Shown: one piece after another, positions 1 through 64,000 of the stretch | Numbering within the stretch: the first letter of the stretch is position 1 | How the letters are laid out: each line of letters opens with the position of its first letter | Source of the DNA: Amphiscolops sp. MND2022 | Lineage: Eukaryota | Length of the DNA stretch: 64,000 nt | Reading direction: 5' to 3' | Assembly (NCBI GenBank): GCA_964187785.1 | Contig: OZ076414.1 | Location: forward strand, 50,158,001-50,222,000 | Notes under the pieces: model-generated | What the model saw: only the letters and a program-made list of their open reading frames with translations | Told to the model about the DNA's origin: nothing | Databases searched by the model: none | Made by a program: the position numbers and the translations under genes

Positions 1-2591
1 AGTTGATTTATATTCGAAGGATTCCCCTTCTAACCTCTGAAGTTTCAGCTCCACCTCAACGTCGAAGCAAACGTCTTTCATTATCTTTGCGAACGTATCG
101 CGTATTTCGTCATGTCTCATGTGAGTGTAGCCTCCTTTTCCGCAGTGTAGGGAATGGGCAACAGTGAAGGGTTCACCACATGGGCATTTGGCAGGTAAAT
201 TCTTTGGCTCCCAACCGTAGCACAGCGCCAGACCGTCCCGAAATTCAGACTTCGTAAGAGTGAAACCATAGCGTTTCAGTGGGAGGGCTCCTAGCCAGAT
301 GGATGCTCCTTTTTCCGAAACAAGTGTAACTGCGTGTCGTTGTTCGTCATTCAAGTTGCATTTGACTTCTTCAAGCTTAGTTTTTTAAATTTCTTGCTTC
401 TGTTTCTTTATCATGTTTACTGTTGAGTGTTGCTTCGCTTCAGCGGTGGTTAGATTCTCTTCATCTAGATGAGAAGTAACATCCTTTGACCACTGCAGAT
501 CGTTTCTTCTGTCTTCGGGTGAAAGGATATTCAGCCCACCTTTGCTGAGCGGTAGGGAGAAAAGAGAACGTTCTGCTATAGATAACTGACAACGGCCGGT
601 GATGTTAGGGATCAGTTTCGTCGTTAAGAGAGATTCGGTGTTTTGCAGTGTGTTTTCCATGTCAGGTGTTGTTCTTGACAGGAAGGTGAGTTTGTGTTGA
701 ACACCTTTTGTAAATGCATGATAGACATTCTGTGGTGAATTTTTCGCATGTGACGCAAGTTTGTTTACAATGTTCGTGTACTCAGTGAGTTTGGAGGACT
801 GGAAAGCGTGACAGGCCTCGGACGATCCAATAACGGACCCAGTACACGGTGTCCTCCCACTAGTTCAACGTCCTTGTCTTTAAAGAGGTCTTTTGCTTAG
901 TCAAGGGAGGAATCTTTTGTAATTTTTGTGATGAGATGACATTTAGTGATGTTGTATCCAAATGCGGGACCGTGGAGTTTCAGTTTTTCGAAGAAATTTC
1001 GGAGCGATTCGATGCTACCGGCTACATTGCCATCGTCAGCATACCATTTTTGAAGCACTCCTTCTTCGTTCACGAGGTCCAATAACGGTAGAAGCGCAAT
1101 GCCATACATGGACATAGCCAAAGGGTCGCCTTGAGTAGTTCCTTCTTGCGACAAGAGAGTTTTCCTATTCACGTAAAGGTTTGAAGGTGTACCATATGAG
1201 TTTCGGAGCGCTGTTATGATGGATGGACAGGTTTTCTGAATATTTTTCAGGGCCAGATCCCTATTTAGACTATTGAACGCGTTTTTGGCGTCAATCAGGA
1301 GAAGCCCTTCTGTCTCTGGCAGCTCGAACGTCTCACGTAGACAGTGAATGGCGTGTTCGATGCCACATTTTTGACCAAGGCAGAGTTGCCTATTCTGGCC
1401 CAAGATCTTGAGATCGTTCCCGATGCATCGAAGAATGTTCCTCCCAATTATGCGTCTGATGACTTCGCCCACTCCGATTGGTCTGACACCTGGGTTTTTG
1501 TCAAGCGGTATGAGACGACATGCATTGTAGGGAGTTAGATCATGCATTTGTTCTGTTGCGAGCCTCCGGGCAAATGCCGCAAGAGCCTTGCAGAGGTTCG
1601 TGGATGCTTGACCGAAATGTGAAAGCCACCTGCGCCAGTCGTTAGCGTCAACGCTGGATGGTCCGTGGCTACCTTGCGTTGCCATGGCTGTTTTTCGGAC
1701 GGTCGAGGCGTTGATTTTGTCGAAAATACTGTGATGGTGTTCGAGGGTGTGGTCATTTTAGATAGTGACGAGACTGTCGTTTGATGTCATCGGTTTTGGG
1801 TGTTTCTCCTGAAGGATTTGCATTACGGTTTTGTTTCCCACTCTTTCTTGCAGCGACAGGACGTTACCTTTCTGAGACTCATCCAGAAACCGCATTGCAT
1901 TTGAGATTTTCCCGGATGACATTTGGATGTCAAAACTTTTCATTTCATCGGGGTTCTGGCTTTTCCACACTTTTGGTATGCGTTGCTGCAGTGCCTTTGC
2001 TTCGTTGAAGAGCGCCTCGAATTCGCAGCTAAGCCATGCTTCCATTCGTCTTTGAATGGTTTTTCCGATGGATGTTTCACGTTTCTCTTTCGTACGGGCC
2101 AGAACTAGATGGGGCATTACCATCGCGAAGTAAAGTGCTACGTTCGAGTTTCGCAATTTTTCGGCAACTTCATTGAAGATAATGCTGAGGCTCGCGATGA
2201 AGCAATGTCCAGTTTTGTTTTTGCTGAGAGTGACAAACTGGGGCTTCCAGTGGACTATTTCAGAGTAGCATTGTTTTATAAAGTCAATATGTGTTGGTGT
2301 TATTTTCGTCCAGAAGTCAGCGGGTGTGGGCGGAGTGACATTGTCAGGGTCGTTTTGGTTTATTTCTACAGTTGTAAGCAGATTAGCTTGTGGCGTTGCT
2401 GCGGGCGGTGTGTTGGTGTCATCTTGCGGGGCGGCAGCAAGATTGCAGGTTTGACAGATGAAACCCTCGTAGTGGTCTCGTCCCGCTGCCAGATCGCTGC
2501 ATCGTATAGGAATGTAGCCGCACTCATCGCACCATACACCTCCGCCCCTCAGATGCCCGGTGCATTTACTACAATGCGTTTGATCTGCCAT
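1..2591 (-). pseudogene. ORF2 of the CRE-like element (N-terminal Cys-rich finger, RT, CCHC), broken into at least 4 pieces
   Basis: Pieces 1758-2591, 897-1685, 385-660 and 1-~200 are collinear and separated by frameshifts or stops. Confidence 0.85.
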
Positions 2592-2639
2592 GGAATTGAG
2601 GGAAGGTTGTCAGGTCAGTTATATGTACAATTCGATTAT

Positions 2640-3182
2640 TTACATAAGAATAAATTTACAACTATAGTGAGAAAAATAGAAAGACAGAATGCGGGTGAAA
2701 ATATGATTTCCAAAGAAGGAAAAGTGAACTCCGTCACGGCAGAATATCTTGGTGTCAAAATTACGATTAAAACTTGGTGACACAATGGGTAGATTCAGTG
2801 AGCCTAGGAGCTTATGTAGAGCGAAGTTCAGCCAATAGATACGTTGGTTGGTGATTGAATCGTTAGCAGTTGCAATTGTCTTTAGGATTATGACCGTTGA
2901 GGGGTTGAATTTCCAGTAGATCAGCTGAATAATATATTTCCAATTTTCTACAAAAATGGCCGGGGACTTTCGATGGTCGTTGAAGCCAGCTACAACAATA
3001 ACAGTACTCAATTGCTGATGCGGGTATCTTTCAATAACATGGCTCAATTCACTCAGGTTCGCGCCTCTGTAGGAGTGTATTGCGGCACCGACTTCGTTGG
3101 CTTTGATGTATTTAGTTCGAGAGGTTCCGATAACCAAATTTGTTGATCTTGGGTTTAGTCTTCTTGGTTCAAATCGGCACAT
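2640..3182 (-). CDS. SGNH/GDSL-like esterase ORF (ORF1-like), 180 aa
   Basis: All four SGNH blocks are in order: VIGTS (Ser), YRGAN (Gly), VAGFND (Asn), RDGVHF (Asp-x-x-His). It ends 48 nt upstream of ORF2 on the same strand. Confidence 0.8.
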   Translation of the reverse strand: MCRFEPRRLNPRSTNLVIGTSRTKYIKANEVGAAIHSYRGANLSELSHVIERYPHQQLSTVIVVAGFNDHRKSPAIFVENWKYIIQLIYWKFNPSTVIILKTIATANDSITNQRIYWLNFALHKLLGSLNLPIVSPSFNRNFDTKIFCRDGVHFSFFGNHIFTRILSFYFSHYSCKFILM

Positions 3183-3757
3183 GATGCTAAAACAAGATTG
3201 AAGCAGTATCCGAAGCGCATTTGAAAGAACTTCAAGGTTTAAAATTCATGAAAAAATTTTTTTCCACAGTTAAAAAAAATTGAAATTCTTCTATAAAAAA
3301 TTTAAAAAATTTAAAAATTCAAAAATCTAAAACAAAAAGGACTTAGGTAAAAATTCAAGTTCAATCAAGGTGAAAATGGTAGAAACAGGAGAAGTACAAC
3401 CTGGCGATGATGCTTGGGGCGGTTGGTTGCAGGTTCCTCTCCTTCTTGTGCCTCGCCGCACCTTTAGTTTGGCATAAAAGCTCAAGAGCTGTCCAGGTTC
3501 TGCTCACCTACGGCTGGGATGGTGAGACTTTTCGACAGTAACCAAAGTTTAATCAGGCCCAGCGCGCATAAGGATATGAAACAGATCAAGTTTGTGAAAA
3601 AGAAAGGGAGAAGCCTATTTAATAAGTTTATCACAACAATTAGGCTGTTGATAATCTAATCGTACAAAAGTACAACAAATTACCACCGATTACCCGTCAA
3701 TCGCTTGTCAAATATTTATATGGTATTACAAAAGTTGTCGAAGAACATATTGAAGAC

Positions 3758-4279
3758 GGGTGGGCGGAAATAGGTCGAAGGAACGGGATCGATAATCAGA
3801 GTTAGTCCTACATAGTTAGTCCCACAGAGTTAGTCCCGGGTAGACATACCAAATTTTTGAATGGGATCGAAATTTTGATTTTTGGGAAACACTTCGAATT
3901 GCCGGAGATAAAATTTTCTAGAAAAGTAGAAAACGTGTCTCGGATAAATCCCCATTTCCTCTAGTGCCCTTCGGCCCCTTGGGGCCGCTTATGTTCCCAT
4001 TTTGCTAAGCGAGGTCGAACAGGAGCAAAGACCTAGCGGGAACGGAGATCGCGAAGCAATCGTAGTGGGAGCTGGACTTTGTGATGGTGAGGGCGAGCGT
4101 GCATACACAGCATATGACCCACATTAAGATAGTCAATCGACTTGAGGCAAACAAAGAACGTTTTCAACCCGAAGGATTCGATCAAATTCGACCGCATTCC
4201 GTTCGATCCCTGCAATTCGATCAAAAGATTCGACCTTTGTCCTTTCGACCGGAAAAATTCGATCTATTTACAGCCACCC
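3758..4279. mobile_element. Putative MITE / non-autonomous DNA transposon
   Basis: Imperfect ~21-bp terminal inverted repeats (GGGTGGGCGGAAATAGGTCGA vs reverse complement GGGTGGCTGTAAATAGATCGA), internal AGTTAGTCC x3 and TTCGA-rich subrepeats; no clear TSD. Confidence 0.4.
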
Positions 4280-4945
4280 ATCAAAGACGAATTGCCTGAC
4301 AAATTTGGGTTAGTCAACGATGGATGGTCTGATTTTGGAACTTCAACACAATATATTGCCATATTTGCTGTATACCCAAACAAACAAGGTAATATTTTGT
4401 GAAGTAATCTAGAATATATATAATTCTAATAGCTCTTTTTTGCGAGCAGTTAACAATCTTAGTTGTTCAAACAAGATGAGATGACGCAAGTTCTCATGAA
4501 TTCAATTAAACCGTTGTTTCTTTGATAAAGTCAGTCAAATTCTTCTTTTGGAGAGCTTCCGACAGGGAAGCAATCAAAGGTCCTTCTTATCTTTGGTTAC
4601 CGTTTTACATCAACTGTAAAACTGGCATCGAAAGAACTACCGGTTTGGTTTCGACATTTTCTTTCAAAAACTTTTTTCATTCAAACTGAAAAGCAATTGT
4701 TAGGAAAAAGCTTGATCAGCCCTTAAGATCCTTGATGATTCCCAAGTATACACGTTAGGATCGATTGCTTGGTGCCGGTAATAAGTGTCGGAACCCATTT
4801 TTAATTCGGGTATTTTTTCGGGATTGTGCGATTGAGATTTGGAAATATCCTTGAGCATACTAAAAGACTAAGAAAGGTTTCGGCGATCAATCGACCGTAG
4901 TTCAGTGTATTAAACCTGATCCGAAACTACTTGGTCATAACAGCC

Positions 4946-5208
4946 TATGGCGTACTGGATGTCGGAACACTGTACCAAACAGAAGCCTTCTAAAGAGAGC
5001 CAAGTAGATGAACGAATCCATCCAAATGGACGTTAACGTCCGAATGAACGAATTTTAACGTCCAAATGAATATAAACTTATAATGTAATCATTCACTTCC
5101 AAATGGATGAATTGGTATTATGAATAAAATTGATTTTCTTTAACATTTCATTATTAATTTTAAACTCTTTGTAAATCAGACTACATTTTCAGTTTTCCGA
5201 TCCCCATA
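4946..5208 (+). repeat. 5' LTR of the host Gypsy (TATGG...CCATA termini)
   Basis: Clear similarity to 24976-25237 (GATGAACGAATCCATCCAAATGG...CAGACTACATTTTCAG); followed after 2 nt by the PBS. Confidence 0.75.
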
Positions 5209-5210
5209 TT

Positions 5211-5228
5211 TGGTGACCTCGACGTGAT
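5211..5228 (+). promoter_or_regulatory. Primer-binding site, tRNA-Trp type
   Basis: TGGTGACCTCGACGTGAT differs by one base from the complement of the eukaryotic tRNA-Trp 3' end (TGGTGACCCCGACGTGAT). Confidence 0.85.
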
Positions 5229-6010
5229 CGTGAAGACAAAGAAAGAAACAGCAGCTAATTCAAACCTGAGTCCTGACCAAGGAGACGGTTACAGAGCTTC
5301 TACCGCTCAAGTGGGGAGGATCACAATCAGACCTCCAACCTTTTATCGGAATAATCCTCAAGTCTGGTTTCGCCAGTTAGAATCACAATTTGCTTTGGCT
5401 AACATCACAAGTTCACAGACGCGATTTCATCACGTCATGGGTGCACTACCTGAGGACGTTGCTATTAGTCTCCCAACGGACGTGAATACATACGAGACTC
5501 TGTAGGAACAAATTGTCGGCATATATCAGAAGAGCAGACAGGAACGTTTGGAAAAAGTTCTAGGTTCCGTTTCATTAGACGGTCAGAAACCATCAGTGTG
5601 TTTCTTGAGAATAAAATAAATTGGAGGACTGCAATCTGAGCGTGGATGACCAGTTTTTTCCGACATTCGAGGCGACATGAATTTTTGCAAGCATTACCAC
5701 CTACAGCAAGAGTTGCACTTTCTGCACATCACAATCTACCGTTGGAAGATTTCGCCAAGCTTCCTGACACGATATTTCAATACTCAACTATTGACTACCA
5801 AGTGGCAGCAGTACGAAACGATGATAACAGAGAAAAAGATCGAGCTAAGTTCTCCAAGTACCCGTTTACCGCAAAAAACGCCATTGTACCATTCAGTGAC
5901 TGACAAAGATTTGTGGATTACACGTGTTCTACGCACAATACGCAAAACGATGCAAACCATGGTGTAATGGCCTGGTCAAAATCCTCAGACAATCGATGCT
6001 TCTTTAAGAC
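5224..6010 (+). pseudogene. gag: Gypsy gag, disrupted
   Basis: RPPTFYRNNPQVWFRQLESQFALANITSSQTRFHHV is a typical Gypsy capsid N-terminus; in-frame stops and frameshifts follow. Confidence 0.8.
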
Positions 6011-6119
6011 CATCAACGCCAACACACCAAGCAAGCGTCAAACTAAAAACCTCCAGCGTGGTAGCAGCGTGCACTGGGGGTGTTCTTTTCATCGAAATTT
6101 CTGCTGTTTTCAATAGCAC

Positions 6120-9100
6120 TAAACAGAAATTCCTCCTCGATACTGGTTCAATGGTTTCCATCATCAAGTTCGTTGTCGTAGAGAATGCAGTTGTGTTGTC
6201 TTTAAGAAATCCGTTTTTACAGTGTTTGGAGAATTTATTTGAAGCGAGAAAATGGATTCCAAGGATACTACAAGACCCATTAGCGACGTGAATTCATGAT
6301 CAACACAGCAGCAATTCTTCCTTCCACTACAAGACTTTCCACTGTCAAAGCAGGTTCGATTAAAGTTCACGGAAAAGTTACTCTCCCACTCAAAACTCTT
6401 TCCTTACGACGGTGTATTAATCATGAATTTTACGTCGCTAATGTGTCTTGTAATATCCTTGGAATCCATTTTCTTGCTTCAAATAATTTCTCCATAGACT
6501 GTAAAAACGGATTACTTAAAGACAACACAACTACACTCTCTACGACAACGAACTTCACAAAATGCAACCATATTTCTGTTAATAAAGTTGACATCGATAT
6601 TCCTGATGTCGTAAACGAACGTTTACAAACTATTTTGGGCAATTTCAAAGACGTGTTTGGAGATGTTGACTTTAAAATTAGTGTACAGCATCAAATAGTT
6701 CATTGAATAGAGCTCACCGCAGACGGCCCATTTGGAACTCCAAGAAAACTATGTCCGGAAAAATACAATATAGCAACGCAGTGTTTTGAATCAATGGCTA
6801 ATACTGGATTTTGTTTACCCTCTTGTAGTCAATTTGCTTCACCATTACACATGGTACCAAACAAAGAACCAGATAAATGGAGACCTTGCGGAGATTATAG
6901 AAAATTGAATAACGTAACAAAACGCGACTGCTATCCCCTTCCTCAATTATCTGATTTCAATTTATTTTGAAAGAAAGTTTTCAGCAAGTTGGACTTGGTT
7001 AAGGCATACCATCAGATACCAGTACATCCTGATGATATCGAAAAAACAGCAGTGACAACACCGTTTGGTTTATACGAGTTTCAAGAATGCCTTTCGGTCT
7101 CCGGAACGAAAGACAGACCTTCCAAAGGTTCATGAATTCAGTTTTTCAAGGTCTTGATTTGGTTTTCGCTTTTGTCGATGATGTGCTGATTGCTTCAGAA
7201 GATATTGAAACCCATTTCAAAAATGTCGCAGCTGTTTTGGATCGATTGAAGAAGTTCGGGCTCCGTTGTTCTCTGAAAAAGTGTGAATGGATGAAAGACG
7301 AAGTTGAATTCCTTGGATTGCTGATCACTTCTGAAGGACTACAACCAAAGGCAGACAAAGTGGAAACGATAAAAACCTGGCCTCGGTCAACATCATACAA
7401 ACGTCTAAGAAGCATTATAAGTATGGTCTCTTTTATTAGACAGCAAGTGCCTCATTACGCCGAAATAGTAGAACCACTGCAATTATTACCTAACGAAAGT
7501 CAATCAGCGTGTAATTCACAAGTTTCAAATGACACTATATTCCAATGGGATACAATACACGACGAAGCGTCCTCAAACCTAAAAAAAGCCGAACGTGTCT
7601 TGCTATATCATTTATCCCACGATGGAACGCTCACACTTACGACGGACGCTTCCGACAAGGCCATTGGAGGCGTTTTGCCTGACAATAGGAAGGATGGAAC
7701 CAGTGTCCCACTCGCTTTCTCTTCACGTAAATTATCAGTTGCCGAGCGTAATTATTCGGTATTTGATAAAGAATTGTTGACGGTTTTTGGTGCTACACAA
7801 AAGTTTAGGCGTTACATTGAAGGGAGACATTGTGTGGTTTTTACGGATCACAAACCTATTATTGCTTCTTTCCGAAAAATAGCTGACCATTCTCTGCGAC
7901 AATCTCGACAGTTTTCGTTGTTATCAGAATTTATAGATGATACAATCTATATTTCTGGTGATTCAAACGTTTTTGCTGATTGTTTGTCTCGTCCTGAGGT
8001 TGAGGAAGTAAGCACAGATCAGCCGAAACTCATATCCGCTGTCACGTGCGATCCTTTTGACTTACAGTTTATTGCTGAAGCACAAACGTCAGAATTCAAA
8101 AAGGAAATGAACAAAGTTTATAGCCACGGCACGAAATCAGTCCAAATTCCACCAAATACAACAATCTTGTGTGACAACAATATTGAACCTCGCCCAATTG
8201 TTCCTAAAGACATGAGAAAAAGATTGTTTTTGAACTTTCACAACATGTCGCATCCAAATTGGAAGGCAACCAACAAGCTTATTAATGCATGTTTCACTTG
8301 GCCTTATTTGTCCTAGGACATCAAAGAATGGTGCACGGATTGCCTCAAATGCCACAAGAGCAAAGTCACAAGACATACAATCACACCAATATCACCAACT
8401 GAAAGATTCCCTTCTAGATTTGAACATTTGCATATGGACATAGTTGGACCATTACCTGCGGTGTCTAATTGCCATCACAGGTAGATTTTATCTTTCATCG
8501 ATCGTTCTACCAATCGGGTTGAAGCCACTCCAATAAGATCAATTACTGCCACTGTGGTTGCTGAAACGTTCATGTCAACCTAGTTTTCGAGATTTGGAGT
8601 TCCATTTTGTATAAACAACTTACCAAGGACCTCAGTTTGAATGCGATTTGTTTGCCGAACTTGCCAAAGTGCTTGGTTCTGCATGCTTGCGTACTGCACC
8701 TTGGCATCCTCAAGCAAATGGAAAAAATGAACGTTATCACAGAACACTAAAGGCATCTTTAGCAGCCTCGCCTCTACCATGGATTCAAGCCTCACCAGTA
8801 ATACTTTTTAGCCATCACATCATTCCAAATTCTCAAGGAATATCGCCTGTTCAAATGGTTACCGGTTCTGATGCTTTCGTTCCTAGTATATTCGGTAATG
8901 ACACTCCACCAAGATTTACTCGCGTATTTGTTTCCAAATTATTAACTCATTTGCAGCTTTCGGAATTTACTGTTACACCATCAAGCAAATTACTTTCAAA
9001 GATAAGTTACGTACCCAAAGCTCTCCAGGATTGCTCTCATGTTTGGCTGCGAGTAGATTGCACAAACCGCCTTTGGAAGCACCGTATAGTGGTCCTTTTC

Positions 9101-9129
9101 CGGTGTTGGAACGTGATTCAAAAACTAAG
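6120..9129 (+). pseudogene. pol: Gypsy pol (PR, RT, RNase H, integrase), disrupted; 3' part displaced by the nested insertion
   Basis: FLLDTGS (PR); [28 protein letters not shown] (RT); TTDASDKAIG, DKELL, FTDHKP (RH); HPQANGKNERYHRTLK (IN). Confidence 0.9.
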
Positions 9130-9455
9130 TGTTTTAAAGTAGCTCGAGTGGTTTTCTAGGCGAAAGCGTTTAGGTTCAATTCATTTATTGATATTCTATT
9201 TCACACAATGACAAATAATGGATGAACATTGATTTATATTATGAGGAGAAATAATTCAATCTTTTTCCATTCTCGTTTTCTCTCTCATCAGTAGGTTTTT
9301 CTTCTCTCTCTCCGGAGATTATTGTCCCTCGTCTCTTTTTTCTTTGGGTATTTCCATTTTTCTCGAATTTTCTTTTTTGTCCAATCATGTTTGAGAATGC
9401 CATTCCTTCTGAATATCTTCATCCAAAAATAATATAAGTCATGATGAATATCACA
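9130..9455 (-). repeat. 3' LTR of the env-bearing element (326 bp)
   Basis: TGTTTTAAAG...AATATCACA direct repeat of 23059-23383; preceded by the TSD CTAAG. Confidence 0.97.
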
Positions 9456-10083
9456 GTCGGGCACTTTTTGAAAAAGCGGTACCATCGAGCGAATTTGAAC
9501 CATTTTTTTTGCAAAAGTTTTGAATTGTGCCACAGTCCACCTGGAAGTCATGGGAGCATGCATATGTTTTTTTAGAGTATTTTTTTTTCGAGATTTTGGT
9601 TTCGGTCAAAGATTTTTCAACTAGGCGAAATCCTTTCAGCACAATTGGCTTCATTCAGTCGAAAGGGAAATCTCATTTTTTTTTGTTTTCCAAAAGCTTT
9701 TAAGTCATTTGAATATACTTTGAATAATGAGATGTGAAGATTCACTAATGGGTTTTCGTTTTTAAAGTAATGATTTCTTTCAATTTTCTTCCTTCCCCAA
9801 TCAACTTTGCTGAGTCCAGTCAATTTCGGTAATGGGTTTTTGGAATAGAAATGCAGATAAGAAGATTTGTTTGAGGGCATTGGCTCCAATAATTGGTTTT
9901 TGTATAATTGAAGTTGGGTTTTCGGGATTGTTTGAGAACTCACTTTGTTCGGATAAAGGGATAAGCGATTTTCTTCGCTAATGGGTTTTTGCTTTTACGA
10001 ACATGACCTCTTGTTTGTTTTTCGGTCATGAACCCAATAATTGGCAAAGTTTGTAAGGGTTATCGAGTTTTTTCAGAGCCAAA

Positions 10084-10341
10084 ATGTTGAAATTTGTCGT
10101 TCTGTCACTTTTGTTTGTGTGGTTGGTGACAGCTTGTGTGAGGGTCACAATTGATGAAAGTCACCTCGAAGCCCTATGTTGTGCCAACGGCACATATTTG
10201 TTGATAAATGGGATGGAGACATCCTTTGAAGAGGGTTGGGGGTATTTGTGCCCTGGAGCATCTTTGACAGCTGGGAGTGTTGGCTTCAGTGGAAGGCTCC
10301 TTATCGCTCTCGTCGCTGTAATACGAGTAGCCTGTTTTTGA
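10084..10341 (+). CDS. Antisense 85-aa ORF with signal peptide and hydrophobic C-terminus (small secreted or membrane/GPI-type protein candidate)
   Basis: MLKFVVLSLLFVWLVTA...RLLIALVAVIRVACF; ATG in AAAATG context just after an acceptor-like TTTTTTCAG (10076). Confidence 0.55.
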   Translation: MLKFVVLSLLFVWLVTACVRVTIDESHLEALCCANGTYLLINGMETSFEEGWGYLCPGASLTAGSVGFSGRLLIALVAVIRVACF

Positions 10342-10600
10342 GTTGGCGGCGCTGAGTGCCCAAAAGGACCAAAGATGATGCATGCAACAACAAACATCAT
10401 TGTCTCTTTTTTGTTTGTTTTGCTATAGTATAGAAGAATTTAGATTCAACTCAATTCGTGTAGTCACTTTTCACGCAATGATGAGTAATTGGGATTATTG
10501 TAATTGGGATAATTGCGTTGCTGCAGCCCTGTACTAGCTTTTCAGGATAGGAATGCTTACTGCCACGTACTGCATTGCATTAATCCAAATTGCTTTAACA

Positions 10601-11928
10601 ATGACTAGTACGTATTGTATTGCTGATGCTGCTTCCCGCGACTACAGGGCCCACCGCGATGAAGTTAATTTCAAGTAAGTTGTTCATTTCTTTTCGAGTT
10701 TTGGGAAACTTCTAGGATGAAATTCAAAAATATGGCTCCATAGCATTAAAGAATTTTGTTCGGAGATTAATGTGAACTAATTTTCAAAGTCATATGTAGA
10801 GTCAGATTGAAGGGCGTTCACTTTGAAAGTTGAGAAGTTGATCATTTTGTTCTGTTCTTACAGCGTTACTGACGCATCACAGTTGTCGGAAAAGGATGCT
10901 GCGTTGCATAATTCTAATCAAAAACGCATTGAAGACATTTGGGAGTTCTTACGCGAGGGTTCTGCTATGTTCCGTCTGGGCGTTCCCTCTTTTGACATTG
11001 TCACGTTGCAAGAAGGGGAAGAATTGCCATGTTTCCCAAGTGCTCCAACGAAGGTGATCGGAGGGAATGTTATTCAGCCTTCGCCAGATCTTGAAAAATT
11101 ATCGAAAGAAAAGAGTCTCACCCGACGGAAGTTTCTGAACAGGGTTATTGTAGAAGAAGACAATGGAGAGCGAGCGTGCCCTGTGCTGCCTGGTTCGACC
11201 ATCTTCCTTGAATGTTACCTGCCCGCTGGAAAGGAGATGTTCAAGTACCAAAATTTCGGAGGGTCGCAGGAAAGAAGTTTCACTGCAACAAGAGGCTGGT
11301 GGTATACTGCGTCCCATTTCGAACCAGCAATGGGTGAGAGTGTGAGTCAACTGTTGGTTTCCGGTGATGGTCAAAAGGTTCGGTATTGGTATTTCTAAAA
11401 AGAGCAAACACAACCAACAGGTCAGTACAAGAAATTTTATTGGTTTTTTTTCTTTAGTTTTGGTTAACCACCAATTGTGAGAGGACTGCCCGTCTCGCGT
11501 TGAACGCCTTCACCACTCTCAATTCTTTTCTGGATTTCCTCTCAAGTGAACCCCAGAGATGGTACAAAGGGTTCCGCTGGTGCCTGCAGAGACCCGGAGA
11601 GACTGTGTTGCTGCCTGCTGGGTCGGTTCATCTGGTTGTAACAAGGCCCCCCGGTGGCGATCAAAGCTGCTGGACCTTTCTGCCTGGATACATCGGCTGG
11701 ATTGAGGGTGTCGACCGGGAACGATTAATGCGTTCCATGCGCTGTGATTTCCGCAGAGGCTTCGAAAAGACTCCTGAAGAGATGGCAAAGTTGAAAGGGA
11801 ACCACTGGGGGAAGTTTCAGGAGCTAGGTTTGGGAGCAAGCGGAACTGGAACTGCTCAACCCATCAACAGCAGTAAAAAATCGAAGAAAAGGAAGCGTTG
11901 TAACGGGCGCTTCGTGAAATCAGACTAA
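10601..11928 (+). CDS. Spliced antisense JmjC-domain 2OG/Fe(II) dioxygenase. Exons 10601-10674, 10864-11377, 11458-11928 (352 aa; 368 aa if the in-frame ATG at 10553 is used)
   Basis: Intron 1 GTAAGT...TTACAG (10675-10863, phase 2) and intron 2 GTTCGG...TCTTTAG (11378-11457, phase 0) join the frames exactly. Spliced product has YTASHFEP (HxE), GDGQK|FWL (K-x-W), QRPGETVLLPAGSVHLVVT (distal His) and a basic tail KKSKKRKR. Confidence 0.82.
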
Positions 11929-12003
11929 GTATACATTTTTTTTTGAATTTCATGTATTTTTTTTTTGTTTTCTTCCTGCATGCAAAGTGGACCGTGAATG
12001 AAG

Positions 12004-14259
12004 TTAGAGCTCAGTGGCCTCTTGATCATGTTTTCTCAGCCTCGATAAATACTGCCTCAGGAATGTATAAGTTGACTTTTTGTCGGCTGTTTCATTGAAA
12101 TCGGATTGAATTTCCAAGGGTAGGACCAATGCACATTTATGTAATGGGTGCTCAGGATGTGCTTGGAGAAATTCATAGTCTTCAGGTTTGACTACAGATA
12201 CCGGCAAAGTTTTGATTTTACGCCCCTCGTGTAATGTTCGAAAAGGAAATCTTTTGTGTATTTTAATCCATTTATGGATAAGATACGAATAGCCCCAATG
12301 AAGTGCGATGCTAATAACGAAAGACAATAACCCAAAACACAAAGACCATTTCCAGGGAATGTACTGCCCAAATTTTGCGTCAAATTCTGGCTTCATATGA
12401 CGTAACTTTGAAACAATAGGTGCAGCCAATTTATGTAAAGCTTCCCGATCCGGTGCGGAAGTTTCCAGGAATTGAAATTTCGGTTGAATGTCATCAAAGA
12501 CTTGCTGTTGCGCTTTCGCGATCGAACTGAAATGTGGTAATTCTTCCAATGGAGGAATCAGTTCGAAAATGTTTGCTAAAGGATCAGGTAAGGTTACGTC
12601 CAAACGAATACTTGGTAATAACGCACAAGCTGATAAGTCCGATCGTAGTCTGATGTTATCTCCTGCCAGTTGTCGCCCGCATGCCAAGGTTAAGATGCAA
12701 ACCCTGCAACCAGGGTGCTCGATTCTTTCTAACGGATTGCTGCCATTGCTGGCGGTTTCCACCAACTTGTAATTCGAAGAAGCTGCCATTATGAGCCAAC
12801 GTTCAAAGCCGATGTTTTGCGCTTTTTCTGCCCTTGGTAGTTGAATAATATCCATCTTGCACCGTTCGATTGCCATCATGTGGTCACTGTGAAAAAACAA
12901 AGTGGCCAGACATGAATGCTTTGACGTGTCGGTAGGAATAGCCTTGGTGCAAATTGAAAATCTTGTTGAACCAATGCACAAATCAAGATCTTCGTCGTTG
13001 ATGAGAGCAAGTTCCTGATTATCCATCGAAATGGCTAGGTATTTTGCCTCGGGTCTCCAAAGGAACGCTCTCCCCGACTGTCCATCTGGCATCGGTATTG
13101 GTATCGCGTGTAAAACATTTAGCACGGTAGTTCTCGAAGCCATTGGGATCGCAAGTGTAAGCATTAAACCAGCCTTTGTAGGTACAACATTCGTTACAAG
13201 TTTTGATTCGTAATATGAAAGAATTTCCTGTGGTGGTATAGCCAAAGTGAGGCGATCAGCATTTCCGGATTCTCCAAGATGAATAGTGGTCAGAATATGT
13301 CTCAATTGTTCTCGAGGAACCAAAGAAATGGGCAAATATTGGTTGATGAGCGGTGCGAGAGCATTTAAGATGTTGATTCGAAAAGCATATAGGGCTGCCC
13401 GGTAACTTTTAATGTTGGTGTATAAGGTTTGAAAAATACTTTGTAAAATGATTGAATGATGTCCGGTCTGCTGTCGAGTGTAGAGATATTGTAAACAATT
13501 TCGCATTTCGTTGGTATTGTTGCGAATGATAGCGAACTGTTTCGAAGCTGCCTCCCAGTTTTTGTTTTGAGTGTCAATAATGACCTGTTGTTTTGCTCGA
13601 ACATCACGTAACTCCCCTGCGACCATGAAAAATTTATCATTTTGCTCACTTGTTATAGTTTTGATTTCATCAGTGATGATGTTCATGTACTGATATGCCG
13701 CTTCAATGTTCTTCTGATTTTGTTTGATCCTGCCATCGTCGCATCCACCAAATACTGTCTTCACTACACAAACAACCTTTGAGCCGGCAATGCCCACGCC
13801 TAAAACTGCAGCGGCTCCAGCCAATATTGCAGTTAAACCCCTCGTCTGCCTATGTAGTTGGGCAGAGTCAGTCCCCGAGTGTCTCAACAGGCTCCCAATT
13901 TCGTCAATTAGATATTTTATATCGCCCTGTGCTTCCTTGTTTTGCTGTAATACCTCATTGGCGATCCATCTTAGACCAGAAGAGTGGTCCTCGAGATTGG
14001 TGAAGTTCAACGGACAGCCGTAGTTTTTATATGTCCATAATTTTTCGATTTCGTTCGAAAGGTCCATGTAGCGCTGTTCTATGACAGCTTCGTATGAAGG
14101 AAAAGGAACCAAGATGTCGATTTTCACAAATTTTTCGGTGAGCAATGTTTGTTGTTTCAAATTGAAGATGACACCCTGTTTCGTTTCGGCGGTCTGGGAG
14201 TTAGTACAGGCAGTTGGGAGTGTTTGTAGGATGAGAAGGGCTGTAATTATAAAAGTCAT
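12004..14259 (-). CDS. env: Envelope fusion glycoprotein (class I, F-type), 751 aa
   Basis: N-terminal signal peptide, RQTR furin-type site followed by the hydrophobic fusion peptide GLTAILAGAAAVLGVGIAG, heptad-rich region, Cys-rich ectodomain, NFT/NNT sequons, TM segment SLCFGLLSFVISIALHWGYSYLI. Confidence 0.9.
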   Translation of the reverse strand: MTFIITALLILQTLPTACTNSQTAETKQGVIFNLKQQTLLTEKFVKIDILVPFPSYEAVIEQRYMDLSNEIEKLWTYKNYGCPLNFTNLEDHSSGLRWIANEVLQQNKEAQGDIKYLIDEIGSLLRHSGTDSAQLHRQTRGLTAILAGAAAVLGVGIAGSKVVCVVKTVFGGCDDGRIKQNQKNIEAAYQYMNIITDEIKTITSEQNDKFFMVAGELRDVRAKQQVIIDTQNKNWEAASKQFAIIRNNTNEMRNCLQYLYTRQQTGHHSIILQSIFQTLYTNIKSYRAALYAFRINILNALAPLINQYLPISLVPREQLRHILTTIHLGESGNADRLTLAIPPQEILSYYESKLVTNVVPTKAGLMLTLAIPMASRTTVLNVLHAIPIPMPDGQSGRAFLWRPEAKYLAISMDNQELALINDEDLDLCIGSTRFSICTKAIPTDTSKHSCLATLFFHSDHMMAIERCKMDIIQLPRAEKAQNIGFERWLIMAASSNYKLVETASNGSNPLERIEHPGCRVCILTLACGRQLAGDNIRLRSDLSACALLPSIRLDVTLPDPLANIFELIPPLEELPHFSSIAKAQQQVFDDIQPKFQFLETSAPDREALHKLAAPIVSKLRHMKPEFDAKFGQYIPWKWSLCFGLLSFVISIALHWGYSYLIHKWIKIHKRFPFRTLHEGRKIKTLPVSVVKPEDYEFLQAHPEHPLHKCALVLPLEIQSDFNETADKKSTYTFLRQYLSRLRKHDQEATEL

Positions 14260-14307
14260 TTTGAATTTTTTTTGTGAAATTTATTTCGAGGCTTACTATT
14301 CTTTCGT

Positions 14308-14688
14308 CTAGCCAGGGATGCCGCGGCAGGGCGGGGTGGGCACTCGTTCGTTTTGTTCAGAGCCAGATTGTGCAGCGCGGATGAAATTGGTTGGGGCTTT
14401 ATACATTTTCATGAGCTCGGACTTAACAGTTTGGAAGCGGACTTCATCCCACATGTTGAAGGCTGGTTTCCGGAAGTTATTCGAATGTAGATACAAAGTG
14501 AATTCAATCCATCTGGGGCTCATATATTCAAAGTTTACTACTTGGTTGTTATGTAATGTTAGTTCGAGGTTTTGGTTCAGCAGGCGAATACTTTTGATGG
14601 CATATACGGTGTCGTTATAAAGACAATTCCAGTTCATTGGCAAAGGGGTTTTGGTTAGAGGCATTTCAAAAGGTGTCAACATAAACAA
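14308..14688 (-). CDS. Small ORF (up to 126 aa) directly upstream of env, unknown function
   Basis: Open frame flanked by AT-rich non-coding DNA; stop lies 48 nt before the env ATG; globular-looking composition. Confidence 0.55.
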   Translation of the reverse strand: MFMLTPFEMPLTKTPLPMNWNCLYNDTVYAIKSIRLLNQNLELTLHNNQVVNFEYMSPRWIEFTLYLHSNNFRKPAFNMWDEVRFQTVKSELMKMYKAPTNFIRAAQSGSEQNERVPTPPCRGIPG

Positions 14689-15496
14689 AGAATAAATACA
14701 ATGAATATATGTTTTTTAATTAATTCGATTAAATGAAGAATTGTGTGAATTTTGAGTAACTTTAAGCGGTAAAAGAATTATGAGTTAACTAGTTGAAATG
14801 AAGTTGTGGTTATTTGCAACAAATTGTAAGTTAATGAGTAGGTTAATAGAAGTTATAAAATAACACTAAGTAAAAGAAGTGAATTGTTATTAAGTGTAAT
14901 GAATAATAAGTTGAATTAAAAACGAATAATTTTAATGAAATGTGGTTGATAATGTACGTGAAATAAATAGGTAAAAGATTTGAAAATTTGGAGTTCAGAA
15001 TGCAAGAGTCAAGTTTGTTGTTCGTGTAGAAGCAAGAAGTTCGTTGAATGAAGCGAATTTTTATTATTTTTTTGTTCATCGAATTTGAGCCAATCAAAGC
15101 GCAGTATTCATCTTAGCCAATAAGCAAGTACTGCAGCCAATTGTTAAGAGCTTGATTTCAGCTTCAATTGCCGGGAGCCAGTGAAAATGCCTTATTGGGC
15201 GTGATTTATTCGGAATTTCGGTAACCAAAGCGAGGAGGGCGCACGATTGATTAAGCAGCAATGACATAAGATTGCATCCAATCGCTTTCACGACCAAACG
15301 ACCCAATGGATATATTCTAAGTCGTGTTTTTTTTCAGCAAAATGAAGACTAAACACAGAGCACGATTGATTAATGAAGCAATGATTGGATAAAGCTCTCA
15401 ATCGCCTAAGCAACTGTAAGAATGGTTTCATTTATTTTGCGCGTTTAACATGAGTGCATTGAGCAATTGATTAAGGACACAATGTAATATAATGAC

Positions 15497-18400
15497 TCAA
15501 TCGCTTCCACTGTCGTAACTAAGATGTTGACGCAAATTACCATCAATGAGTTTTTGATGTAAAAGTAAAGGCACTACCCGTCGATTATGTGTTCTGGTGT
15601 TTTGTGGTCCTGTCTGTTGTCTGATTCGGCTGGTAAGCGGTGTTGGAGATGATACTTTCCGAGGTGGAGATGGAGATCGACTTATTGAAGGTTGTTCGCC
15701 GGAACTTGAGTAGTCTGAAATGGAATTCTTCGGACTTCGAAAGTGAAATAATGTCGTTTGTTCTCCGTTTGCATCACTGTCATTCGCTGGCAGTGTACTA
15801 GCGTCCGAAAAGTTGTCAATATCGTTGGCGTCGAAAAGTCTCCCGAATTCAATTTCGGAATCTGAATCCGGGCCGATAGGTTGGTTTATGTTAACGTCAT
15901 CGTTGGGAAAGTGAAGTATGACTGATACTTCCTCTTCTTGTTCGTTGATAGCGTGTATTTCGTCATGAACCAACAGAACTTCGGTGTCATTATCGAAAAT
16001 AGATTGAATGATCTTCAATGCTTCTGAGACAATCGTTTTCGGGAACTGTTCCATCTGTATTGCAACTTGCTTCTTCGTTTGTTCGTGCAAAAATGTCTTC
16101 ACATCCTTCAATCCTTGTCTGAAGGCAGGAAGCGAGGAACCGTCCAGCTCATGCTTCCTTACTACAATGAAAATAATGGACTTGCCTTCTATGGTGCGAA
16201 CGATTGTGTCGCCTACGTCTGCCCTTCTGATGGTTTCAAGTAATGCGATAGGTTGTGTAGTGTTGGTTATTCGAAGAAGTTGCTCCAATGTTAAACATTG
16301 CGATATGCAATAGACGGTCTCAAACGTTGGGTTGCATGTTGACTCCAATTGTTGCTCCAAGTGACTGATAGAGTTATACATTGTGAACTGTCTTGCTAGG
16401 GCAAAACGATCGTCGCGTCGCAACGCGTACCTTCGAGTGGCGCCATATCTCGCATCATCGGAAGAAGTTTCGTCCGGGTTGTCGATCCGATAATCGGTAG
16501 TGTCGATGACTTCGGGACCGTCTTCCATCAGAGTTGGGACATGTCCTTCCACTACAAAAGATTCACGGTCAATGGCGTCGTGAAACGTTGGTTCTGATGT
16601 TGTTTTGATAGGACTTGTTGGTAAAGAATCAGGTTGGAAGGTGATGACACTACGTTCCGAGGAAAATTGAATGTTTTTGGTGAGTCCTGGATCAGACACT
16701 GTCTTTCGTTGCTGGAAGATATGCTGAACTATTGCATTGTCGAATAACTCAGGTTCTGTATTTTCATTCGTCAAAGAGGCATCCGGAGCGAAATTTTGCT
16801 CATTGATATCCGGCAAGTCTTCGACGTCAAATTGAGGTTGGCATGGTCTAAGACGCATTCGGTGTAAGCATTGAGTTTCGTTGGTACCAACTTTGCGCAC
16901 AATGTAGTTCGAGTTGGTGAGAACCTTTTCGACACGATAAAGCGGTAACCATTTCAATTTCCCTTTGCTCAAAGGATCATTTTGTGTGACACTTTTCGGT
17001 TCGAGAATTAAGCAGTAAGAATGAAGATCCAAGGGTGTAGCGTTCGCTTTCCTGTCGTAATATTGTCTATAATTATGATAAGCTGCAATCATCGATTCTT
17101 TAGCTCGTTCGAATGATGCAGTGGCTGCATCTTGCAATTCCCGCAAAACTTCGAAGTTTGCTTGTGCGGTTCTCATTTTTGCGTTTTGGAATCGTAAATC
17201 CAATGGAGTAATCGGCGTGCGTCCATGAAAAAGATCAGAAGGCGTGCACCCAATAGATGGATTATAAGTTGTATTGTGAATAAAAACAGCGAAATCCAAA
17301 TATTTATGCCAATTCGTGAAGCTCTCGTTTGAATTCAATTTGAGAATGTGTTTCAACGGTCCATGGCTCCTTTTCACTAAGCCGATGGACTGAGCATGCT
17401 TCAAAGTGCAATTTTTTAACTGAACTTCAAGCTGTGCTGTCAAAGCTGTCATTAGAGTGGAAGTAAAAGCTGTTCCCAAATCGCAAATAATCATCCGTGG
17501 AATGTAAGCGTGTCTCAGGAAGATACTGATCAAGGCTTTGGCAACATTGTCTGATTCTCCTTTTGTCAATGCTACGGCAAACAAGTATCGAGAAAACACA
17601 TCTATTGCAGTCAACACAAATGTGTGAGGAGATGCTTGTAGTTTTCCAACCAAGTCGTTTTGCATCGTGTCTGCTGGGAAATTTCGCTCCGAAGCTACGG
17701 GTTGTAGAGGTGGTTTGAGAGACACTTGCTTGGCTTCTTTCGTTTGTAAACATGTGAGACAGTTCCTGATATAATCAGTGAGAAATTCGGTGAAATTAGG
17801 AAAATAGAAACGTTTCCGAAATTCTGCGATAGTGCGAGTTATACCAATGTGTCCTCTCCATCTGCTGTTGTGTATTCGGTATAGTAATTCTTTTTGTAGG
17901 TGTGCTGGTACACAAAACTGTTCATGTGATACTTTTCCCGTTTGATCGAAAAACTTGCGGTAAAGAACGCCATCTTTCAGCATGAGTCGTGGTAGTTGTT
18001 TGAAGTATTTGAGTTCAGTCGTTTTGAGATATGCCGGGCTAAGAGTTTTGTTGGTACGTATCCATTCGATTACTTTCGAGAGTGATTTATCCTGTCTTTG
18101 TTCCGCTGCTAAATTCAGTGGAAGTTCATTGTTCGTGAAATTGAAATCATCTAGCGGGTTGGGCGAGGCAAGTGCATTGACAGAGTATAATCCGTTCACA
18201 TAGGGATCTGTTGGCTTCTCATCCCAAGGAGTATGTTCTGCAGCTAAGAAATGTGAAATAGAGTTGTCAGGTGTGTTGACAACAAAATCAACGGTAACTG
18301 ATTGTGTAGGTAGTCGGTCGGATATCTTCAATCGTAACTTTTCGTGTGGATTGATGTGTATTCGTGATAGATAGTCAGCGGCAACATTAGTGTTTCCTGG

Positions 18401-20869
18401 TATGTGTCCTAAGACGAAATTGAAGCTGAGAACATGGTCAACAGCGCTCCAAAGTGAAGATGGTATCGTTTTAGCTTGAAAGAATCTGGTCAGTGCCCTG
18501 TTGTCAGTCAGAATCAGAATAGGGTTCTGAATTCCCCAAACTATATGGGCAAAAGTTTGTAAAGCGAAGTATACTGCTAGAAATTCTTTGGCATAAATTG
18601 ACAATTTCAATTGACTGGGTTGAAAGATCTTAGAACCAAAGGACACTGGTGCGTATTGTTTTCTGCTCGTTTTTGTGTTCGTGTCACATGTGTAATCGTC
18701 TACCAAAAGAACATAACCCGCTGCGTAGAATGAAGCATCTGCCATGATGATATATTGTTTTTCGGCTATTGGTAGGCGAAGGGTCATTTGACAGGCATTC
18801 TTCAAGTCTTGTTTCAGTATCTCAAAAGTTTCGTTATGTTTATCGGTCAATTGGAATTCATTCGTAGATCGCAGCAACTGGTAAAAAGGAAGAAGTTTTT
18901 CAGCTAGTCCGGGTAAAAACGCTTTGTAAAATTGGTAAAAACCAATCATTCGTTTGACTTGTCTCACGTTTTTCGGAATAGGCAAATCTTTTAGAAATTT
19001 TTCTACTTTTTCAAGGGTTGGTGCCATACCCTCAGGGGTGATCGTATTGCCCAAAAATTCAATCTTGTCCAGACCGAATTGACATTTGTTTACTGACAAC
19101 TTGAGACCTGAGTTTCGAATATGGAGAAAAACATCGTCCAAATGGGCTAACATTTCATCTACTGATTTGGCTCCAAGTCCAATATCATCGACGTACAGGA
19201 AACATTTGTCCGCTGTTATGACTGGGTCAAGAAATTTTCGCATGTAGAAACTGAAGGAACTCATTGAACGGCTGAGACCCTGGGCCAATCTTGTAAAAGC
19301 GAAAGTTCGCGATGAGAAATTGAAGGCAAGCAGTTGTATCGACCTTTCATCTGCCAAAGGAATCGTGAAGTAGCCCTGAGATCCGTCCATTTTGCAAAAG
19401 ATTTTTTTTCCTGCTAAGTGCGAGCTCGCATCAGCTAAAGTTGAAATCGGAAAATTATTGTTGTGATAATCTTTCGTTATCAAGTGGTTGATCTTTCGTA
19501 AATCAACCAAGAGGCGTAATTTCCCGGAAGGTTTCCGCTGTGCGAACAATGGTGATGAATATTTTGAGAAGTCTAGAGGCTTGATTATACCGTAATGTTG
19601 GAGCAATGCTAATTCTACGAAAAGTTCATCTTTCAAATGGAGAGGTGTTGGTGGCGATTGGCTATAAACTGGATCATCATGTTGAGGCGTTAAGGTAACT
19701 GTGAAGTCTTTGCTTTTGCCAATATCTAACCGGTGTCGGGCAAAAATGTCATTATATCTCACAAGTAAATCTTCAACCCTTTTTCGGTCATCCATTGATA
19801 ATATAGATCCTGTCCAATCGAAGTCGTTCAAGAATTTCTTGCGATGGTTTTCGTTTGTGATTGGGTCCATTTGCTCCAATGCATTGAATTTTTTAATGGT
19901 ATCGTAAATTGTTTTCTGAGGACCTTTCAGTTGTTCTGGGTGTGCACAATTTTCTGGTGTCGCATACCATTCATCGGTTGTGAACTTTCTTGTTTCCTGA
20001 GTATGATTTCCCGATTGAGTTAGTGAAATTGAATGTGACAAGTTTCTCTGTTGTTTCTGGTTAGAGATGCACTGAATCAAATTATTGTCTAACGGTGTGA
20101 GATATTTCGCCTGTTCGGGAGTTAAAATTTCGAATTTAGCTACGCACGTATTGCTGGTAAATCTGATCGGTATTTCTGCTAGATTGAGTGCGAGTGCTTT
20201 TACACATCCGTTGGTGACCTTTGACAAGGAATTTGTTAGGAACAATTGGTATTTCTTTTCTAGGGTTGCGATTGACGTTACCACCCCCACTGTTGATTCC
20301 GCTTGAGCTTTTTTGTCTGCTTCTAATATTAGTAGCGCTTCTTGATTAGGTTGTATGATGATGTCTTCAGTAGTGTAAAGGTCGATGATTGTTGGTTTGG
20401 CATTTGCTTTTGACGTCAGTGAGGCGTCGGATTCGTACTGGCTGAGTATGAAAGACATTTGTTGTGACGTGAGGCGGCGATTACGGACGTCAATAGAAAG
20501 TTCATAATTATGAAGAAATGGAAAACCAAGTAGAATGCTGTTCAGTTTTGGAAAAACTAAAAACTTCTCTTCGAATATCAACTGCCCAATTTTGAATTGA
20601 ATTGTCGCGGTAAAGAGAACATGGGCTTTTTCGGTATGTGCCATGAGAACATTGAAATCTGGAGGAGGTGATTGCACGATACGGACATCTGTTTGGGTTG
20701 AAATGGCGTCGAAAATTTCTTTTGGCATACCACTGGAAAAAGCTCCAGTGTCTAATACTGCTCTATAAACTAATGTACCGAATTGACAGGGAACTAATAA
20801 TGCATTAGAGGCTGGTTCTGGTACTTTTAATGTAATTGGTAAGTTAGGTTTGACTTCCGGTGCATGCAT
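15497..20869 (-). CDS. pol: Pol polyprotein, 1790 aa from Met: PR, dUTPase-like, RT, RNase H, IN (catalytic E changed to K), macro-like, acidic/Ser-rich tail
   Basis: VLDTGA (PR); KMDGSQGY, YVDDIG (RT); MADAS, KEFLAV, LTDNRAL, ADYLSR (RH); HNSRWRGH...CLTC, DLVG, CDLG, GLVKRSH (IN). Confidence 0.97.
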   Translation of the reverse strand: MHAPEVKPNLPITLKVPEPASNALLVPCQFGTLVYRAVLDTGAFSSGMPKEIFDAISTQTDVRIVQSPPPDFNVLMAHTEKAHVLFTATIQFKIGQLIFEEKFLVFPKLNSILLGFPFLHNYELSIDVRNRRLTSQQMSFILSQYESDASLTSKANAKPTIIDLYTTEDIIIQPNQEALLILEADKKAQAESTVGVVTSIATLEKKYQLFLTNSLSKVTNGCVKALALNLAEIPIRFTSNTCVAKFEILTPEQAKYLTPLDNNLIQCISNQKQQRNLSHSISLTQSGNHTQETRKFTTDEWYATPENCAHPEQLKGPQKTIYDTIKKFNALEQMDPITNENHRKKFLNDFDWTGSILSMDDRKRVEDLLVRYNDIFARHRLDIGKSKDFTVTLTPQHDDPVYSQSPPTPLHLKDELFVELALLQHYGIIKPLDFSKYSSPLFAQRKPSGKLRLLVDLRKINHLITKDYHNNNFPISTLADASSHLAGKKIFCKMDGSQGYFTIPLADERSIQLLAFNFSSRTFAFTRLAQGLSRSMSSFSFYMRKFLDPVITADKCFLYVDDIGLGAKSVDEMLAHLDDVFLHIRNSGLKLSVNKCQFGLDKIEFLGNTITPEGMAPTLEKVEKFLKDLPIPKNVRQVKRMIGFYQFYKAFLPGLAEKLLPFYQLLRSTNEFQLTDKHNETFEILKQDLKNACQMTLRLPIAEKQYIIMADASFYAAGYVLLVDDYTCDTNTKTSRKQYAPVSFGSKIFQPSQLKLSIYAKEFLAVYFALQTFAHIVWGIQNPILILTDNRALTRFFQAKTIPSSLWSAVDHVLSFNFVLGHIPGNTNVAADYLSRIHINPHEKLRLKISDRLPTQSVTVDFVVNTPDNSISHFLAAEHTPWDEKPTDPYVNGLYSVNALASPNPLDDFNFTNNELPLNLAAEQRQDKSLSKVIEWIRTNKTLSPAYLKTTELKYFKQLPRLMLKDGVLYRKFFDQTGKVSHEQFCVPAHLQKELLYRIHNSRWRGHIGITRTIAEFRKRFYFPNFTEFLTDYIRNCLTCLQTKEAKQVSLKPPLQPVASERNFPADTMQNDLVGKLQASPHTFVLTAIDVFSRYLFAVALTKGESDNVAKALISIFLRHAYIPRMIICDLGTAFTSTLMTALTAQLEVQLKNCTLKHAQSIGLVKRSHGPLKHILKLNSNESFTNWHKYLDFAVFIHNTTYNPSIGCTPSDLFHGRTPITPLDLRFQNAKMRTAQANFEVLRELQDAATASFERAKESMIAAYHNYRQYYDRKANATPLDLHSYCLILEPKSVTQNDPLSKGKLKWLPLYRVEKVLTNSNYIVRKVGTNETQCLHRMRLRPCQPQFDVEDLPDINEQNFAPDASLTNENTEPELFDNAIVQHIFQQRKTVSDPGLTKNIQFSSERSVITFQPDSLPTSPIKTTSEPTFHDAIDRESFVVEGHVPTLMEDGPEVIDTTDYRIDNPDETSSDDARYGATRRYALRRDDRFALARQFTMYNSISHLEQQLESTCNPTFETVYCISQCLTLEQLLRITNTTQPIALLETIRRADVGDTIVRTIEGKSIIFIVVRKHELDGSSLPAFRQGLKDVKTFLHEQTKKQVAIQMEQFPKTIVSEALKIIQSIFDNDTEVLLVHDEIHAINEQEEEVSVILHFPNDDVNINQPIGPDSDSEIEFGRLFDANDIDNFSDASTLPANDSDANGEQTTLFHFRSPKNSISDYSSSGEQPSISRSPSPPRKVSSPTPLTSRIRQQTGPQNTRTHNRRVVPLLLHQKLIDGNLRQHLSYDSGSD

Positions 20870-20898
20870 TGATGTAACTGGTGGCTGTGGCGTTTTAT

Positions 20899-21882
20899 TC
20901 AGTTTTTTGGATTGTCGCTTGAAGTTGGTTGAAGTTCAGCGTTCTGGTCCCGTTGCTGTGGGTACGGAATACTAGATCCTCGTCGTGGCGCTGGTTTGCT
21001 CCAACAGTTTTGTTGCGTGTGACCATTCTTGCCGCAATTACGACAGAAAGGTCGTCTGTTGCCACCACGACCGTATCCTCGTTGGTAACCTCTTGGTCCA
21101 CCTCGTCCATATCCACGGTAGTTGTTGGACGGTTGGTAGCCTTGATTGTAGTAACTCGAATTGTAAGCCATGTTTGCTAACTGTTGATCATACTCTTGCT
21201 GGTTCAATTGAAGTGCTTGTGTGACAGATGTAAGATGAGTGAGCGCTTCGAGCACTGCGTTGTTACTTGGTTCAATTGTGACTTCATTGAAAGCTGTTTT
21301 AAGCTCTCCATCGGGTGCAGATATGGCTGCGCGCAGTCGTCGTTTCACAATTTGGCAAAGGGCATCAGTATCTGTGCCATCCGGCTCCCGAAGGAGAACT
21401 TTTTTGAGTTTGTGTGGCATTCCTTCGATGAACTGGTGTCTGACTCTTCTCGTGCGTTCGTCGGTTCGGTCCACGGCTGGTCCTACACCGTCAGGAATAG
21501 CAACCAATGCAAGACTTTGTAAGTCAGTCAAATAGTCATCTGGCTCCTCGGTTTGTGGATCAAATTTTCGATTTGACAGAAGTGCGTCTGTGGTAGCTTG
21601 TTTATCAGCTCCCGCATAACGATCTCTTAAAGCGGTGAGTGCTAAGTCAACGTCATCTCGGGTTGCTTCGGGTTGTGCTAAGTAGAAGTTCAGTGCATTT
21701 CCAGCTAAGTGCAAATGAAGATAACGGGCACGCTGATTGTTGGCATCTGGTATGCGTGCTACTGCGAGGCTGGCTCTGAAAAGTCCTTCGAATTGGGTGA
21801 AGTTTTCCTTGGGTGTTCCGCTGAAGGCTTTGAGGTGGATATGTGGTCCGTTTGCAGGTGCAGCAGGCGCTGCATGTGCCAT
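20899..21882 (-). CDS. gag: Gag, 327 aa, with CCHC zinc knuckle
   Basis: FSGTPKEN, HLHLAGNALNFY and HQFIEGMP capsid motifs; RG/YG-rich segment; CRNCGKNGHTQQNC (CX2CX4HX4C). Confidence 0.95.
   Translation of the reverse strand: MAHAAPAAPANGPHIHLKAFSGTPKENFTQFEGLFRASLAVARIPDANNQRARYLHLHLAGNALNFYLAQPEATRDDVDLALTALRDRYAGADKQATTDALLSNRKFDPQTEEPDDYLTDLQSLALVAIPDGVGPAVDRTDERTRRVRHQFIEGMPHKLKKVLLREPDGTDTDALCQIVKRRLRAAISAPDGELKTAFNEVTIEPSNNAVLEALTHLTSVTQALQLNQQEYDQQLANMAYNSSYYNQGYQPSNNYRGYGRGGPRGYQRGYGRGGNRRPFCRNCGKNGHTQQNCWSKPAPRRGSSIPYPQQRDQNAELQPTSSDNPKN
20902..20908 (-). promoter_or_regulatory. -1 ribosomal frameshift slippery heptamer A AAA AAC at the gag-pol junction
   Basis: Gag ends CCA AAA AAC TGA. 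The -1 frame (AAA CTG AAT AAA ACG CCA CAG CCA CCA GTT ACA TCA ATG) is open into pol. Confidence 0.85.
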
Positions 21883-22542
21883 TGTTCAAAGAAAATTTGT
21901 TTTTCTTCACTTGGTCGTCTCCTGTCTTGTACTTGGGGTCCGGGCAAAATTTTTCTTTTCGGCCCGGTTTTTTTATTTTTGTAATTATTGGCTGCTGCTA
22001 TACGAATTTGTTCGATAGAACAAATTCGATCTCGAAAATTTCGTCAGAATTGCGAAATTCGCACTCTGGGGCGAGATATTGAGCCCCGAAATTGCGATGA
22101 AAGATAGAATTTAGTGGAGTCAACGTCTTTGATTTTGTTTTTAAGTGTGCTCTGGGAGCCTTCTGTCGCATGCGAGCCAATGAAAATAGCTGTTCTGGTT
22201 GTAAGAGCGCATCGCTGGGGTTATTCCTTTTTTTCGATATTTTTTTTTGATAACGTTGTAAAAAGATAGTCGCAAAATAGGTATTAATTCAGCTGGTAGT
22301 TATAGAATTATCAAAATTCGATGATAACACTTGGGTTTGTTTTCGTAGCGCGATGCAATGCGAAAACCCTGCGTTAGTAACCACTATCTGCATAATCTGT
22401 AGAAATATGATGGCGAAAATAGATAAAATTTTGTCCAAAAACGACTTGTGGTGCTAAGATGAATGTTTTGAATGTTGAAGACTTAACTTATACAATAGAT
22501 GATTTGTTGTAGTATGATATTCAACAAGTGTATTTGGAAAGA

Positions 22543-22872
22543 CTAATTTTCAGCGTCGTTACACGGATCCGAAAAGTTTCCCACATACTCAATTAGTTCT
22601 TCAAAAGTATGAATGCAATTGATATTTGGGTCTAGAAGTGGTTGATAGTTTATCAAGGCAGTTTCTAATTGTTGCCATGCCGTAGTGTATTTGTAAACGA
22701 GCTGATGAAATACCTGGTGTGGTGCGTCGAAGGTGACTCCCAGTAAAAGGATAGGTTTTCCATATGACCAATAAATTCGTTTGATTAATAAATCCTCATC
22801 TGGTGTAACCCATAACATGTGAACTGTGTGAAAAGCGAATTCAGGATTCAAATAATCGATGGAAATTTCCAT
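22543..22872 (-). CDS. Upstream ORF in the 5' leader, 109 aa, unknown function
   Basis: Uninterrupted ATG-initiated ORF in an otherwise AT-rich, stop-rich leader; no recognisable motif. Confidence 0.45.
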   Translation of the reverse strand: MEISIDYLNPEFAFHTVHMLWVTPDEDLLIKRIYWSYGKPILLLGVTFDAPHQVFHQLVYKYTTAWQQLETALINYQPLLDPNINCIHTFEELIEYVGNFSDPCNDAEN

Positions 22873-23040
22873 TTGTTCGGTCTGTTTAAACGACTATTTC
22901 GGTGGTTGTAGATCGATCATGAATGTATTTTTGTTACAATAAATACGAGAAGTTTGCGATTCTTTCAAATTCGGAAAATTCCTTCGGAAAATTTTGATTG
23001 TTTTGTTTTTGCATTGGTGAAGGTGATGGAGAATATCAAT

Positions 23041-23058
23041 GAGGACACCTTGTCACCA
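23041..23058 (-). promoter_or_regulatory. Primer-binding-site-like sequence TGGTGACAAGGTGTCCTC (primer tRNA not assigned)
   Basis: Starts with TGG directly after the LTR end on the minus strand. Confidence 0.65.
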
Positions 23059-23383
23059 TGTTTTAAAGTAGCTCGAGTGGTTTTCTAGGCGAAAGCGTTT
23101 AGGTTCAATTCATTTATTGATATTCTATTTCACACAATGACAAATAATGGATGAACATTGATTTATATTATGAGGAGAAATAATTCAATCTTTTTCCATT
23201 CTCGTTTTCTCTCTCATCTGTAGGTTTTTCTTCTCTCTTTCCGGAGATTATTGTCCCTCGTCTCTTTTTTTTTGGGTATTTCCATTTTTCTCGAATTTTC
23301 TTTTTTGTCCAATCATGTTTGAGAATGCCATTCCTTCTGAATATCTTCATCCAAAAATAATACAAGTCATGATGAATATCACA
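23059..23383 (-). repeat. 5' LTR of the env-bearing element (325 bp)
   Basis: Direct repeat of 9130-9455; followed by the TSD CTAAG; PBS immediately internal. Confidence 0.97.
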
Positions 23384-23388
23384 CTAAG

Positions 23389-23640
23389 CTACTTCAGCAA
23401 GCTAACAATTCTGCGAGAGTAGGTTTAGACAGAGTTAAACCTTGTTATCTTCCAAAAAATTCTTTTGTCCCTAAACCTATTGAATCCATACACACAGAAG
23501 ATGATGGTAGTTTTTTTCTATGCAGAGGACCATTCAACACCGATTTGATAGGCTGTGACGACCCAGAATGTCCCATCGAATGGTTCCATTACAACTGTGT
23601 CGGTATCGATAATCCCCCTAAAGGGAAATGAGTCTGCCCA
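23389..23640 (+). pseudogene. Integrase C-terminus of the host Gypsy: GPY/F-module tail plus ING-type PHD finger
   Basis: Continues the frame at 9121-9129 across the CTAAG TSD: ERDSKTK|LLQQANNSARVGLDRVKPCY...LCRGPFNTDLIGCDDPECPIEWFHYNCVGIDNPPKGK*VCP, with TGA at the conserved Trp (23629-23631). Confidence 0.85.
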
Positions 23641-23907
23641 ACTACCCGACAATCGCGTCGCACAAAGACGGTGAAATTAAAATGTTAATTTGACACCCCG
23701 TTTCAAAATGAGAGACTTCTATGGCGTACCGAATGTCGGAAAAACTATCGGTGGTTTGTTGTTTTTTATCAAAGAGTTGTTTGTTACCTCAGTTAGTGCC
23801 TTGAAGCATAATTTTCCTTTACTTACTGCATCATACGGCATCCAAAAGTTTTAAATTATTTGCATTTACACCAAAATGAGCCATGTGAGTTATAACAGAA
23901 GTCAAGT

Positions 23908-24942
23908 GTGCGAGAAGTAACTTCCTTCTTTAATTTCATCCACACGGACGAATTCTCATCACAATTCATTTCTAGTTGGACGTTTGAACAGAACAGTAGC
24001 TCACTAGTGGAATTACCGAGTGACGAGTTGGCTATTTTGCAAATATATAGAACAGCCAAAATCCAATTGGATGGACTACTCCCAAACACCGCCAATTTGA
24101 CGATAATGTCTTTAACTTGTCATAGCAAGTTAGTCGCTGTAACTCAGAGTACTGAGACGTTTGTTCAACCCGTTGGAGGTTTCGTACTTGGAAGACGTTC
24201 AAATGGATGGTAAAACTGAAGAAGTTGCAAACGTCAATAAAACCCTGAATCTGTCAAGCTCATCAACATCGAGTTCGGAAAGCGAGGACGAATTTGTCAG
24301 AAAGAAGCGCAAGAAAGAAAAGAAGTGCAAGGTCTGCCATTCGTCGTCATCTGATACAGAAAACGATGAGCCAATCAGAAAAGTGCAAAAAAACAGGGAC
24401 CGAAACGGAATGAAAAATCGGAAGCTGCCAAGGATCTAGCCGAAATTCCTACTCAGTCCTGGCATAACAATCTCGTCCCTTTGAATAAGTTGGCAAGCCT
24501 ACCAATGTCACGTACGAGTCAACTTCAAGGTGTAACTGAAATAAATAATCATATCAGGCAATTAGCGCCAAAAGAACTGCATCTGGATGCAGTGGAACTG
24601 CCATTTCAAGGCAACGGTTTGCGATACAAGGTGGGCGCTGGTGCAGTTTTCGGAGAGTGGATCGTGCTGAAAAAAAACTTGACTGGTGCAGATATTAATA
24701 ACGCTTTCAAAGCCATGGGAGTTTTTGCCGGAAGAAGTTATCAAAAGATAACTCAACAAGAGAAACCTGACTTCATGACGAGAGCAACATACGCCGCTGT
24801 ACTATTGCACATCCCCTGGGCCGCAACGAAAATGATGGACATCACTGGGTCGACATTGCGCAATCGAATGAAGAGTTACGTGAAGAAAGTAAAAGAATTG
24901 GCCAAACAAACTTCGCTACCAAATCTTTTACTGCGAGTATAA
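23908..24942 (+). pseudogene. Extra ORF (~345 codons, two frameshifts) of unknown function: Ser/acidic tract, basic NLS-like cluster, helical C-terminal domain
   Basis: ORFs 23908-24213, 24161-24439 and 24481-24942 join with two shifts, one probably in the A7 run at ~24387-24393. Contains SSSSTSSSESEDEFVRKKRKKEKK. Confidence 0.55.
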
Positions 24943-24975
24943 CTGACACCAGTAGAACCCGCTTATCTGGATGCT

Positions 24976-25237
24976 TGGATGTCGGAAAACTGAACCAAAC
25001 AGTTGCCTTCCAAAGACAGCCAAGTGGATGAACGAATCCATCCAAATGGATGTTAACATCCGAATGAACGAATTTTAACGTTCATATGAATGTAACCTTA
25101 TAATGTAATCTTTTACTTCCAAATGGATGAATTGGTATTATAAATAGTATTGATTTTCTCTTTTCATTATGACATTCCCTTATAAATTTTAAACTCTTGG
25201 TGAATCAGACTACATTTTCAGTGTTCCAATCCCCATG
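24976..25237 (+). repeat. 3' LTR core of the host Gypsy (may begin at 23720)
   Basis: Aligns with 4956-5208. The LTR start motif TATGGCGTAC occurs at 23720, after purine-rich AAAATGAGAGAC. Confidence 0.75.
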
Positions 25238-25629
25238 AACCAGCTTTGCCTAGATCAGAAAAGTGACGTTGAACTTGCGATACACCTCCTAAGGGATATG
25301 TATTCTGTGAAAAATTTGAATCTAATACTTCGCTTTTCTTGGTTTCTCATTGATTGAGTGCTCAGTACAATAATGATGAGTTATTAAATTAAAAGATATT
25401 TGAAGATAACCGATGTCGATCGGTGTCGTGGTGGAAAACACTTGCAGAATCCGATATCATGGATCGTCATCAGTCAAGTACCATATGTATCATCATGTTG
25501 AGGGGAGACGACACACACCCGTGGTCTGCAAGGAAAGTAGGGAACCCCATACCAGCCACTATCCCAGTAACAATAAAAAACAACCAACAAACTACTCATA
25601 ACAGCAACTATCCCAGTCGACAGGTAGGA

Positions 25630-27829
25630 ATTTTTGTTTTTTAGGCGGCAATGATATAGAGGTTCAAAAAAATAATAAAACTATATGAAGAAAAATTTAT
25701 TCGAACCGATTTGTCGCTAACAGTTCATTGAACACAGGCCGCATTGCCGATCTGAAGAGCAATTGAAATCCGTTAATCCGTTGCTTCGAAACGCTGCAAT
25801 CTCGTTGATCGTCGTGCGAACGACAGAGCATTTTACAGAGACGCGTGATAAAACTTTCACTGGTCTCGCCTAACGAACCCTGTACTTTCAAGGCCACCGG
25901 TTGAACCATGTATCCCTTGTCTAGTAATTTGCGATACTTCTCAATTTTTATGTGCTTCAACCTCGGTAGCGGTGGTTCCCGGGTTGCATATAGAGCATTG
26001 ACTCAGACGCAGGAGCATCCACAACCGTGACATCCCACACCAGCTGTTTACCCATTTCCCAAAGAATCATGGTAACGCCGTCTGGGCGTTTGCCATCCGT
26101 TCGGTACAGTCCACCCGGTTCGAGCATTGAAGGCAAACTGAGAGATCCCAACGCCTTCTTTATGAGAATTGAGAGAGGCATGACATGAGAAGCGACCAGC
26201 ACTCTTGGTGCGAAAAAGAACGTGTAAACCACCCCGTTCAAGTTTTACCACAGTGGCACGTATGCGCAACCCAGATGTTGGCTCTGAGACGAAAACCAAT
26301 TGAAATCCAGAGCTGCTGATCATCAAGTTTAAGACCTAGGTTCTTGCAAGGAACGACGCTCAGACGTTGAAACTCGAATTCACCTTAATGAGTGTTGAAA
26401 ACTTTCGAACGTTTGTCATCCATTGTAGAAATCAAATCTTGGCGGTTTGGACAAAGACTGGTAGCGTCAAATTTTTCTGGGTTCCATCGAGAGGGCTTTC
26501 CTATTCATAGATCAAACTCAACCATTTCTCAAGCGCTATCGTGAACGAGACATTTTTGAATGTTTCCAAAAAAATTGTCGTGAGAAAGTCACTCGCACCG
26601 AAAGCTGAAGCCAAAACGGCGGGAAGAGCTAATAATGATGCGGATGAAAACTCTAGACCAACCATTTCAGCGGGGAGAGCCAGCTGAGTACTCGAAATAT
26701 TTTCGACGTTCACGTTACATGCTTTGGAAAGCCCGTCGCGTACTGTTATGTCATAATTTTCCAAGAGAGCTCGATGATTAAAACATGTACTGGGTCTCAG
26801 CAAGTACAACAACTTTGCCAGACTGAAGCAATTTTTCAACATGGAGAAAACCATAATGCGCATCTAGTTTTTCAAAAATTCCCTTAACATTTTCCAGTTC
26901 AATAATTGTCTTTTCCAAAGAGTCTGCTTGTGATTTGGTGCCTAGCGGTGAACTAAAAATGTTCATACTTCTTTGGTGTATTGATCACGGGGTAAAAAAT
27001 TTTTTGAAGGTGCCAAAATTATCGATCGTCGTTTTTTAGTGATTACACCAAGAAAAAAGTTTGCATTTCGTGGGTTTAATTTTGAATCCCAGGGTTTTTT
27101 CCGCTTCAACAATTTAACAGATTTTTTGGATATCTTTCAAATCGGTTCTGTAATCATCACTTAATTTTCCGTTGTCACGGTACCATAAATTTATTTTCGA
27201 CTGCAAACTGTCAATCAGACCCTAAATAGAATCCGAAAATAAAGCGGGAGACTCGGGATCTCCTTGCTGAGTCCCTTCACAAGATTTGATTACTGAATCA
27301 CCGTAAAAAAACGAGAACTTGGCTAATTCTTCGCCGAGTGTGAGTACTTATAAATGTCAGGGTGTCTTTCAAAAGTTATCTATAGCTTGAAATGTCGGTT
27401 TATCGATCTGAATGCGTTTTCAAAGTGAATTTTCAAAATTAAGTTTTCTTTGGGCTGGGGGCTTTCTATCAAACAACGGAAAACATGGGAGGCCAAGTCA
27501 TCGCCCCATTGCATACTACATGTCGACTTCTAGTTCTTGCTTGACGTGCTTCGAAGACATGATATCCGGCACATTTTGCGGACAACCGGCGGAAAGCATT
27601 GCCTACAGCAATAGGACGAAATCCTCCATCGTGCTTTTTAGCGCAAACACTTTCGCACCAAAGAAGTACGGCTGAGTTCGAAAGGTACTTTTTCTTCGAG
27701 AATCATTTTCACAAAAATTGTTAAGGCTCTTAGAAAATTCAGTCCAAAATCCCCGTTCGACTTGGCAAGGAAATTTTTCAAAATGCCATCCAACCCTGCC
27801 CTAGAGCCGTTGGGGAAGGACATGAAAGC
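25630..27829 (-). mobile_element. Second CRE-like non-LTR element, 3' part (RT C-terminus, zinc knuckle, RLE), heavily decayed
   Basis: LEPGGLYRTDGKRPDGVTM...LVWDVTVVDA (RLE); ALPAEMVGL; FPNGSRAGLDG; A-rich tail on the minus strand near 25631-25645. Confidence 0.8.
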
Positions 27830-28748
27830 TGTTGGCGCCAGTCATCAGCAGCCAAAAGAATGTTGATTTGGAACATGCTGGTTGAGAACCAAAACTTAAA
27901 CACTTACAAACTCAGATGAAAAGTTGAAGAAACGTCAAGTGTGACAAATGTTCAAAACCCGCGCCCAAATGGGTTTTCTCGAAGACTCTTAGTCAAAGGG
28001 CCATGAAACTTAGCTCACATATGCAGGTACATAACACGGACACACTGGCTAAATTTCAAGGTCATTCACCCACTATAACCCTTTTTACCCCTCACATGTG
28101 TGATATTCAAGGTCATTGTGCCAAAAAATGTAATGTTTCTTATTTACCACTATGACCACTTTAGAATGTAACTCTGATGCAATTGATGATATTTACATTG
28201 CGTAAACATGCTTCGGAGCCCACCTAACCCACATTCAAGACTTACCATAAGCTTTGTTTACATAGTCAATCATTTAATAATTCAACTAAATGTCATATAT
28301 TTATAGAACATATTTCACGTGATATTTGCTCTATATTTACTGTAGAAATTAAACGATATGTATACGTTTATTAGATAGGGATTTTCATTACTGAATAGCT
28401 ATAGTCAAGTTGGTTCTCGGGACTGCGAGACTAATTAACTTTCAACATCTTAACAGCTTCTCGCTAGAGGCGGAGCGAATAAGCAGCTACTCTCATAGTT
28501 GGAGGGCCGGAGCGCGAGAAGATACAGAGCGGTAAGTTTGTGACGGATCTCATCGGATCCAAACAAGTGCTAGAGGGGTCACAGGAGACTTCACGGGTCA
28601 CATAGGACCTCACCAGTCAAAAGATACAGTCATTTAAAACAAGAAAACCAGGATTTATTTAGTAACGGTCCACAGTACTAAGCAACGGATCAGGGCGGCG
28701 TAAAGCTTGTCAAGCGTCAGCGCAGGATAAGAGCAGGCAGCCGTTAGA
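27830..28748 (+). repeat. BEL 5' LTR
   Basis: TGTTGGCG...CCGTTAGA; roughly 90% similar to 34357-35265 by eye. Confidence 0.9.
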
Positions 28749-28750
28749 TT

Positions 28751-28768
28751 TGGTCCACCGACCCGGAC
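28751..28768 (+). promoter_or_regulatory. BEL primer-binding site, tRNA-Tyr-like (degenerate)
   Basis: TGGTCCACCGACCCGGAC vs the tRNA-Tyr complement TGGTCCTTCGAGCCGGAA. Confidence 0.65.
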
Positions 28769-28871
28769 TAGAAGAAGAGGACGAGGACGAAGACGACTCG
28801 TCGGTGGACAAGTGAGAAGATAGCCCAAGAAGAACAAGTGTCTGGATCTTGGACTCTCTGATTTTGTATAT

Positions 28872-29087
28872 CTGGGAGTTTGGGCTGTTGTGACTCTGGG
28901 AGATTTGACTACTGTGTCTCTGGGAGATTGAGCTACTGTGTCGCTGGGACATTGGGCTTCTTTGTCTCTGGGAAATTGGGCTATTGAATCTCTGGGAGAC
29001 TGGGCTATTGTGTCTCTAGGAGATTGGGCTATTGTGTCTCAGGGAGATTGGGCTATTTTGACTCTGGCAGTTTGAGCTATTGTGACT
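28872..29087. repeat. Minisatellite, 9 x 24 bp (consensus CTGGGAGATTGGGCTATTGTGTCT), in the BEL leader
   Basis: Nine contiguous degenerate units counted directly; no spacers. Confidence 0.95.
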
Positions 29088-32000
29088 TTGGGAACTAAAT
29101 TCGATCGAAAAGTGAAAAGATGGCAGAATCTAAACGGTTTGATATCAACAAAATTGAAAACCTCCTGAACAACTCTGCTGACAAAGCCCAAACGTTGTGT
29201 TATTGGAATGCAGCTGTTGAGCACGGTAAGACTGTCCAAGAAATTGATGAGAACCTGGCTAGCAAAGTTGAAGACAAGCAGATGGCATATTTACTGTTAA
29301 GACGAACAGGTGCCATGAACACGAGAGATCGGCTCCTTAAGGCAGTCGAAAATGCAATCAAACTCAAGTACCAACCGCAGATACCCGACATGTTCTCAGC
29401 AGTGAACAAGGCGATGCAGAGCCGATTTGTTGAGTTGCAGCAACAAAACGCTAGCATTGGAAAGGTGAACATGCTGATGTCAGCATTGCAAGGTGAAAAT
29501 CAGAAATTAAACTATTTGGACCTCGAAGAAAAAAAACGTGCTTTTGATGAAAGAATGGTTAACAACGAAAAGTTGCGAGATGATGCAATCGCAAACGGGA
29601 AAAACGCCAACGAAGAAGATTATGCTGCAGCATGTCAAGAATTGCTGCAGAAAAAGTCTGACATGAACAAACACGAATTGAAGCTCTGCTGGAGGCAGGA
29701 GACGAGGGAGCCTTTCTGCGAAGTCTTGAAGACGCTGAACAAAGACTAGCAGACGCTGGTGTAAACTCAGTAGTAGATAAATCCAGTAAAATTGGTACCT
29801 CACCACAAAAAAAAACTGCAACTAGACGACGAGCAAAAGGAACTTGATGGTCACAACAAGGATAACAGACGAAATCCAAGAAATGGGGCTAGATCGCAGC
29901 CAATAGAAGAACTGAGCATACATTCACAAGGTAAAAAAACCGAAAGCAACAAAAATTCTGTGTTCTCGAAAACGTCAAGTGTGAGACGGATTCCCGATCT
30001 GAAGCTCTAAAAGCTTTGAGAGAACAACAAGAACTGCAAGCCCGAATATAGAAACAGAGACGTGAAGCAAAAGAAATTGAGATAGCTGGCTTGACAGAGC
30101 AGATGGTCCGCAAAGAGTGGCTCAATGATATAGCAGATGTTCAAGATGAATTGCTTTTGTCTTTAAACCCTAATGCGCATCGCGCGAAGTCGAGCTACAA
30201 GGAAAAAGCCGAAGACTCCACGTTTGCTACATCAGCAACAAACACAGCAAACGACAATTCGAAGAACCAGCGAGAGTGTGCGTTGAAATACGGCAAACAT
30301 CCGATTTGGAAATGTGAGAAATTCAAGAAGATGCACGTCGAAGAAAGAGGACAAAAGGCAAATAGTTGAAATTGTGCTTCAAATGTTTGTCAGACGCGCA
30401 TCAGATGAGAAATTGCTCTGGTAGACTCTGCGACGTAAATGGTTACGGAAAACCTCATCACAGATTGCTACATCGAGTTACAAGAACGTCCAACAAAAAC
30501 AAAATGTTGAAAATGTCGATGGGGTCTCCAGCCAGTCCTCAATGAGAAGCAGTGGAGTGCTTCCAGTCATTCCATTAACGATAGGAGGTGGGAGCAAAAC
30601 TCTGAAAACGTTCGCTTTGTGCAACTCTGGAGCTAGTTTGTCGTTTGTGGACGAAAGTCTGATGAAAACGCTAAATCTGACAGGACAATCAGTGAATTTG
30701 AATGTTGCAAGGATTCATGGAACGTCAGATAACAGTATCAAAACACTTCTAGTCAACATTGGTGATCAAAGTTGGAAAGGTGAAAGAAAATATCACTGTC
30801 TATAGTCATCCCAAAGTGAACGCGGGAAATCGAACGTACAGCCTCAAGAAATTGACGGAAACATACCCTCACCTGTCAGGTTTGAAAAACTCTACTGTCA
30901 ACTTGATAGATGTCAAAGTCATATTGGGCCAAGATTGTTATCACTTGCATAGGGCAACCGAATGAAGAAAATGTCGAAACGCAAAGCCGTGAGCAGTGCG
31001 AACGAAGCTGGGATGGATATGCTCAGTGGACCCTTGCCCCAACAAGAGAATGCGAAACTTGCAACTGACAGTTTAGTTGCAGCAGAAGTGGACCCATTGG
31101 CGGATCAAGTTAAAACTTGGTGGAGCATGGAATCGTGTGCTTCCAACTGCAGTGTATCAGGAAGGTCCAAGGAGGATGACAAGGCACTCGAAATGCTGAA
31201 AGCAACCACGAAGTTCGATGGAGAGAGGTACGAGGTCGGGCTACTTTGGAAAAATGCAAAGCTGCATTTGCCAAACAATTACAGTTCAGCAGTGAGTCAA
31301 TTGAAGTCTCTCGAGCGCCGATTCGAAAAGGATGTGAAATTGAGACAACGCTACCAATAGACTATTGATGTGGACTTGAAAAAAAGATTTGTGAGAGTTT
31401 TGGATAGAACAGAGCTTGAAAACACTAAAACAGACCTTCGGTGGTACGTTCCAAAACTTCCTGTGTTGAACCCGAACAAGCCGGACAAAATGAGTCGAGT
31501 ATGCAATGCTGCCTCAAAGTTTGGAGGTTTTTCACCTAATGATAACTTGATGGGCGGTCCAGCCCTTCTACAATCTCTGTAGGAATTGTCTTCAGATTCA
31601 GGGAGAAGCTAAGTGCCTTGACCGCAGACGTTGAAGCGATGTTTCTGCAAGTGAAAGTACCTCCTGCTGATTACAAAGTACTGATATTTCTGTGGAGAAA
31701 AAACAACACTGAACCTCTCTCTGTTTTTGAATATGGAAGACCTTTCTGGAGCTAAGAGTTCGTCAACATGTGGGAACTATGCTTTGCAACAAGTTGGACG
31801 AGACTGCAGAGATGACAATGGGATGGTCGCAAAATTGATGAACAGAAATTTCTTCAAACTATTTTGAGAAGTCAGTAGCTTCAGAGGAAGAAGCCGTTGG
31901 GGTGTACAAAAGCTTGCTAAAGTCCATACCCGATGGTGGATTCCATTTAACGAAATGGATTTGCAACTCCGAGAAAATAATGGGAGAAATATCTCCTGAA

Positions 32001-34356
32001 GACATATCAGGCGCGCTGAGTAAGACATTCGAAGCAGAATCATTGGCACCCTCAATCTTGGGACTTCAGTGGAATGTAAAGTCGGACAGTCTTGAGAGCT
32101 GCCGCGGTATGAGAAAAGAGGTGCATGCCGAGGTCACTCAGCGAATAGTTTTATCCCAAGTATCCTCTTTATTTGACCTGTTGGGATTGTTTTCCCCCTT
32201 CACAGTGAAGATGAGATTGTTGCTCAAAGGAATTTGGAAAAACCATGGGCAATCGTGGGACGAACAAGTAACTCCAAAAGACGAGATAGCTTTCAGAGAT
32301 TGGGCATCGGAGTTGAGTCACATGAATGAGATGGCTCTCAAACGACATTACTTATCAAAAATTGCTGAAGTAGTGGACTTGCATGTTTTCGCTGATGCAT
32401 CAATGGAAGCCATGTGCATAGTTGCGTATTTTAGAGATCAACAATTGGGAGAGCTTGCCTTTGTAGTTGGAAAATGCCGAGTAGCGCCAATGGAGCATTA
32501 ATCATTTCCCCGACTAGAGCTACAAGCAGCATTGTATGGCACTCGATTGAAGCAACTGATCGTAGACGAACACGACGTTGAAAACAAACCAAATTTCTTT
32601 TTGACGGATTCGACAACTGTTTTGCAATGGTTGCATGGAGCTGAGTAGGAACAAGCGGTGTTTGTAGCAAACAGAGTCACTGAAATCCTCGACAGCTCAA
32701 TCATTGATCAGTGGAGACATGTCAAAGGAACCTTAAACCCTGCCGACATCGAAACAAGAGGAGATCTGCTCAGGAACTAGAACAGAGTGAATGGTTCACA
32801 GGCCCGGCATGGCTTCGAGAAACAGAAGATGCTTGGCCAGAAACTTCACCACAGCTGTTTCAACAAAAAACAGAAGACATAGAACAAGTCTTTGGAGTGG
32901 TGTCGAGAGAAAAAGACATAGGTTGGGACAAGTTCGGTTCTTTCAGAAGAGTGACACGAATCTACGCCTACTACCTTCGGTTTCAAGCAAAAATCAAGAA
33001 AAAGTAGTCAAGACAGAAAAATTGCAGCAAGTGATCCTAATGCTACTGCGAAAAAGCCAGATGGAAAGCTTTGGTCCAACTTATCAATCATTGGCCGCAG
33101 GTAAACCTATGGCTGCATCTGATCGCTTGAACAAACTGTCGCTATTTATGGACAATCAGAACCTCATGCGATTGAGAGGAAGACTGCGTCATGCAGATGC
33201 GAGCTATGATTTTTCGTGGACATCCATTTTTCTTATGCGAGCTATGAACATCCATTTTTCTTATCTGCGAACCATCCAATAGTGAGGAAACTATGTGAGG
33301 TTGCTCACGAGAGTAACTATCATGAAGGAACAGGGTATGTTCGCAGCATTTTGCAGCAAAATTACTGGATAATTGGACTTTGAAACGCGCTCAGAAATGT
33401 GAAATTGAAGTGTGTTAAATGCAGAAAACAACAAGTTGGAGTAGTTCAACCTTTCATAGCAAGCCTGCCTAAAAAAGATTGGAAGAAATAGTTTTTCCTT
33501 TTGCCAACACTAAAGTAGAAAACTTTGGACCATTCGAAGTGAGTTTCATGAGGAAATCAATGAAACGATGGTGTTGTCTATTCACAGGTTTGACAACAAC
33601 AAGCTGTATATGTTGAAGTCGTGCCGAGTCTGGAAGCTGACGCATGTCTTGCCGCAAATACGAGATTCATCGCACGAAGAGGGAAACCCAATATCATTCT
33701 AAGTGATAATGGAACGAATTTTGTAGTCGCAGCTAGAGATGGGAGCATGAATAGAAGCTTGGAGACAAGCGAGTATTGAGCAGTCTTTGGCTCAAAAGCA
33801 ATTAAAGTGGAAGTTCAACCCCCCAGGTGCGCGAGGTGTTTGGGAGCGAATGGTTAGAAGCTGCAAGAAAGCTATGATGGCAATAGTGGGAAAGAGATCA
33901 CTGACAGATGATGTAAAATCCACAACCATGTGTCTAGTCCAGCAGATATTGAATTCGGGACCTCTGACTAGTGTCAGTGACGATCCTGAAGACGCGCAAG
34001 TCCAGCAACCCCCTTCATCCCTGACGCCCAACGATATACAGATCTGCGAAGATAATTCAGAGTATCACAAGCACATGCGGATATGATCTGGGGCAGATGG
34101 AACTGAGAATAATTACCACATTGGATTAAGAGGTCGAAATGGAAGAAAGAAGAAGTTAGACAACTGGAAGTCAATGATTTGGTTTGGGTAGTGGATGAGA
34201 ATGTAAAAAGAGCACACTAAAAGATGGATAGAGTGTTGGAAGTCTATCGTGGGAGCAATGGGCGATTGAGATCAGCGCTAGTTAAACGGAAGATGGAAAA
34301 GTGAAAAAACCAGTAGTAAAACTGGCACCCTTGTTCTACGAAAACAGGGCCGACAA

Positions 34357-35265
34357 TGTTGGCGGCAGTCATCAGCAGCCAAAAAAGTTGATTTGGAACA
34401 AGCTGGTTGAGAAACAAAACTCAAACTTTTAGAAACTTAGATGAAAATTTGAAGAAATATCAAGTGTTACAAATGTTCAAAAATATCCTTCCAGAGGTTT
34501 TCTCGAAGACTCTTAGTCATAGAGTCATGAAACGTGGCACATATATGCAAGTAAATAACACGGACACACTGGCTAAGTTTCAGGGTCATTCATCCACTAT
34601 AACCTTTTTTAACCGCACATGTGTGATATTCAAGGTCATTTTGCCAAAAATATAAAGTTTCTTATTTACCCCTATGACCACCTTAGAATGTAACTCTGTT
34701 GCAAATGATGATATTTACATTGTGTAAACATGCTTCGGAGCCCACCTAACCCACACTCAAGACTCGCCATGTGCTTTGTTTACATAGCCAATAACTTTAA
34801 AAATTCACCTAAATGTCATATTATTATATAACATATTTCAACTGATATTCGCTCTATATTTACTGTAGAATTGTAAACGATATGTATACCATTTTTAGAT
34901 AGGGATTTTAACGACTGAATAGCTATTGTCAAGTTGGAACTCGGGACCACGAGACTAATTAACTTTCCACATCTTTACAGCTTTTCGCTAGAGTCAGTGC
35001 GAATAAGTAGCTACTCTCATAGTTGGAGAGCCGGAGCGCGTGAAGATAGAGAGTTTGTGACGGATCACATCGGATCCAAACAAGTGCAAGAGGGATTGCA
35101 GGAGATTCCACGGGTCACATAGGACCTCACCAGTCAAAAGATACAGTCAATTAAAACAAGAAAACCAGGATTTATTTAGTAACGGTCCACAGTACTAAGC
35201 AACAGATCAGGGCGGCGTAAAGCTTGTCAAGCGTCATCGCAGGATAAGGGCAAGCAGCCGTTACA
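34357..35265 (+). repeat. BEL 3' LTR
   Basis: TGTTGGCG...CCGTTACA; preceded by GAAAACAGGGCCGACAA. Confidence 0.9.
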
Positions 35266-35270
35266 AGAGC

Positions 35271-36250
35271 GAAAAACCCCAAGGTTGAAACCAGTCGATA
35301 AGTTTCCCTGTACGGATATTTCAGCTTGAAGGCCTAGTTGTCAATCGCGAAATCTGCTATTTTGTTGTCGCCTACTGCCATTCTGATTCTGGCCTTAACA
35401 ATACCTTCGTCTAGTTTAGTGAAATTGGAACACAGTCGTCGATCTAACTCGTTTTTTGGCTTTCTGCTTTTTCTCATTGGCACCATCCCGAACACGCTTG
35501 TTGATAATTGCTTTGAGTGATGACCTCTGACGTTTAACTCCTCTTGGTAGTTTTTCCAAAAAACAGCTTAGAGGGGAAAGCAATAAGCATCACAGAAAAT
35601 ATTTAACGGGGGTTCACAAATACAATTAAATCTCGGTATCATGTTTTCAGCTAGGGGGATCCGTGATTTTTAGAAAGTATTTTCAAGTGAACAACGCCTG
35701 AATTAAAAATGGTACCTTGTCTAAAGTTATCATCGTGGCAATGATGGATAGAGTCACTAAAGAGCACCAACAACCTTTCAATTCGGCAAGGCTTCGTGCC
35801 TCCGTTTTTGATATATTGGCGCTTTTTATATAAACGCATCCGTTTCAAAGCCTACAATTTACCCAGTCAATCAACCCTGAGGGCTTCAGACACTTCAGAC
35901 CGTTGGAGGGTTCGTTGTTATTCATCACAACTCAACCTCGAAACCTTTCCATTTGCAGGAATACCACAATTGGTGTGTGCCAATCTCCCCAAAAACCAAT
36001 CACCACAGTGAAGCAATCCGAATTCAAAACAAAACCTTGAATTGATAAAATGAAAAATAAATGGAATTATCTCTCCGGGTTGTGATGATTCTTTCAGACC
36101 AAGTGCGGCGACAAACCAACAAAAGTGCGTCAGGATGTTGGCCAGTTGTCTGCAATTCAGATCATTGCCATCTCTGAAGCTATCCCACAAGTCCATCAGA
36201 ACAGTTATGCTCGTTTGCAGAAAATTTCTATTCGATAAGCATTCATCTGA
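35271..36250 (-). mobile_element. 5' part of the same CRE-like element, separated from the 3' part by the BEL insertion
   Basis: Minus strand reads KLDEGIVKARIRMAVGD...LKYP, matching the CRE pre-RT region (compare ISNAMRFL...LQEKHP in the first element). Confidence 0.6.
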
Positions 36251-36501
36251 AACAAACACACAACAGTTGGGCTAACAAATAACACAACGACACTAACCTT
36301 CATCACAAAGATTAACCGCTGGATTTTCTGCATGCATGATTACTGAGAGGCTATGGTACTGTCAAACTTGGTACCTCCCCAAATGTTTCTTGGAAGTGTA
36401 AATGTACCTATTGTTGTTCTGGAAGATCATCTTTGGTATACATGATTTTGATTTCACGGAGTTTTAGGAAATGAATTAGAGTGCCTATAGAACAAGAGTC
36501 A

Positions 36502-36891
36502 NNNNNNNNNNNNNNNNNNNNNNNNNNNNNNNNNNNNNNNNNNNNNNNNNNNNNNNNNNNNNNNNNNNNNNNNNNNNNNNNNNNNNNNNNNNNNNNNNNN
36601 NNNNNNNNNNNNNNNNNNNNNNNNNNNNNNNNNNNNNNNNNNNNNNNNNNNNNNNNNNNNNNNNNNNNNNNNNNNNNNNNNNNNNNNNNNNNNNNNNNNN
36701 NNNNNNNNNNNNNNNNNNNNNNNNNNNNNNNNNNNNNNNNNNNNNNNNNNNNNNNNNNNNNNNNNNNNNNNNNNNNNNNNNNNNNNNNNNNNNNNNNNNN
36801 NNNNNNNNNNNNNNNNNNNNNNNNNNNNNNNNNNNNNNNNNNNNNNNNNNNNNNNNNNNNNNNNNNNNNNNNNNNNNNNNNNNNNNNNNNN
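36502..36891. other. Assembly gap (390 N)
   Basis: Run of N. Confidence 1.
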
Positions 36892-37205
36892 ACATATGAA
36901 ATAGTGGTAAAACGAATTAAAGATTCAGCAGGCAACAAGTTACAACAGTGCATATTAAAATGTTACATTTTGATCTTGTAATATTGCACCAAAGAAGATT
37001 AGAGGCTAAAACGTCAAGTTTCACTGTGAGTGTATTTTCGGTTTGAAAACTGATATTCCATATAGCTTTTCTAAGCAATTAGCCATGATACACACACGTA
37101 TTTGGAACTGCTCATCAGTTTTATTCAACCGGGTTCCACGTTTTTCAAAGAGACTCAAATTATTGATTTCTAAATTATAGTCTGGGTGCCGTTTGGTAGG
37201 ATTCT

Positions 37206-37662
37206 TGAAGTTTCAGCGACAATATGGCGCCGGACGTTTTTGCGACACGTCCCTTTTGTCGCCGAAACGTCCTCTAAAAGCTAAGCACCAAAGTGAAATA
37301 CGGGAACAAGAAAAACGTCTAAAAAAAGGAATAACGTCAAAAAAGCATTTAAATCATTTTCAGTACCTTCTGCCAACTAGTGTGGGGTCATATACGGTGT
37401 TTGCACGCTCGTCCTCACCGTCGCGAAAATGAGCTTCTATTACGATCGCTTTGCTCCTGTTCGACATCGCTCAGCAAGATGGGAACATAAGCAGCCTCAA
37501 GTCGCCGCGGGGCAAAAGAGGAAATGAGGGGCATAACCGAGGCACCTTTTGTTGTAGCAAAGGTATCTATGAAGAGGTATCTCAGTTTTTAGTTTTTTAG
37601 AAGACGTTTCGGGGACAGTGATGTCGCCAAAACGTCCGTCGTCATATTCTCGCCGAAACGTC
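37206..37662. mobile_element. MITE-like element with long imperfect terminal inverted repeats
   Basis: AATATGGCGCCGGACGTTTTTGCGACA...CCGAAACGTCCTCTAAAA matches the reverse complement of 37595-37660. Confidence 0.6.
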
Positions 37663-37699
37663 TTGTTCCCGTTTGGTATTGACAATAGTTGAGACATCG

Positions 37700-38115
37700 C
37701 GCTCATTGAGAAGCTTGTTGAGAAAAATGAGGTCAACCATCTGAAATTGATGAAATTGATAGGAGATGGGAAACAGCTTCAAGGCCCTAAAGCGTTTGTG
37801 ATAATGATTTATATCGAGTATCCACTGCGTCGTTCGTTTCTGAAACAGTTCGAACTTGTCAATCGTTTTTTGACTGGAATACCATATCTGTGACTTATAG
37901 GTTAAACTAGACGGAAAATAGGATTTGAAACGAACCATTTTACCTTGGGATCCAAAAAAGACTAATACCAAAAGAGCCGAATCAACAGGATTTTTAGATG
38001 GCCCAGTTTTGTAAGTGTTCATCCTCAGATAGTTCCGGTGTGAAATAGAGACCAAGACCTTTACAGTTTTTAGCTGTGTATAGCCTGGATTCATTGAACG
38101 ATGTTTTGGCTTCAC
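37700..38115 (-). pseudogene. CR1/L2-like non-LTR ORF2 C-terminal fragment
   Basis: YKSQIWY...FELFQKRTTQWIL...YHKRFRALKLFPI...DLIFLNKLLN matches the post-RT tail of CR1-group elements. Confidence 0.65.
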
Positions 38116-38749
38116 AAAAGGGAACTGAGTGAAGGACTGTTTTGTCAGTAATGAAATGTTGTTGGATTTATTCCATGTTTACGTTCAAGTTGTCGTGCTA
38201 ATTCAAAGTCATAACCTAAGGAGTAACTCTCCCAGTGATACATATATCACAAAGGGCTAATAATAATATTAAGAAACTTTATACTAGTAATAAGAACTAC
38301 ATATAAATGTTACATTCATAACAAAAGGCGGACTGATCATGTGAAAGCCAAAAGAATCAAATTGAGAATAACATTAAAAAAAACAAAGGTCCGAAAGGAT
38401 GATAGCCCAAAGTTTCATGATGATGCAACACTTGAAAATTCTTGTTAGATCACACGGTCCTGAAAACTTACTCTATGCACTCTCCCTTTCGGTAAAGGAG
38501 CTGTTCCGAGCATTCCCCAATTATTTGCGCATAAGTATTCCTCTTTGACTATTAGGTTATCTTCGTCTACTAAAAGACGTTTGGCTTTCGTGTCTGTTTT
38601 CAGCAAGTGTTTTTGGTAATATTGGCAGATCAATTTCCTCTTGATGGATTCGAACACTTTATCAGTATTTTGCTCGATTCTAACGTCTTTTTTAATGGCC
38701 TGAAAGTTTAAGCAGCTTTGTTGGCAGGTAGTAGGGCAGTTTCTTTTAT

Positions 38750-41700
38750 TTTCAATTTGATTTTAGTAGGTCTTGCAACGCGCGCATTTGTCTGGCTTGT
38801 TTTTTCTGTAGCAGGATTTCTTCAATTTCCATCTCTTCCTCTGGTCGGAAGAATAGTTGTTTTTCATCTGCTACGCTTGTCGAATGCAAGTTGACTTGTT
38901 TTTGTCTGGTTGTGATGTCTTCTCGCAATTTGAGTTCGGTATTGCTTTTGTTTGAAAAAAAACGAGTCACGGACCAGTTAGCAGTAATAACGATGCGCCG
39001 GTAGTGCCTTTTCGCATAGGATATAACTCTACTCTAAAAACAAAAATCACAAGAAATTCTTTGCAGTAGATCGACCTTTTTATTTGCGCTGACGAGACCA
39101 TTTTTGACCCGAATGCAACTGGTGCAATAGTTTTTTTCTTTTTCCAAGTGAAATACTTCTCGTTATTTTCTTTGACCATTAGCGGATAGCGTGAGGCGCA
39201 AAAGCTGGCGTCCGTCATTAGGACGTATTGCTGTCCTGTGATTGGCTGCTTGAGAGCCAATCTGCACGCTTCCGGTAGCACTGCCATAATCGCTTTGTAG
39301 TTGCCTAGTACTTCTATTGTGATCTTTTGTTGTCTGTCTGCTCGTAAGAGCACGTAGAATGCAAGTAGTTTTTCAGTGAGAATTGTTGCGGTAATTGTTG
39401 ACGAATCCGAGGTACCTTTGAACTTGGTTCTTTGATTTGTGAAAGGGACTTTTGCTAGGAACTTGTGGATTTTGTGATCTTGGGGACTACTCCTGGGTTG
39501 TGATTGCCCTGCCTAAGAATTTTACTTCCGTTACTTCAGTTTATCGTTTTTCTATTGTCAGTTTCAGGTTAGTTTACTGATGCATTCAAGTACTTTGCTG
39601 ACGTTTCGTATCAGTTGCGTCACAGTGTTTGCGGCTATTCCAATGTAGTCGACACCCTGCAAATATTGATCTGGTTTCATAACTTGTTCCTGGTACACCC
39701 GCATGAAATTGGAAAATGCAGACAATGCTTTGGCCTTCTGCTTACCTTTTGAACGCAAAGGTTATGATTGCGAAGTTGAAAGCTAACTTTTTAATTGATC
39801 TTTGATCGGTAGGAAATGATAGGCCTCTGGAAAGTCCATTATCCAAAATAGTTTCTTACCGGCTAAATGATGAGCTGCATCTGAAAGGTTGCTAGCTGGA
39901 TCTATGTTGTTGATGCAGTCATCCAAGATTAGCGCGTTGATTTTCCGCAGGTCGACATGTAGACGCATTTTGCCGTTTGAATTGCGATGTGCAAAAATCC
40001 AGTTGGCATAATTGGAAACCATTGAGGCTGTTATTATGCCATATCTGTGCATTAGTGCTAATTCGACTGTCAGATCTGCTTGGAGGTTGTTTGGTATAGG
40101 TGGGCTCTCTGTGTTAACTAGTGGTTCGTCCTTCGCGCTGAGTTTCACTTTGAAGTTGTCATTAATTACGACATTTAGTCGCTGTCGAGCGAAGATATCA
40201 TGGTACTCAACTATGGATTCTTCTAGTTGTTCTCTATCGTTGCCATCGACTAGTGATCCTTCCCCTTTGAACATATCAAGGAATTTTTTCCTCGACTCTC
40301 ATCATTGTTTGGGTCTAGTTCTTCTTATTCGATTAGTTCTGGTATCTCTTTGAGTATACGCTGTTGTATAGGTGGATGTTCATCTTCGTTTCCTGGGTTT
40401 TCTGTGGGTGGGTAACTATAGACTTTGTCGTATTGATCGTCTTGTTTGGTTTTCATTAGTTCATCATGTACGTAGATGTTTGCGTCATCTGGTTCATGTA
40501 GAAATTTTGGTCGCTTTTGTTTCGTGTCGTCTGGTCTCACCATTTGGAGCTCAGACAGCTTAGTTTGGTTCTTGGTGGTATATGGAAACTCCGTTATGTT
40601 GGCCAATCTGATGTTGAACCGTCTATTATTGTGCGGTTGCCAGCTCAGGGGCGACGAATATTTTCGCTGTTTCCTCAAACTGTGGTAAAGGTTGTACTGC
40701 TACTCTGGCATCGTTTGTGCTGGTTGTGATCTTTTTTTGCCGATACTGTAGTTGTTTAATGCGGGGGTAAAACTTGTTCCCTTCAGCTCGTATCTGGAGC
40801 GGCTTTGGGTTGCAGTTCTTCATTTCATCGGTCATGGCTATCATCATATCGACGTGTGGGAAATCGCTTGTTCCGTTGATCGTGTCTATCACAACCTGGT
40901 GGTTGATATTCCCTATTGAATTTTATCATGGTGTTGTCGGACCATGACATAGCGTTGATGAATGCTCCCGAGTCAACTAGCCCGTCTGAAGTTCTTTCAT
41001 CATATTCAAGGGGCAAGTATGGTATTCATCTTCGTTTTTTGAGTAGGATTGTGGAGAGGTATGCAGGTGTCCTGATCTCTTCCAAAGATGTATTTTTGAT
41101 TGAGCTGAGCGACGACGGGAAGTTGTCCAGGAAGGTTGGTTTTGTTGTACTGCGGGAGAAGAGATCATCTTCCAGGGACGGTTGTGTCGTACGGTGGTCG
41201 TCATGAATGTTTTCATTTTGATTTGTGGGGGAATGTCGGGGTTGATTTTAAACATGAGGATGGACGGGTCTTATATGTCTGGTCTGTCCCAATGGTCGAA
41301 TATGTAATCTTTATCGTAATTGTAGATGTTTTCTTGACTTGAGTCTGGTAGTAGTCGTTCATTGGTCATATATTTTTCTGGATAGCCATTATCCATTGGG
41401 GAAATTCTTTATTGTAATTCGTGTTTGGTGTTGTACTCTTGTATTGCAGCGACCTTGTGTCGTCGTTGCCAGTCCCCTGTTAGTATTCCGTTACATGTTG
41501 TAGTTGAGTTTTGTGTGTGAGTGTCGGCGGATCCTCTATGGTATATGCCCTCGCGTCTAATGGTGCCCCAGAACGCGGGCGCGGCGCAACTAGTTTTCTG
41601 GTTCTTCAGTTGGGAAAGATGTCGTTGGTTTTGCGTTGTTGTCTTGGAAGTGCTCTGTTTGGTAGTGGCGCTTCGATATGGATCGTTGGCTGCATTGACT

Positions 41701-42470
41701 TCGTTCGAACAAAGTTCCGTTGTGTGAGGTTTGCCGCAAGTTTTAGATTTTAGTTTGTTGCCTACGCCGTCGCTGTTTGGACCGTTATTTCTCTTATTTG
41801 TTGCCATTTGTCGCTTTTGATTTTCCAGCATTCTGCTTTAAACTGAACAAACTTGTTCCAAAAGAGCAGTACCCCTTGTTGGTGTCCTTATCTCAGTCTT
41901 CTGTAGGTTTTTGTCTTTCGGAGGCTGGGCCGGTTCAAGTTCAATATTCCAAGAGTGACTTTGTCCAGTGCACCCAACTCAAGGAGCCTCATTTCACGCT
42001 CTAGGTGAAGAACGATGTTATTATATGGTTTGTCTTCCAGGTATGCCCGATTGAGAACCTTTTTCATTGAACTGTTGGGCTTCAGATCCAAAAGCCTTTT
42101 AGGTGGTTTTCTGTGGAACGTCTAGAACTTCATGCAGTTTCTGTGGGTTGGGGTCAAACTTGAGTGCAGCCCATTCACATATCTGTCCTGCCATTCATTG
42201 GAAAACTCCGAAACCACGTTTGAATGCCGTCATTTTCTCCTCGGTTGAGTCCGTCTTAGTATCGTCCAGGTTTCGGAACCCCTGTAGGGGAACCCCTCGG
42301 AGTTGCGAGTGAAAGTAATTTGTTTTCTGGATATCCGTGAGATGTGAGTACATTTTTGTTATTTCGGATAAGGTCTTCAAATTTCTGATTTTCCGAAAAA
42401 AGTTGGTAGACACAATGTTTGCGCCTTTGGCTGTGGGAGGATGGGGATTTTTCTTTTTATAAAGCAACAG
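38750..42470 (-). mobile_element. Highly decayed Gypsy gag-pol, related to the env-bearing element
   Basis: YHDIFAR...VELALMHRYGII...KMRLHVDLRKIN...LSDAAHHLAGKKLF parallels pol 15497-20869; LVDSGAFINAM (PR); MTDASFCAS (RH). No LTRs found. Confidence 0.8.
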
Positions 42471-45400
42471 TGTTCTTGCTGCGGTGGACCGCTCTTTTGA
42501 TGCGGGTTGACTTTGCCATCACGCTTTTGTCTTTTTCGGCTGGTTTTTGGAATCGATTAAAAGTACTGTCACCATGGTACGGCGCTGGCTAGCGTCACAT
42601 GCTTGAGGACGACACAGCTTTACAGTGTTAGTAGGCGATTGACAAATTCTAATTTTGTTTCTTGATTTTTGCTTCTTTCCCTCATTGAGATTATCTCTTG
42701 TTTTAGGTTTCAACAACTTCAGAAGTTCTCCATGGGATTCTAACGACAGACCCTTAATTTCGGACGATATTTTTTCTTCGAAGACCTTCTCAGGCTTTCC
42801 AGAACACCAATTTCAATACTTGGTGATTTGGATTTGGAGCGACCCGCTACCATAACGTGTAGTTCACTAGGATCTATACATTCAATCGAAACCGGAGAAA
42901 CTATAGTTTCACTTACATTTTTGGTGCTTTCTTGGTGATTGGCTTTCTTTTTGACATCTAGTAGACATTTTGAAGAGAAGACTTTCAGTTCCGATTGTTT
43001 GGATTGAAATTCCAGAGATTTGATGTTTTGCTTCCCAGAATAACAGACAAAGGTTGAATTGAGTAGTACAACGAAACCCTGACGATTTGGATCCCCTAGC
43101 ATCATTTGATCACAAAGACTTTTTCTCATTTTCCCCGAACAATCAACCATTTTCTGTGTTTTCGGAACTAATTCATTTAAATTTTTGAATTAGGTCGCAT
43201 TTTCGTCAAGTTTTGAGAAAGGAAGTCACCAATCTGATTTTAGTCATAACACTTGACCACATCATTTCATTCCGGCGTCTTTTTATTTTCTCTCAATCAG
43301 TAACTAGATTTTACGTCAGTCTTTTAAAACCTGGAAGTTTTTCCCTGTTTTAATGCTTTGACTCGTGGGAACTTTCCGACGGAAGTCACGCTGGCGTGAT
43401 CGAAAAATCCCTAATTTTGAATTTCAGTTTAAGGAAAAAACGACTAATCTTGATTTGAAGGATTTGACGATGATGAGTGAGTAAATATCCATCACATTGT
43501 TATGAGCATTTAATTCATTAAGCTGATTATATATAATTATTCCCAAAATACCTGACGCCATGACAACGTCAGCCACTTTATGTTCACATTGACTTTCACA
43601 AGTAACAACCCGATAACGTAAAGTTTGTATAAAATGTACAATAAATGAACAGACGATGATGCTAGGTAATACTTAATGGAGCAACCGTTATGTGAGTGAT
43701 AACTTCCAAAACAGCCTAAACAAAAACAAAGAGAAAATAGAGCAAAATGATTGCGCTAACAATGTACTAACTTCATAAAATGGCAACACTTTACAAAATA
43801 TCTTTGCATTAAACACTTCCTAATGGAAAACTAGTCACACCTCAGGCAACACTTGGATTGAAGTAGAGTGCATTAATAGTATTTATCTTAAGTGAGTCTG
43901 CACATAAACTGTGACTTTTTCTAAATTACTAGGATGTTTTATCTCAAGGAAGCTTTCAAACCACTTCAATTGTTTTTCGAAATAACTACATCAATATATG
44001 GCAAAATATGGGCGTAAAAAACACAAATTCCTAAAAGTTGACGCGAGGCAAAGGTGAATTCAATTCCTCATCATTTCCATAAGTTGTTGACATGATTGTG
44101 ACGCAAGCCTAAACTGGCTTCGGTTGGTTTTCACTTAACAAAATAGCGCTTCTTTCAGATTTAATACTGGCTAAGACGCCTAATTTTATAAATTTGCGAC
44201 GTAGTGTTGACGAGAATTTGTCGGCAATCTTGGCAGACTGCCAAGTTTGACGTAGTGTTGACGCATATTTGGAATGCTTTCTAGTCCGCTGCTATGCCGT
44301 GACGTAGTCGCGTCGTGAAACTGAAAAAAAATGACTACGCTTAGTCCCGACTATGACCTCACTAAGTAATCGTTCAACGCCATCTACGACCGTATTTGTT
44401 TACTTAGCGACGTAACATCGTTCTATTCCGCATTAATTGCTTTTCAAAGTGCAATTAAGCCCACTCTCTCAGAATTGCGTATTGCGTTGTTGTCTAACTT
44501 TTGATATAATTTTTATTTTAGATTTGGCTTTGATGTTTCCAAGGATACGTATTGCAATTAAGTGAACAGGTGGAGAATGTTCTTACTTCCAATGTAGCTT
44601 AAACGTCTTGGCGGAAAGGCGTGTAATTATATTAGTCTGTTTATTTTTGTAGGTTTTTCCATTTTAGACTCTCTGGAATTTGATGAGTGTTTCCCTTTAA
44701 GTCACAATTTATTCCATTTGATAAGTTTAATATCCTAGGTACCTTTTTGCATTCCCGCTATTTATCCATGACCTCGCCCAAATCCAAGTGTTAACCCGCA
44801 AGCTAATCCGGGCGGGGACTGTGACAATTATGTTGGACTGATCAAATTATTATCCTCACGATCTGAAAGACTAATATCGAAGTTAAGTTCCCGGAAATGT
44901 TTTAGTATCAGTTTCCACCGATACGAATTTTGCTAAAACCTAGTGACTATTGAAAAAAAAGTTGAAAATTGCATTTTCTGAAATCTACCACAATTTGAAA
45001 TTTTCAGTATTCAGAGATTTTTTTGGAATCATTCAATGTTTCGATTAGTTTGCGTTGAAGGCAACTCGGTGATTTGTTAAATATGATTCTTTGGTCTTGT
45101 AAAGCTAGTTTGTAATCGGAAATGCATGTGATGTTGAGTACATTTATGTTCCGTTCGGGTTTTTATTCCAAAGTTGCGACAAGCTTTTTTTGATGATGCT
45201 TCTCTTAAAACTTCCTATTTTTAAGTTGGAACATGGTTTATAGATTTCAAAGTGTATGCTTCATATAATCCATAGATTGTATAGATCTATCGACTTGTAT
45301 ATATAGAAAGACCTGAGAGCAAACTTTTCTGAACGTTTCAATTGTTACGGTTCATGGTACATTTGACGGCGTTCATTTCAATCAAAACCAAACGCCTCTT

Positions 45401-48263
45401 TTATCCCAAATGTGACTTCAACGTTCCGGATACTTGACGAGCTGATAAATATGTTGCATGCTCGCCAATTATCATGAGCGTTGGCGTCGAACTTTTTTCT
45501 TCTCTTTTTCTCTTTCCACAAGTGCTACTCCCTCTGTGCAAGACGCTGGTACTAACTGGAGACTATGAAAACCTCACAACTGGCGCAACTTCCGTAATTC
45601 TACATCTCATTTCATTAAAAAAAACAACCAAAATCTCTTGTATTTAAAAAACATCGCGAGCTGACTTCAGTATTCTGACAAAAGTAAGACAAAGAAGTTG
45701 TTTTTATTAATTAAATGAAATTGAGGCGACACGTTTCTGTGATCATTCGACATTCGAGATTCAGAAACACTTCTTTACTCACAGTTCAGGATTTTCGTTC
45801 CAGCTTGATCATCGCACTTCAGTCGAACCACTTACTGCATTTTCACAATTTCATAAATTGTTCCGTTCCAAAACTTCGGTGTCAAAAAAAACTTCAAATT
45901 TTTTTGAAGGAAACTTATCATATTGGTAGATGAAAATTGATTTATACGTGAATTCACCGGGATACCTTCCGTTCTTAATTATTTACCAGCATGTATTGAA
46001 AACAACCTATAATGAAAGTTCGACAGTTCAATTGAGAATGTTCTCCACACTTTAACATTTTCACCATATTTTAGCTTATTCTGCATTTTGGGATCACTTT
46101 TAGAGTTTTTAAGGAGAGCGTTTCCTTAATAGTTAAAGCTAGAAAATCGAGTCAAAAACATTTTTGGCTCCAAATTTTTGTTGTTATGACCAGTGTTTTG
46201 AGAGACATCGAAACATGAAATTCATAAAAAGCCAAAATGTCCAAAAGTTCTTGGTGCTATATTGTTTAGACTTTTACTTTGATGTCAAAAACAGAAAGAA
46301 ACGCGCCCTGTGGTGAAAACACCTGAACGTTTTATTTGTTCGTCCAGTTTACGAGCAACTTTTATCAAGATTATTTAAAACTATTACAGAAACTTTCATG
46401 CATCTTGTATTCGACTTCTATCAAAATGTTCTGTTTTTAAATGCAGCCGAGATCTCTTCAAATTTACCACCAGTTTAATTTAAAGTTACATCAGTCACGC
46501 TATAAACTGCTATTTAGAGTCATTTTAAGCGCGCCAATAAGCGATTGGATCCGAAGCGAACCCAAAAATCAGACTTTTGCCAACATGAAAGTTCCAAAAA
46601 AGAAAACAAAATAGTGAATCAAAATTTTTCAAAAGTATTATATATCTAAACGTTTTTTTTAAAAAGTCGCTTACCCAAGAATGGCTCTTTAGGCTCGGAG
46701 AACGCGTTTTACTAGCCAAAAACATCAAAGACAGAAATAGAGACCCCTGTGAAATGAATTTTGTTCGTCTTTTAAAACGGTAACTTAAAACGACTACCAT
46801 ACCACTACTGGACCATTGGTTTTTAAACTAAATCACCACTGATCGGAAACGTTATTTTTTGCTTGACCCGCAAGTGATTTCCAGTCTTTCTTTGTACTAG
46901 TTCATTCTACCTGAGTTGTTGGGCTCCTAACATTCAAGCAAAACTTTCCGGAAATCCTTCGATCGTTAATAGCTGATAAAGTTTCACTGGTTGAGAAAAT
47001 GCTGTGTGTATTTCCTCTTTCATGCAGGTTACCGCTAGGGTCTTTTTAATTCAATCTCAGTAAATGTCTTTCATCCGTTTGATTGCAAGTCGGCTACTGC
47101 TTTTCTAACCAAGAACTTTTTGGTTTTCAAATTATCATTTGCTTTTTGATCACACAGTGTACGATACATTCCGAAAGCTACGTTTTTTCACATTGTCTTT
47201 GATTTGTTGTTTGGGTTCTTTTCTGTTCCACCCCACCACAATTGTTTTGAGAAATCAGTAAAATATTACAATAAAAATGCTAAAACCGCACCAAAATCCT
47301 TTAACTTTGAATTTATTTTAACGGTCGGAGTTTTGGATCCAAATATAAACTTTAATCACACTATTTTTCTCTATGATATTACTCCTTTTTGATTATGTAA
47401 TCAACAGGATCGTTTTGAGTGACAGGTAATTCGAGCATAATAACAATCAAAGTGAGTGAAAACTGTTTTATTCGAAACAAAAACTTTTCCAATAGAAGTT
47501 AACTTAAGTTACAAAATTACAAGTCATTGCAGATTCCTACTGCACAAGATTCTTATTCAAATGAAGCCCGTTTAAAACAATTTTCGAAATATTCCATGAA
47601 AAAAATTTGATGGTGGGGGGAATAGAAGAGAGCCGTTGTTTAATTTGAAAATTTGAAAACGGTTCCTCATCTTCAAAAACAAATGCGTTTCACCAAGTGC
47701 TAAAATCTAAATCCCCAGCTCAGCAAAGACTTGTAATTTTTCACAATTCAAACTACTCCGTTTAACTGTAAACTCGAAATGAAATCAAAAACTGTCCGAT
47801 CCGTAGTTTTCATACATCACTGTTGAAAATTGGAAAGTGGCATTTGATTGATGAATGTTTGAAGATAACTGACACTTTTAAAAAGCTGCATTATCGGTAT
47901 CACTAAACTATCTTAAGGATAAAAAACACTGTTCACAATTACTTAATTTAGTTGGTACGTATTCTCACTTTGACAAATGTCTAGAATACAATATGAGATT
48001 GGATATTGTTAAACTTGAACGCAACCAATTCCAGTAAAAAATCGTTTTCAGCGTTGAAAAACGGTTGTGCAAATTCTCTTTTCCGAAAGTTCTTTGTTTT
48101 TTTGTCAAATTTCGAGGCTGTTACATCAGAAAACGGTATTTGAAAGATTCAATTTGAAAAGATACTAAAGCTGAAACGTAAATTTCGAAACACCGCCTAC
48201 ATTAGGGAACGAATTTCGGTTGAAACGTTAATAATTAAGATTTCGCTAATTTCTTGTCGTCAC

Positions 48264-51200
48264 TGTTCTAATGCTTCGTTAGGCAATATGAAAACAATTT
48301 GGATTTACTAAAAGAATGTTATTCTGTTGATTAAACTATACTGTATCCAAATCTAGTATCAAATGACTTACTGCAAACAAATAATATAATGCAAACAAAA
48401 GTACCATGTTTACCATTATAGTCTAAAATTAAGAAACATAAATTTCATTTGATTTGACTCTAAGAACTAAGTAGTCTGAGTTTTTGATAGACAGAATATC
48501 CGAAGAATCGGTTCGGTAAATACACCGTAAAACATTGCCCTTCTTACATCTTGAAGCTTCCCGGAGGCCGTGTCTTCTCCCGAACAAAATCTGGTGGTCT
48601 CGGTAGTGGTTGCGAAGTTCCTTTTCGGTTCGACCATTTATCTCCTGTATTGTTAAGCTTTATTATTTCACACCCGAAAGTGTATATGTCATCCCACCGT
48701 ATCCATCCGGTTGTTTGCTTTCGCTGTTAGAACGTTTAACTTTATCGTATTCGCTTATTATTTTTTAAATTTTGTTCTCACCTGTAATTTTCTCACAATC
48801 CGTGTGAAGATTGCGTTCGTCTTCGGAGCATGTTGTGATTGGCCGGTGACGTTTCGCTCGGAGGCATCATGATTACCAAAGTCACATTCTTCGTCCTCTT
48901 TTTCTTCCTCCTCGCTTCCAGAGTTCGATTTGCTCTTTTATTTTGGACTAATTTCAACTTCCCGTTGAGTACATTCCTCAGGATTTTACTCCATTGTATG
49001 TATTTTTCTTCAACCCCCTCAGAGAGTGTTGGTTTTGAGGGGTTATTGTGTCACCGATGTTCGGTGCTGTCTTTCTCGTTCTTAAATATAACTGTACCCG
49101 AATGAAATTTTCGGTGAAATACTTTTAAGGAGTCAGAATCAATTGTCTACTACTTATGCAATCGCGACGTTTCTTTTTCTCCCAACCTTTCAAGAAAAAT
49201 TTCAAATTTCTCAAAAACTCTATACAATTTTTTGAAGTTTTACAGTTATTCTACACTCAAATGGGCCCCAGCGTGCGTTAAGGGATCAACATCATAGAAC
49301 TGGGATGTGAGAAACATAGCCAAAATTAGCCCAAAAATGTCCAAAAAACGCCATTTTTCGACTTTTTTTGATTTTCTCAAAACCTCTTCCTACGATGCGA
49401 ACGAAATGTTCTGCAGTCATCTAAACCATATTATGGTCCTATGTGAGAAATTTCAATAAGTTTGTGTGACTGGGATTCAAGCGAGCCAGAAGAAAAAAGA
49501 CATAACCCGACTCCTTTACCGCATATGCGGCTCTGGTTTAGTGTCGGTTGTTACGGTATTGTCTGTACCGCTTATGGCAGTTTGTAGTGTTTTTCTGAAA
49601 TCTATCTTCGGGTAATTTCTTATCGTTGTTTTTATCGAAGAATTGAAAGGGTGAGTTACTAACCGAATTTTTCATCGGTGATTTTTTGGTCACAACTTTC
49701 TCTTCGGTTTTTGGCCGTGATGATGTGGGTAGATAACTCTTCCCCTCTGTTTTGAGAAACGTAGAATGGTAATTGTGGTATTAGAAATGAAAGATTTCCC
49801 GTGTTTGATTACATTTGTTAACACGGTTCTCCGTTTCCGGCCGTGGCGTAATCCAAATGGTGTGATTTGCAGTCTCGTATCTATTGTGAGTCGCATTACA
49901 TTCAGTGCTCTGTTTTCACAATCGATCAGGCATAGATTATCTTCCAAGTTACTGGTGATCAATTTCTCTATTGTTTGTATTGCGTGTTCTGCCGCTCCTG
50001 TTCCGATATCTTATTTCGGTGTTTCATATTCGATGTCAATGTTCTTGGATTTGCAGACTTCTTTATCTTCTCTTGGAAAGAACGCCTCGCCTTTATCCGT
50101 TTCATTTTCTGCGGTTAGTCCGTACAAGTGAAAAGTTTGTTCTAAAATGTTGAAATCTCCTTTTGTTTCCGATGATATACAGTTTTTTTGGAAATTTGCT
50201 AAATGCGTCCATGACTAGAAAAATTTGGTGTTCACCGTTCAATTATTTGTTGTTTAATTTTCCGGAGAAATCGATTTGCATTTTTTGTCCCGTACGTTAA
50301 TGTTTTAAGTTTTCCGGTTTCACATTTCGGCAATTGGTATTTCGAAGTCTTTCCAGGTTTTTTGTTTTATTTTTCCTTTCCTTTGGCATGACCGAAATGT
50401 AGCGTTTTGAGTAGCTTTTTTCGAATGCCGGTCAACATGCTCCCGGAGCCGTATTCTTCTTCCTTGTCTGATCGCGTCTCTGATCGTGTTGAGTTCGGTT
50501 GCCGATGTTGCGATCAAAGTCTTCAGTTTGAGCGAAAAGTTGAATTCGGCCTTTTCGATCATCTCTTCTTTGGAATTGTTGTCCCCGGTAATCTTGTCAA
50601 TTACTTGATTGATTTGGATAAAATGTGGTTCTTCTCCTTCAGTGTTGTAGGTTTTCAAGTCTACAATGGGCAAGTTGTCGCTCCAGACAATCTGGCTTTT
50701 ACCTTCACTTTCCGGTTTAATGTCCTCAATGGTCTCTGGTTGTTGTTGGTTTCCTCCTTCTTTCATTCGGTCTTCCAGGGGATCGTATTCCCCTTCGAAT
50801 CTGTTTGCTCTGGTTAATTCTTCGCCATTGATTCCAGCGATCTCCTCGTAGCTCCTTTGTTCCGTCTTGAAAGTACCCAAATTTGCCTTTGCGCGTTCAT
50901 GTCGATATTTCGGTGCATTTTCTCTGGTCGGGAGAATTCCATTCTCCTTTCCTCAAGTCTCCGAGTTTGTTGACTTTTCCTTGTCCTTCTGATGACTTCC
51001 ATAATTTCGGCAGTGATGCACCAGTGGAACTAGTCGCGGTCTTTTTCTCTCTTAAAACAGAGGTAACTTTTATAAAGAATTGGAATTTAGTTTTATATTT
51101 CAATTGCACTTTCCGTTCTTAACTTTTCCTGGGTGTTTGGTCGATGCAATTTCCGCATGTTGGCATTTTTTGTTCACATCTCGGGCATTCTTGATTATCC

Positions 51201-54200
51201 TTCTCCAATTTGATTTGTTAGATCCTGTTACGGTCATTTTGTTTCTTTCCGGTGCGTTTTGTGATTGGTCAACGAATAATGGTCCGTAATTGATGTTTAA
51301 TTCGACACGTTCTGAAAAGATGTTGTTTATGTATTGTTCATCGTGTATACGTCTTCGACTTCTGTTTTCCTTCCGGCTTTCTACTTAGAAAGACGGAAAA
51401 CATTACTCCCCGCAATGTGTTGAATTGGTATATCAAAGTGCGCAAGCCGATCTAGCCACATGGATAATCTTGCGCTGTATTGTTTATTACATCGGTTTCT
51501 TTTATTTAATAGTTTAGGCTCTTGGTGTTCTGTATACAGAACGACTTTCTTGCCGTATAAGTAGAATCATATTTTGTCTAAGCCTCGAACAAATGCCAGT
51601 AATTCCAATGTTCCCCTGTTGGATGTTTTTTCCTTCCAAAGATGTACTTCCTAAAGCTATTGGTTTCATTTCTCCGTCAGACTGTTTATGCCACAAAGTT
51701 ATATCGAGTCCGGTTTCGCTTGCGTCGGTCTTACAACTTTATCTCGGTCCTTTGCGTAATGGGCTAAACAAGCTTCTTTGGTCAGGATTTTCTTCATGTT
51801 GTTGAAATCTTTGTCTTGTTCTTTTCCCTGGTCCCTTTTTCGTTTTGATGTTTTCTCTAAAAATTGTCGAATTGAAACATTTCGGTTCTTTTCGATAATC
51901 TCCGTATAATCTTTGCCAGATTTTGTATCACACCGAGAAATTACTTTATTTGTTCTAAGGAGTCGGAAAAAACTTTCGACTACTTATTCAATCGTGACTT
52001 TTTTGCCCCGACCTTTCAATGAAAATTTCAAATTCTCAAAAACTTTTGATACGACTTTCATGAAATTTTGCACAGTCATTCTACTTCCAAAGGGGCCTCT
52101 GAGTGCGCAAAAACATCAAAATTGATTGACTGGGATGTGGAACATATACCTAAAATTAGCACGAAATCCAGCAACTTCCAGTTTCTTTAATACGTGAGTT
52201 AGTTTCTTTTCGTGTTCTACCCTCTAGTCCCTTCTAGTTACCACTATTATATCGTCTACCAAACCGGTGTGGAGTAATCTATAATTGGGTCATTTTTTTC
52301 TTGGAATATATAATATAGTTTTTGATTCTGTAGTATACGCTGGTTTTCCTCCGGTTTGGTTAGGTTTCTCCAGTCCATTCCGAGTAGTGTTGTGACGTCA
52401 TTTCTCTCGGTACTGAGGATTTGCAACGTTTGTGTATTGTTTTCGTATTCAATGTGTGTCGGTAACTTTCTTGACGATTTGTTTCTAATGACAACTTTAT
52501 CTGGCCGTATGCGTAGTCTAATCACTTTTCGATATCATCAGTCTTTTTTTTCAGTCTCTCTTGATCTCTACCAAATTTTGGTTCAACAGTTCTTCAATAC
52601 TTGGCATGTGTAGTCTAATTTTTACAGCCTTAATTTAGGTTTCTCGAACCTCAAACGATTTTTATCGACTTGTCAATTTTTACCGTTATTATCACGGGGG
52701 AAACAAAACGACCTTCATCCACATAATTCAACTTTTCCAAGTGTCAGATGTTCAGTAATTTCTGTAATTCTCTACCGATTTCTTCTTGGAGGTGTAGCGG
52801 GATTAGGGAATGCTTTCTGTTTTCGGGATATAGTCCTTGTTTCAAATGCATTTTAAATTCGGTGTCTTCAATTGTGGTGTTGTGTTTGAATATATACGGA
52901 AATTCCTCAATTATTCGTCGCTTTTTTGATTGGCTGTTCTCGTCCAATCGGATGATTCCCATTGTTAGATTGAGCTTCTCCAGTCCATTCCGAGTAGTGT
53001 TGTGACGTGATTCCTCTCGGTACTTAGATTTTGCAACGTTTGTTTATTGTTTTCGTATTCAATGTGTGTCGGTAACTTTCTTCGGAATTTCACAAATTTT
53101 CGTTTACGTCTCGGTCTCGGTATTTCACTTTTAGTATTCCAGTCTTCTTTAGTTTCTTTTCGAATACCGGCATTATTGATATTGGTGAACCGGTATCCAC
53201 TATGAATTCATTTCTAATGCCGTTTACGTTCACCGTTTCTGTCAAATTATGTTTCTGGTGGTGATTCTGTTTGTTTTCTCAATTCAATATATGCTTGATT
53301 CTGATTCGTCGGGTTCTCCTCGAATCCAATTACTGTTGTTTCTTTTTTGGTTACTTTTTGTACTTTGCGTTTATAGTTTCCTCGTTGTCTGCATGCTCGT
53401 GCAAAATGTCTTTCTTCCCGCAATTGTTGCCGAGTTTGTCCATCGCCAGTAGTGCACCGAAGCTTTCCATTTTCTGGATCGGTTTTTTTTGTTTCTTTCT
53501 TTCGGTTTGAGATGAGTTCTTCGGTTATTGCGTGCTTCTGTTTTTTTCTTTTTGTATGTGTTTTGTTTGATCATTTCAATGTTTTTCGTTAGTTCGAGTT
53601 TCTATCTTAAATCAATTTGTCTCGGAGTTTCGCATCCGTAATAGCGGTCATAAATTTTGAGATGCGGATTTCGTCGGCTGTTATTGCTTCAAATGAACAT
53701 TCTTCTTCGATTTTTATGAGTCCCCGCCAGATGTTCTCTGGTCTTTCGGTTTCTGTCTGTCTTGTCCAAAAGAAATTGCCTCGGTTATGATGGGTGGTTC
53801 TTTTGGTAGGAAGTATTCATTGAATGGTCGGATAAGAACTTGTACAACTATTCCGTCGGGCTCTGTTTTCAATCCGCTCTTGTCATATGGTACAATGCTT
53901 CCGTGCCGACGCCCCATATGAAATTTTCTTGTATTTCAGTTTCTTTCTCGACGGCCCATCCGGTTTGTGTCAATTCGGCCCCCTAATTTATATCAGTTCT
54001 GTGATATCCATCCTGTGTTTTCTTTTTCTATTCTGCCGATATGTTTCTAGCCATTGTTTCGGTGTAATTAATATTCTTTTTCCCGTCTGATATGTCTTCG
54101 GAGTTCGGTACTTCAAGATGTTTCGCTTCTTGTGTCATCGTTCTTTGTTTCGAATAAAATTAGTCAGTATTTGAGATTGCTGATTGTGCCATGTTCGATT

Positions 54201-54517
54201 TCTTGGTTAGGAAATACGAAAACATTTTGGATTTACTAAAAGAATGTTTTTTTTGCTATTCTTTCAACTAAACTATACTGTATCCCAATCTAGTATCAAA
54301 TGATTTATTAAAATACTGCAAACAATAAAGAAACTGTATTTTTGTGAATCGGCTAATAATACAGTCCGTTTTGCAAATAGAACAGACATTTACCAACATG
54401 GTGTAAAAATATGTAACATAAGTTCCATTTGATATGAGTCTAAGAACTGGTACTTAGTCTGAGTTTTTGATTGACAGAATATCTGAGTTATTCGTTCGGT
54501 ATATACACCGTATAATA
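48264..54517 (-). mobile_element. Old Gypsy LTR retrotransposon with internal deletions
   Basis: Diverged LTRs 48264-48534 and 54192-54517; perfect TSD GTCAC both sides; minus-strand PPT AAGAAGGGCAA; TGGCACAATCAGC PBS-like/gag start; NEFIVDTGSP protease remnant. Confidence 0.85.
49180..49330. repeat. Interspersed repeat, with a second copy at ~52005-52160
   Basis: Shared ACCTTTCAA...TCTCAAAAACT...CAGT(T/C)ATTCTAC...ACTGGGATGTG...AAAATTAGC. Confidence 0.7.
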
Positions 54518-56014
54518 GTCACAATAACCGAGGTTTAACACTTTGAGTTTTATCCCCATTTAGACAGTTCAATGAATTTTCCAAAGAAATTGCAAGATGG
54601 CGGGAGGGGGACAGAAAAACCCAAAAGGTATAAATGCTGTTGAAGCACTTGGTGGGTCTCTAGCTCTCGCTTTCATCGAGACAAGACCTACGTAAAACTG
54701 TTCAGATACTATTAATTCGAGCCCACCAGTTTTCAACCATTCAGCATTCTATATCAATTTTTAAAAACTTTATTATGCTTATAAAATCTAGACTCTGTTT
54801 ATGGCAGCTATAGAGAAAACAAGACGGGAACATTTAAAGTCGGCGCTATATCTAAGGCTCAAAAAGCGCAAAGTTTTTAAAGTACTTCAAAAAAATAAAA
54901 AAGAGATCCTTAGTATGTTTTCGAGGTTCTGAACGTCGGTTTTGTTTTGGACGAGGGTCTGACGATTCCAGTATCTTTTAGACATGCATAGTTCAAGTTG
55001 AACAAATGAACAAAAAGTAGACCTTTCAGTGAGAGGTCTGTTAATGACTCATTAACTCGAACTCACAAACTACTTTTTCCCAAACATTTTGATTTCTTAC
55101 CTTGTGTTGACTTTGTTCACATGGGTTTTGACTTTAATACTGAACAGTTTTAGTCAAGGTCTGTGGTGTGGAGAAAAAACACAAAAAGCGCCGACTAAAA
55201 GGGACTAGATATTGCTACTTTAGTGTTGACTTCAATATTTTCTTCAACATTACACGGGCTAACAACTTGCATTAGTAAGCGTAAATATCTCCTTTCTCGT
55301 TTTATGCTGTCTCGCCACTTGCTGCTCAGCCTAGAGGCTTGGCCAGCAAGAGGGAGCGGGTTCTAATCCTGTGCAAGATTACAAATTATTTCGAATGTTT
55401 GCAAAATTAGACGAGACATATACCCCTTTTTAAGCTTTTTCGGCATTGTGCGACCATTTTTTGAATGATATTTTGGAAATTGTTTTTTTGATAGTTGCGC
55501 AAACGTTTTATTTGTTTTGTTGCGATGAAGCAACATCAATTGAAACAATCTGCTCCTAATTGGTCATAGTAAAAATGTAAAAAGTAAAAAATAACATAGA
55601 AAATTGTTTGCTAATGCCCTGCCCACGGATTTATTGCCCCCCCCCCCAAAAAAAAAGAGTTTTCGTATTTTCAGTGTAAAAATTGATGGGTAGTTATTGT
55701 TTCGGTAATCATTTCGGACCGAACTATTTCACGAGATGACCAGTTTTTCAGAAAAGACGAAATGTTTTTCAGGCTCTGGCCAATAATTTATTTCTGCGTA
55801 GGTGGATATTCTGTGCTAAAATTTTGGGGTACAGATAAATTTTCTGGCAGTAGGCTGAAGGGGCATTAGCAAACAAGATCCACAATATGTATATTTGATA
55901 TTGGATACCACGTGCTTGTGCAGCGGGCATTATTTCACATAAAATCGCGTTAAAAATCCTGATGCGAATTGTTTGAAAAATAAAGCTGGATTTTTTGTTT
56001 AGGGTACTGAGAAT

Positions 56015-57108
56015 ATGAAAGCAAGTGAAGGAAAGCAACCTAACTACCGACATCTGAGTTACAGTCGCCTGAAATTTTTTGTCTTCATTATTGCGTGGTA
56101 CGGTTTTTCGACCATCAATGTAGCTTACTCCAAACAGATTATGCAACCTTTTCTACACCGAGACAAAACGGAGCTTCTGGTCACTATTCTATTCTCGCAG
56201 TATCTTATTGCGGCCTTTCCTAACCTATTTTGGGGCGTCATTTCCCCCAAATCTCTCACATCAAGTCAGTTTTCATTTGAAAGAAATGAAGTCTTAGCTG
56301 GTTTGTTTTATATACTGGGTAACTTGGGAGCTTTGATTTCCTTAGCATTTACATCCATATCTCTGAACCAAATAATTAAAGCTTTGGAGCCTTTGTTTTC
56401 AGCTTTGTTAGCAGCTGTAATTTTCAAGAAATATCTGACAAGCCATCAATTTGTGTCAATGTTAGTTGCTGTTTCTGGAGCTTGTGTTTGCGCATTCAAG
56501 GATTTGCAATTCAATTGGTTCGCCGTTAGCATGGCTTGTTTATCAAATTTTTCAATCGCCGCGAGAAATGTGACGCTCAAACTCTCCAAGGAAAACCGAA
56601 AATCTGCTTTTCAGCAGCAGAGTGAAATTTCCCGGTGCGCAGCACTCATACTTTTACCATTTTGGGTATTCCTTGTTTCAGGATCCCTGGATAGTAGAAG
56701 CATCCTTTTAATACCTGGCGTTTGGCGATTACTTCCGATGATCATAATATCTCACGCCGTGTATAATTTCTGCTCTATATCAGTTTTATCTGTTGTTGAA
56801 AACGTGGTAGAGCATGCATTGCTCAATATAATGAAGAGGCCATTCACTATTTTTACAATCAGTGCTTTCGACTGGAAGAACTTCGAAAACCCGATCAGCC
56901 GAATTCTGGGAATATCCATTCTGATTTTTGGCCAAACGGCGTTCAAACTAAATTGGAAGTTTTCCATGCCTAGCGTCATAGGTAAAAAGAGATCTGTGTT
57001 GTCTAGAATAGTCCTTGTTTCCGCAATGTCGGCTGCTGCACATCTGTATTACTCATCACTACTTCATTACCAAAGTTTCAACATCAGAAATCATTTGTTC
57101 TTTCCTGT
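56015..57108 (+). CDS. Exon 1 of a host gene: TPT/SLC35E-like (triose-phosphate / PEP / nucleotide-sugar transporter) domain plus one extra TM helix
   Basis: WYGFSTINVAYSKQIM, NQIIKALEPLFSALL, CLSNFSIAARNVTLK, HALLNIMKRPF; about 10 hydrophobic segments. Phase-2 donor GT|GTTAGT at 57109. Confidence 0.85.
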
Positions 57109-58135
57109 GTTAGTACAGCTAAAAGCTTCCAAATTAAACTTCGGTCAAGTGAAAACGCTTCAAGCACCCGTTTTTTTAAAGAGTAATAAAATGATCAATA
57201 CTCTGAAAACAATTATTTCACTGTTGTTACACATATGTTACACAAAATCATACAATCAGCTAGTAATTTACATCTTTTTCCACATACTCACGAGACGCAA
57301 AAACACGCTTGAGAATATGTATTTCAAGAAATACGTTTAGGTTCTTTTCTGAGCCCCCACAACCATTTTTCTATAAAAAATGTGAAATGATTAGAATAAA
57401 ATGATTTGAAATCATACCGGAAATTTTAAATTTAAATACAAACTTCTGTTTTTTCTTATGAATCCACGTATTTTTTATTAGGAAATCAACAGCTTCTTTT
57501 TTTGAGTCATAAAAAAGCAGTTATTTTGAACATAATGAGTTCAAGTTTGTGAAACAAGTTTTATTCAAACGAAGACTGTTCTAATTGACGTTAACTTCAT
57601 GCCATGAAAAAAGAGTTCACTATTATTTAGGCCAACTTAAAAATTGTCTGCAACTTTTCCTCAAAAAATTTTGTTGGCAGAGGGACAGAAAAGAGCCAAA
57701 GTTTCTTCCATTGAATTTGTTTTTGACTACCAAGTTCAAGATTTCCAGTTGTAAACGAGGATCAGCCTCAGAATCTGTAGCTGAGAGCATAGGTTTGAAA
57801 AGCAACCCTCTAAAACTCTGAAGTTCGCATCTTACGAACAACAACCCCGAACACTAATTTTTAGTAAAAAAGATACTGTAAGAGACAACAAGAGGTGTAA
57901 GTCTCAAGACGCCCCGCTTAATGCTCAAAAAACGCAAAGTGTACCAAAAATGCACTAAGGGACTTCGTGCAGTGAAAACGATTTTCTTCAACTACAAAAT
58001 AGTAAATTCAGCCCAAAATTGAGGTTATTCAAGGGTGGCAGTTATGATGCATTTAAGAAGGCTAAATGCTTTTTGCACGGAATTGCAGATATTTCGTAAA
58101 AAGTGACTAAATGACTAATTGCATTGAATTTTCAG

Positions 58136-58697
58136 AAACTTGAACAACTTGGGAAACGACGAGACTCGAGCAATTGACTACCCTGGCGACAATCTATCAC
58201 CAGAGTCTATGAAGAAGTACGCGAAAAATTACTTCCAGACAAGATTCAGATTTACCATGAAGAACTTCACTTCTCCAAATTTGGAATCCTGCAGAAGCGA
58301 ACATAAAGATATTTTCTCAGAAATTTACCTCAACGTCACATGCAAAGCTTTACTTCTCCAAAATCTTTCCGAGACAGAGTTTAGTTTACTCAAGTCAATT
58401 TTTGTCTCACAATTTCCACAGTTTTACTCAAAGTCCCAAATCCGATACGTAGTGTTTCATCTTGTGCTCAATCACATAGTTCGTTACAGTTTTCAGCAAG
58501 GAGACATTAAATCCATAGGAAACTATACTCTTTTCAAAGAAGGATTTAATTTGTATTTCTTCAACCCGGGAAATTTACACAACTGGGGAGATGTGCTGGG
58601 ACCCGTTTTGGTCTCCAAGTTGTCAGATATTAATGCTTTGCAAGGTGCTAAAAGCCAGGAAGCTCCAGTTTTATATACAGTTGGCAGTATATTACAG
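58136..58697 (+). CDS. Exon 2: stem region and start of a polysaccharide pyruvyl-transferase-like domain
   Basis: Branch point GACTAAT and acceptor TTTTCAG at 58135 match phase 2. Reads NLHNWGDVLGPVLVSKLS...VLYTVGSILQ, then donor CAG|GTGAGA at 58698. Confidence 0.7.
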
Positions 58698-59253
58698 GTG
58701 AGAGAAGCTGTTTTGTTACAAATACAATGTATCAAAAGAGCGAAGCCAACTTTTTCAAGGTTGTCAAATTTCCCATTCCCTGGAACGTTGATCGTTCTGG
58801 TCATAGGTTGAATCTCTACTAGTTTTCAAAATAAAATCCGAACAAATTCTCTCGGTAATTTTATAGCTTTTGTTACCCAGTTTGTGAACTCTGAGAATAA
58901 CCTTAGAGTTCTCCACTTCAGAATTTTGATACAAATCTTGTATTTTAGTGAAAACATTGGTTAAATCATGGTTAAAAACTTCACCAAGAACGCCAAGAAT
59001 ACCTATGATCTTGCAAAAACGGTAGCCAGCTGCAGCTTGATCAATGAACAGTGGTGTTTTGAACGAAGTGCGAAATTACACTGATTCTCAAATCTCATTG
59101 GCTGATGAGGCAATGCTTCTCAAATCTTTTTGGTTTATACTTCCTGGATTACAACCACAACTTAAGTATTTCAAGTTTTCTGGGTATTACTAGGGTCAAA
59201 TTCAAATCAAAATTACGCTGAAAAAAATTCCATTCCCCTTTTTATCTTTGAAG

Positions 59254-62200
59254 TGTTTCTAGGATAAGCTCGAGAAAAAAGATAAGAATCAATGTTTACT
59301 CTAATCGTAAGGTTACTGTTATGATGTAAAATTTTAGAGTATAGGCTAAGTAGTTGCTGGTAAACGAACTAAAAATAGCAACGGAGATATAATGTTGTTT
59401 ATCAACAGTCTATTGAGTTTCTACTGTTCTACATTCCCCTTTCTGTGATTGGAGGAGAATCATCCAATGGATATCCGTTGCTGTCCTTTTTGTCGTTATG
59501 TTCGGTCGTCCTTCCATGGTCTGGTGATGTTTTCTCCGGTGTTCCGTGAGAAGCGTGTTGTATTTCCGGTTGTGGGTAAGTTGTACATCTTGGGCGATTT
59601 ACTGGTAGTCCTTTTTGTCCTGTTCCGGCATTTCGTCCGTGCACTCCGGAATTGGTGACAGGTTGAGTCGTTTTGTTGTGTTTCCTGTTATCAGATTGGT
59701 TAACTGGGTTGTCTAATCTAACGATTGGGTTTGTTTTCGTTAACCTCTTTGACCGGCGCAGGTTAGCATTTTCTAGTTGTTCTATGTCTTTCTCTATTTC
59801 AGCGCTAGAACTTAGGTTGCTTGTGAATTCTATTTCTGATAAGTCCAGTTCGATTTCTGTTTTGTTATTATTAAACGTTACCTTAACGTAATTGTCTCTG
59901 ATTTGGATCTCTTGCCCCGACCGTAGGGAGTCTCTTATTGTTTGGTCTATGTCGGAATCCGACTTTTGGTCCGTGTTTATGGTTAATGGTCCCCTCTCTG
60001 AGCTGTTTTGGTGGCCCGGTGATTGTCTGAAGATGCTGAGGCTGTGCTGTCTCTTGTCAGCCGTGGCTTTCATCTGCCAATTGTTCCTGCCCGTTTAGTG
60101 GTGGGCGGGTCTGGGCTGATATCCAGATCTTCTTCCGATTGGGATTTTTCGGGAGTAGTGGTGGCTTTGTTTGGCTTCCTGGCTTATCTCCCGTTTTGTC
60201 CTCTTTGGCAAGTCCCTCTGTTTGTTGGTTCCTGTTCAAACGTATTATTTGGTTTGCTAATGAGTTTGCGGTGAATTCTTTTATTGTCTGAAGTGGTCAC
60301 TGTATGTTTTGTTCCAGTGACTGCCGTTTGTAAGTGTTCAGAGTATGAACTTTCAAATTTTCCCCTCTGTTTTTTTCGTTCGAATAATTGAAACGGATTT
60401 TTACTCACCGTTTTTGCTCCTTTTCTCTTTTGTCTCATTGGTAGATGGTCGGAGCTACCGCCTTCTCCACTGAATGTGTATACCTGTAAGGTATCTGGTC
60501 TCGCTGAAATGAAATCATTGGTTATCGTTTTGGTTTTGTCTAATTTTTGCATGTTACTCCATTCCGTGTTCGGTTCTATGCTGAAGTGTAATTCAAATGC
60601 GGATTTTCTTAATCTAGTGTGTGGTGTTGTCCGCACTACGTTTAGAGCTAAGTCCAATGCTTTTCCGAATGGTTCTCCAGCTTCAATATTAGTTAACAGT
60701 ATTTTTTTTAGAGTTCGTACTCCTCGTTTTTCCAATAACGCATAGGAACTTTGATGCGAGCAGTTCGGCTGCCGTTCTTTCTACGAATTCGCAATTCTTT
60801 TCAATTTCTAGAATGCGTTTCCAGTTTTCTGCAGCTGATTCTTCCGGTTCTCGTTTCAAATTGAAGAAATCTGCTCTGCTATGGTGATTGTTCCGCTCGG
60901 GAATAAAGTGTAGTCTGAAAAGTGTGTAAAGTCGGTATTAGGGTAGAGAATTCGGTTCTCTTTCTCTTACCGCGTTTGTCATTTCCGTGATCGCTGACTG
61001 TCCAATCGCCCATATGAATACACCTTTGATTTCCTCTTCCAACTGTTCTGAATTAGGGTAGTATTTCTTTGGAGTTGGTCATTTTCGATAAATCTTGATA
61101 CAATAATATTGGTCATCTTGATATATTGGACGAATTTTCTCCACCATAGTTTTGCACTGGTGTGGTCGTTTTTCTCAAGGATAGGAATGGGTAACTTCTA
61201 TGTAGATGTCCTTTCTACCGATCCCGTCGTTGTATTGTTTGGGATTGACTGGCTACTGTTCTGTCCGGTTATGTTGCGTCTTCGCCTTCCATTGTTTTGT
61301 TTAAATTGCTGATTGCGCCATGTATTTCTAGGATAAGCTCGAGATAAGAGATAAGAATCAATGTTTACTCTAATCGTAGGTTTACTGATATGATTTAATC
61401 TTTTAGAGTATAGGCTAAGTAGTTGTTAGTAAACAAACTAAAAATAGCAAAGGAGATATAATGTTGTTTATCAACAGTCTATTGAGTTTCTACTGTTCTA
61501 CATTCCCCTTTCTGTGATTGGAGGAGAATCATCCAATGGATATCCGTTGCTGTCCTTTTTGTCGTTATGTTCGGTCGTCCTTCCATGGTCTGGTGATGTT
61601 TTCTCCGGTGTTCCGTGAGAAGGGTGTTGTATTTCCGGTTGTGGGTAAGTTGTACATCTTGGTCGATTTACTGGTAGTCCTTTTTGTCCTGTTCCGGCAT
61701 TTCGTCCGTGCACTCCGGAAGTGGTGACAGGTTGAGTCGTTTTGTTGTGTTTCCTGTTATCAGATTGGTTAACTGGGTTGTCTAATCTAACGATTGGGTT
61801 TGTTTTCGTTAACCTCTTTGACCGGCGCAGGTTAGCATTTTCTAGTTGTTCTATGTCTTTCTCTATTTCAGCGCTAGAACTTAGGTTGCTTGTGAATTCT
61901 AGTTCTGATAAGTCCAGTTCGATTTCTGTTTTGTTATTATTAAACGTTACCTTAACGTAATTGTCTCTGATTTGGATCTCTTGCCCCGACTGTAGGGAGT
62001 CTCTTATTGTTTGGTCTATGTCGGAATCCGACTTTTGGTCCGTGTTTATGGTTAATGGTCCCCTCTCTGAGCTGTTTTGGTGGCCCGGTGATTGTCTGAA
62101 GATGCTGAGGCTGTGCGGTCTCTTGTCAGCCGTGGCTTTCATCTGCCAATTGTTCCTGCCCGTTTAGTGGTGGGCGGGTCTGGGCTGATATCCAGATCTT

Positions 62201-64000
62201 CTTCCGATTGGGATTTTTCGGGAGTAGTGGTGGCTTTGTTTGGCTTCCTGGCTTATCTCCCGTTTTGTCCTCTTTGGCAAGTCCCTCTGTTTGTTGGTTC
62301 CTGTTCAAACGTATTATTTGGTTTGCTAATGAGTTTGCGGTGAATTCTTTTATTATCTGAAGTGGTCACTGTATGTTTTGTTCCAGTGACTGCCGTTTGT
62401 AAGTGTTCAGAGTATGAACTTTCAAATTTTCCCCTCTGTTTTTTTCGTTCGAATAATTGAAACGGATTTTTACTCACCGTTTTTGCTCCTTTTCTCTTTT
62501 GTCTCATTGGTAGATGGTCGGAGCTACCGCCTTCTCCACTGAATGTGTATACCTGTAAGGTATCTGGTCTCGCTGAAATGAAATCATTGGTTATCGTTTT
62601 GGTTTTGTCTAATTTTTGCATGTTACTCCATTCCGTGTTCGGTTCTATGCTGAAGTGTAATTCAAATGCGGATTTTCTTAATCTAGTGTGTGGTGTTGTC
62701 CGCACTACGTTTAGAGCTAAGTCCAATGCTTTTCCGAATGGTTCTCCAGCTTCAATATTAGTTAACAGTATTTTTTTTAGAGTTCGTACTCCTCGTTTTT
62801 CCAATAACGCATAGGAACTTTGATGCGAGCAGTTCGGCTGCCGTTCTTTCTACGAATTCGCAATTCTTTTCAATTTCTAGAATGCGTTTCCAGTTTTCTG
62901 CAGCTGATTCTTCCGGTTCTCGTTTCAAATTGAAGAAATCTGCTCTGCTATGGTGATTGTTCCGCTCGGGAATAAAGTGTAGTCTGAAAAGTGTGTAAAG
63001 TCGGTATTAAGGTAGAGAATTCGGTTCTCTTTCTCTTACCGCGTTTGTCATTTCCGTGATCGCTGACTGTCCAATCGCCCATATGAATACACCTTTGATT
63101 TCCTCTTCCAACTGTTCTGAATTAGGGTAGTATTTCTTTGGAGTTGGTCATTTTCGATAAATCTTGATACAATAATATTGGTCATCTTGATATATTGGAC
63201 GAATTTTCTCCACCATAGTTTTGCACTGGTGTGGTCGTTTTTCTCAAGGATAGGAATGGGTAACTTCTATGTAGATGTCCTTTCTACCGATCCCGTCGTT
63301 GTATTGTTTGGGATTGACTGGCTACTGTTCTGTCCGGTTATGTTGCGTCTTCGCCTTCCATTGTTTTGTTTAAATTGCTGATTGCGCCATGTATTTCTAG
63401 GATAAGCTCGAGATAAGAGATAAGAATCAATGTTTACTCTAATCGTAGGTTTACTGATATGATTTAATCTTTTAGAGTATAGGCTAAGTAGTTGTTAGTA
63501 AACAAACTAAAAATAGCAAAGGAGATATAATGTTGTTTATCAACAGTCTATTGAGTTTCTACTGTTCTACATTCCCCTTTCTGTGATTGGAGGAGAATCA
63601 TCCAATGGATATCCGTTGCTGTCCTTTTTGTCGTTATGTTCGGTCGTCCTTCCATGGTCTGGTGATGTTTTCTCCGGTGTTCCGTGAGAAGGGTGTTGTA
63701 TTTCCGGTTGTTGGTAAGTTGTACATCTTGGTCGATTTACTGGTAGTCCTTTTTGTCCTGTTCCGGCATTTCGTCCGTGCACTCCGGAAGTGGTGACAGG
63801 TTGAGTCGTTTTGTTGTGTTTCCTGTTATCAGATTGGTTAACTGGGTTGTCTAATCTAACGATTGGGTTTGTTTTCGTTAACCTCTTTGACCGGCGCAGG
63901 TTAGCATTTTCTAGTTGTTCTATGTCTTTCTCTATTTCAGCGCTAGAACTTAGGTTGCTTGTGAATTCTAGTTCTGATAAGTCCAGTTCGATTTCTGTTT
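59254..64000 (-). repeat. Tandem array (2069-bp period, at least 2.3 units) of an internally deleted Gypsy: LTR, gag 5' part, integrase 3' part, PPT, LTR
   Basis: ORFs recur at +2069 (59429 / 61498 / 63567). LTRs 59254-59433, 61321-61502, 63390-63571 with PPT AGAAAGGGGAA and PBS-like TGGCGCAATC. Gag (AAELLASKFL) is joined to integrase (RGVRTLKK) near 60735. Confidence 0.93.

Follow-up and report, generated by a model that had tools for sequence, protein, structure and literature searches.

We report a Ty3/gypsy retrotransposon of Amphiscolops sp. MND2022 that carries an F-type envelope gene (env-F) and, antisense to its own genes, a predicted gene for a JmjC dioxygenase. We posit, giving the proposal about an even chance, that this enzyme enters the nucleus and strips repressive histone methylation, allowing the element to escape silencing. 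Histone methylation is a main tool with which animals silence retroelements, and a retroelement with its own histone eraser would, if the proposal is true, represent a direct enzymatic counter-defense, something reported until now for the erasure of DNA and RNA methylation in fungi and plants. The new part is the cargo, namely the antisense JmjC gene, and not the Ty3/gypsy and env-F core; we found no report of a JmjC gene in an animal retrotransposon in the literature searched.

The element (14,254 bp) lies on the minus strand of the window, i.e., the whole 64,000-nucleotide stretch of DNA analyzed, whose positions are used throughout. LTR comparison delimits a 3′ LTR of 326 bp (9130–9455, minus) and a 5′ LTR of 325 bp (23059–23383, minus), which have TG...CA ends and stand three substitutions and one gap column apart (98.8% identity). 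The target-site duplication CTAAG, which has no strand, is present in the sequence on both flanks (9125–9129 on the left and 23384–23388 on the right), bearing out the boundaries and the roughly 99% LTR identity given in an initial annotation. The primer-binding site (23048–23058, minus) pairs over 11 nt with the 3′ terminus, CCA included, of a host tRNA-Leu(TAG). Neither a canonical polypurine tract nor any clear purine run was found upstream of the 3′ LTR in the window. All nine full-length siblings examined (13,965–14,279 bp) have their own 5-bp target duplication and share the whole layout, supporting the earlier view that everything between the LTRs moved as one unit; the element is a young, recently mobile insertion. 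The initial annotation had treated the absence of 9456–12000 from siblings as grounds for abandoning this view; that objection fails because the region is present in 9/9 of them, which also rules out its origin as a one-off capture or nested insertion.

LTRs with TG...CA ends, a short duplication of the target, a primer site for a tRNA and the protease–RT–RNase H–integrase order are all Ty3/gypsy features, and the core of the element is not new in kind: it is a Ty3/gypsy retrotransposon whose env is F-type. In a ranking by RT score, which is not a tree, Ty3 is best (106 bits), followed by foamy virus (101), MLV-type (56) and HIV (under 36). Membership in the Retroviridae is not indicated, the RT matching Ty3 best and the env resembling the paramyxo/pneumovirus F protein rather than a retroviral env. 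The proposed closeness to complex retroviruses is therefore only an analogy, because the core is Ty3/gypsy and env-F gypsy elements are already catalogued across animals, as reported in the main text of PMC13524379. The further suggestion of an undescribed lineage holds insofar as the lineage looks undescribed in the literature searched, the core itself being of the known env-F gypsy kind.

The initial annotation listed at least six ORFs on both strands, and all of these are present: the leader ORF (109 aa), gag (327 aa), pol (1790 aa), a 124-aa ORF (ORF124), env (751 aa) and antisense ORFs of 85 and 143 aa. From the ORF list and the sequence, gag (20899–21882, minus) has one CCHC knuckle. The pol open frame (15497–20935, minus) lies in the −1 frame, its 1790 aa being counted from the first ATG at 20869, and encodes a protease, a dUTPase-like domain, RT, RNase H, integrase and a 400-aa tail. 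The heptanucleotide A AAA AAC (20902–20908, minus), a slippery sequence located where gag terminates, is the likely −1 frameshift site through which Gag-Pol would be made; it is kept in 10/10 copies and lies at or adjoining the gag stop in 12/12 distant elements. No stable frameshift-stimulating hairpin was found downstream of it (−3.3 versus −5.1 kcal/mol for shuffles). Of the two extra pol domains claimed earlier, the one between the protease and RT (20132–20419, minus) stands as a divergent dUTPase-like domain, scoring 21.7 bits in Pfam against a cut-off of 22, with its family profile matching dUTPases (best E 8e-4). The other, a family-specific domain in the pol tail (15890–16372, minus), amounts to a macrodomain-like lead only: its atlas score is 0.90–0.91 with a Macro annotation on 11% of one atlas cluster, and PDB sequences yielded no meaningful match.

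Constraint analysis shows that the leader ORF (22543–22872, minus) is coding, and both it and ORF124 (14308–14682, minus), a sense ORF belonging to a repeat-borne family, are under purifying selection, in line with the small ORFs of the initial annotation being coding. The atlas search gave no usable match and Pfam no family for the leader ORF, and ORF124 had no match in Pfam or PDB. Two other ORFs, of 87 aa (9617–9880) and 78 aa (14843–15079), are not constrained (P about 0.33) and were treated as chance. Between pol and ORF124 a cluster of CCAAT boxes (15090–15388, minus; 7 in 814 bp versus 1.75 expected, P 0.002) marks a putative internal promoter, from which ORF124 and env may be expressed. 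The env gene (12004–14259, minus) was correctly called F-type: it has the F fold and matches paramyxo/pneumovirus F, with a furin-like RQTR at 137–140, a hydrophobic fusion peptide and a C-terminal membrane helix. A search of solved structures with the env sequence returned nothing useful. The gag-pol-env order with an F-fold env, furin site, fusion peptide and membrane anchor is the env-F errantivirus pattern as set out in the main text of PMC13524379.

On the plus strand, coding evidence and siblings support a first antisense gene (10084–10341, plus), whose 85-aa product has hydrophobic stretches at both its N- and C-terminal ends, four invariant cysteines (C-CC-C) and a single N-glycosylation motif; a Pfam scan of the window's protein recovered no family. 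Three alleles of this membrane-protein gene occur among the siblings, the allele having been exchanged through recombination, and a four-cysteine membrane-protein gene is found in 13/13 distant env elements. A second cluster of CCAAT boxes upstream of the antisense genes (9644–10044, plus) is a putative antisense promoter (7 boxes in 9456–10083 versus 1.4 in base shuffles, P 0.001), and the membrane protein and the JmjC protein may come from separate antisense transcription. CCAAT boxes are also somewhat enriched in the coding env and pol regions.

The second antisense gene (10601–11928, plus) is predicted, from sequence, to comprise three exons encoding a 352-aa JmjC dioxygenase. Exon 1 (10601–10674, plus) runs from the ATG to the donor GTAAGT over 24 codons and is followed by a 189-nt intron (10675–10863, plus; GTAAGT...TTACAG). 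Exon 2 (10864–11377, plus) supplies a Thr (11306), the iron ligands His (11315) and Glu (11321) and a Lys (11375); an 80-nt intron with a weak donor (11378–11457, plus; GTTCGG...TTTAG) separates it from exon 3 (11458–11928, plus), which supplies the third iron ligand, His (11629), and a basic C-terminal tail. The earlier claim of two antisense genes missed the spliced JmjC gene: the 143-aa ORF is rejected as a whole gene, being only part of the predicted middle exon.

Several lines of evidence point to the JmjC identity of this product. Against a family profile built from relatives without any row from the window, exon 3 has an E of 8.7e-10 among 1615 six-frame segments, and of the 55 GT-AG joins that leave the frame open the predicted one at intron 2 scores highest (43.5 bits); exon 2 alone gives no match to this profile. 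Scanned apart against Pfam JmjC (PF02373), the window exons stay under the cut-off (exon 3 at 15.5 bits, E 0.024), a cut-off passed by 4/6 single-exon relatives. The hallmarks of a JmjC dioxygenase, namely the H-x-E...H iron ligands and the 2-oxoglutarate Thr and Lys, are present; these five residues line up with those of the relatives and host JmjC genes and are kept in 10/10 young copies and in M2–M4. Ten distant JmjC matches bear no informative annotation, one being a 'hypothetical protein'. A search of solved structures with the exon 3 sequence found nothing useful. The structure predicted for a relative, L067, whose core matches that of the window protein at only about a quarter of positions, is a double-stranded beta-helix JmjC fold (pLDDT 85). 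Its top structural matches are PHF2 (Z 15.2), KDM2A (14.8) and KDM7A (13.5), with an rmsd of about 4.2 and 217 aligned, followed by JMJD5 (13.3), FIH (13.2) and JMJD6 (12.7), whereas the first 13 Foldseek rows for the same model are JMJD5. The best sequence-profile match of the family is KDM7A (E 0.011). A KDM2/7 affinity is favored by the sequence profile and the Z ranking, and JMJD5 by Foldseek; the tree, from which a motif filter dropped rows J7 and J8, decides for neither, does not join the LTR-borne genes to the gene of the KDM2/7-like repeat and singles out no donor. A PHD or CXXC reader domain is typical of the KDM2/KDM7 demethylases, and no such Pfam match was seen in exons 2 and 3.

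The JmjC gene is under purifying selection by sequence comparison. The four splice sites are invariant across 9/9 siblings, with GT/AG kept in 3/4 alignable older copies, and dN/dS is 0.22–0.41 for exon 2 in 8/8 pairs and 0.22–0.42 for exon 3 in 4/4 informative pairs. Exon 1 has too little divergence for much of a dN/dS measure. Shared variants are silent in nine cases and replacing in five (P 0.0009), with the other frames and two control ORFs not being constrained.

JmjC-like genes are spread across other repeats of this genome. They occur antisense in 7/13 distant env elements and also in BEL/Pao LTR elements, and a second, large repeat carries a KDM2A/PHF8-like JmjC (E 3e-18) beside SET and BRCT genes. 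A basic tail is found in 8/9 LTR-borne JmjC proteins; F11, a JmjC by motif only, has no Pfam match and an acidic tail. In the remaining 6/13 distant env elements a different gene replaces JmjC, which is accordingly not needed by the env lineage. Judging by its motifs, this alternative cargo is a candidate OTU-like protease, an identity for which Pfam on nine pieces, a profile search of the PDB and an OTU scan of the genome provided no confirmation. The cassette stands after env in the window element and before it in other families; this shifting position and the swapped membrane-protein allele indicate that it travels as a module. More tentatively than for the single element, we raise the possibility that at least three transposon classes (env gypsy, BEL/Pao and the large SET-bearing repeat) each encode a working histone demethylase, with the env gypsy elements swapping erasers (JmjC or OTU-like protease) in an antisense intron-bearing cassette, as an enzymatic counter-defense of animal retroelements against chromatin silencing.

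Under the demethylase proposal, the enzyme would enter the nucleus and remove repressive histone methylation, acting, for want of a reader domain, either broadly or via its basic tail. Introns in antisense survive reverse transcription, the genomic RNA not reading them as such, and those of the JmjC gene would do so because it is antisense to the genomic RNA. The fold is equally compatible with a non-histone hydroxylase, since Foldseek puts JMJD5 first and the Z scores of JMJD5 and FIH are no more than 2 below the highest. The gene product might be active on other proteins or on RNA, as a hydroxylase of the JMJD5/JMJD6/FIH/TYW5 type, altering splicing, translation or defense factors rather than histones; such enzymes are small and have no reader domain, as is true of the JmjC protein, and JMJD6, too, scores near the top. 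We nevertheless regard this as rather unlikely, given that KDM2/7-family members fill the four best VIA rows and account for the only JmjC matches of the sequence profile, that the tail is basic and that another repeat pairs JmjC with SET.

That the gene serves the host or the spread of the element otherwise, e.g., via the cell state of particle-making cells, or that its splicing differs and only a part is used, strikes us as improbable. The splicing is predicted from sequence with a weak second donor, exon 3 has zero shared variation among the ten young copies, and singleton variants are near neutral (0.67), all of which would be in keeping with these readings; yet both large exons are constrained relative to older copies, the splice sites are conserved and the chosen join is the best of 55. 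We consider it quite improbable that the protein opposes silencing in a non-catalytic way, through chromatin binding or the titration of a host factor, on the analogy of the non-enzymatic role of fission yeast Epe1 described in the part of PMC7192584 covered here. The high divergence of the LTR-borne JmjC proteins would suit it, but even families whose silent sites are saturated retain the three iron ligands and the 2-oxoglutarate lysine. The substrate of the enzyme is testable in vitro, the gene being small, carried by young multi-copy families and having single-exon relatives.

Transposon-borne erasers have precedents in fungal TET/JBP (PMC12730594) and orchid gypsy AlkB (PMC9289625). The orchid elements likewise bear an extra 2-oxoglutarate/Fe(II) dioxygenase ORF, an m6A demethylase proposed to counter host control; however, AlkB acts on RNA, the element is Ogre-like and from a plant, and JmjC is unmentioned in the portion of PMC9289625 covered. 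Fungal DNA transposons with TET/JBP, SET-bearing Harbinger/MuDR and plant VANDAL elements similarly illustrate the passage of an epigenetic modifier between unrelated transposon lineages, but these are DNA transposons and the eraser acts on DNA methylation; according to PMC12730594 no retrotransposon encoded TET/JBP, and JmjC is unmentioned in the portion covered. The giant planarian gypsy Burro is an env-F-related gypsy with many host-interacting domains, which differs in that its apoptosis and ubiquitin domains sit in a single giant polyprotein (PMC6431247, in the part covered, which does not mention JmjC). In the covered part of PMC5408684, the TelKA/Vesta/Juno elements of bdelloid rotifers also place a dUTPase between protease and RT, with an env-F in TelKA, and attest to enzymatic extra ORFs in unrelated retroelement classes; their cargo is a GDSL esterase or DEDDy exonuclease in an ORF3 after pol, in contrast to an antisense spliced JmjC beside env. 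The sORF1/sORF2 of Drosophila MDG1, which are FAST-like, parallel our element in being small accessory ORFs that include a short single-pass membrane protein, and in several of the relatives here the membrane helix is followed by a basic stretch. The MDG1 sORFs are sense, mostly myristoylated and in elements without env, as described in the covered part of PMC11952523, whereas those here are antisense, have a four-cysteine ectodomain and always lie beside env; the window's protein itself does not qualify as a FAST-like sORF2, starting with MLK and ending at the hydrophobic stretch with no cytoplasmic tail. The env-F 'ancient errantiviruses' that Chary and Hayashi described from metazoans (PMC13524379) share the Ty3/gypsy gag-pol-env, an F-type env bearing a furin site and a fusion peptide, young insertions in multiple copies and a tRNA primer site. 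The seven supplements to that article, with their long cells truncated, contain no exact copy of two N-terminal peptides or of the start of the LTR; its sequences lie outside them, and the core may be catalogued there. JmjC, demethylase, dUTPase and antisense genes are unmentioned in its main text, whereas the window element has in addition two further small ORFs and an antisense cargo of 2.5 kb. It shows that four accessory genes, distributed over both strands, can be accommodated in env gypsy elements of the invertebrate type, a feature that surveys of three ORFs leave unrecorded.

The element (9130–23383, minus strand), a Ty3/gypsy LTR retrotransposon with an env, is flanked on both sides by CTAAG and bounded by a 325-bp 5′ LTR (23383–23059, minus strand) and a 326-bp 3′ LTR (9455–9130, minus strand) that are three substitutions and one gap column apart, bearing out its initial annotation as a single mobile unit with clear ends. 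Its primer site consists of the 11 bases directly after the 5′ LTR, which are complementary to the 3′ end plus CCA of a host tRNA-Leu(TAG); tRNA-Leu-like units form a long tandem array at contig G000:C8 (35.59–35.64 Mb), with 909 pattern matches genome-wide. A genome search with the LTR gave at least 41 matches (40 of 79 candidates scored), and nine other LTR pairs spaced about 14 kb apart were fetched as siblings. All nine possess their own 5-bp target duplication, zero to three substitutions between LTRs and the complete internal layout; siblings lacking 9456–12000, which would have indicated a one-off capture or secondary insertion, were not seen. Pol is interrupted in five of the nine and the predicted JmjC exons in two, and the young copies are recombinant mosaics. 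The insertion lies in an older gypsy-type element (7036–9124 and 23389–23640, plus strand), whose integrase C-terminus it splits, and its right flank runs into what we take, by its motif, to be a PHD-finger-like stretch with a stop. The window also contains direct repeats with 6.5 kb spacing (27856–35263, about 88–94%), a 24-bp tandem array (28841–29104) and a 2069-bp tandem repeat (59253–63690).

Gag has one CCHC knuckle, and pol codes in gypsy order for protease, RT, RNase H and integrase. The word A AAA AAC adjoins the gag stop in the element, is present in 10/10 copies, and lies at or adjoining the gag stop in all 12 distant elements scored. Since a hairpin looked for downstream of this word was not found, we only infer from the sequence that Gag-Pol may be made by −1 frameshifting. 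Directly after the gag stop, nine of the 12 distant elements, but not the window element, have GTAAG or GTGAG, a possible splice donor that could offer them an alternative route to Pol. The initial description of a frameshifted pol with two extra domains holds for the −1 frame and for a divergent dUTPase-like domain between protease and RT, while the second domain, a macrodomain in the pol tail, is a lead only. The F-type assignment of env stands: its predicted fold (pLDDT 72) resembles the F proteins of paramyxoviruses and pneumoviruses, with low TM-scores and a best E of 5e-7, and RQTR lies upstream of a hydrophobic peptide. The core is of the env-F gypsy kind that the accessible text of PMC13524379 records from a broad range of animals. 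Given this core and an RT whose best match is Ty3 (foamy virus scoring nearly as high), the earlier comparison with complex retroviruses is an analogy only; the lineage itself looks undescribed in the sources searched.

Antisense ORFs are found in each of 13 distant env elements of the same genome (env 35–40% identical), either before or after env, and that of one of them matches window 11458–11928. JmjC-like ORFs are present in seven of the 13, one of these by motif only, and four of six such single-exon ORFs exceed the JmjC Pfam cut-off. A JmjC profile built from 30 relatives, the window's own family excluded, was run against 1615 segments and recovered the matching window segment, predicted exon 3 (11458–11928, plus strand), at E 8.7e-10, with no other segment below 0.3; window exon 2 alone was not detected among them. 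Exon 2 (10864–11377), upstream of exon 3, contributes T-x-x-H-x-E and G-x-K, and the predicted intron 11378–11457 is the top of 55 open GT-AG joins, at 43.5 bits versus 34.6 for exon 3 alone. An additional predicted intron (GTAAGT...TTACAG) joins exon 2 to exon 1 (10601–10674), whose ATG is at 10601, for a predicted protein of 352 codons; the window exons score below the Pfam cut-off. All four splice sites are identical in 9/9 siblings, and among older copies GT and AG are present in M2–M4 and partly lost in M1, M5–M7 being left out for poor alignment. Both antisense genes initially reported are coding; the 143-aa ORF is reread as part of a predicted three-exon JmjC gene, which supersedes the former, partly supported interpretation. 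In a retroelement, antisense orientation lets introns persist, which would explain their persistence here.

Exon 2 shows dN/dS of 0.22–0.41 in 8/8 pairs and exon 3 of 0.22–0.42 in the four pairs having silent change; variants of exon 2 shared between copies comprise nine silent versus five replacing (P 0.0009), the other frames giving 0.7–1.8. The JmjC fold was modelled on a relative, not on the window protein, with a pLDDT of 85 for the relative's single-exon product. We posit, at roughly an even chance, that the antisense strand encodes a nuclear JmjC enzyme that would strip repressive histone methylation, and that loss of these marks would keep the element family transcribed. This histone-demethylase reading draws on the intact active site, with five catalytic positions retained in 10/10 young copies, on a basic tail in 8/9 LTR-borne JmjC proteins, on KDM2/7-leaning matches and on a parallel repeat pairing JmjC with SET. 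With the relative's model, VIA listed PHF2, KDM2A and KDM7A, then JMJD5 and FIH (Z 15.2 to 13.2). Foldseek ranked JMJD5 first, consistent with a JMJD5/6-type hydroxylase, a possible but clearly weaker reading. With its catalytic positions in place, the protein is quite improbably a non-catalytic chromatin factor; another use of the gene, or another splice form (the second splice donor is weak), is hardly more probable. The demethylase remains our preferred reading.

The parallel case is a separate multi-copy large repeat (L169–L172; G000:C1, 6.29 and 26.46 Mb) with a KDM2A/PHF8-like JmjC next to SET and BRCT genes; its transposase-like ORF gave no Pfam match and is, by its motifs, presumably Zisupton-like. 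Searching the genome with the relative's JmjC protein returned at least 126 places (135 of 360 candidates scored), many of them paired about 7 kb apart. Eight JmjC contexts comprise three gypsy elements, two cases within the LTRs of BEL/Pao elements, two sites next to BEL-like pol pieces and one unassigned. Within both LTRs of a BEL/Pao element, the JmjC ORF is antisense to gag-pol (L123:3883–4761 and L124, G000:C4 45.37 Mb; L125–L126), and in the first case (L123/L124) DUF1759 and JmjC both exceed the cut-off. The remaining six of the 13 distant elements (L069–L073) carry, in place of JmjC, a different antisense gene in about four exon-like pieces. We take it to be a candidate OTU-like gene, as its Cys-box and His-box motifs resemble those of OTU proteases, with a putative N-terminal zinc-binding part. 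RT and env trees indicate that cargo type tracks family and place the window element on a long branch. Against 1.84 billion representative proteins the profile gave 173 matches at E ≤0.001, the best 150 of which are all <460 aa; ten distant matches looked up had no informative name, and a tree of 15 JmjC cores gives no donor.

The other antisense gene encodes an 85-aa protein whose four invariant cysteines and hydrophobic C-terminal segment recur in the aligned proteins of 12 other elements; a four-cysteine antisense ORF is present in 13/13 distant elements (10 by pattern, three by eye). Region 10084–10600 exists as three alleles, with four of nine siblings about 43% and two about 16% diverged on backbones 1–4% apart. 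Silent sites are saturated between the membrane-protein alleles, which are therefore old and swapped in by recombination. The protein might be a cell-surface env partner, for entry or superinfection block, about as probably as it has some other role; it lacks the features given for the FAST-like sORF2 in the available portion of PMC11952523. The 109-aa leader ORF (P 0.002) and ORF124, a 124-aa sense ORF between pol and env (P 0.0004), are both constrained, with distant relatives within the same genome and no match to a known family. At eight of 12 fetched loci, ORF124 relatives (L185–L196) occupy the interval from pol to env in sense orientation, six of these eight also having the antisense membrane gene, and at the other four they are in other repeat contexts; these stretches are too short to cover a possible JmjC gene after env. 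CCAAT clusters upstream of ORF124 and of the antisense genes suggest putative internal promoters, their enrichment being relative to simple shuffles, against which coding regions are mildly enriched as well.

Literature listings that took in few subscription papers and no entries from Repbase, Dfam or GyDB gave no report of JmjC in an animal retrotransposon, and a term search of the accessible text of PMC13524379, PMC12730594, PMC9289625 and PMC6431247 found no mention of it. Each single idea has precedent: as described in the accessible portions of these papers, additional enzymatic ORFs are common to several rotifer retroelements (PMC5408684), an orchid gypsy carries AlkB (PMC9289625), DNA transposons carry TET/JBP and SET (PMC12730594), and Burro is a comparison system for extra cargo (PMC6431247). 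JmjC cargo in such an element is without precedent in the literature searched. The env-F gypsy core is known and the antisense predicted JmjC cargo appears new in the literature searched, the initial observation being confirmed and its interpretation partly supported and superseded.

Follow-up and report, generated by a model that had tools for sequence, protein, structure and literature searches.

The Carrier Retroelement

The DNA analyzed here, a stretch of 64,000 nt that we call the window, contains a whole LTR retroelement of 14,254 bp on the minus strand (9130-23383), recognized from its LTR pair, its target duplication and its set of open reading frames (ORFs), with a gene order like that of Ty3/gypsy elements. 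The target-site duplication, CTAAG, is found at 9125-9129 on the left and at 23384-23388 on the right. The 3' LTR (326 bp, 9130-9455, minus strand) and the 5' LTR (325 bp, 23059-23383, minus strand), both with TG..CA ends, are identical in 322 of 326 aligned columns, and a stretch directly inside the 5' LTR that starts with TGG (23041-23058, minus strand) reads like a primer-binding site. Four ORFs follow on the minus strand: a gag-like ORF of 327 aa (20899-21882), which has a weak zinc-knuckle match (zf-CCHC, E 0.036) and the same length in the siblings; a pol ORF of 1790 aa (15497-20869) with domain matches to reverse transcriptase, RNase H and integrase; a small ORF of 126 aa (14308-14688); and an env-like ORF of 751 aa (12004-14259). 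The gag, pol and env-like ORFs are uninterrupted, no ORF of the element was seen to be broken, and the lengths of the element's ORFs equal those of uninterrupted siblings. Judged from its sequence, the retroelement is intact, recently inserted and virus-like.

Within pol, the matched domains are RVT_1 (residues 445-610), RNase H (675-801), and Integrase_H2C2 together with rve (987-1154), and this order of reverse transcriptase, RNase H and integrase is that of Ty3/gypsy-like elements. A weak dUTPase-like stretch (E 0.007) lies ahead of the reverse transcriptase, and the roughly 600 aa after the integrase match none of the families searched. Membership in Bel-Pao was considered and rejected: Peptidase_A17 is absent from this pol, and the same search finds one in a neighboring element. 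The match in that neighbor lies at 31902-32501.

The 126-aa ORF between pol and the env-like ORF corresponds to a called gene of 124 aa in siblings of the same genome and has no family match. The env-like ORF has the predicted features of a cleaved fusion glycoprotein, with a hydrophobic N-terminus (1-19), the sequence R-Q-T-R at 137-140, a hydrophobic stretch at 139-171 and a membrane anchor at 634-658. It is 75% identical to a 755-aa ORF of a divergent lineage of the same family in which the cleavage site and the hydrophobic peptide are kept. No relative was found for it in Pfam, NCBIfam or the PDB, even with a profile of five sequences.

A Three-Exon Gene on the Antisense Strand

Sequence reading and comparison with siblings place an antisense gene of three exons on the plus strand, running from start to stop codon at 10553-11928. 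It is convergent with the env-like ORF, the two stops being separated by 75 bases. An earlier note on this DNA had described an intron-containing gene carried antisense inside an env-bearing LTR element, and the env-like ORF, the LTRs, the target-site duplication and the layout of the siblings bear this out.

All exons and introns are on the plus strand. The coding part of exon 1 (10553-10674), which includes an alternative in-frame start at 10601, stops two bases into a codon, and GTAAGT comes next on direct reading. Intron 1 (10675-10863, 189 nt, GT..AG) ends with a pyrimidine run and CAG and is common to all 12 relatives, in which it measures 160-189 nt. Exon 2 (10864-11377; 171 codons plus one base) supplies the third base of the interrupted codon and goes on in the frame of a 191-aa ORF at 10823-11398; it carries an invariant H-F-E and has an invariant Lys at its end. 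Intron 2 (11378-11457, 80 nt, GT..AG) starts with GT, ends with a run of T and TAG, and is likewise common to all relatives (66-81 nt). Exon 3 (11458-11928; 156 codons plus the stop) opens in phase 0, in the same frame as an ORF at 11500-11928, and contains a JmjC-like P-G-E-T-V..P..S-V-H block and a basic tail. If the introns were left in, every frame would run into a stop codon after a few triplets. Direct reading thus confirms the claim that two GT-AG introns join three frames in exact phase. Translation from the first ATG would give a product of 368 aa; a start at the in-frame ATG at 10601, near the one used in the divergent lineage, would give 352 aa. Neither a canonical TATA box nor an AATAAA signal was found in the vicinity of the gene.

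A second, smaller antisense ORF of 85 aa lies upstream of the three-exon gene (10084-10341, plus strand). It has a hydrophobic N-terminus, contains Cys, and is present in the divergent lineage too, with 43% identity over 53 aa (E 2e-12) and a pN/pS of 0.49.

Sibling Copies, Introns and Selection

The gene is not a peculiarity of this copy, a case that the earlier note had considered, and it is found at the same place in 12 sibling loci. Nine of these belong to the same assembly; their LTR is at the same relative place and their outer flanks differ, and they are therefore separate insertions. The other three come from other marine samples and represent the divergent lineage, at about 65-70% protein identity. 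Across the copies of the family, the gene is antisense to gag-pol and lies in the interval from the last sense gene to the 3' LTR. The layout of the gene on the plus strand followed by env-like, pol and gag on the minus strand is identical in L001 and L008-L012 and degraded in L002 and L005, and L004 has kept the LTR and the gene without a called element gene. In L006 and L007, both from other samples, the gene is on the plus strand and the env-like ORF with part of pol on the minus strand, up to the contig ends. The gene is intact in six of the ten copies of one genome and broken in several copies, among them the two longer contigs that represent the divergent lineage. For L003, L006 and L007, nucleotide break counts were noisy, and tblastn results and translations were used instead. 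More distant copies were not found in any of the DNA searched.

The introns change in length from copy to copy (189, 188, 186, 167 or 160 nt for intron 1; 81, 80, 79, 77, 69, 67 or 66 nt for intron 2) by steps that are not multiples of three, and the exons stay open. In the alignment with L005, the introns account for all 27 gap columns, and the 1107 exon bases are free of gaps. Relative to L007, the intron alignments are no better than those of shuffled sequences, and exon 2 is ungapped at 63.5% identity; ungapped identity and gap counts were used for this comparison, the gapped aligner having scored shuffled controls equally high. Position, phase and GT..AG of both introns are the same in all 13 copies compared, which is more than chance would provide.

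Substitutions give the same picture. Between the copy in the window and the divergent lineage, pS is 0.80-0.88 (saturated) and pN is 0.21; the corresponding pN is 0.16 in env and 0.30 in the C-terminal portion of pol. Mismatches between the lineages at codon positions 1, 2 and 3 are 0.26, 0.19 and 0.64. Against L005 and L002, omega is 0.25-0.37. Neutral evolution, which the earlier note had also taken into account, is not what these values describe: by sequence comparison, purifying selection on the gene is about as strong as on the element's own genes. Synonymous sites are saturated, pN resembles that of env, GT..AG is kept and the exons are open; therefore, it is nearly certain that this is a real, selected and spliced accessory gene of the element.

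Motifs and Searches for Relatives

The earlier note had read the product as a JmjC dioxygenase from a series of motifs, which are present in the sequence. S-H-F-E-P is found at exon-2 residues 150-154, G-Q-K closes exon 2 and F-W opens exon 3, and exon 3 holds Q-R-P-G-E-T-V-L-L-P, G-S-V-H-L-V, and a basic cluster at residues 140-147. H-F-E occupies exon-2 residues 151-153 and the second His is residue 58 of exon 3, and in the spliced model the two are 78 residues apart, a distance which we take to be typical of the JmjC fold. The order H-x-E ... H and its spacing are as in JmjC/cupin oxygenases, this being a reading of motifs in which metal binding is putative. H-F-E, the second His, and the Lys that ends exon 2 are identical in all copies; the Lys, 20 residues after the first His, is a candidate 2-oxoglutarate-binding residue. 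Conservation in exon 2 is highest in the C-terminal four of nine blocks of 19 residues, H-F-E included, and the 13 invariant columns of exon 3 are all found at residues 46-66, around the second His.

Family searches were run exon by exon. Exon 3 matches Pfam JmjC in seven of seven copies at E 0.007-0.04 and 15.5-17.2 bits, below the cut-off of 24, and this is the only family matched by all seven exon-3 sequences. The match consists of 22 residues around the second His, the best score (E 0.0073, 17.2 bits) covering profile positions 82-103 of 114. Against the PDB, the exon-3 profile finds four chain sequences of JMJD6 (E 0.21-0.22, 13-15 bits). At E 0.21 and 13-15 bits, the invariant His falls on residue 273 of the JMJD6 chain, which is a metal ligand in JMJD6. 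With the exons searched one by one, no JmjC/cupin model was matched at its curated threshold, and exon 2 had no match in Pfam, NCBIfam or the PDB, a result that trimming to the conserved core did not change. The search for a JmjC/cupin match that the earlier note had suggested was answered by exon 3, below threshold, and not by exon 2. Moreover, the weak JmjC matches are not independent of the original claim because that claim came from the same motif. The sub-threshold match of exon 3 and the invariant H-F-E and His speak for a JmjC dioxygenase; with exon 2 unmatched, this part of the claim is not established. The evidence is suggestive that the gene may encode a JmjC-type oxygenase, an assignment which rests on one short motif.

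Searches for other relatives gave little. Using phmmer against the PDB, nothing was found for exon 2 and only chance-level matches for the single-sequence exon 3, which also had no match in a word-index protein search. A HMMER profile of exon 2 run against 1.84 billion representatives returned only the siblings and two repetitive artefacts (P0006 and P0007), and hence there is no known cellular source gene. NCBIfam and PHROGs searches found nothing, tblastn against plasmids gave chance matches only, and two scans of JGI metagenomes with the exon-3 and exon-2 alignments returned pattern matches and no confirmed relative. A host paralogue was not found in any search. AlphaFold, which had been proposed as a check for the JmjC/cupin fold, was run on the separate exons and yielded no fold: with a mean pLDDT of 34.3 for exon 2 alone (six sequences) and 39.4 for exon 3 alone, the models were too poor for a fold comparison.

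Proposed Mechanism and Alternatives

The best explanation, to which we assign a probability of roughly 0.55, is that of a spliced antisense accessory gene of a Ty3/gypsy-like element that most likely encodes an oxygenase of JmjC/cupin type. From its sequence, the product is fairly likely to have a JmjC/cupin fold. That it is catalytically active and has a role in favor of the element is rather doubtful, and the full mechanism, in which an active JmjC oxygenase made from the spliced antisense transcript acts in the nucleus to keep the element expressed, is unlikely. According to this mechanism, transcription of the plus strand would begin at a promoter within the stretch of about 1.1 kb that separates the 3' LTR from the start codon, and the transcript would be spliced by the host. 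The introns would persist through reverse transcription because the genomic RNA carries their reverse complement, which is not a substrate for splicing. That antisense orientation shields introns from the splicing of the element's RNA had been argued in the earlier note, and this is sound established logic. The product of 352-368 aa would most likely fold as a small JMJD6-like Fe(II)/2-oxoglutarate hydroxylase of the JmjC/cupin type, and its putative metal ligands in the spliced model would be the exon-2 H-F-E and the exon-3 His 78 residues later. Transport to the nucleus would be due to the conserved basic tail, and the target there would be a protein of the host or the element, such as chromatin or RNA-processing factors, whose modification would benefit the element.

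A selected and spliced antisense gene could also encode something other than a JmjC protein. The P-G-E..P..H block would then be due to chance or convergence, and the product would have a non-catalytic role, such as the nuclear regulation of element transcription, RNA export or silencing. We consider this a live possibility, at odds clearly below even: every database match is sub-threshold and limited to some 22 residues, exon 2 is an orphan, and antisense ORFs of plant elements are also without a recognizable domain, some of them being nuclear (PMC7264820). However, JmjC is the single family matched, and it is matched in seven of seven copies. No copy varies at the aligned His, at the H-F-E upstream of it or at the Lys, the 78-residue spacing of the two His is presumably typical of the fold, and conservation peaks exactly at the H-F-E and second-His blocks.

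Far less probable is that the segment is passenger host DNA with no role for the element or that its exons are chance ORFs. No known homologue anchors a function and some copies are broken, yet phase and splice sites are kept across two lineages with saturated synonymous sites, pN is lower than in part of pol, and the excess of third-position mismatches marks a coding frame. Both forms of this explanation are disfavored by these observations, and also by the six intact copies out of ten in one genome and the failure of every search to find a host paralogue. The least probable relationship, with amino-methyltransferases of the N6/N4 type, would make S-V-H-L-V-V-T-R-P-P the catalytic motif and draws on the best PDB match of the exon-3 profile, the putative modification methylase 2zie (E 0.11, 15.8 bits, query 52-85; E 0.43 with the single sequence), and it was rejected, as the E-value is at chance level, L005 and L007 have other residues in place of both prolines whereas the His never varies, no methyltransferase family appeared in the Pfam or NCBIfam searches, and the cofactor-binding glycine motif was not seen.

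Comparison with Known Systems

For the JmjC reading, the closest named group is JMJD6 and the small JmjC-only hydroxylases (PF02373, cupin-type), which provide the only named matches, to the block around the second His. The order and spacing of H-x-E ... H, the intervening Lys, the small size and the basic tail are shared as well. Set against these likenesses, no score reaches its threshold, the N-terminal half has no match, a cellular relative was not detected, the gene is borne on the antisense strand of a mobile element, and fold and activity are predicted.

A spliced antisense transcript from the 3' end of the provirus is known from complex retroviruses (the HBZ type of deltaretroviruses), in which it encodes a nuclear regulatory protein. 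The transcript of the gene described here would similarly be antisense, spliced and read inward from the 3' end. The HBZ-type product is, however, a transcription-factor-like protein and not an enzyme.

In plants, the Ty3/gypsy elements Grande of maize, RIRE2 of rice and Retand of Silene have additional antisense ORFs between pol and the 3' LTR, which are conserved within families, have no clear database relatives, and were proposed to have a nuclear regulatory role (PMC7264820; see also PMC11963269). In position, orientation, conservation within the family and the lack of clear database relatives, they are like the gene in the window. Unlike the plant elements, the one here includes an env-like ORF and was found in assemblies of marine samples with a probably non-plant host; its antisense gene is further set apart by a candidate enzymatic motif and by two introns, which the comparison of copies documents.

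The gypsy elements of Phalaenopsis orchids have an ORF for an AlkB-type 2-ODD, an m6A RNA demethylase with clear AlkB homology and measured activity that was interpreted as a means of counter-defense (PMC9289625). There, as possibly here, a gene of the Fe(II)/2OG-oxygenase superfamily was fixed in an LTR lineage, the gene in the window being a candidate only; the oxygenase family and the host kingdom are different. In bdelloid rotifers, retrovirus-like LTR elements have captured extra enzyme ORFs: ORF3s downstream of pol encode a GDSL esterase or a DEDDy exonuclease, a dUTPase is located between protease and reverse transcriptase, and a paramyxovirus-F-like env is cleaved at R-x-x-R (PMC5408684). 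The element described here resembles these invertebrate elements, with its weak dUTPase match at the same place and R-Q-T-R in its env-like ORF. No homology to their extra ORFs was seen, and the passages on these elements mention no antisense or intron-bearing ORF (PMC5408684).

A full-text search of the literature agrees with the earlier note, which knew of no JmjC gene described in an LTR element. This novelty is qualified by close precedents in the plant antisense ORFs and the orchid AlkB.

Significance of the Antisense Gene

The additional genes of retroelements are a guide to the limits on their spread in a host. Conserved antisense ORFs of plant elements have so far been without a function, and the orchid AlkB has so far been an isolated case of an element-borne enzyme able to remove a regulatory methyl mark. 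Here, a young and apparently complete family with an env-like ORF keeps a spliced antisense gene under selection across deeply diverged lineages. If the JmjC reading is true, it would link the biology of the element to the hydroxylation and demethylation of proteins and chromatin, and the gene would be a clear natural example of antisense placement letting a retroelement keep an intron-bearing gene. If the product is indeed an active nuclear JmjC enzyme, it would be an element-borne enzyme for counter-silencing or splicing control, a kind undescribed for LTR elements. Its candidate active site is open to direct structure and expression checks.

As for other features, neither Rfam families nor tRNAs were found in the 64,000-nt window. 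A TPT transporter gene was also noted, the nearest relatives of which are 52-55% identical.

The Element and Its Antisense Gene

A conserved, intron-bearing, antisense accessory gene travels with an LTR retroelement of Ty3/gypsy-like gene order. The element spans 14,254 bp on the minus strand (9130-23383) and contains the gene on the plus strand (10553-11928). Its LTRs (9130-9455 and 23059-23383) are identical at 322/326 positions, have TG..CA ends and are flanked on both sides by a CTAAG duplication; a stretch starting with TGG was read just after the 5' LTR. The sense strand of the element holds a gag-like ORF of 327 aa, pol of 1790 aa in the order RT, RNase H, integrase, and an env-like ORF of 751 aa. 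The last of these has a hydrophobic N-terminus, an R-Q-T-R motif with a hydrophobic peptide behind it, and an anchor at the C-terminus, and the label 'env' is based on these features alone because Pfam, NCBIfam and PDB give no sequence relative. No break was counted in the genes of the window's copy, whose gag, pol and env have the lengths found in uninterrupted siblings. The gene is located between the env-like ORF and the 3' LTR, convergent with env, with 75 bases separating their stops. The earlier note had likewise placed the gene antisense inside an env-bearing LTR element.

The note had also read the gene as three exons joined in phase, and the plus strand bears this out. Exon 1 (10553-10674) stops after the second base of a codon, with GTAAGT next to it, and intron 1 (10675-10863) has a pyrimidine run and CAG at its 3' end. 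The split codon is completed by exon 2 (10864-11377), which then follows the frame of a 191-aa ORF at 10823-11398. Intron 2 (11378-11457) opens with GT and has a long T-run and TAG at its end, and exon 3 (11458-11928), in phase 0, extends to the stop codon at 11926-11928; all of these lie on the plus strand. Read through without splicing, every frame hits a stop after only a few codons. All of the motifs quoted in the note were found in the exons. By arithmetic, the product would have 368 aa if counted from the first ATG and 352 aa from an in-frame ATG at 10601, which is close to the start codon of a divergent lineage from other samples (L003, L006 and L007). No canonical TATA box and no AATAAA signal turned up close to the gene.

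Sibling Copies and Shared Introns

Relatives of the exon-2 ORF were confined to ENA assemblies, where look-ups led to 12 further loci carrying the gene; it is not unique to the window's copy. Nine of the 12 come from the window's own long-read assembly (ERZ25074608). In these the LTR lies at the same relative place, and since the outer flanks and adjacent pentamers differ, the nine loci are separate insertions. Six of them (L001 and L008-L012) have in common the order gene, env-like ORF, small ORF, pol and gag; fragments of this order remain in L002 and L005, and no called element gene is left in L004. The divergent lineage comes from three other samples, one labelled marine metagenome (PRJEB4352), with 65-71% identity in the gene and 75% in env, and there the gene likewise adjoins the env-like ORF.

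Both introns occur in 13/13 copies at identical codon position and phase, with a GT start and an AG end. For L002 and L004 the estimated intron bounds were 2-4 bases off, and GT and AG were taken from the printed flanks. Intron 1 is 189, 188, 186, 167 or 160 nt long and intron 2 is 81, 80, 79, 77, 69, 67 or 66 nt long; frame-shifting length changes are tolerated in the introns, and the exons remain open. Between the window and L005, 27/27 gap columns fall in introns and 0 in 1107 exon bases. Between the window and L007, intron alignments are no better than those of shuffled sequence, with exon 2 gap-free at 63.5%. As judged from the genomic copies, the introns are common to the relatives.

Selection and State of the Copies

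Compared with the divergent lineage, the gene in the window has a saturated pS of 0.80-0.88 and a pN of 0.21, env has 0.87 and 0.16, and the C-terminal part of pol has 0.83 and 0.30, omega being not computable in all three. The closer comparison with L005 and L002 gave pS 0.14-0.16, pN 0.04-0.05 and omega 0.25-0.37 for the gene, whose mismatches are distributed over codon positions 1-3 as 0.26/0.19/0.64. Taken together, these values show a constraint on the gene about equal to that on the element's own genes; it is not evolving neutrally, the outcome that the earlier note had set against its own claim.

The gene is unbroken in 6/10 copies of the window's assembly (the window, L001 and L009-L012). 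It has one frameshift in L008, one stop in L005, two frameshifts and an in-frame deletion in L002, and about four stops and five frameshifting indels in L004. As for the element genes, env and pol are uninterrupted in L008, L009, L010 and L012, env is split in two pieces in L001, env is in two and pol in three pieces in L011, and those of L002, L004 and L005 show heavy degradation. In L006 and in L007, one in-frame stop interrupts exon 3 of the gene, with the env-like ORF intact; the contig of L003 breaks off within exon 3, and the gene there has one frameshift and is without this stop. The stop may be a widespread variant, the product of a collapsed many-copy assembly, or a sign of decay of the gene in that lineage.

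Is the Product a JmjC Oxygenase?

Searches were run exon by exon. Pfam JmjC is the sole family matched by all 7/7 exon-3 sequences (E 0.02-0.04); its best score, on an 81-aa exon-3 piece, is 17.2 bits (E 0.0073) and lies below the cut-off of 24 bits, with the match limited to profile positions 82-103 of 114. Against PDB, an exon-3 profile met four JMJD6 chain sequences at E 0.21-0.22, and at this level the invariant exon-3 His aligns to chain residue 273, which is known as a metal ligand. This His, the H-F-E motif and the terminal Lys of exon 2 are identical in every copy, and their blocks are the conservation maxima of the gene. Exon 2, whole or trimmed to its core, had no match in Pfam, NCBIfam or PDB. 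A full HMMER read of 1.84 billion representatives with an exon-2 profile returned only the siblings and two repetitive artefacts, and JGI metagenome scans with the exon-3 and exon-2 alignments gave no confirmed relative. AlphaFold, given exon 3 and exon 2 separately, returned mean pLDDT 39 and 34, too poor for comparing folds. A modification methylase match (E 0.11) was set aside, as it rests on a proline pair not conserved among copies. We put the probability of a JmjC/cupin fold at roughly 0.6. Of the JmjC dioxygenase identity proposed in the note, the invariant H-F-E, Lys and His and the sub-threshold JmjC and JMJD6 matches stand in favor; against it, exon 2 is unmatched and no JmjC match reaches the cut-off. 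The product is a candidate member of the family.

Known Systems and Proposed Mechanism

Complex retroviruses have spliced antisense genes. In plant Ty3/gypsy elements, antisense extra ORFs without assigned function lie between pol and the 3' LTR (PMC7264820), the same position and strand as the gene here. Orchid gypsy elements carry a functional AlkB-type 2OG oxygenase ORF (PMC9289625), and in bdelloid LTR elements there are enzymatic ORF3s, a dUTPase and a paramyxovirus-F-like env (PMC5408684). In line with the note, no LTR element with a JmjC gene was found in the full-text literature searched, which covers part of the journals.

The gene would have its own plus-strand transcription, with a start between the 3' LTR and the ATG, and its transcript would be spliced by the host. 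Its introns would survive because they are present in the genomic RNA of the element in reverse-complement form. The conserved basic tail could direct the product to the nucleus, where a putative oxygenase activity would act on host or element proteins, candidate targets being chromatin (counter-silencing) or RNA-processing factors.

Other Features of the Element and the Window

Within the element, pol extends about 600 aa past integrase without a family match (15497-17299, minus strand), and its residues 151-246, before RT, form a weak dUTPase-like stretch (E 0.007) in the dUTPase position of bdelloid LTR elements. The 1.2-kb spacer from pol to the env-like ORF holds a 126-aa ORF (14308-14688, minus strand) without a family match, whose counterpart in siblings from the same genome is called as a gene of 124 aa. 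Because no more than about 256 nt separate pol and env in L006 and L007, this stretch seems confined to one element lineage. Upstream of the gene, the antisense strand holds another small ORF (10084-10341, plus strand; 85 aa), with a hydrophobic N-terminus and several Cys. The divergent lineage has it too (L007 557-853; 43% identity over 53 aa, E 2e-12, pN/pS 0.49). It could encode a small secreted or membrane protein of its own, or represent an upstream exon.

Nested retroelements make up most of the first 36 kb of the window. The element has landed in another gypsy-like element: a reading frame with RT, RNase H and integrase (7087-9142, plus strand) reaches as far as the LTR at 9130, and two 184-bp repeats (4956-5139 and 24976-25159; 90% identical, 20,020 bp apart) may be the LTRs of this older element. 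A third LTR element (27856-35263) has LTRs of roughly 890 bp, 87-94% identical and spaced about 6.52 kb; it is Bel-Pao-like, with a Pao-type peptidase (Peptidase_A17, E 4e-23) at 31902-32501. A further reverse-transcriptase fragment lies at 897-1685 on the minus strand (RVT_1, E 3e-9). From 59253 to 63690 and beyond there is a tandem repeat with at least three copies of a 2069-bp unit, 96% identical, and the minus-strand ORFs of 214 and 183 aa in each unit have no Pfam match. No RNA genes were found within the window. The only clear host gene seen is a single-exon gene of the triose-phosphate-transporter family (56015-57340, plus strand; 441 aa), whose nearest relatives in 5.8 billion clusters are just 52-55% identical, and the host therefore comes from a poorly sampled lineage.

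What the first reader, a model, noticed from the sequence alone, without database searches (positions are those of the whole stretch)
56015..58697. Predicted transporter-pyruvyltransferase fusion: a one-gene Golgi glycan pyruvylation module in an animal
Seen: a phase-2 intron (57109-58135, with branch point) joins a TPT-family multi-pass domain plus one extra TM helix to an exon ending NWGDVLGP...LYTVGSILQ. That motif resembles the N-terminus of polysaccharide pyruvyl transferases (N(F/W)GD.L.P...GSIL, ExoV-like). Established: in Schizosaccharomyces pombe, TPT-family Pet proteins import PEP into the Golgi for the pyruvyltransferase Pvg1, and pyruvylated glycans occur in sponge aggregation factor. 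Inference: the fusion couples PEP import to a luminal transferase; the extra TM gives the right topology. Similar fusions may already exist unannotated in other marine invertebrates.
Basis: partly seen in the sequence, partly recalled or inferred. Interest (0 to 1): 0.78.

Follow-up and report, generated by a model that had tools for sequence, protein, structure and literature searches.

The report
Transporter fused to sugar-pyruvylating enzyme
This acoel-type worm gene most likely makes one membrane protein that joins a phosphate-translocator-like carrier to a pyruvyl transferase, which makes it a good but untested candidate for how some marine animals put pyruvate on their sugar chains.

Summary
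Window 56015-57108 is one exon encoding a TPT-family carrier (Pfam 102 bits) plus an eleventh membrane helix. A canonical phase-2 GT-AG intron joins it to exon 58136-58697.

The finding covers only two of five exons. Three more lie 6.7-10.8 kb past the window end. The spliced product is 790 aa. A profile built only from 111 prokaryote-type PF04230 proteins matches its residues 500-787 at 188 bits, across all downstream exon joins.

Four other loci in this genome keep the same order. Each has a phase-2 GT(T/G)AGT donor after helix 11.

Convolutriloba macropyga has a RefSeq model, named only "uncharacterized protein" (798/816 aa). It aligns end to end with the focal protein (38% identity), passes both Pfam cut-offs and has the same phase-2 intron. 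An ESM Atlas cluster carrying both domains is mostly molluscan.

The carrier keeps all four phosphate-binding residues of the solved triose-phosphate translocator.

PEP import, Golgi location and pyruvyl transfer are inferred. No RNA data were available.

This scan already found paralogous copies of this family on other DNA of the same genome and read them the same way. I found no paper describing it.

The parts
56015..57108 (+). Coding exon 1: 10-helix TPT-family carrier plus an eleventh membrane helix (residues 1-364 and two bases of codon 365).
   Evidence: Pfam PF03151 at 102 bits, residues 22-307. The only solved-structure match of the homolog is the triose-phosphate translocator 5y78, E 2e-14. 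Ten helices plus one are seen in hydropathy and in the secondary structure of a low-confidence model.
56378..56380 (+). Lys122, equivalent to the phosphate-binding Lys204 of GsTPT2.
   Evidence: HMMER alignment to chain 5y78. Residue roles come from bioRxiv 10.1101/169169. Position.
56762..56764 (+). Tyr250, equivalent to the phosphate-binding Tyr339 of GsTPT2.
   Evidence: Invariant in the family alignment A3.
56834..56839 (+). Lys274-Arg275 (NIMKRPF), equivalent to the phosphate-binding Lys362-Arg363 of GsTPT2.
   Evidence: Invariant in A3. Two other TPT-family ORFs in this genome have K-E and K-N here.
56993..57064 (+). Extra membrane helix 11 (residues 327-350), preceded by GKKR.
   Evidence: Hydropathy. 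Helix 328-356 in the model. Present in all paralogs and in C. macropyga.
57109..58135 (+). Intron 1: phase 2, gttagt...tttcag.
   Evidence: The same phase-2 GT(T/G)AGT donor after helix 11 is found in four paralogs, and phase-compatible acceptors before the linker exon in three of them. C. macropyga has a phase-2 intron at the same place.
58136..58697 (+). Coding exon 2: helical linker domain (residues about 380-500) and the first part of the pyruvyl transferase domain.
   Evidence: The linker is conserved in all paralogs and is modelled as six helices at high confidence in the homolog. Residues 500-552 align to profile positions 8 onward.
58581..58592 (+). NWGD motif (Asn514-Asp517) of the pyruvyl transferase domain.
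   Evidence: N, G and D are invariant in 120 PF04230 proteins.
58698..64000 (+). Start of intron 2, about 12 kb, which runs past the window end. Exon 3 = L007:6755-6919, exon 4 = L007:9253-9553, exon 5 = L008:537-787 (window-equivalent 70755-70919, 73253-73553, 74537-74787).
   Evidence: Found by tblastn with the paralog. All splice sites are GT-AG and the open frame is 790 aa. Exon 4 alone scores 22.4 bits for PF04230. The profile alignment runs through all three joins.

Best explanation
This is a five-exon gene for one 790-aa membrane protein. Its N-terminal half is a 10-helix carrier of the TPT/drug-metabolite-transporter family, with the phosphate-binding site of plastid-type phosphate translocators. 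An eleventh helix then carries the chain across the membrane to the opposite, non-cytosolic side. There sit a helical linker domain and a PS_pyruv_trans (GT-B-like) pyruvyl transferase domain. The most likely working is this: the carrier brings phosphoenolpyruvate from the cytosol into a secretory compartment in exchange for phosphate, the attached enzyme uses it to put a pyruvate ketal on a glycan, and the phosphate it releases goes back out through the carrier. The gene architecture and the domain identities are shown. The substrate, the compartment and the reaction are inferred.
For: Gene model: canonical GT-AG at all four introns and one open 790-aa frame.

Domains: TPT at 102 bits. A profile made only from 111 non-acoel PF04230 proteins hits residues 500-787 at 188 bits, E 5e-54 for a set size of one million, without a break across exons 2-5. 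A paralog exon and the C. macropyga protein pass the PF04230 cut-off.

Fold: the model of the homolog's C-terminal half has pLDDT 90.4. Its best solved matches are 6x1l (Z 12.9) and the yeast pyruvyltransferase Pvg1p (Z 12.3). Every nearest Atlas structural cluster carries PF04230, one at TM 0.84 by that row and 2.4 A.

Fusion: five colinear loci in this genome. The donor after helix 11 is phase 2 in all of them and in C. macropyga. Paralog C8a has conserved coding sequence right after the acceptor but no Met until after the conserved NY..R.R motif. The RefSeq models XP_075251655/646 join both halves and align with the focal protein over residues 25-786. A 60-member eukaryotic Atlas cluster, mostly molluscan, has both Pfam domains.

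Carrier site: Lys122, Tyr250, Lys274 and Arg275 match the four phosphate ligands of GsTPT2.

Background: PEP is the donor of Pvg1p and CsaB, and S. pombe supplies it to the Golgi through the carriers Pet1p/Pet2p (PMC6801904; PMC10435577). Pyruvate occurs on sponge and Aplysia glycoconjugates (PMC6994554).
Against: No RNA evidence exists for any junction in this genome. The only runs holding the stretch are DNA contigs without joints.

On the carrier side, the residue that binds the substrate carboxylate in GsTPT2 (His185) is Asn here. The position that is Asn in plant PEP translocators is Ile here and Phe in the paralogs. So PEP specificity is not indicated by the known markers. The match to NCBIfam TIGR00817 is far below its cut-off (55 against 318 bits).

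On the enzyme side, no sequence-level match to Pvg1p or any solved structure was found. The GT-B epimerases score only about 1-2 Z units lower. The focal exon 4 alone is under the Pfam cut-off.
Confidence: 0.6

Rival explanations
1. Two separate genes in tandem, a carrier and a pyruvyl transferase, perhaps an operon-like pair resolved by spliced-leader trans-splicing at the exon-2 acceptor. They would be functionally linked but would not form one polypeptide.
For: There is no RNA proof of the junction. ORF-type gene calls on draft assemblies list the halves as separate proteins. In the focal copy a Met lies 24 codons into exon 2, ahead of the conserved motif.
Against: The carrier frame stays open up to a consensus donor, always in phase 2, in five diverged copies and in a second species, and the acceptor restores the frame where the linker exon was found. 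Paralog C8a has no Met before the conserved start of the linker domain. A free transferase would lack any signal or anchor, and the conserved eleventh helix would have no purpose. The RefSeq models join the halves, and a molluscan cluster carries both domains in one protein.
Confidence: 0.12
2. A true fusion, but the carrier moves something other than PEP (a nucleotide sugar, another phosphorylated compound, or phosphate alone), and/or the enzyme transfers a group other than pyruvate.
For: His185 and the PPT-type Asn are not kept. By language-model features the carrier sits among general eukaryotic TPT/EamA and nucleotide-sugar-transporter clusters. The GT-B fold is shared with many glycosyltransferases and epimerases at similar Z.
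Against: All four phosphate ligands are kept, including the Lys-Arg pair, while two other TPT-family genes of the same genome have K-E and K-N. The only solved-structure sequence match is a phosphate translocator, not a nucleotide-sugar transporter. All 120 relatives of the enzyme domain are PF04230, and the domain's family-invariant residues (N, D, R, H in alignment A1) align with the focal sequence.
Confidence: 0.2
3. The focal copy is a decaying paralog that is no longer expressed. Intron 2 has been swollen to 12 kb by a tandem repeat.
For: A 2069-bp tandem array fills much of intron 2. No expression data exist. The last junction gives Pro-Ala where the paralogs have Pro-Gly.
Against: The 790 codons over five exons are open, all splice sites are canonical and all family motifs are intact. 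The allelic differences seen in the coding exon are synonymous or conservative, with no frame change.
Confidence: 0.08

Closest known systems
Schizosaccharomyces pombe Pvg1p pyruvyltransferase with the Golgi PEP carriers Pet1p/Pet2p
   Same: It uses the same two activities expected here: a carrier that brings PEP into the Golgi and a luminal PF04230-type, GT-B-fold enzyme that makes pyruvate ketals on galactose (PMC6801904, PMC4872226). Pvg1p is one of the two best solved fold matches (Z 12.3).
   Different: In yeast these are separate proteins, and Pvg1p has its own N-terminal membrane anchor. Here the carrier, an eleventh helix and the enzyme are one chain. No sequence-level match to Pvg1p was found. 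The Pet1p/Pet2p sequences could not be compared.
Plastid phosphate translocators (GsTPT2, PDB 5y78/5y79; plant TPT and PPT)
   Same: Ten-helix fold family. It is the only solved-structure sequence match (E 2e-14). All four phosphate ligands (Lys204, Tyr339, Lys362, Arg363) are kept.
   Different: His185 is Asn. The Phe263 position is Ile or Phe, not the Asn of PPT. The match is far below the TIGR00817 cut-off. There is no transit peptide, and an extra helix and an enzyme are attached.
Prokaryotic and viral polysaccharide pyruvyl transferases of about 260-310 aa (PF04230; named examples from marine Flavobacteriia and Methanosarcina)
   Same: The match covers the whole domain and shares the motifs NxGD, GSIL, WGSG, VRGP, DP.LL, IPHYVD, SSSLHG and FK..DY. 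The structural match reaches TM 0.84.
   Different: Identity is 28-36%. The acoel sequences form their own clade on a long branch. They carry an added helical domain of about 115 aa and the carrier, and their genes have spliceosomal introns.
Convolutriloba macropyga LOC142344055 (XP_075251655.1 / XP_075251646.1, 'uncharacterized protein')
   Same: Same architecture end to end, both Pfam domains over cut-off, and the same phase-2 intron after helix 11.
   Different: Identity to the focal protein is only 38%. It has two coding exons instead of five. In the tree it belongs to a different lineage of the family.

Membership tests
Pfam PF03151 TPT (drug/metabolite transporter superfamily) | Profile match over the curated cut-off | tested here: met
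   102.1 bits against a cut-off of 30, residues 22-307 of exon 1.
Pfam PF03151 TPT (drug/metabolite transporter superfamily) | Ten membrane helices | tested here: met
   Hydropathy peaks and ten helices plus one extra in the model's secondary structure. The model itself has low confidence (pLDDT 55).
Plastid-type phosphate translocators (pPT) | The four phosphate-binding residues Lys204, Tyr339, Lys362, Arg363 (GsTPT2 numbering) | tested here: met
   They correspond to Lys122, Tyr250, Lys274 and Arg275 of the focal protein, through the HMMER alignment of the homolog to 5y78 and the family alignment.
Plastid-type phosphate translocators (pPT) | His185, which binds the carboxylate of the C3 substrate | tested here: not met
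   Asn103 in the focal protein and Asn in C. macropyga.
Plastid-type phosphate translocators (pPT) | NCBIfam TIGR00817 (tpt) trusted cut-off | tested here: not met
   55.1 bits against 317.9.
PEP/phosphate translocator subtype (PPT) | Asn in place of Phe263, widening the pocket for PEP | tested here: not met
   Ile181 in the focal protein, Phe in the paralogs and in C. macropyga.
PEP/phosphate translocator subtype (PPT) | PEP/phosphate exchange activity | not testable with these tools
   Needs reconstitution in liposomes.
Pfam PF04230 PS_pyruv_trans | Profile match over the curated cut-off | tested here: met
   Paralog exon 30.2 bits and C. macropyga homolog 31.5 bits against a cut-off of 25.3. 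Focal exon 4 alone scores 22.4 bits. The spliced focal protein could not be sent to the Pfam tool, but it scores 188 bits against a profile of 111 non-acoel proteins that all match PF04230.
Pfam PF04230 PS_pyruv_trans | Two-lobed GT-B-like fold as in Pvg1p | tested here: met
   Tested on the homolog, not the focal protein. pLDDT 90.4. Pvg1p Z 12.3 over 234 residues. All nearest Atlas clusters carry PF04230.
Pfam PF04230 PS_pyruv_trans | Residues shown to matter in Pvg1p (D106, R217, R337) and CsaB (R148, H308, K328) | tested here: inconclusive
   Family-invariant N, D, R and H and a near-invariant K are present in the focal protein (Asn514, Asp517, Arg590, His696, Lys723). No residue-level alignment to Pvg1p or CsaB could be made.
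Pfam PF04230 PS_pyruv_trans | PEP-dependent transfer of pyruvate to a sugar | not testable with these tools
   Needs an enzyme assay.
S. pombe-type Golgi pyruvylation system | Golgi location with the enzyme domain in the lumen | not testable with these tools
   Topology is inferred from 10 + 1 helices and the positive patch GKKR before helix 11. The compartment is unknown.

The most novel reading that the evidence does not exclude
Acoels, and probably molluscs, pyruvylate their secreted or surface glycans with a self-supplying machine. It would be a PEP/phosphate antiporter covalently tied to a luminal pyruvyl transferase of prokaryotic or viral type, so that donor import, transfer and phosphate export are balanced one to one within one protein. 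That would name the long-missing enzyme behind pyruvate ketals in marine invertebrate glycans. It would also be an animal example of a transporter-enzyme fusion built on a gene of likely foreign origin.
Probability: 0.45. Interest if true: 0.78.

Novelty: new variant of a known kind. Interest (0 to 1): 0.62.

Why it matters
Pyruvate ketals are known on sponge aggregation-factor glycans and on Aplysia glycolipids. The reviews I read (PMC6801904, PMC6994554) name no animal enzyme that makes them, and my paper searches found none.

This gene family gives a concrete candidate. Its architecture is a natural "Rosetta stone": it links a TPT-family carrier to pyruvylation, as fission-yeast genetics does with separate proteins.

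It makes three questions directly testable. Does a Golgi-type TPT carrier with a plastid-like phosphate site move PEP? Do acoels carry pyruvylated glycans? How did a mostly prokaryotic and viral enzyme family enter animal genomes?

The value is tempered. The architecture already sits in public databases as an uncharacterized protein, and this scan had already met paralogs of it.

Tried and rejected
RNA evidence: the run search found only four runs of one sample, none on record as RNA. Laying them gave DNA contigs with no joints, so the splice junction stays untested.

Solved structures by sequence: neither the homolog's enzyme half nor a 120-sequence profile matched any PDB chain, even at E 10. 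Plain Foldseek gave only weak, mixed GT-B matches, with Pvg1p at rank 28. The second-look aligner was needed.

Carrier fold: the model of exon 1 from nine sequences had pLDDT 55. I used it only to count helices and did not search with it.

Full-length model: the mixed alignment A2 placed the carrier-only sequences wrongly, so I did not fold the whole protein.

Other fusions among the 150 best representative hits: ten proteins of 474-1492 aa with a C-terminal PF04230 domain were scanned. None has TPT; they are GT2, GT8 or unassigned N-terminal parts, and one is from Pseudovibrio. The word-based search found no second TPT+PF04230 cluster. The molluscan fusion family therefore rests on the Atlas cluster's own Pfam content alone and was not checked by alignment.

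Closest carrier relatives: the word-based search returned only acoel-type ORFs.

Origin: the tree gives one acoel clade on a long branch with no supported sister. Gene transfer is plausible but not shown.

The rule that the Lys-Arg pair separates phosphate translocators from nucleotide-sugar transporters (Knappe et al. 2003) is from my own memory. I could confirm only that paper's title, plus the K-E and K-N contrast within this genome.

Third assembly (ERZ26859043): the carrier and transferase ORFs lie on different short contigs, so adjacency could not be checked there.

Full report
**What is in the sequence**

Exon 1 starts at the ATG at 56015 and ends at 57108 before the donor gttagt. The intron ends in tttcag at 58135, with a ctaat branch-like site about 20 nt upstream. 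Exon 2 runs from 58136 to 58697 and is followed by the donor gtgaga. Exon 1 is 1094 nt, so the intron is phase 2. The two exons together read 552 codons without a stop. In the exon-2 frame a stop lies three codons upstream of the acceptor, so that frame opens at the acceptor.

**The carrier half**

Exon 1 matches Pfam TPT at 102 bits over residues 22-307. Its best NCBIfam hit is the phosphate/PEP translocator model TIGR00817, far below that model's cut-off. Hydropathy shows the carrier's helices and one more at residues 327-350, preceded by GKKR. A low-confidence model (pLDDT 55) has ten helices plus an eleventh at 328-356.

The Convolutriloba homolog has one solved-structure sequence match, the red-algal triose-phosphate/phosphate translocator 5y78, at E 2e-14. 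I read that alignment against the published ligand contacts (10.1101/169169). All four phosphate ligands are kept: Lys122, Tyr250, Lys274 and Arg275 of the focal protein. His185 is Asn. The position that is Asn in plant PEP translocators is Ile in the focal copy and Phe in the others.

Two other TPT-family ORFs in the genome have K-E and K-N in place of the Lys-Arg pair. So a phosphorylated substrate is well supported, but PEP in particular is not indicated by the known markers.

**The rest of the gene lies outside the window**

A genome-wide scan with PF04230 found a match 14.5 kb downstream on the same strand. I fetched that DNA and used a paralog as a guide. This gave three more exons: L007:6755-6919, L007:9253-9553 and L008:537-787. 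All four introns are GT-AG, and the frame stays open for 790 codons. Intron 2 is about 12 kb and holds a tandem array with a 2069-bp period.

**The enzyme half**

The representative search gave 1869 relatives. I aligned 120 of them, and all 120 match PF04230.

A profile built only from the 111 non-acoel members hits the spliced focal protein at 188 bits over residues 500-787. It covers profile positions 8-266 of 278 and runs straight through the three downstream exon joins. This both confirms the family and checks the gene model.

A paralog exon (30.2 bits) and the Convolutriloba protein (31.5 bits) pass the Pfam cut-off of 25.3. Focal exon 4 alone scores 22.4 bits.

The model of the homolog's residues 365-798 has pLDDT 90.4. 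Its best solved matches are 6x1l (Z 12.9) and the yeast pyruvyltransferase Pvg1p (Z 12.3), just above GT-B epimerases at about 11. All nearest Atlas structural clusters are PF04230, one at TM 0.84 by that row and 2.4 A. All 100 nearest clusters by language-model features are PF04230 too.

No sequence-level link to Pvg1p could be made. The mapping of the invariant Asn514/Asp517, Arg590, His696 and Lys723 onto the residues mutated in Pvg1p and CsaB is therefore inference.

Between helix 11 and the enzyme lies a conserved helical domain of about 115 aa. The short prokaryotic relatives lack it.

**Is it one gene?**

Five loci in this genome (C6, three on C8, one on C1) have carrier, helix 11 and transferase in that order on one strand. 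The linker exon was not found in the C8c copy. In each locus the carrier frame stays open past helix 11 up to a GT(T/G)AGT donor in phase 2. In the three paralogs where the linker exon was found, a strong acceptor restores the frame just before the linker domain.

Paralog C8a has conserved coding sequence directly after its acceptor and no Met until after the conserved NY..R.R motif. That exon therefore cannot start a protein of its own.

In Convolutriloba macropyga, RefSeq models XP_075251655.1 and XP_075251646.1 ("uncharacterized protein LOC142344055", 798 and 816 aa) join both halves. They align with the focal protein over residues 25-786 at 38% identity. Their single coding intron is also phase 2 and lies after helix 11.

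The nearest ESM Atlas cluster to that protein has 60 eukaryotic members, mostly molluscan. Of these, 97% carry PF04230 and 93% carry TPT. I could not check this lead by alignment.

Against all this, no RNA run holds the locus, and the DNA contigs show no joints. So a two-gene, operon-like reading cannot be fully excluded. I give it about 0.12.

**How it most likely works**

Carriers of this family have an even number of helices with both ends in the cytosol (PMC6709370). An eleventh helix therefore puts the enzyme on the luminal or outer side.

Pyruvyl transferases use PEP and release phosphate, and in fission yeast PEP reaches the Golgi enzyme through the carriers Pet1p/Pet2p (PMC6801904, PMC10435577). 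A strict one-for-one PEP/phosphate exchanger tied to the enzyme would balance donor supply and phosphate removal.

The architecture, the phosphate site and the enzyme family are shown. The substrate, the compartment, the acceptor glycan and the catalysis are inferred.

**Relatives and origin**

The named relatives of the enzyme domain are prokaryotic (marine Flavobacteriia, Methanosarcina), at 28-36% identity. Atlas neighbours include phage and giant-virus clusters.

In a quick tree the ten acoel-type sequences form one clade (support 100) on a long branch. It has three lineages, and the focal copy stands alone in one of them. A single entry followed by duplication fits this, but no donor can be named.

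The genome is acoel-like. Its closest annotated homolog is from Convolutriloba, and an earlier, untested note of this scan points to Symsagittifera.

**Novelty**

The reviews I read name no animal pyruvyl transferase (PMC6801904, PMC6994554). They do record pyruvate on sponge and Aplysia glycoconjugates. My searches found no paper on this fusion.

The architecture is, however, already in RefSeq under an uninformative name. Two earlier findings of this scan (s1-151787, s1-188562) met paralogs in this genome and read them the same way. I file it as a new variant of a known kind: the fission-yeast carrier-plus-enzyme pathway joined into one animal protein.

Noticed in passing
window 59253-64000, continuing to about L007:4330: A tandem array with a 2069-bp period and about 96% identity between copies sits inside intron 2. 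There are at least four copies. Each carries minus-strand ORFs of 214 and 183 aa with no Pfam match.
   Followed up: partly
window 55992-56002: A strong acceptor-like site (tttttgtttag|G) lies 12 nt upstream of the start ATG. It could be a 5'-UTR intron acceptor or a spliced-leader acceptor.
   Followed up: no
window 56967-57097: There is a second haplotype in the DNA contigs with six differences in the helix-11 region: V328A, M338V, S339A, H351Q and two synonymous. One or two runs show three more differences elsewhere in exon 1, two synonymous and I212M.
   Followed up: partly
window 56015-57108 compared with L013/L009, L015, L016, L018: The focal carrier is a single exon. The four paralogs have an intron after the SLNQ motif (about residue 119). 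The downstream introns also differ between copies, and C8a has residues 380-708 in one exon.
   Followed up: partly
G000:C8:28995000-29023999 (L011, L017, L018): Paralog C8c shows no linker exon in the fetched DNA, which holds a 200-N gap. It also has an extra last-exon-like fragment with stops, so it may be incomplete or decaying. A further fragment with stops lies at C1:89490652-89490876.
   Followed up: no
G000:C1:90172581-90173465 and G000:C6:44542729-44543574 (L028, L029): Two other single-exon TPT-family ORFs (395 and 346 aa) have K-E and K-N at the Lys-Arg position. They are probably ordinary nucleotide-sugar-type carriers.
   Followed up: partly
L031:3369-4307: In the third acoel-type assembly, a DNA_pol_B_2 ORF (of the kind carried by Maverick/Polinton-like or viral elements) lies about 6 kb upstream of the carrier ORF.
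   Followed up: no
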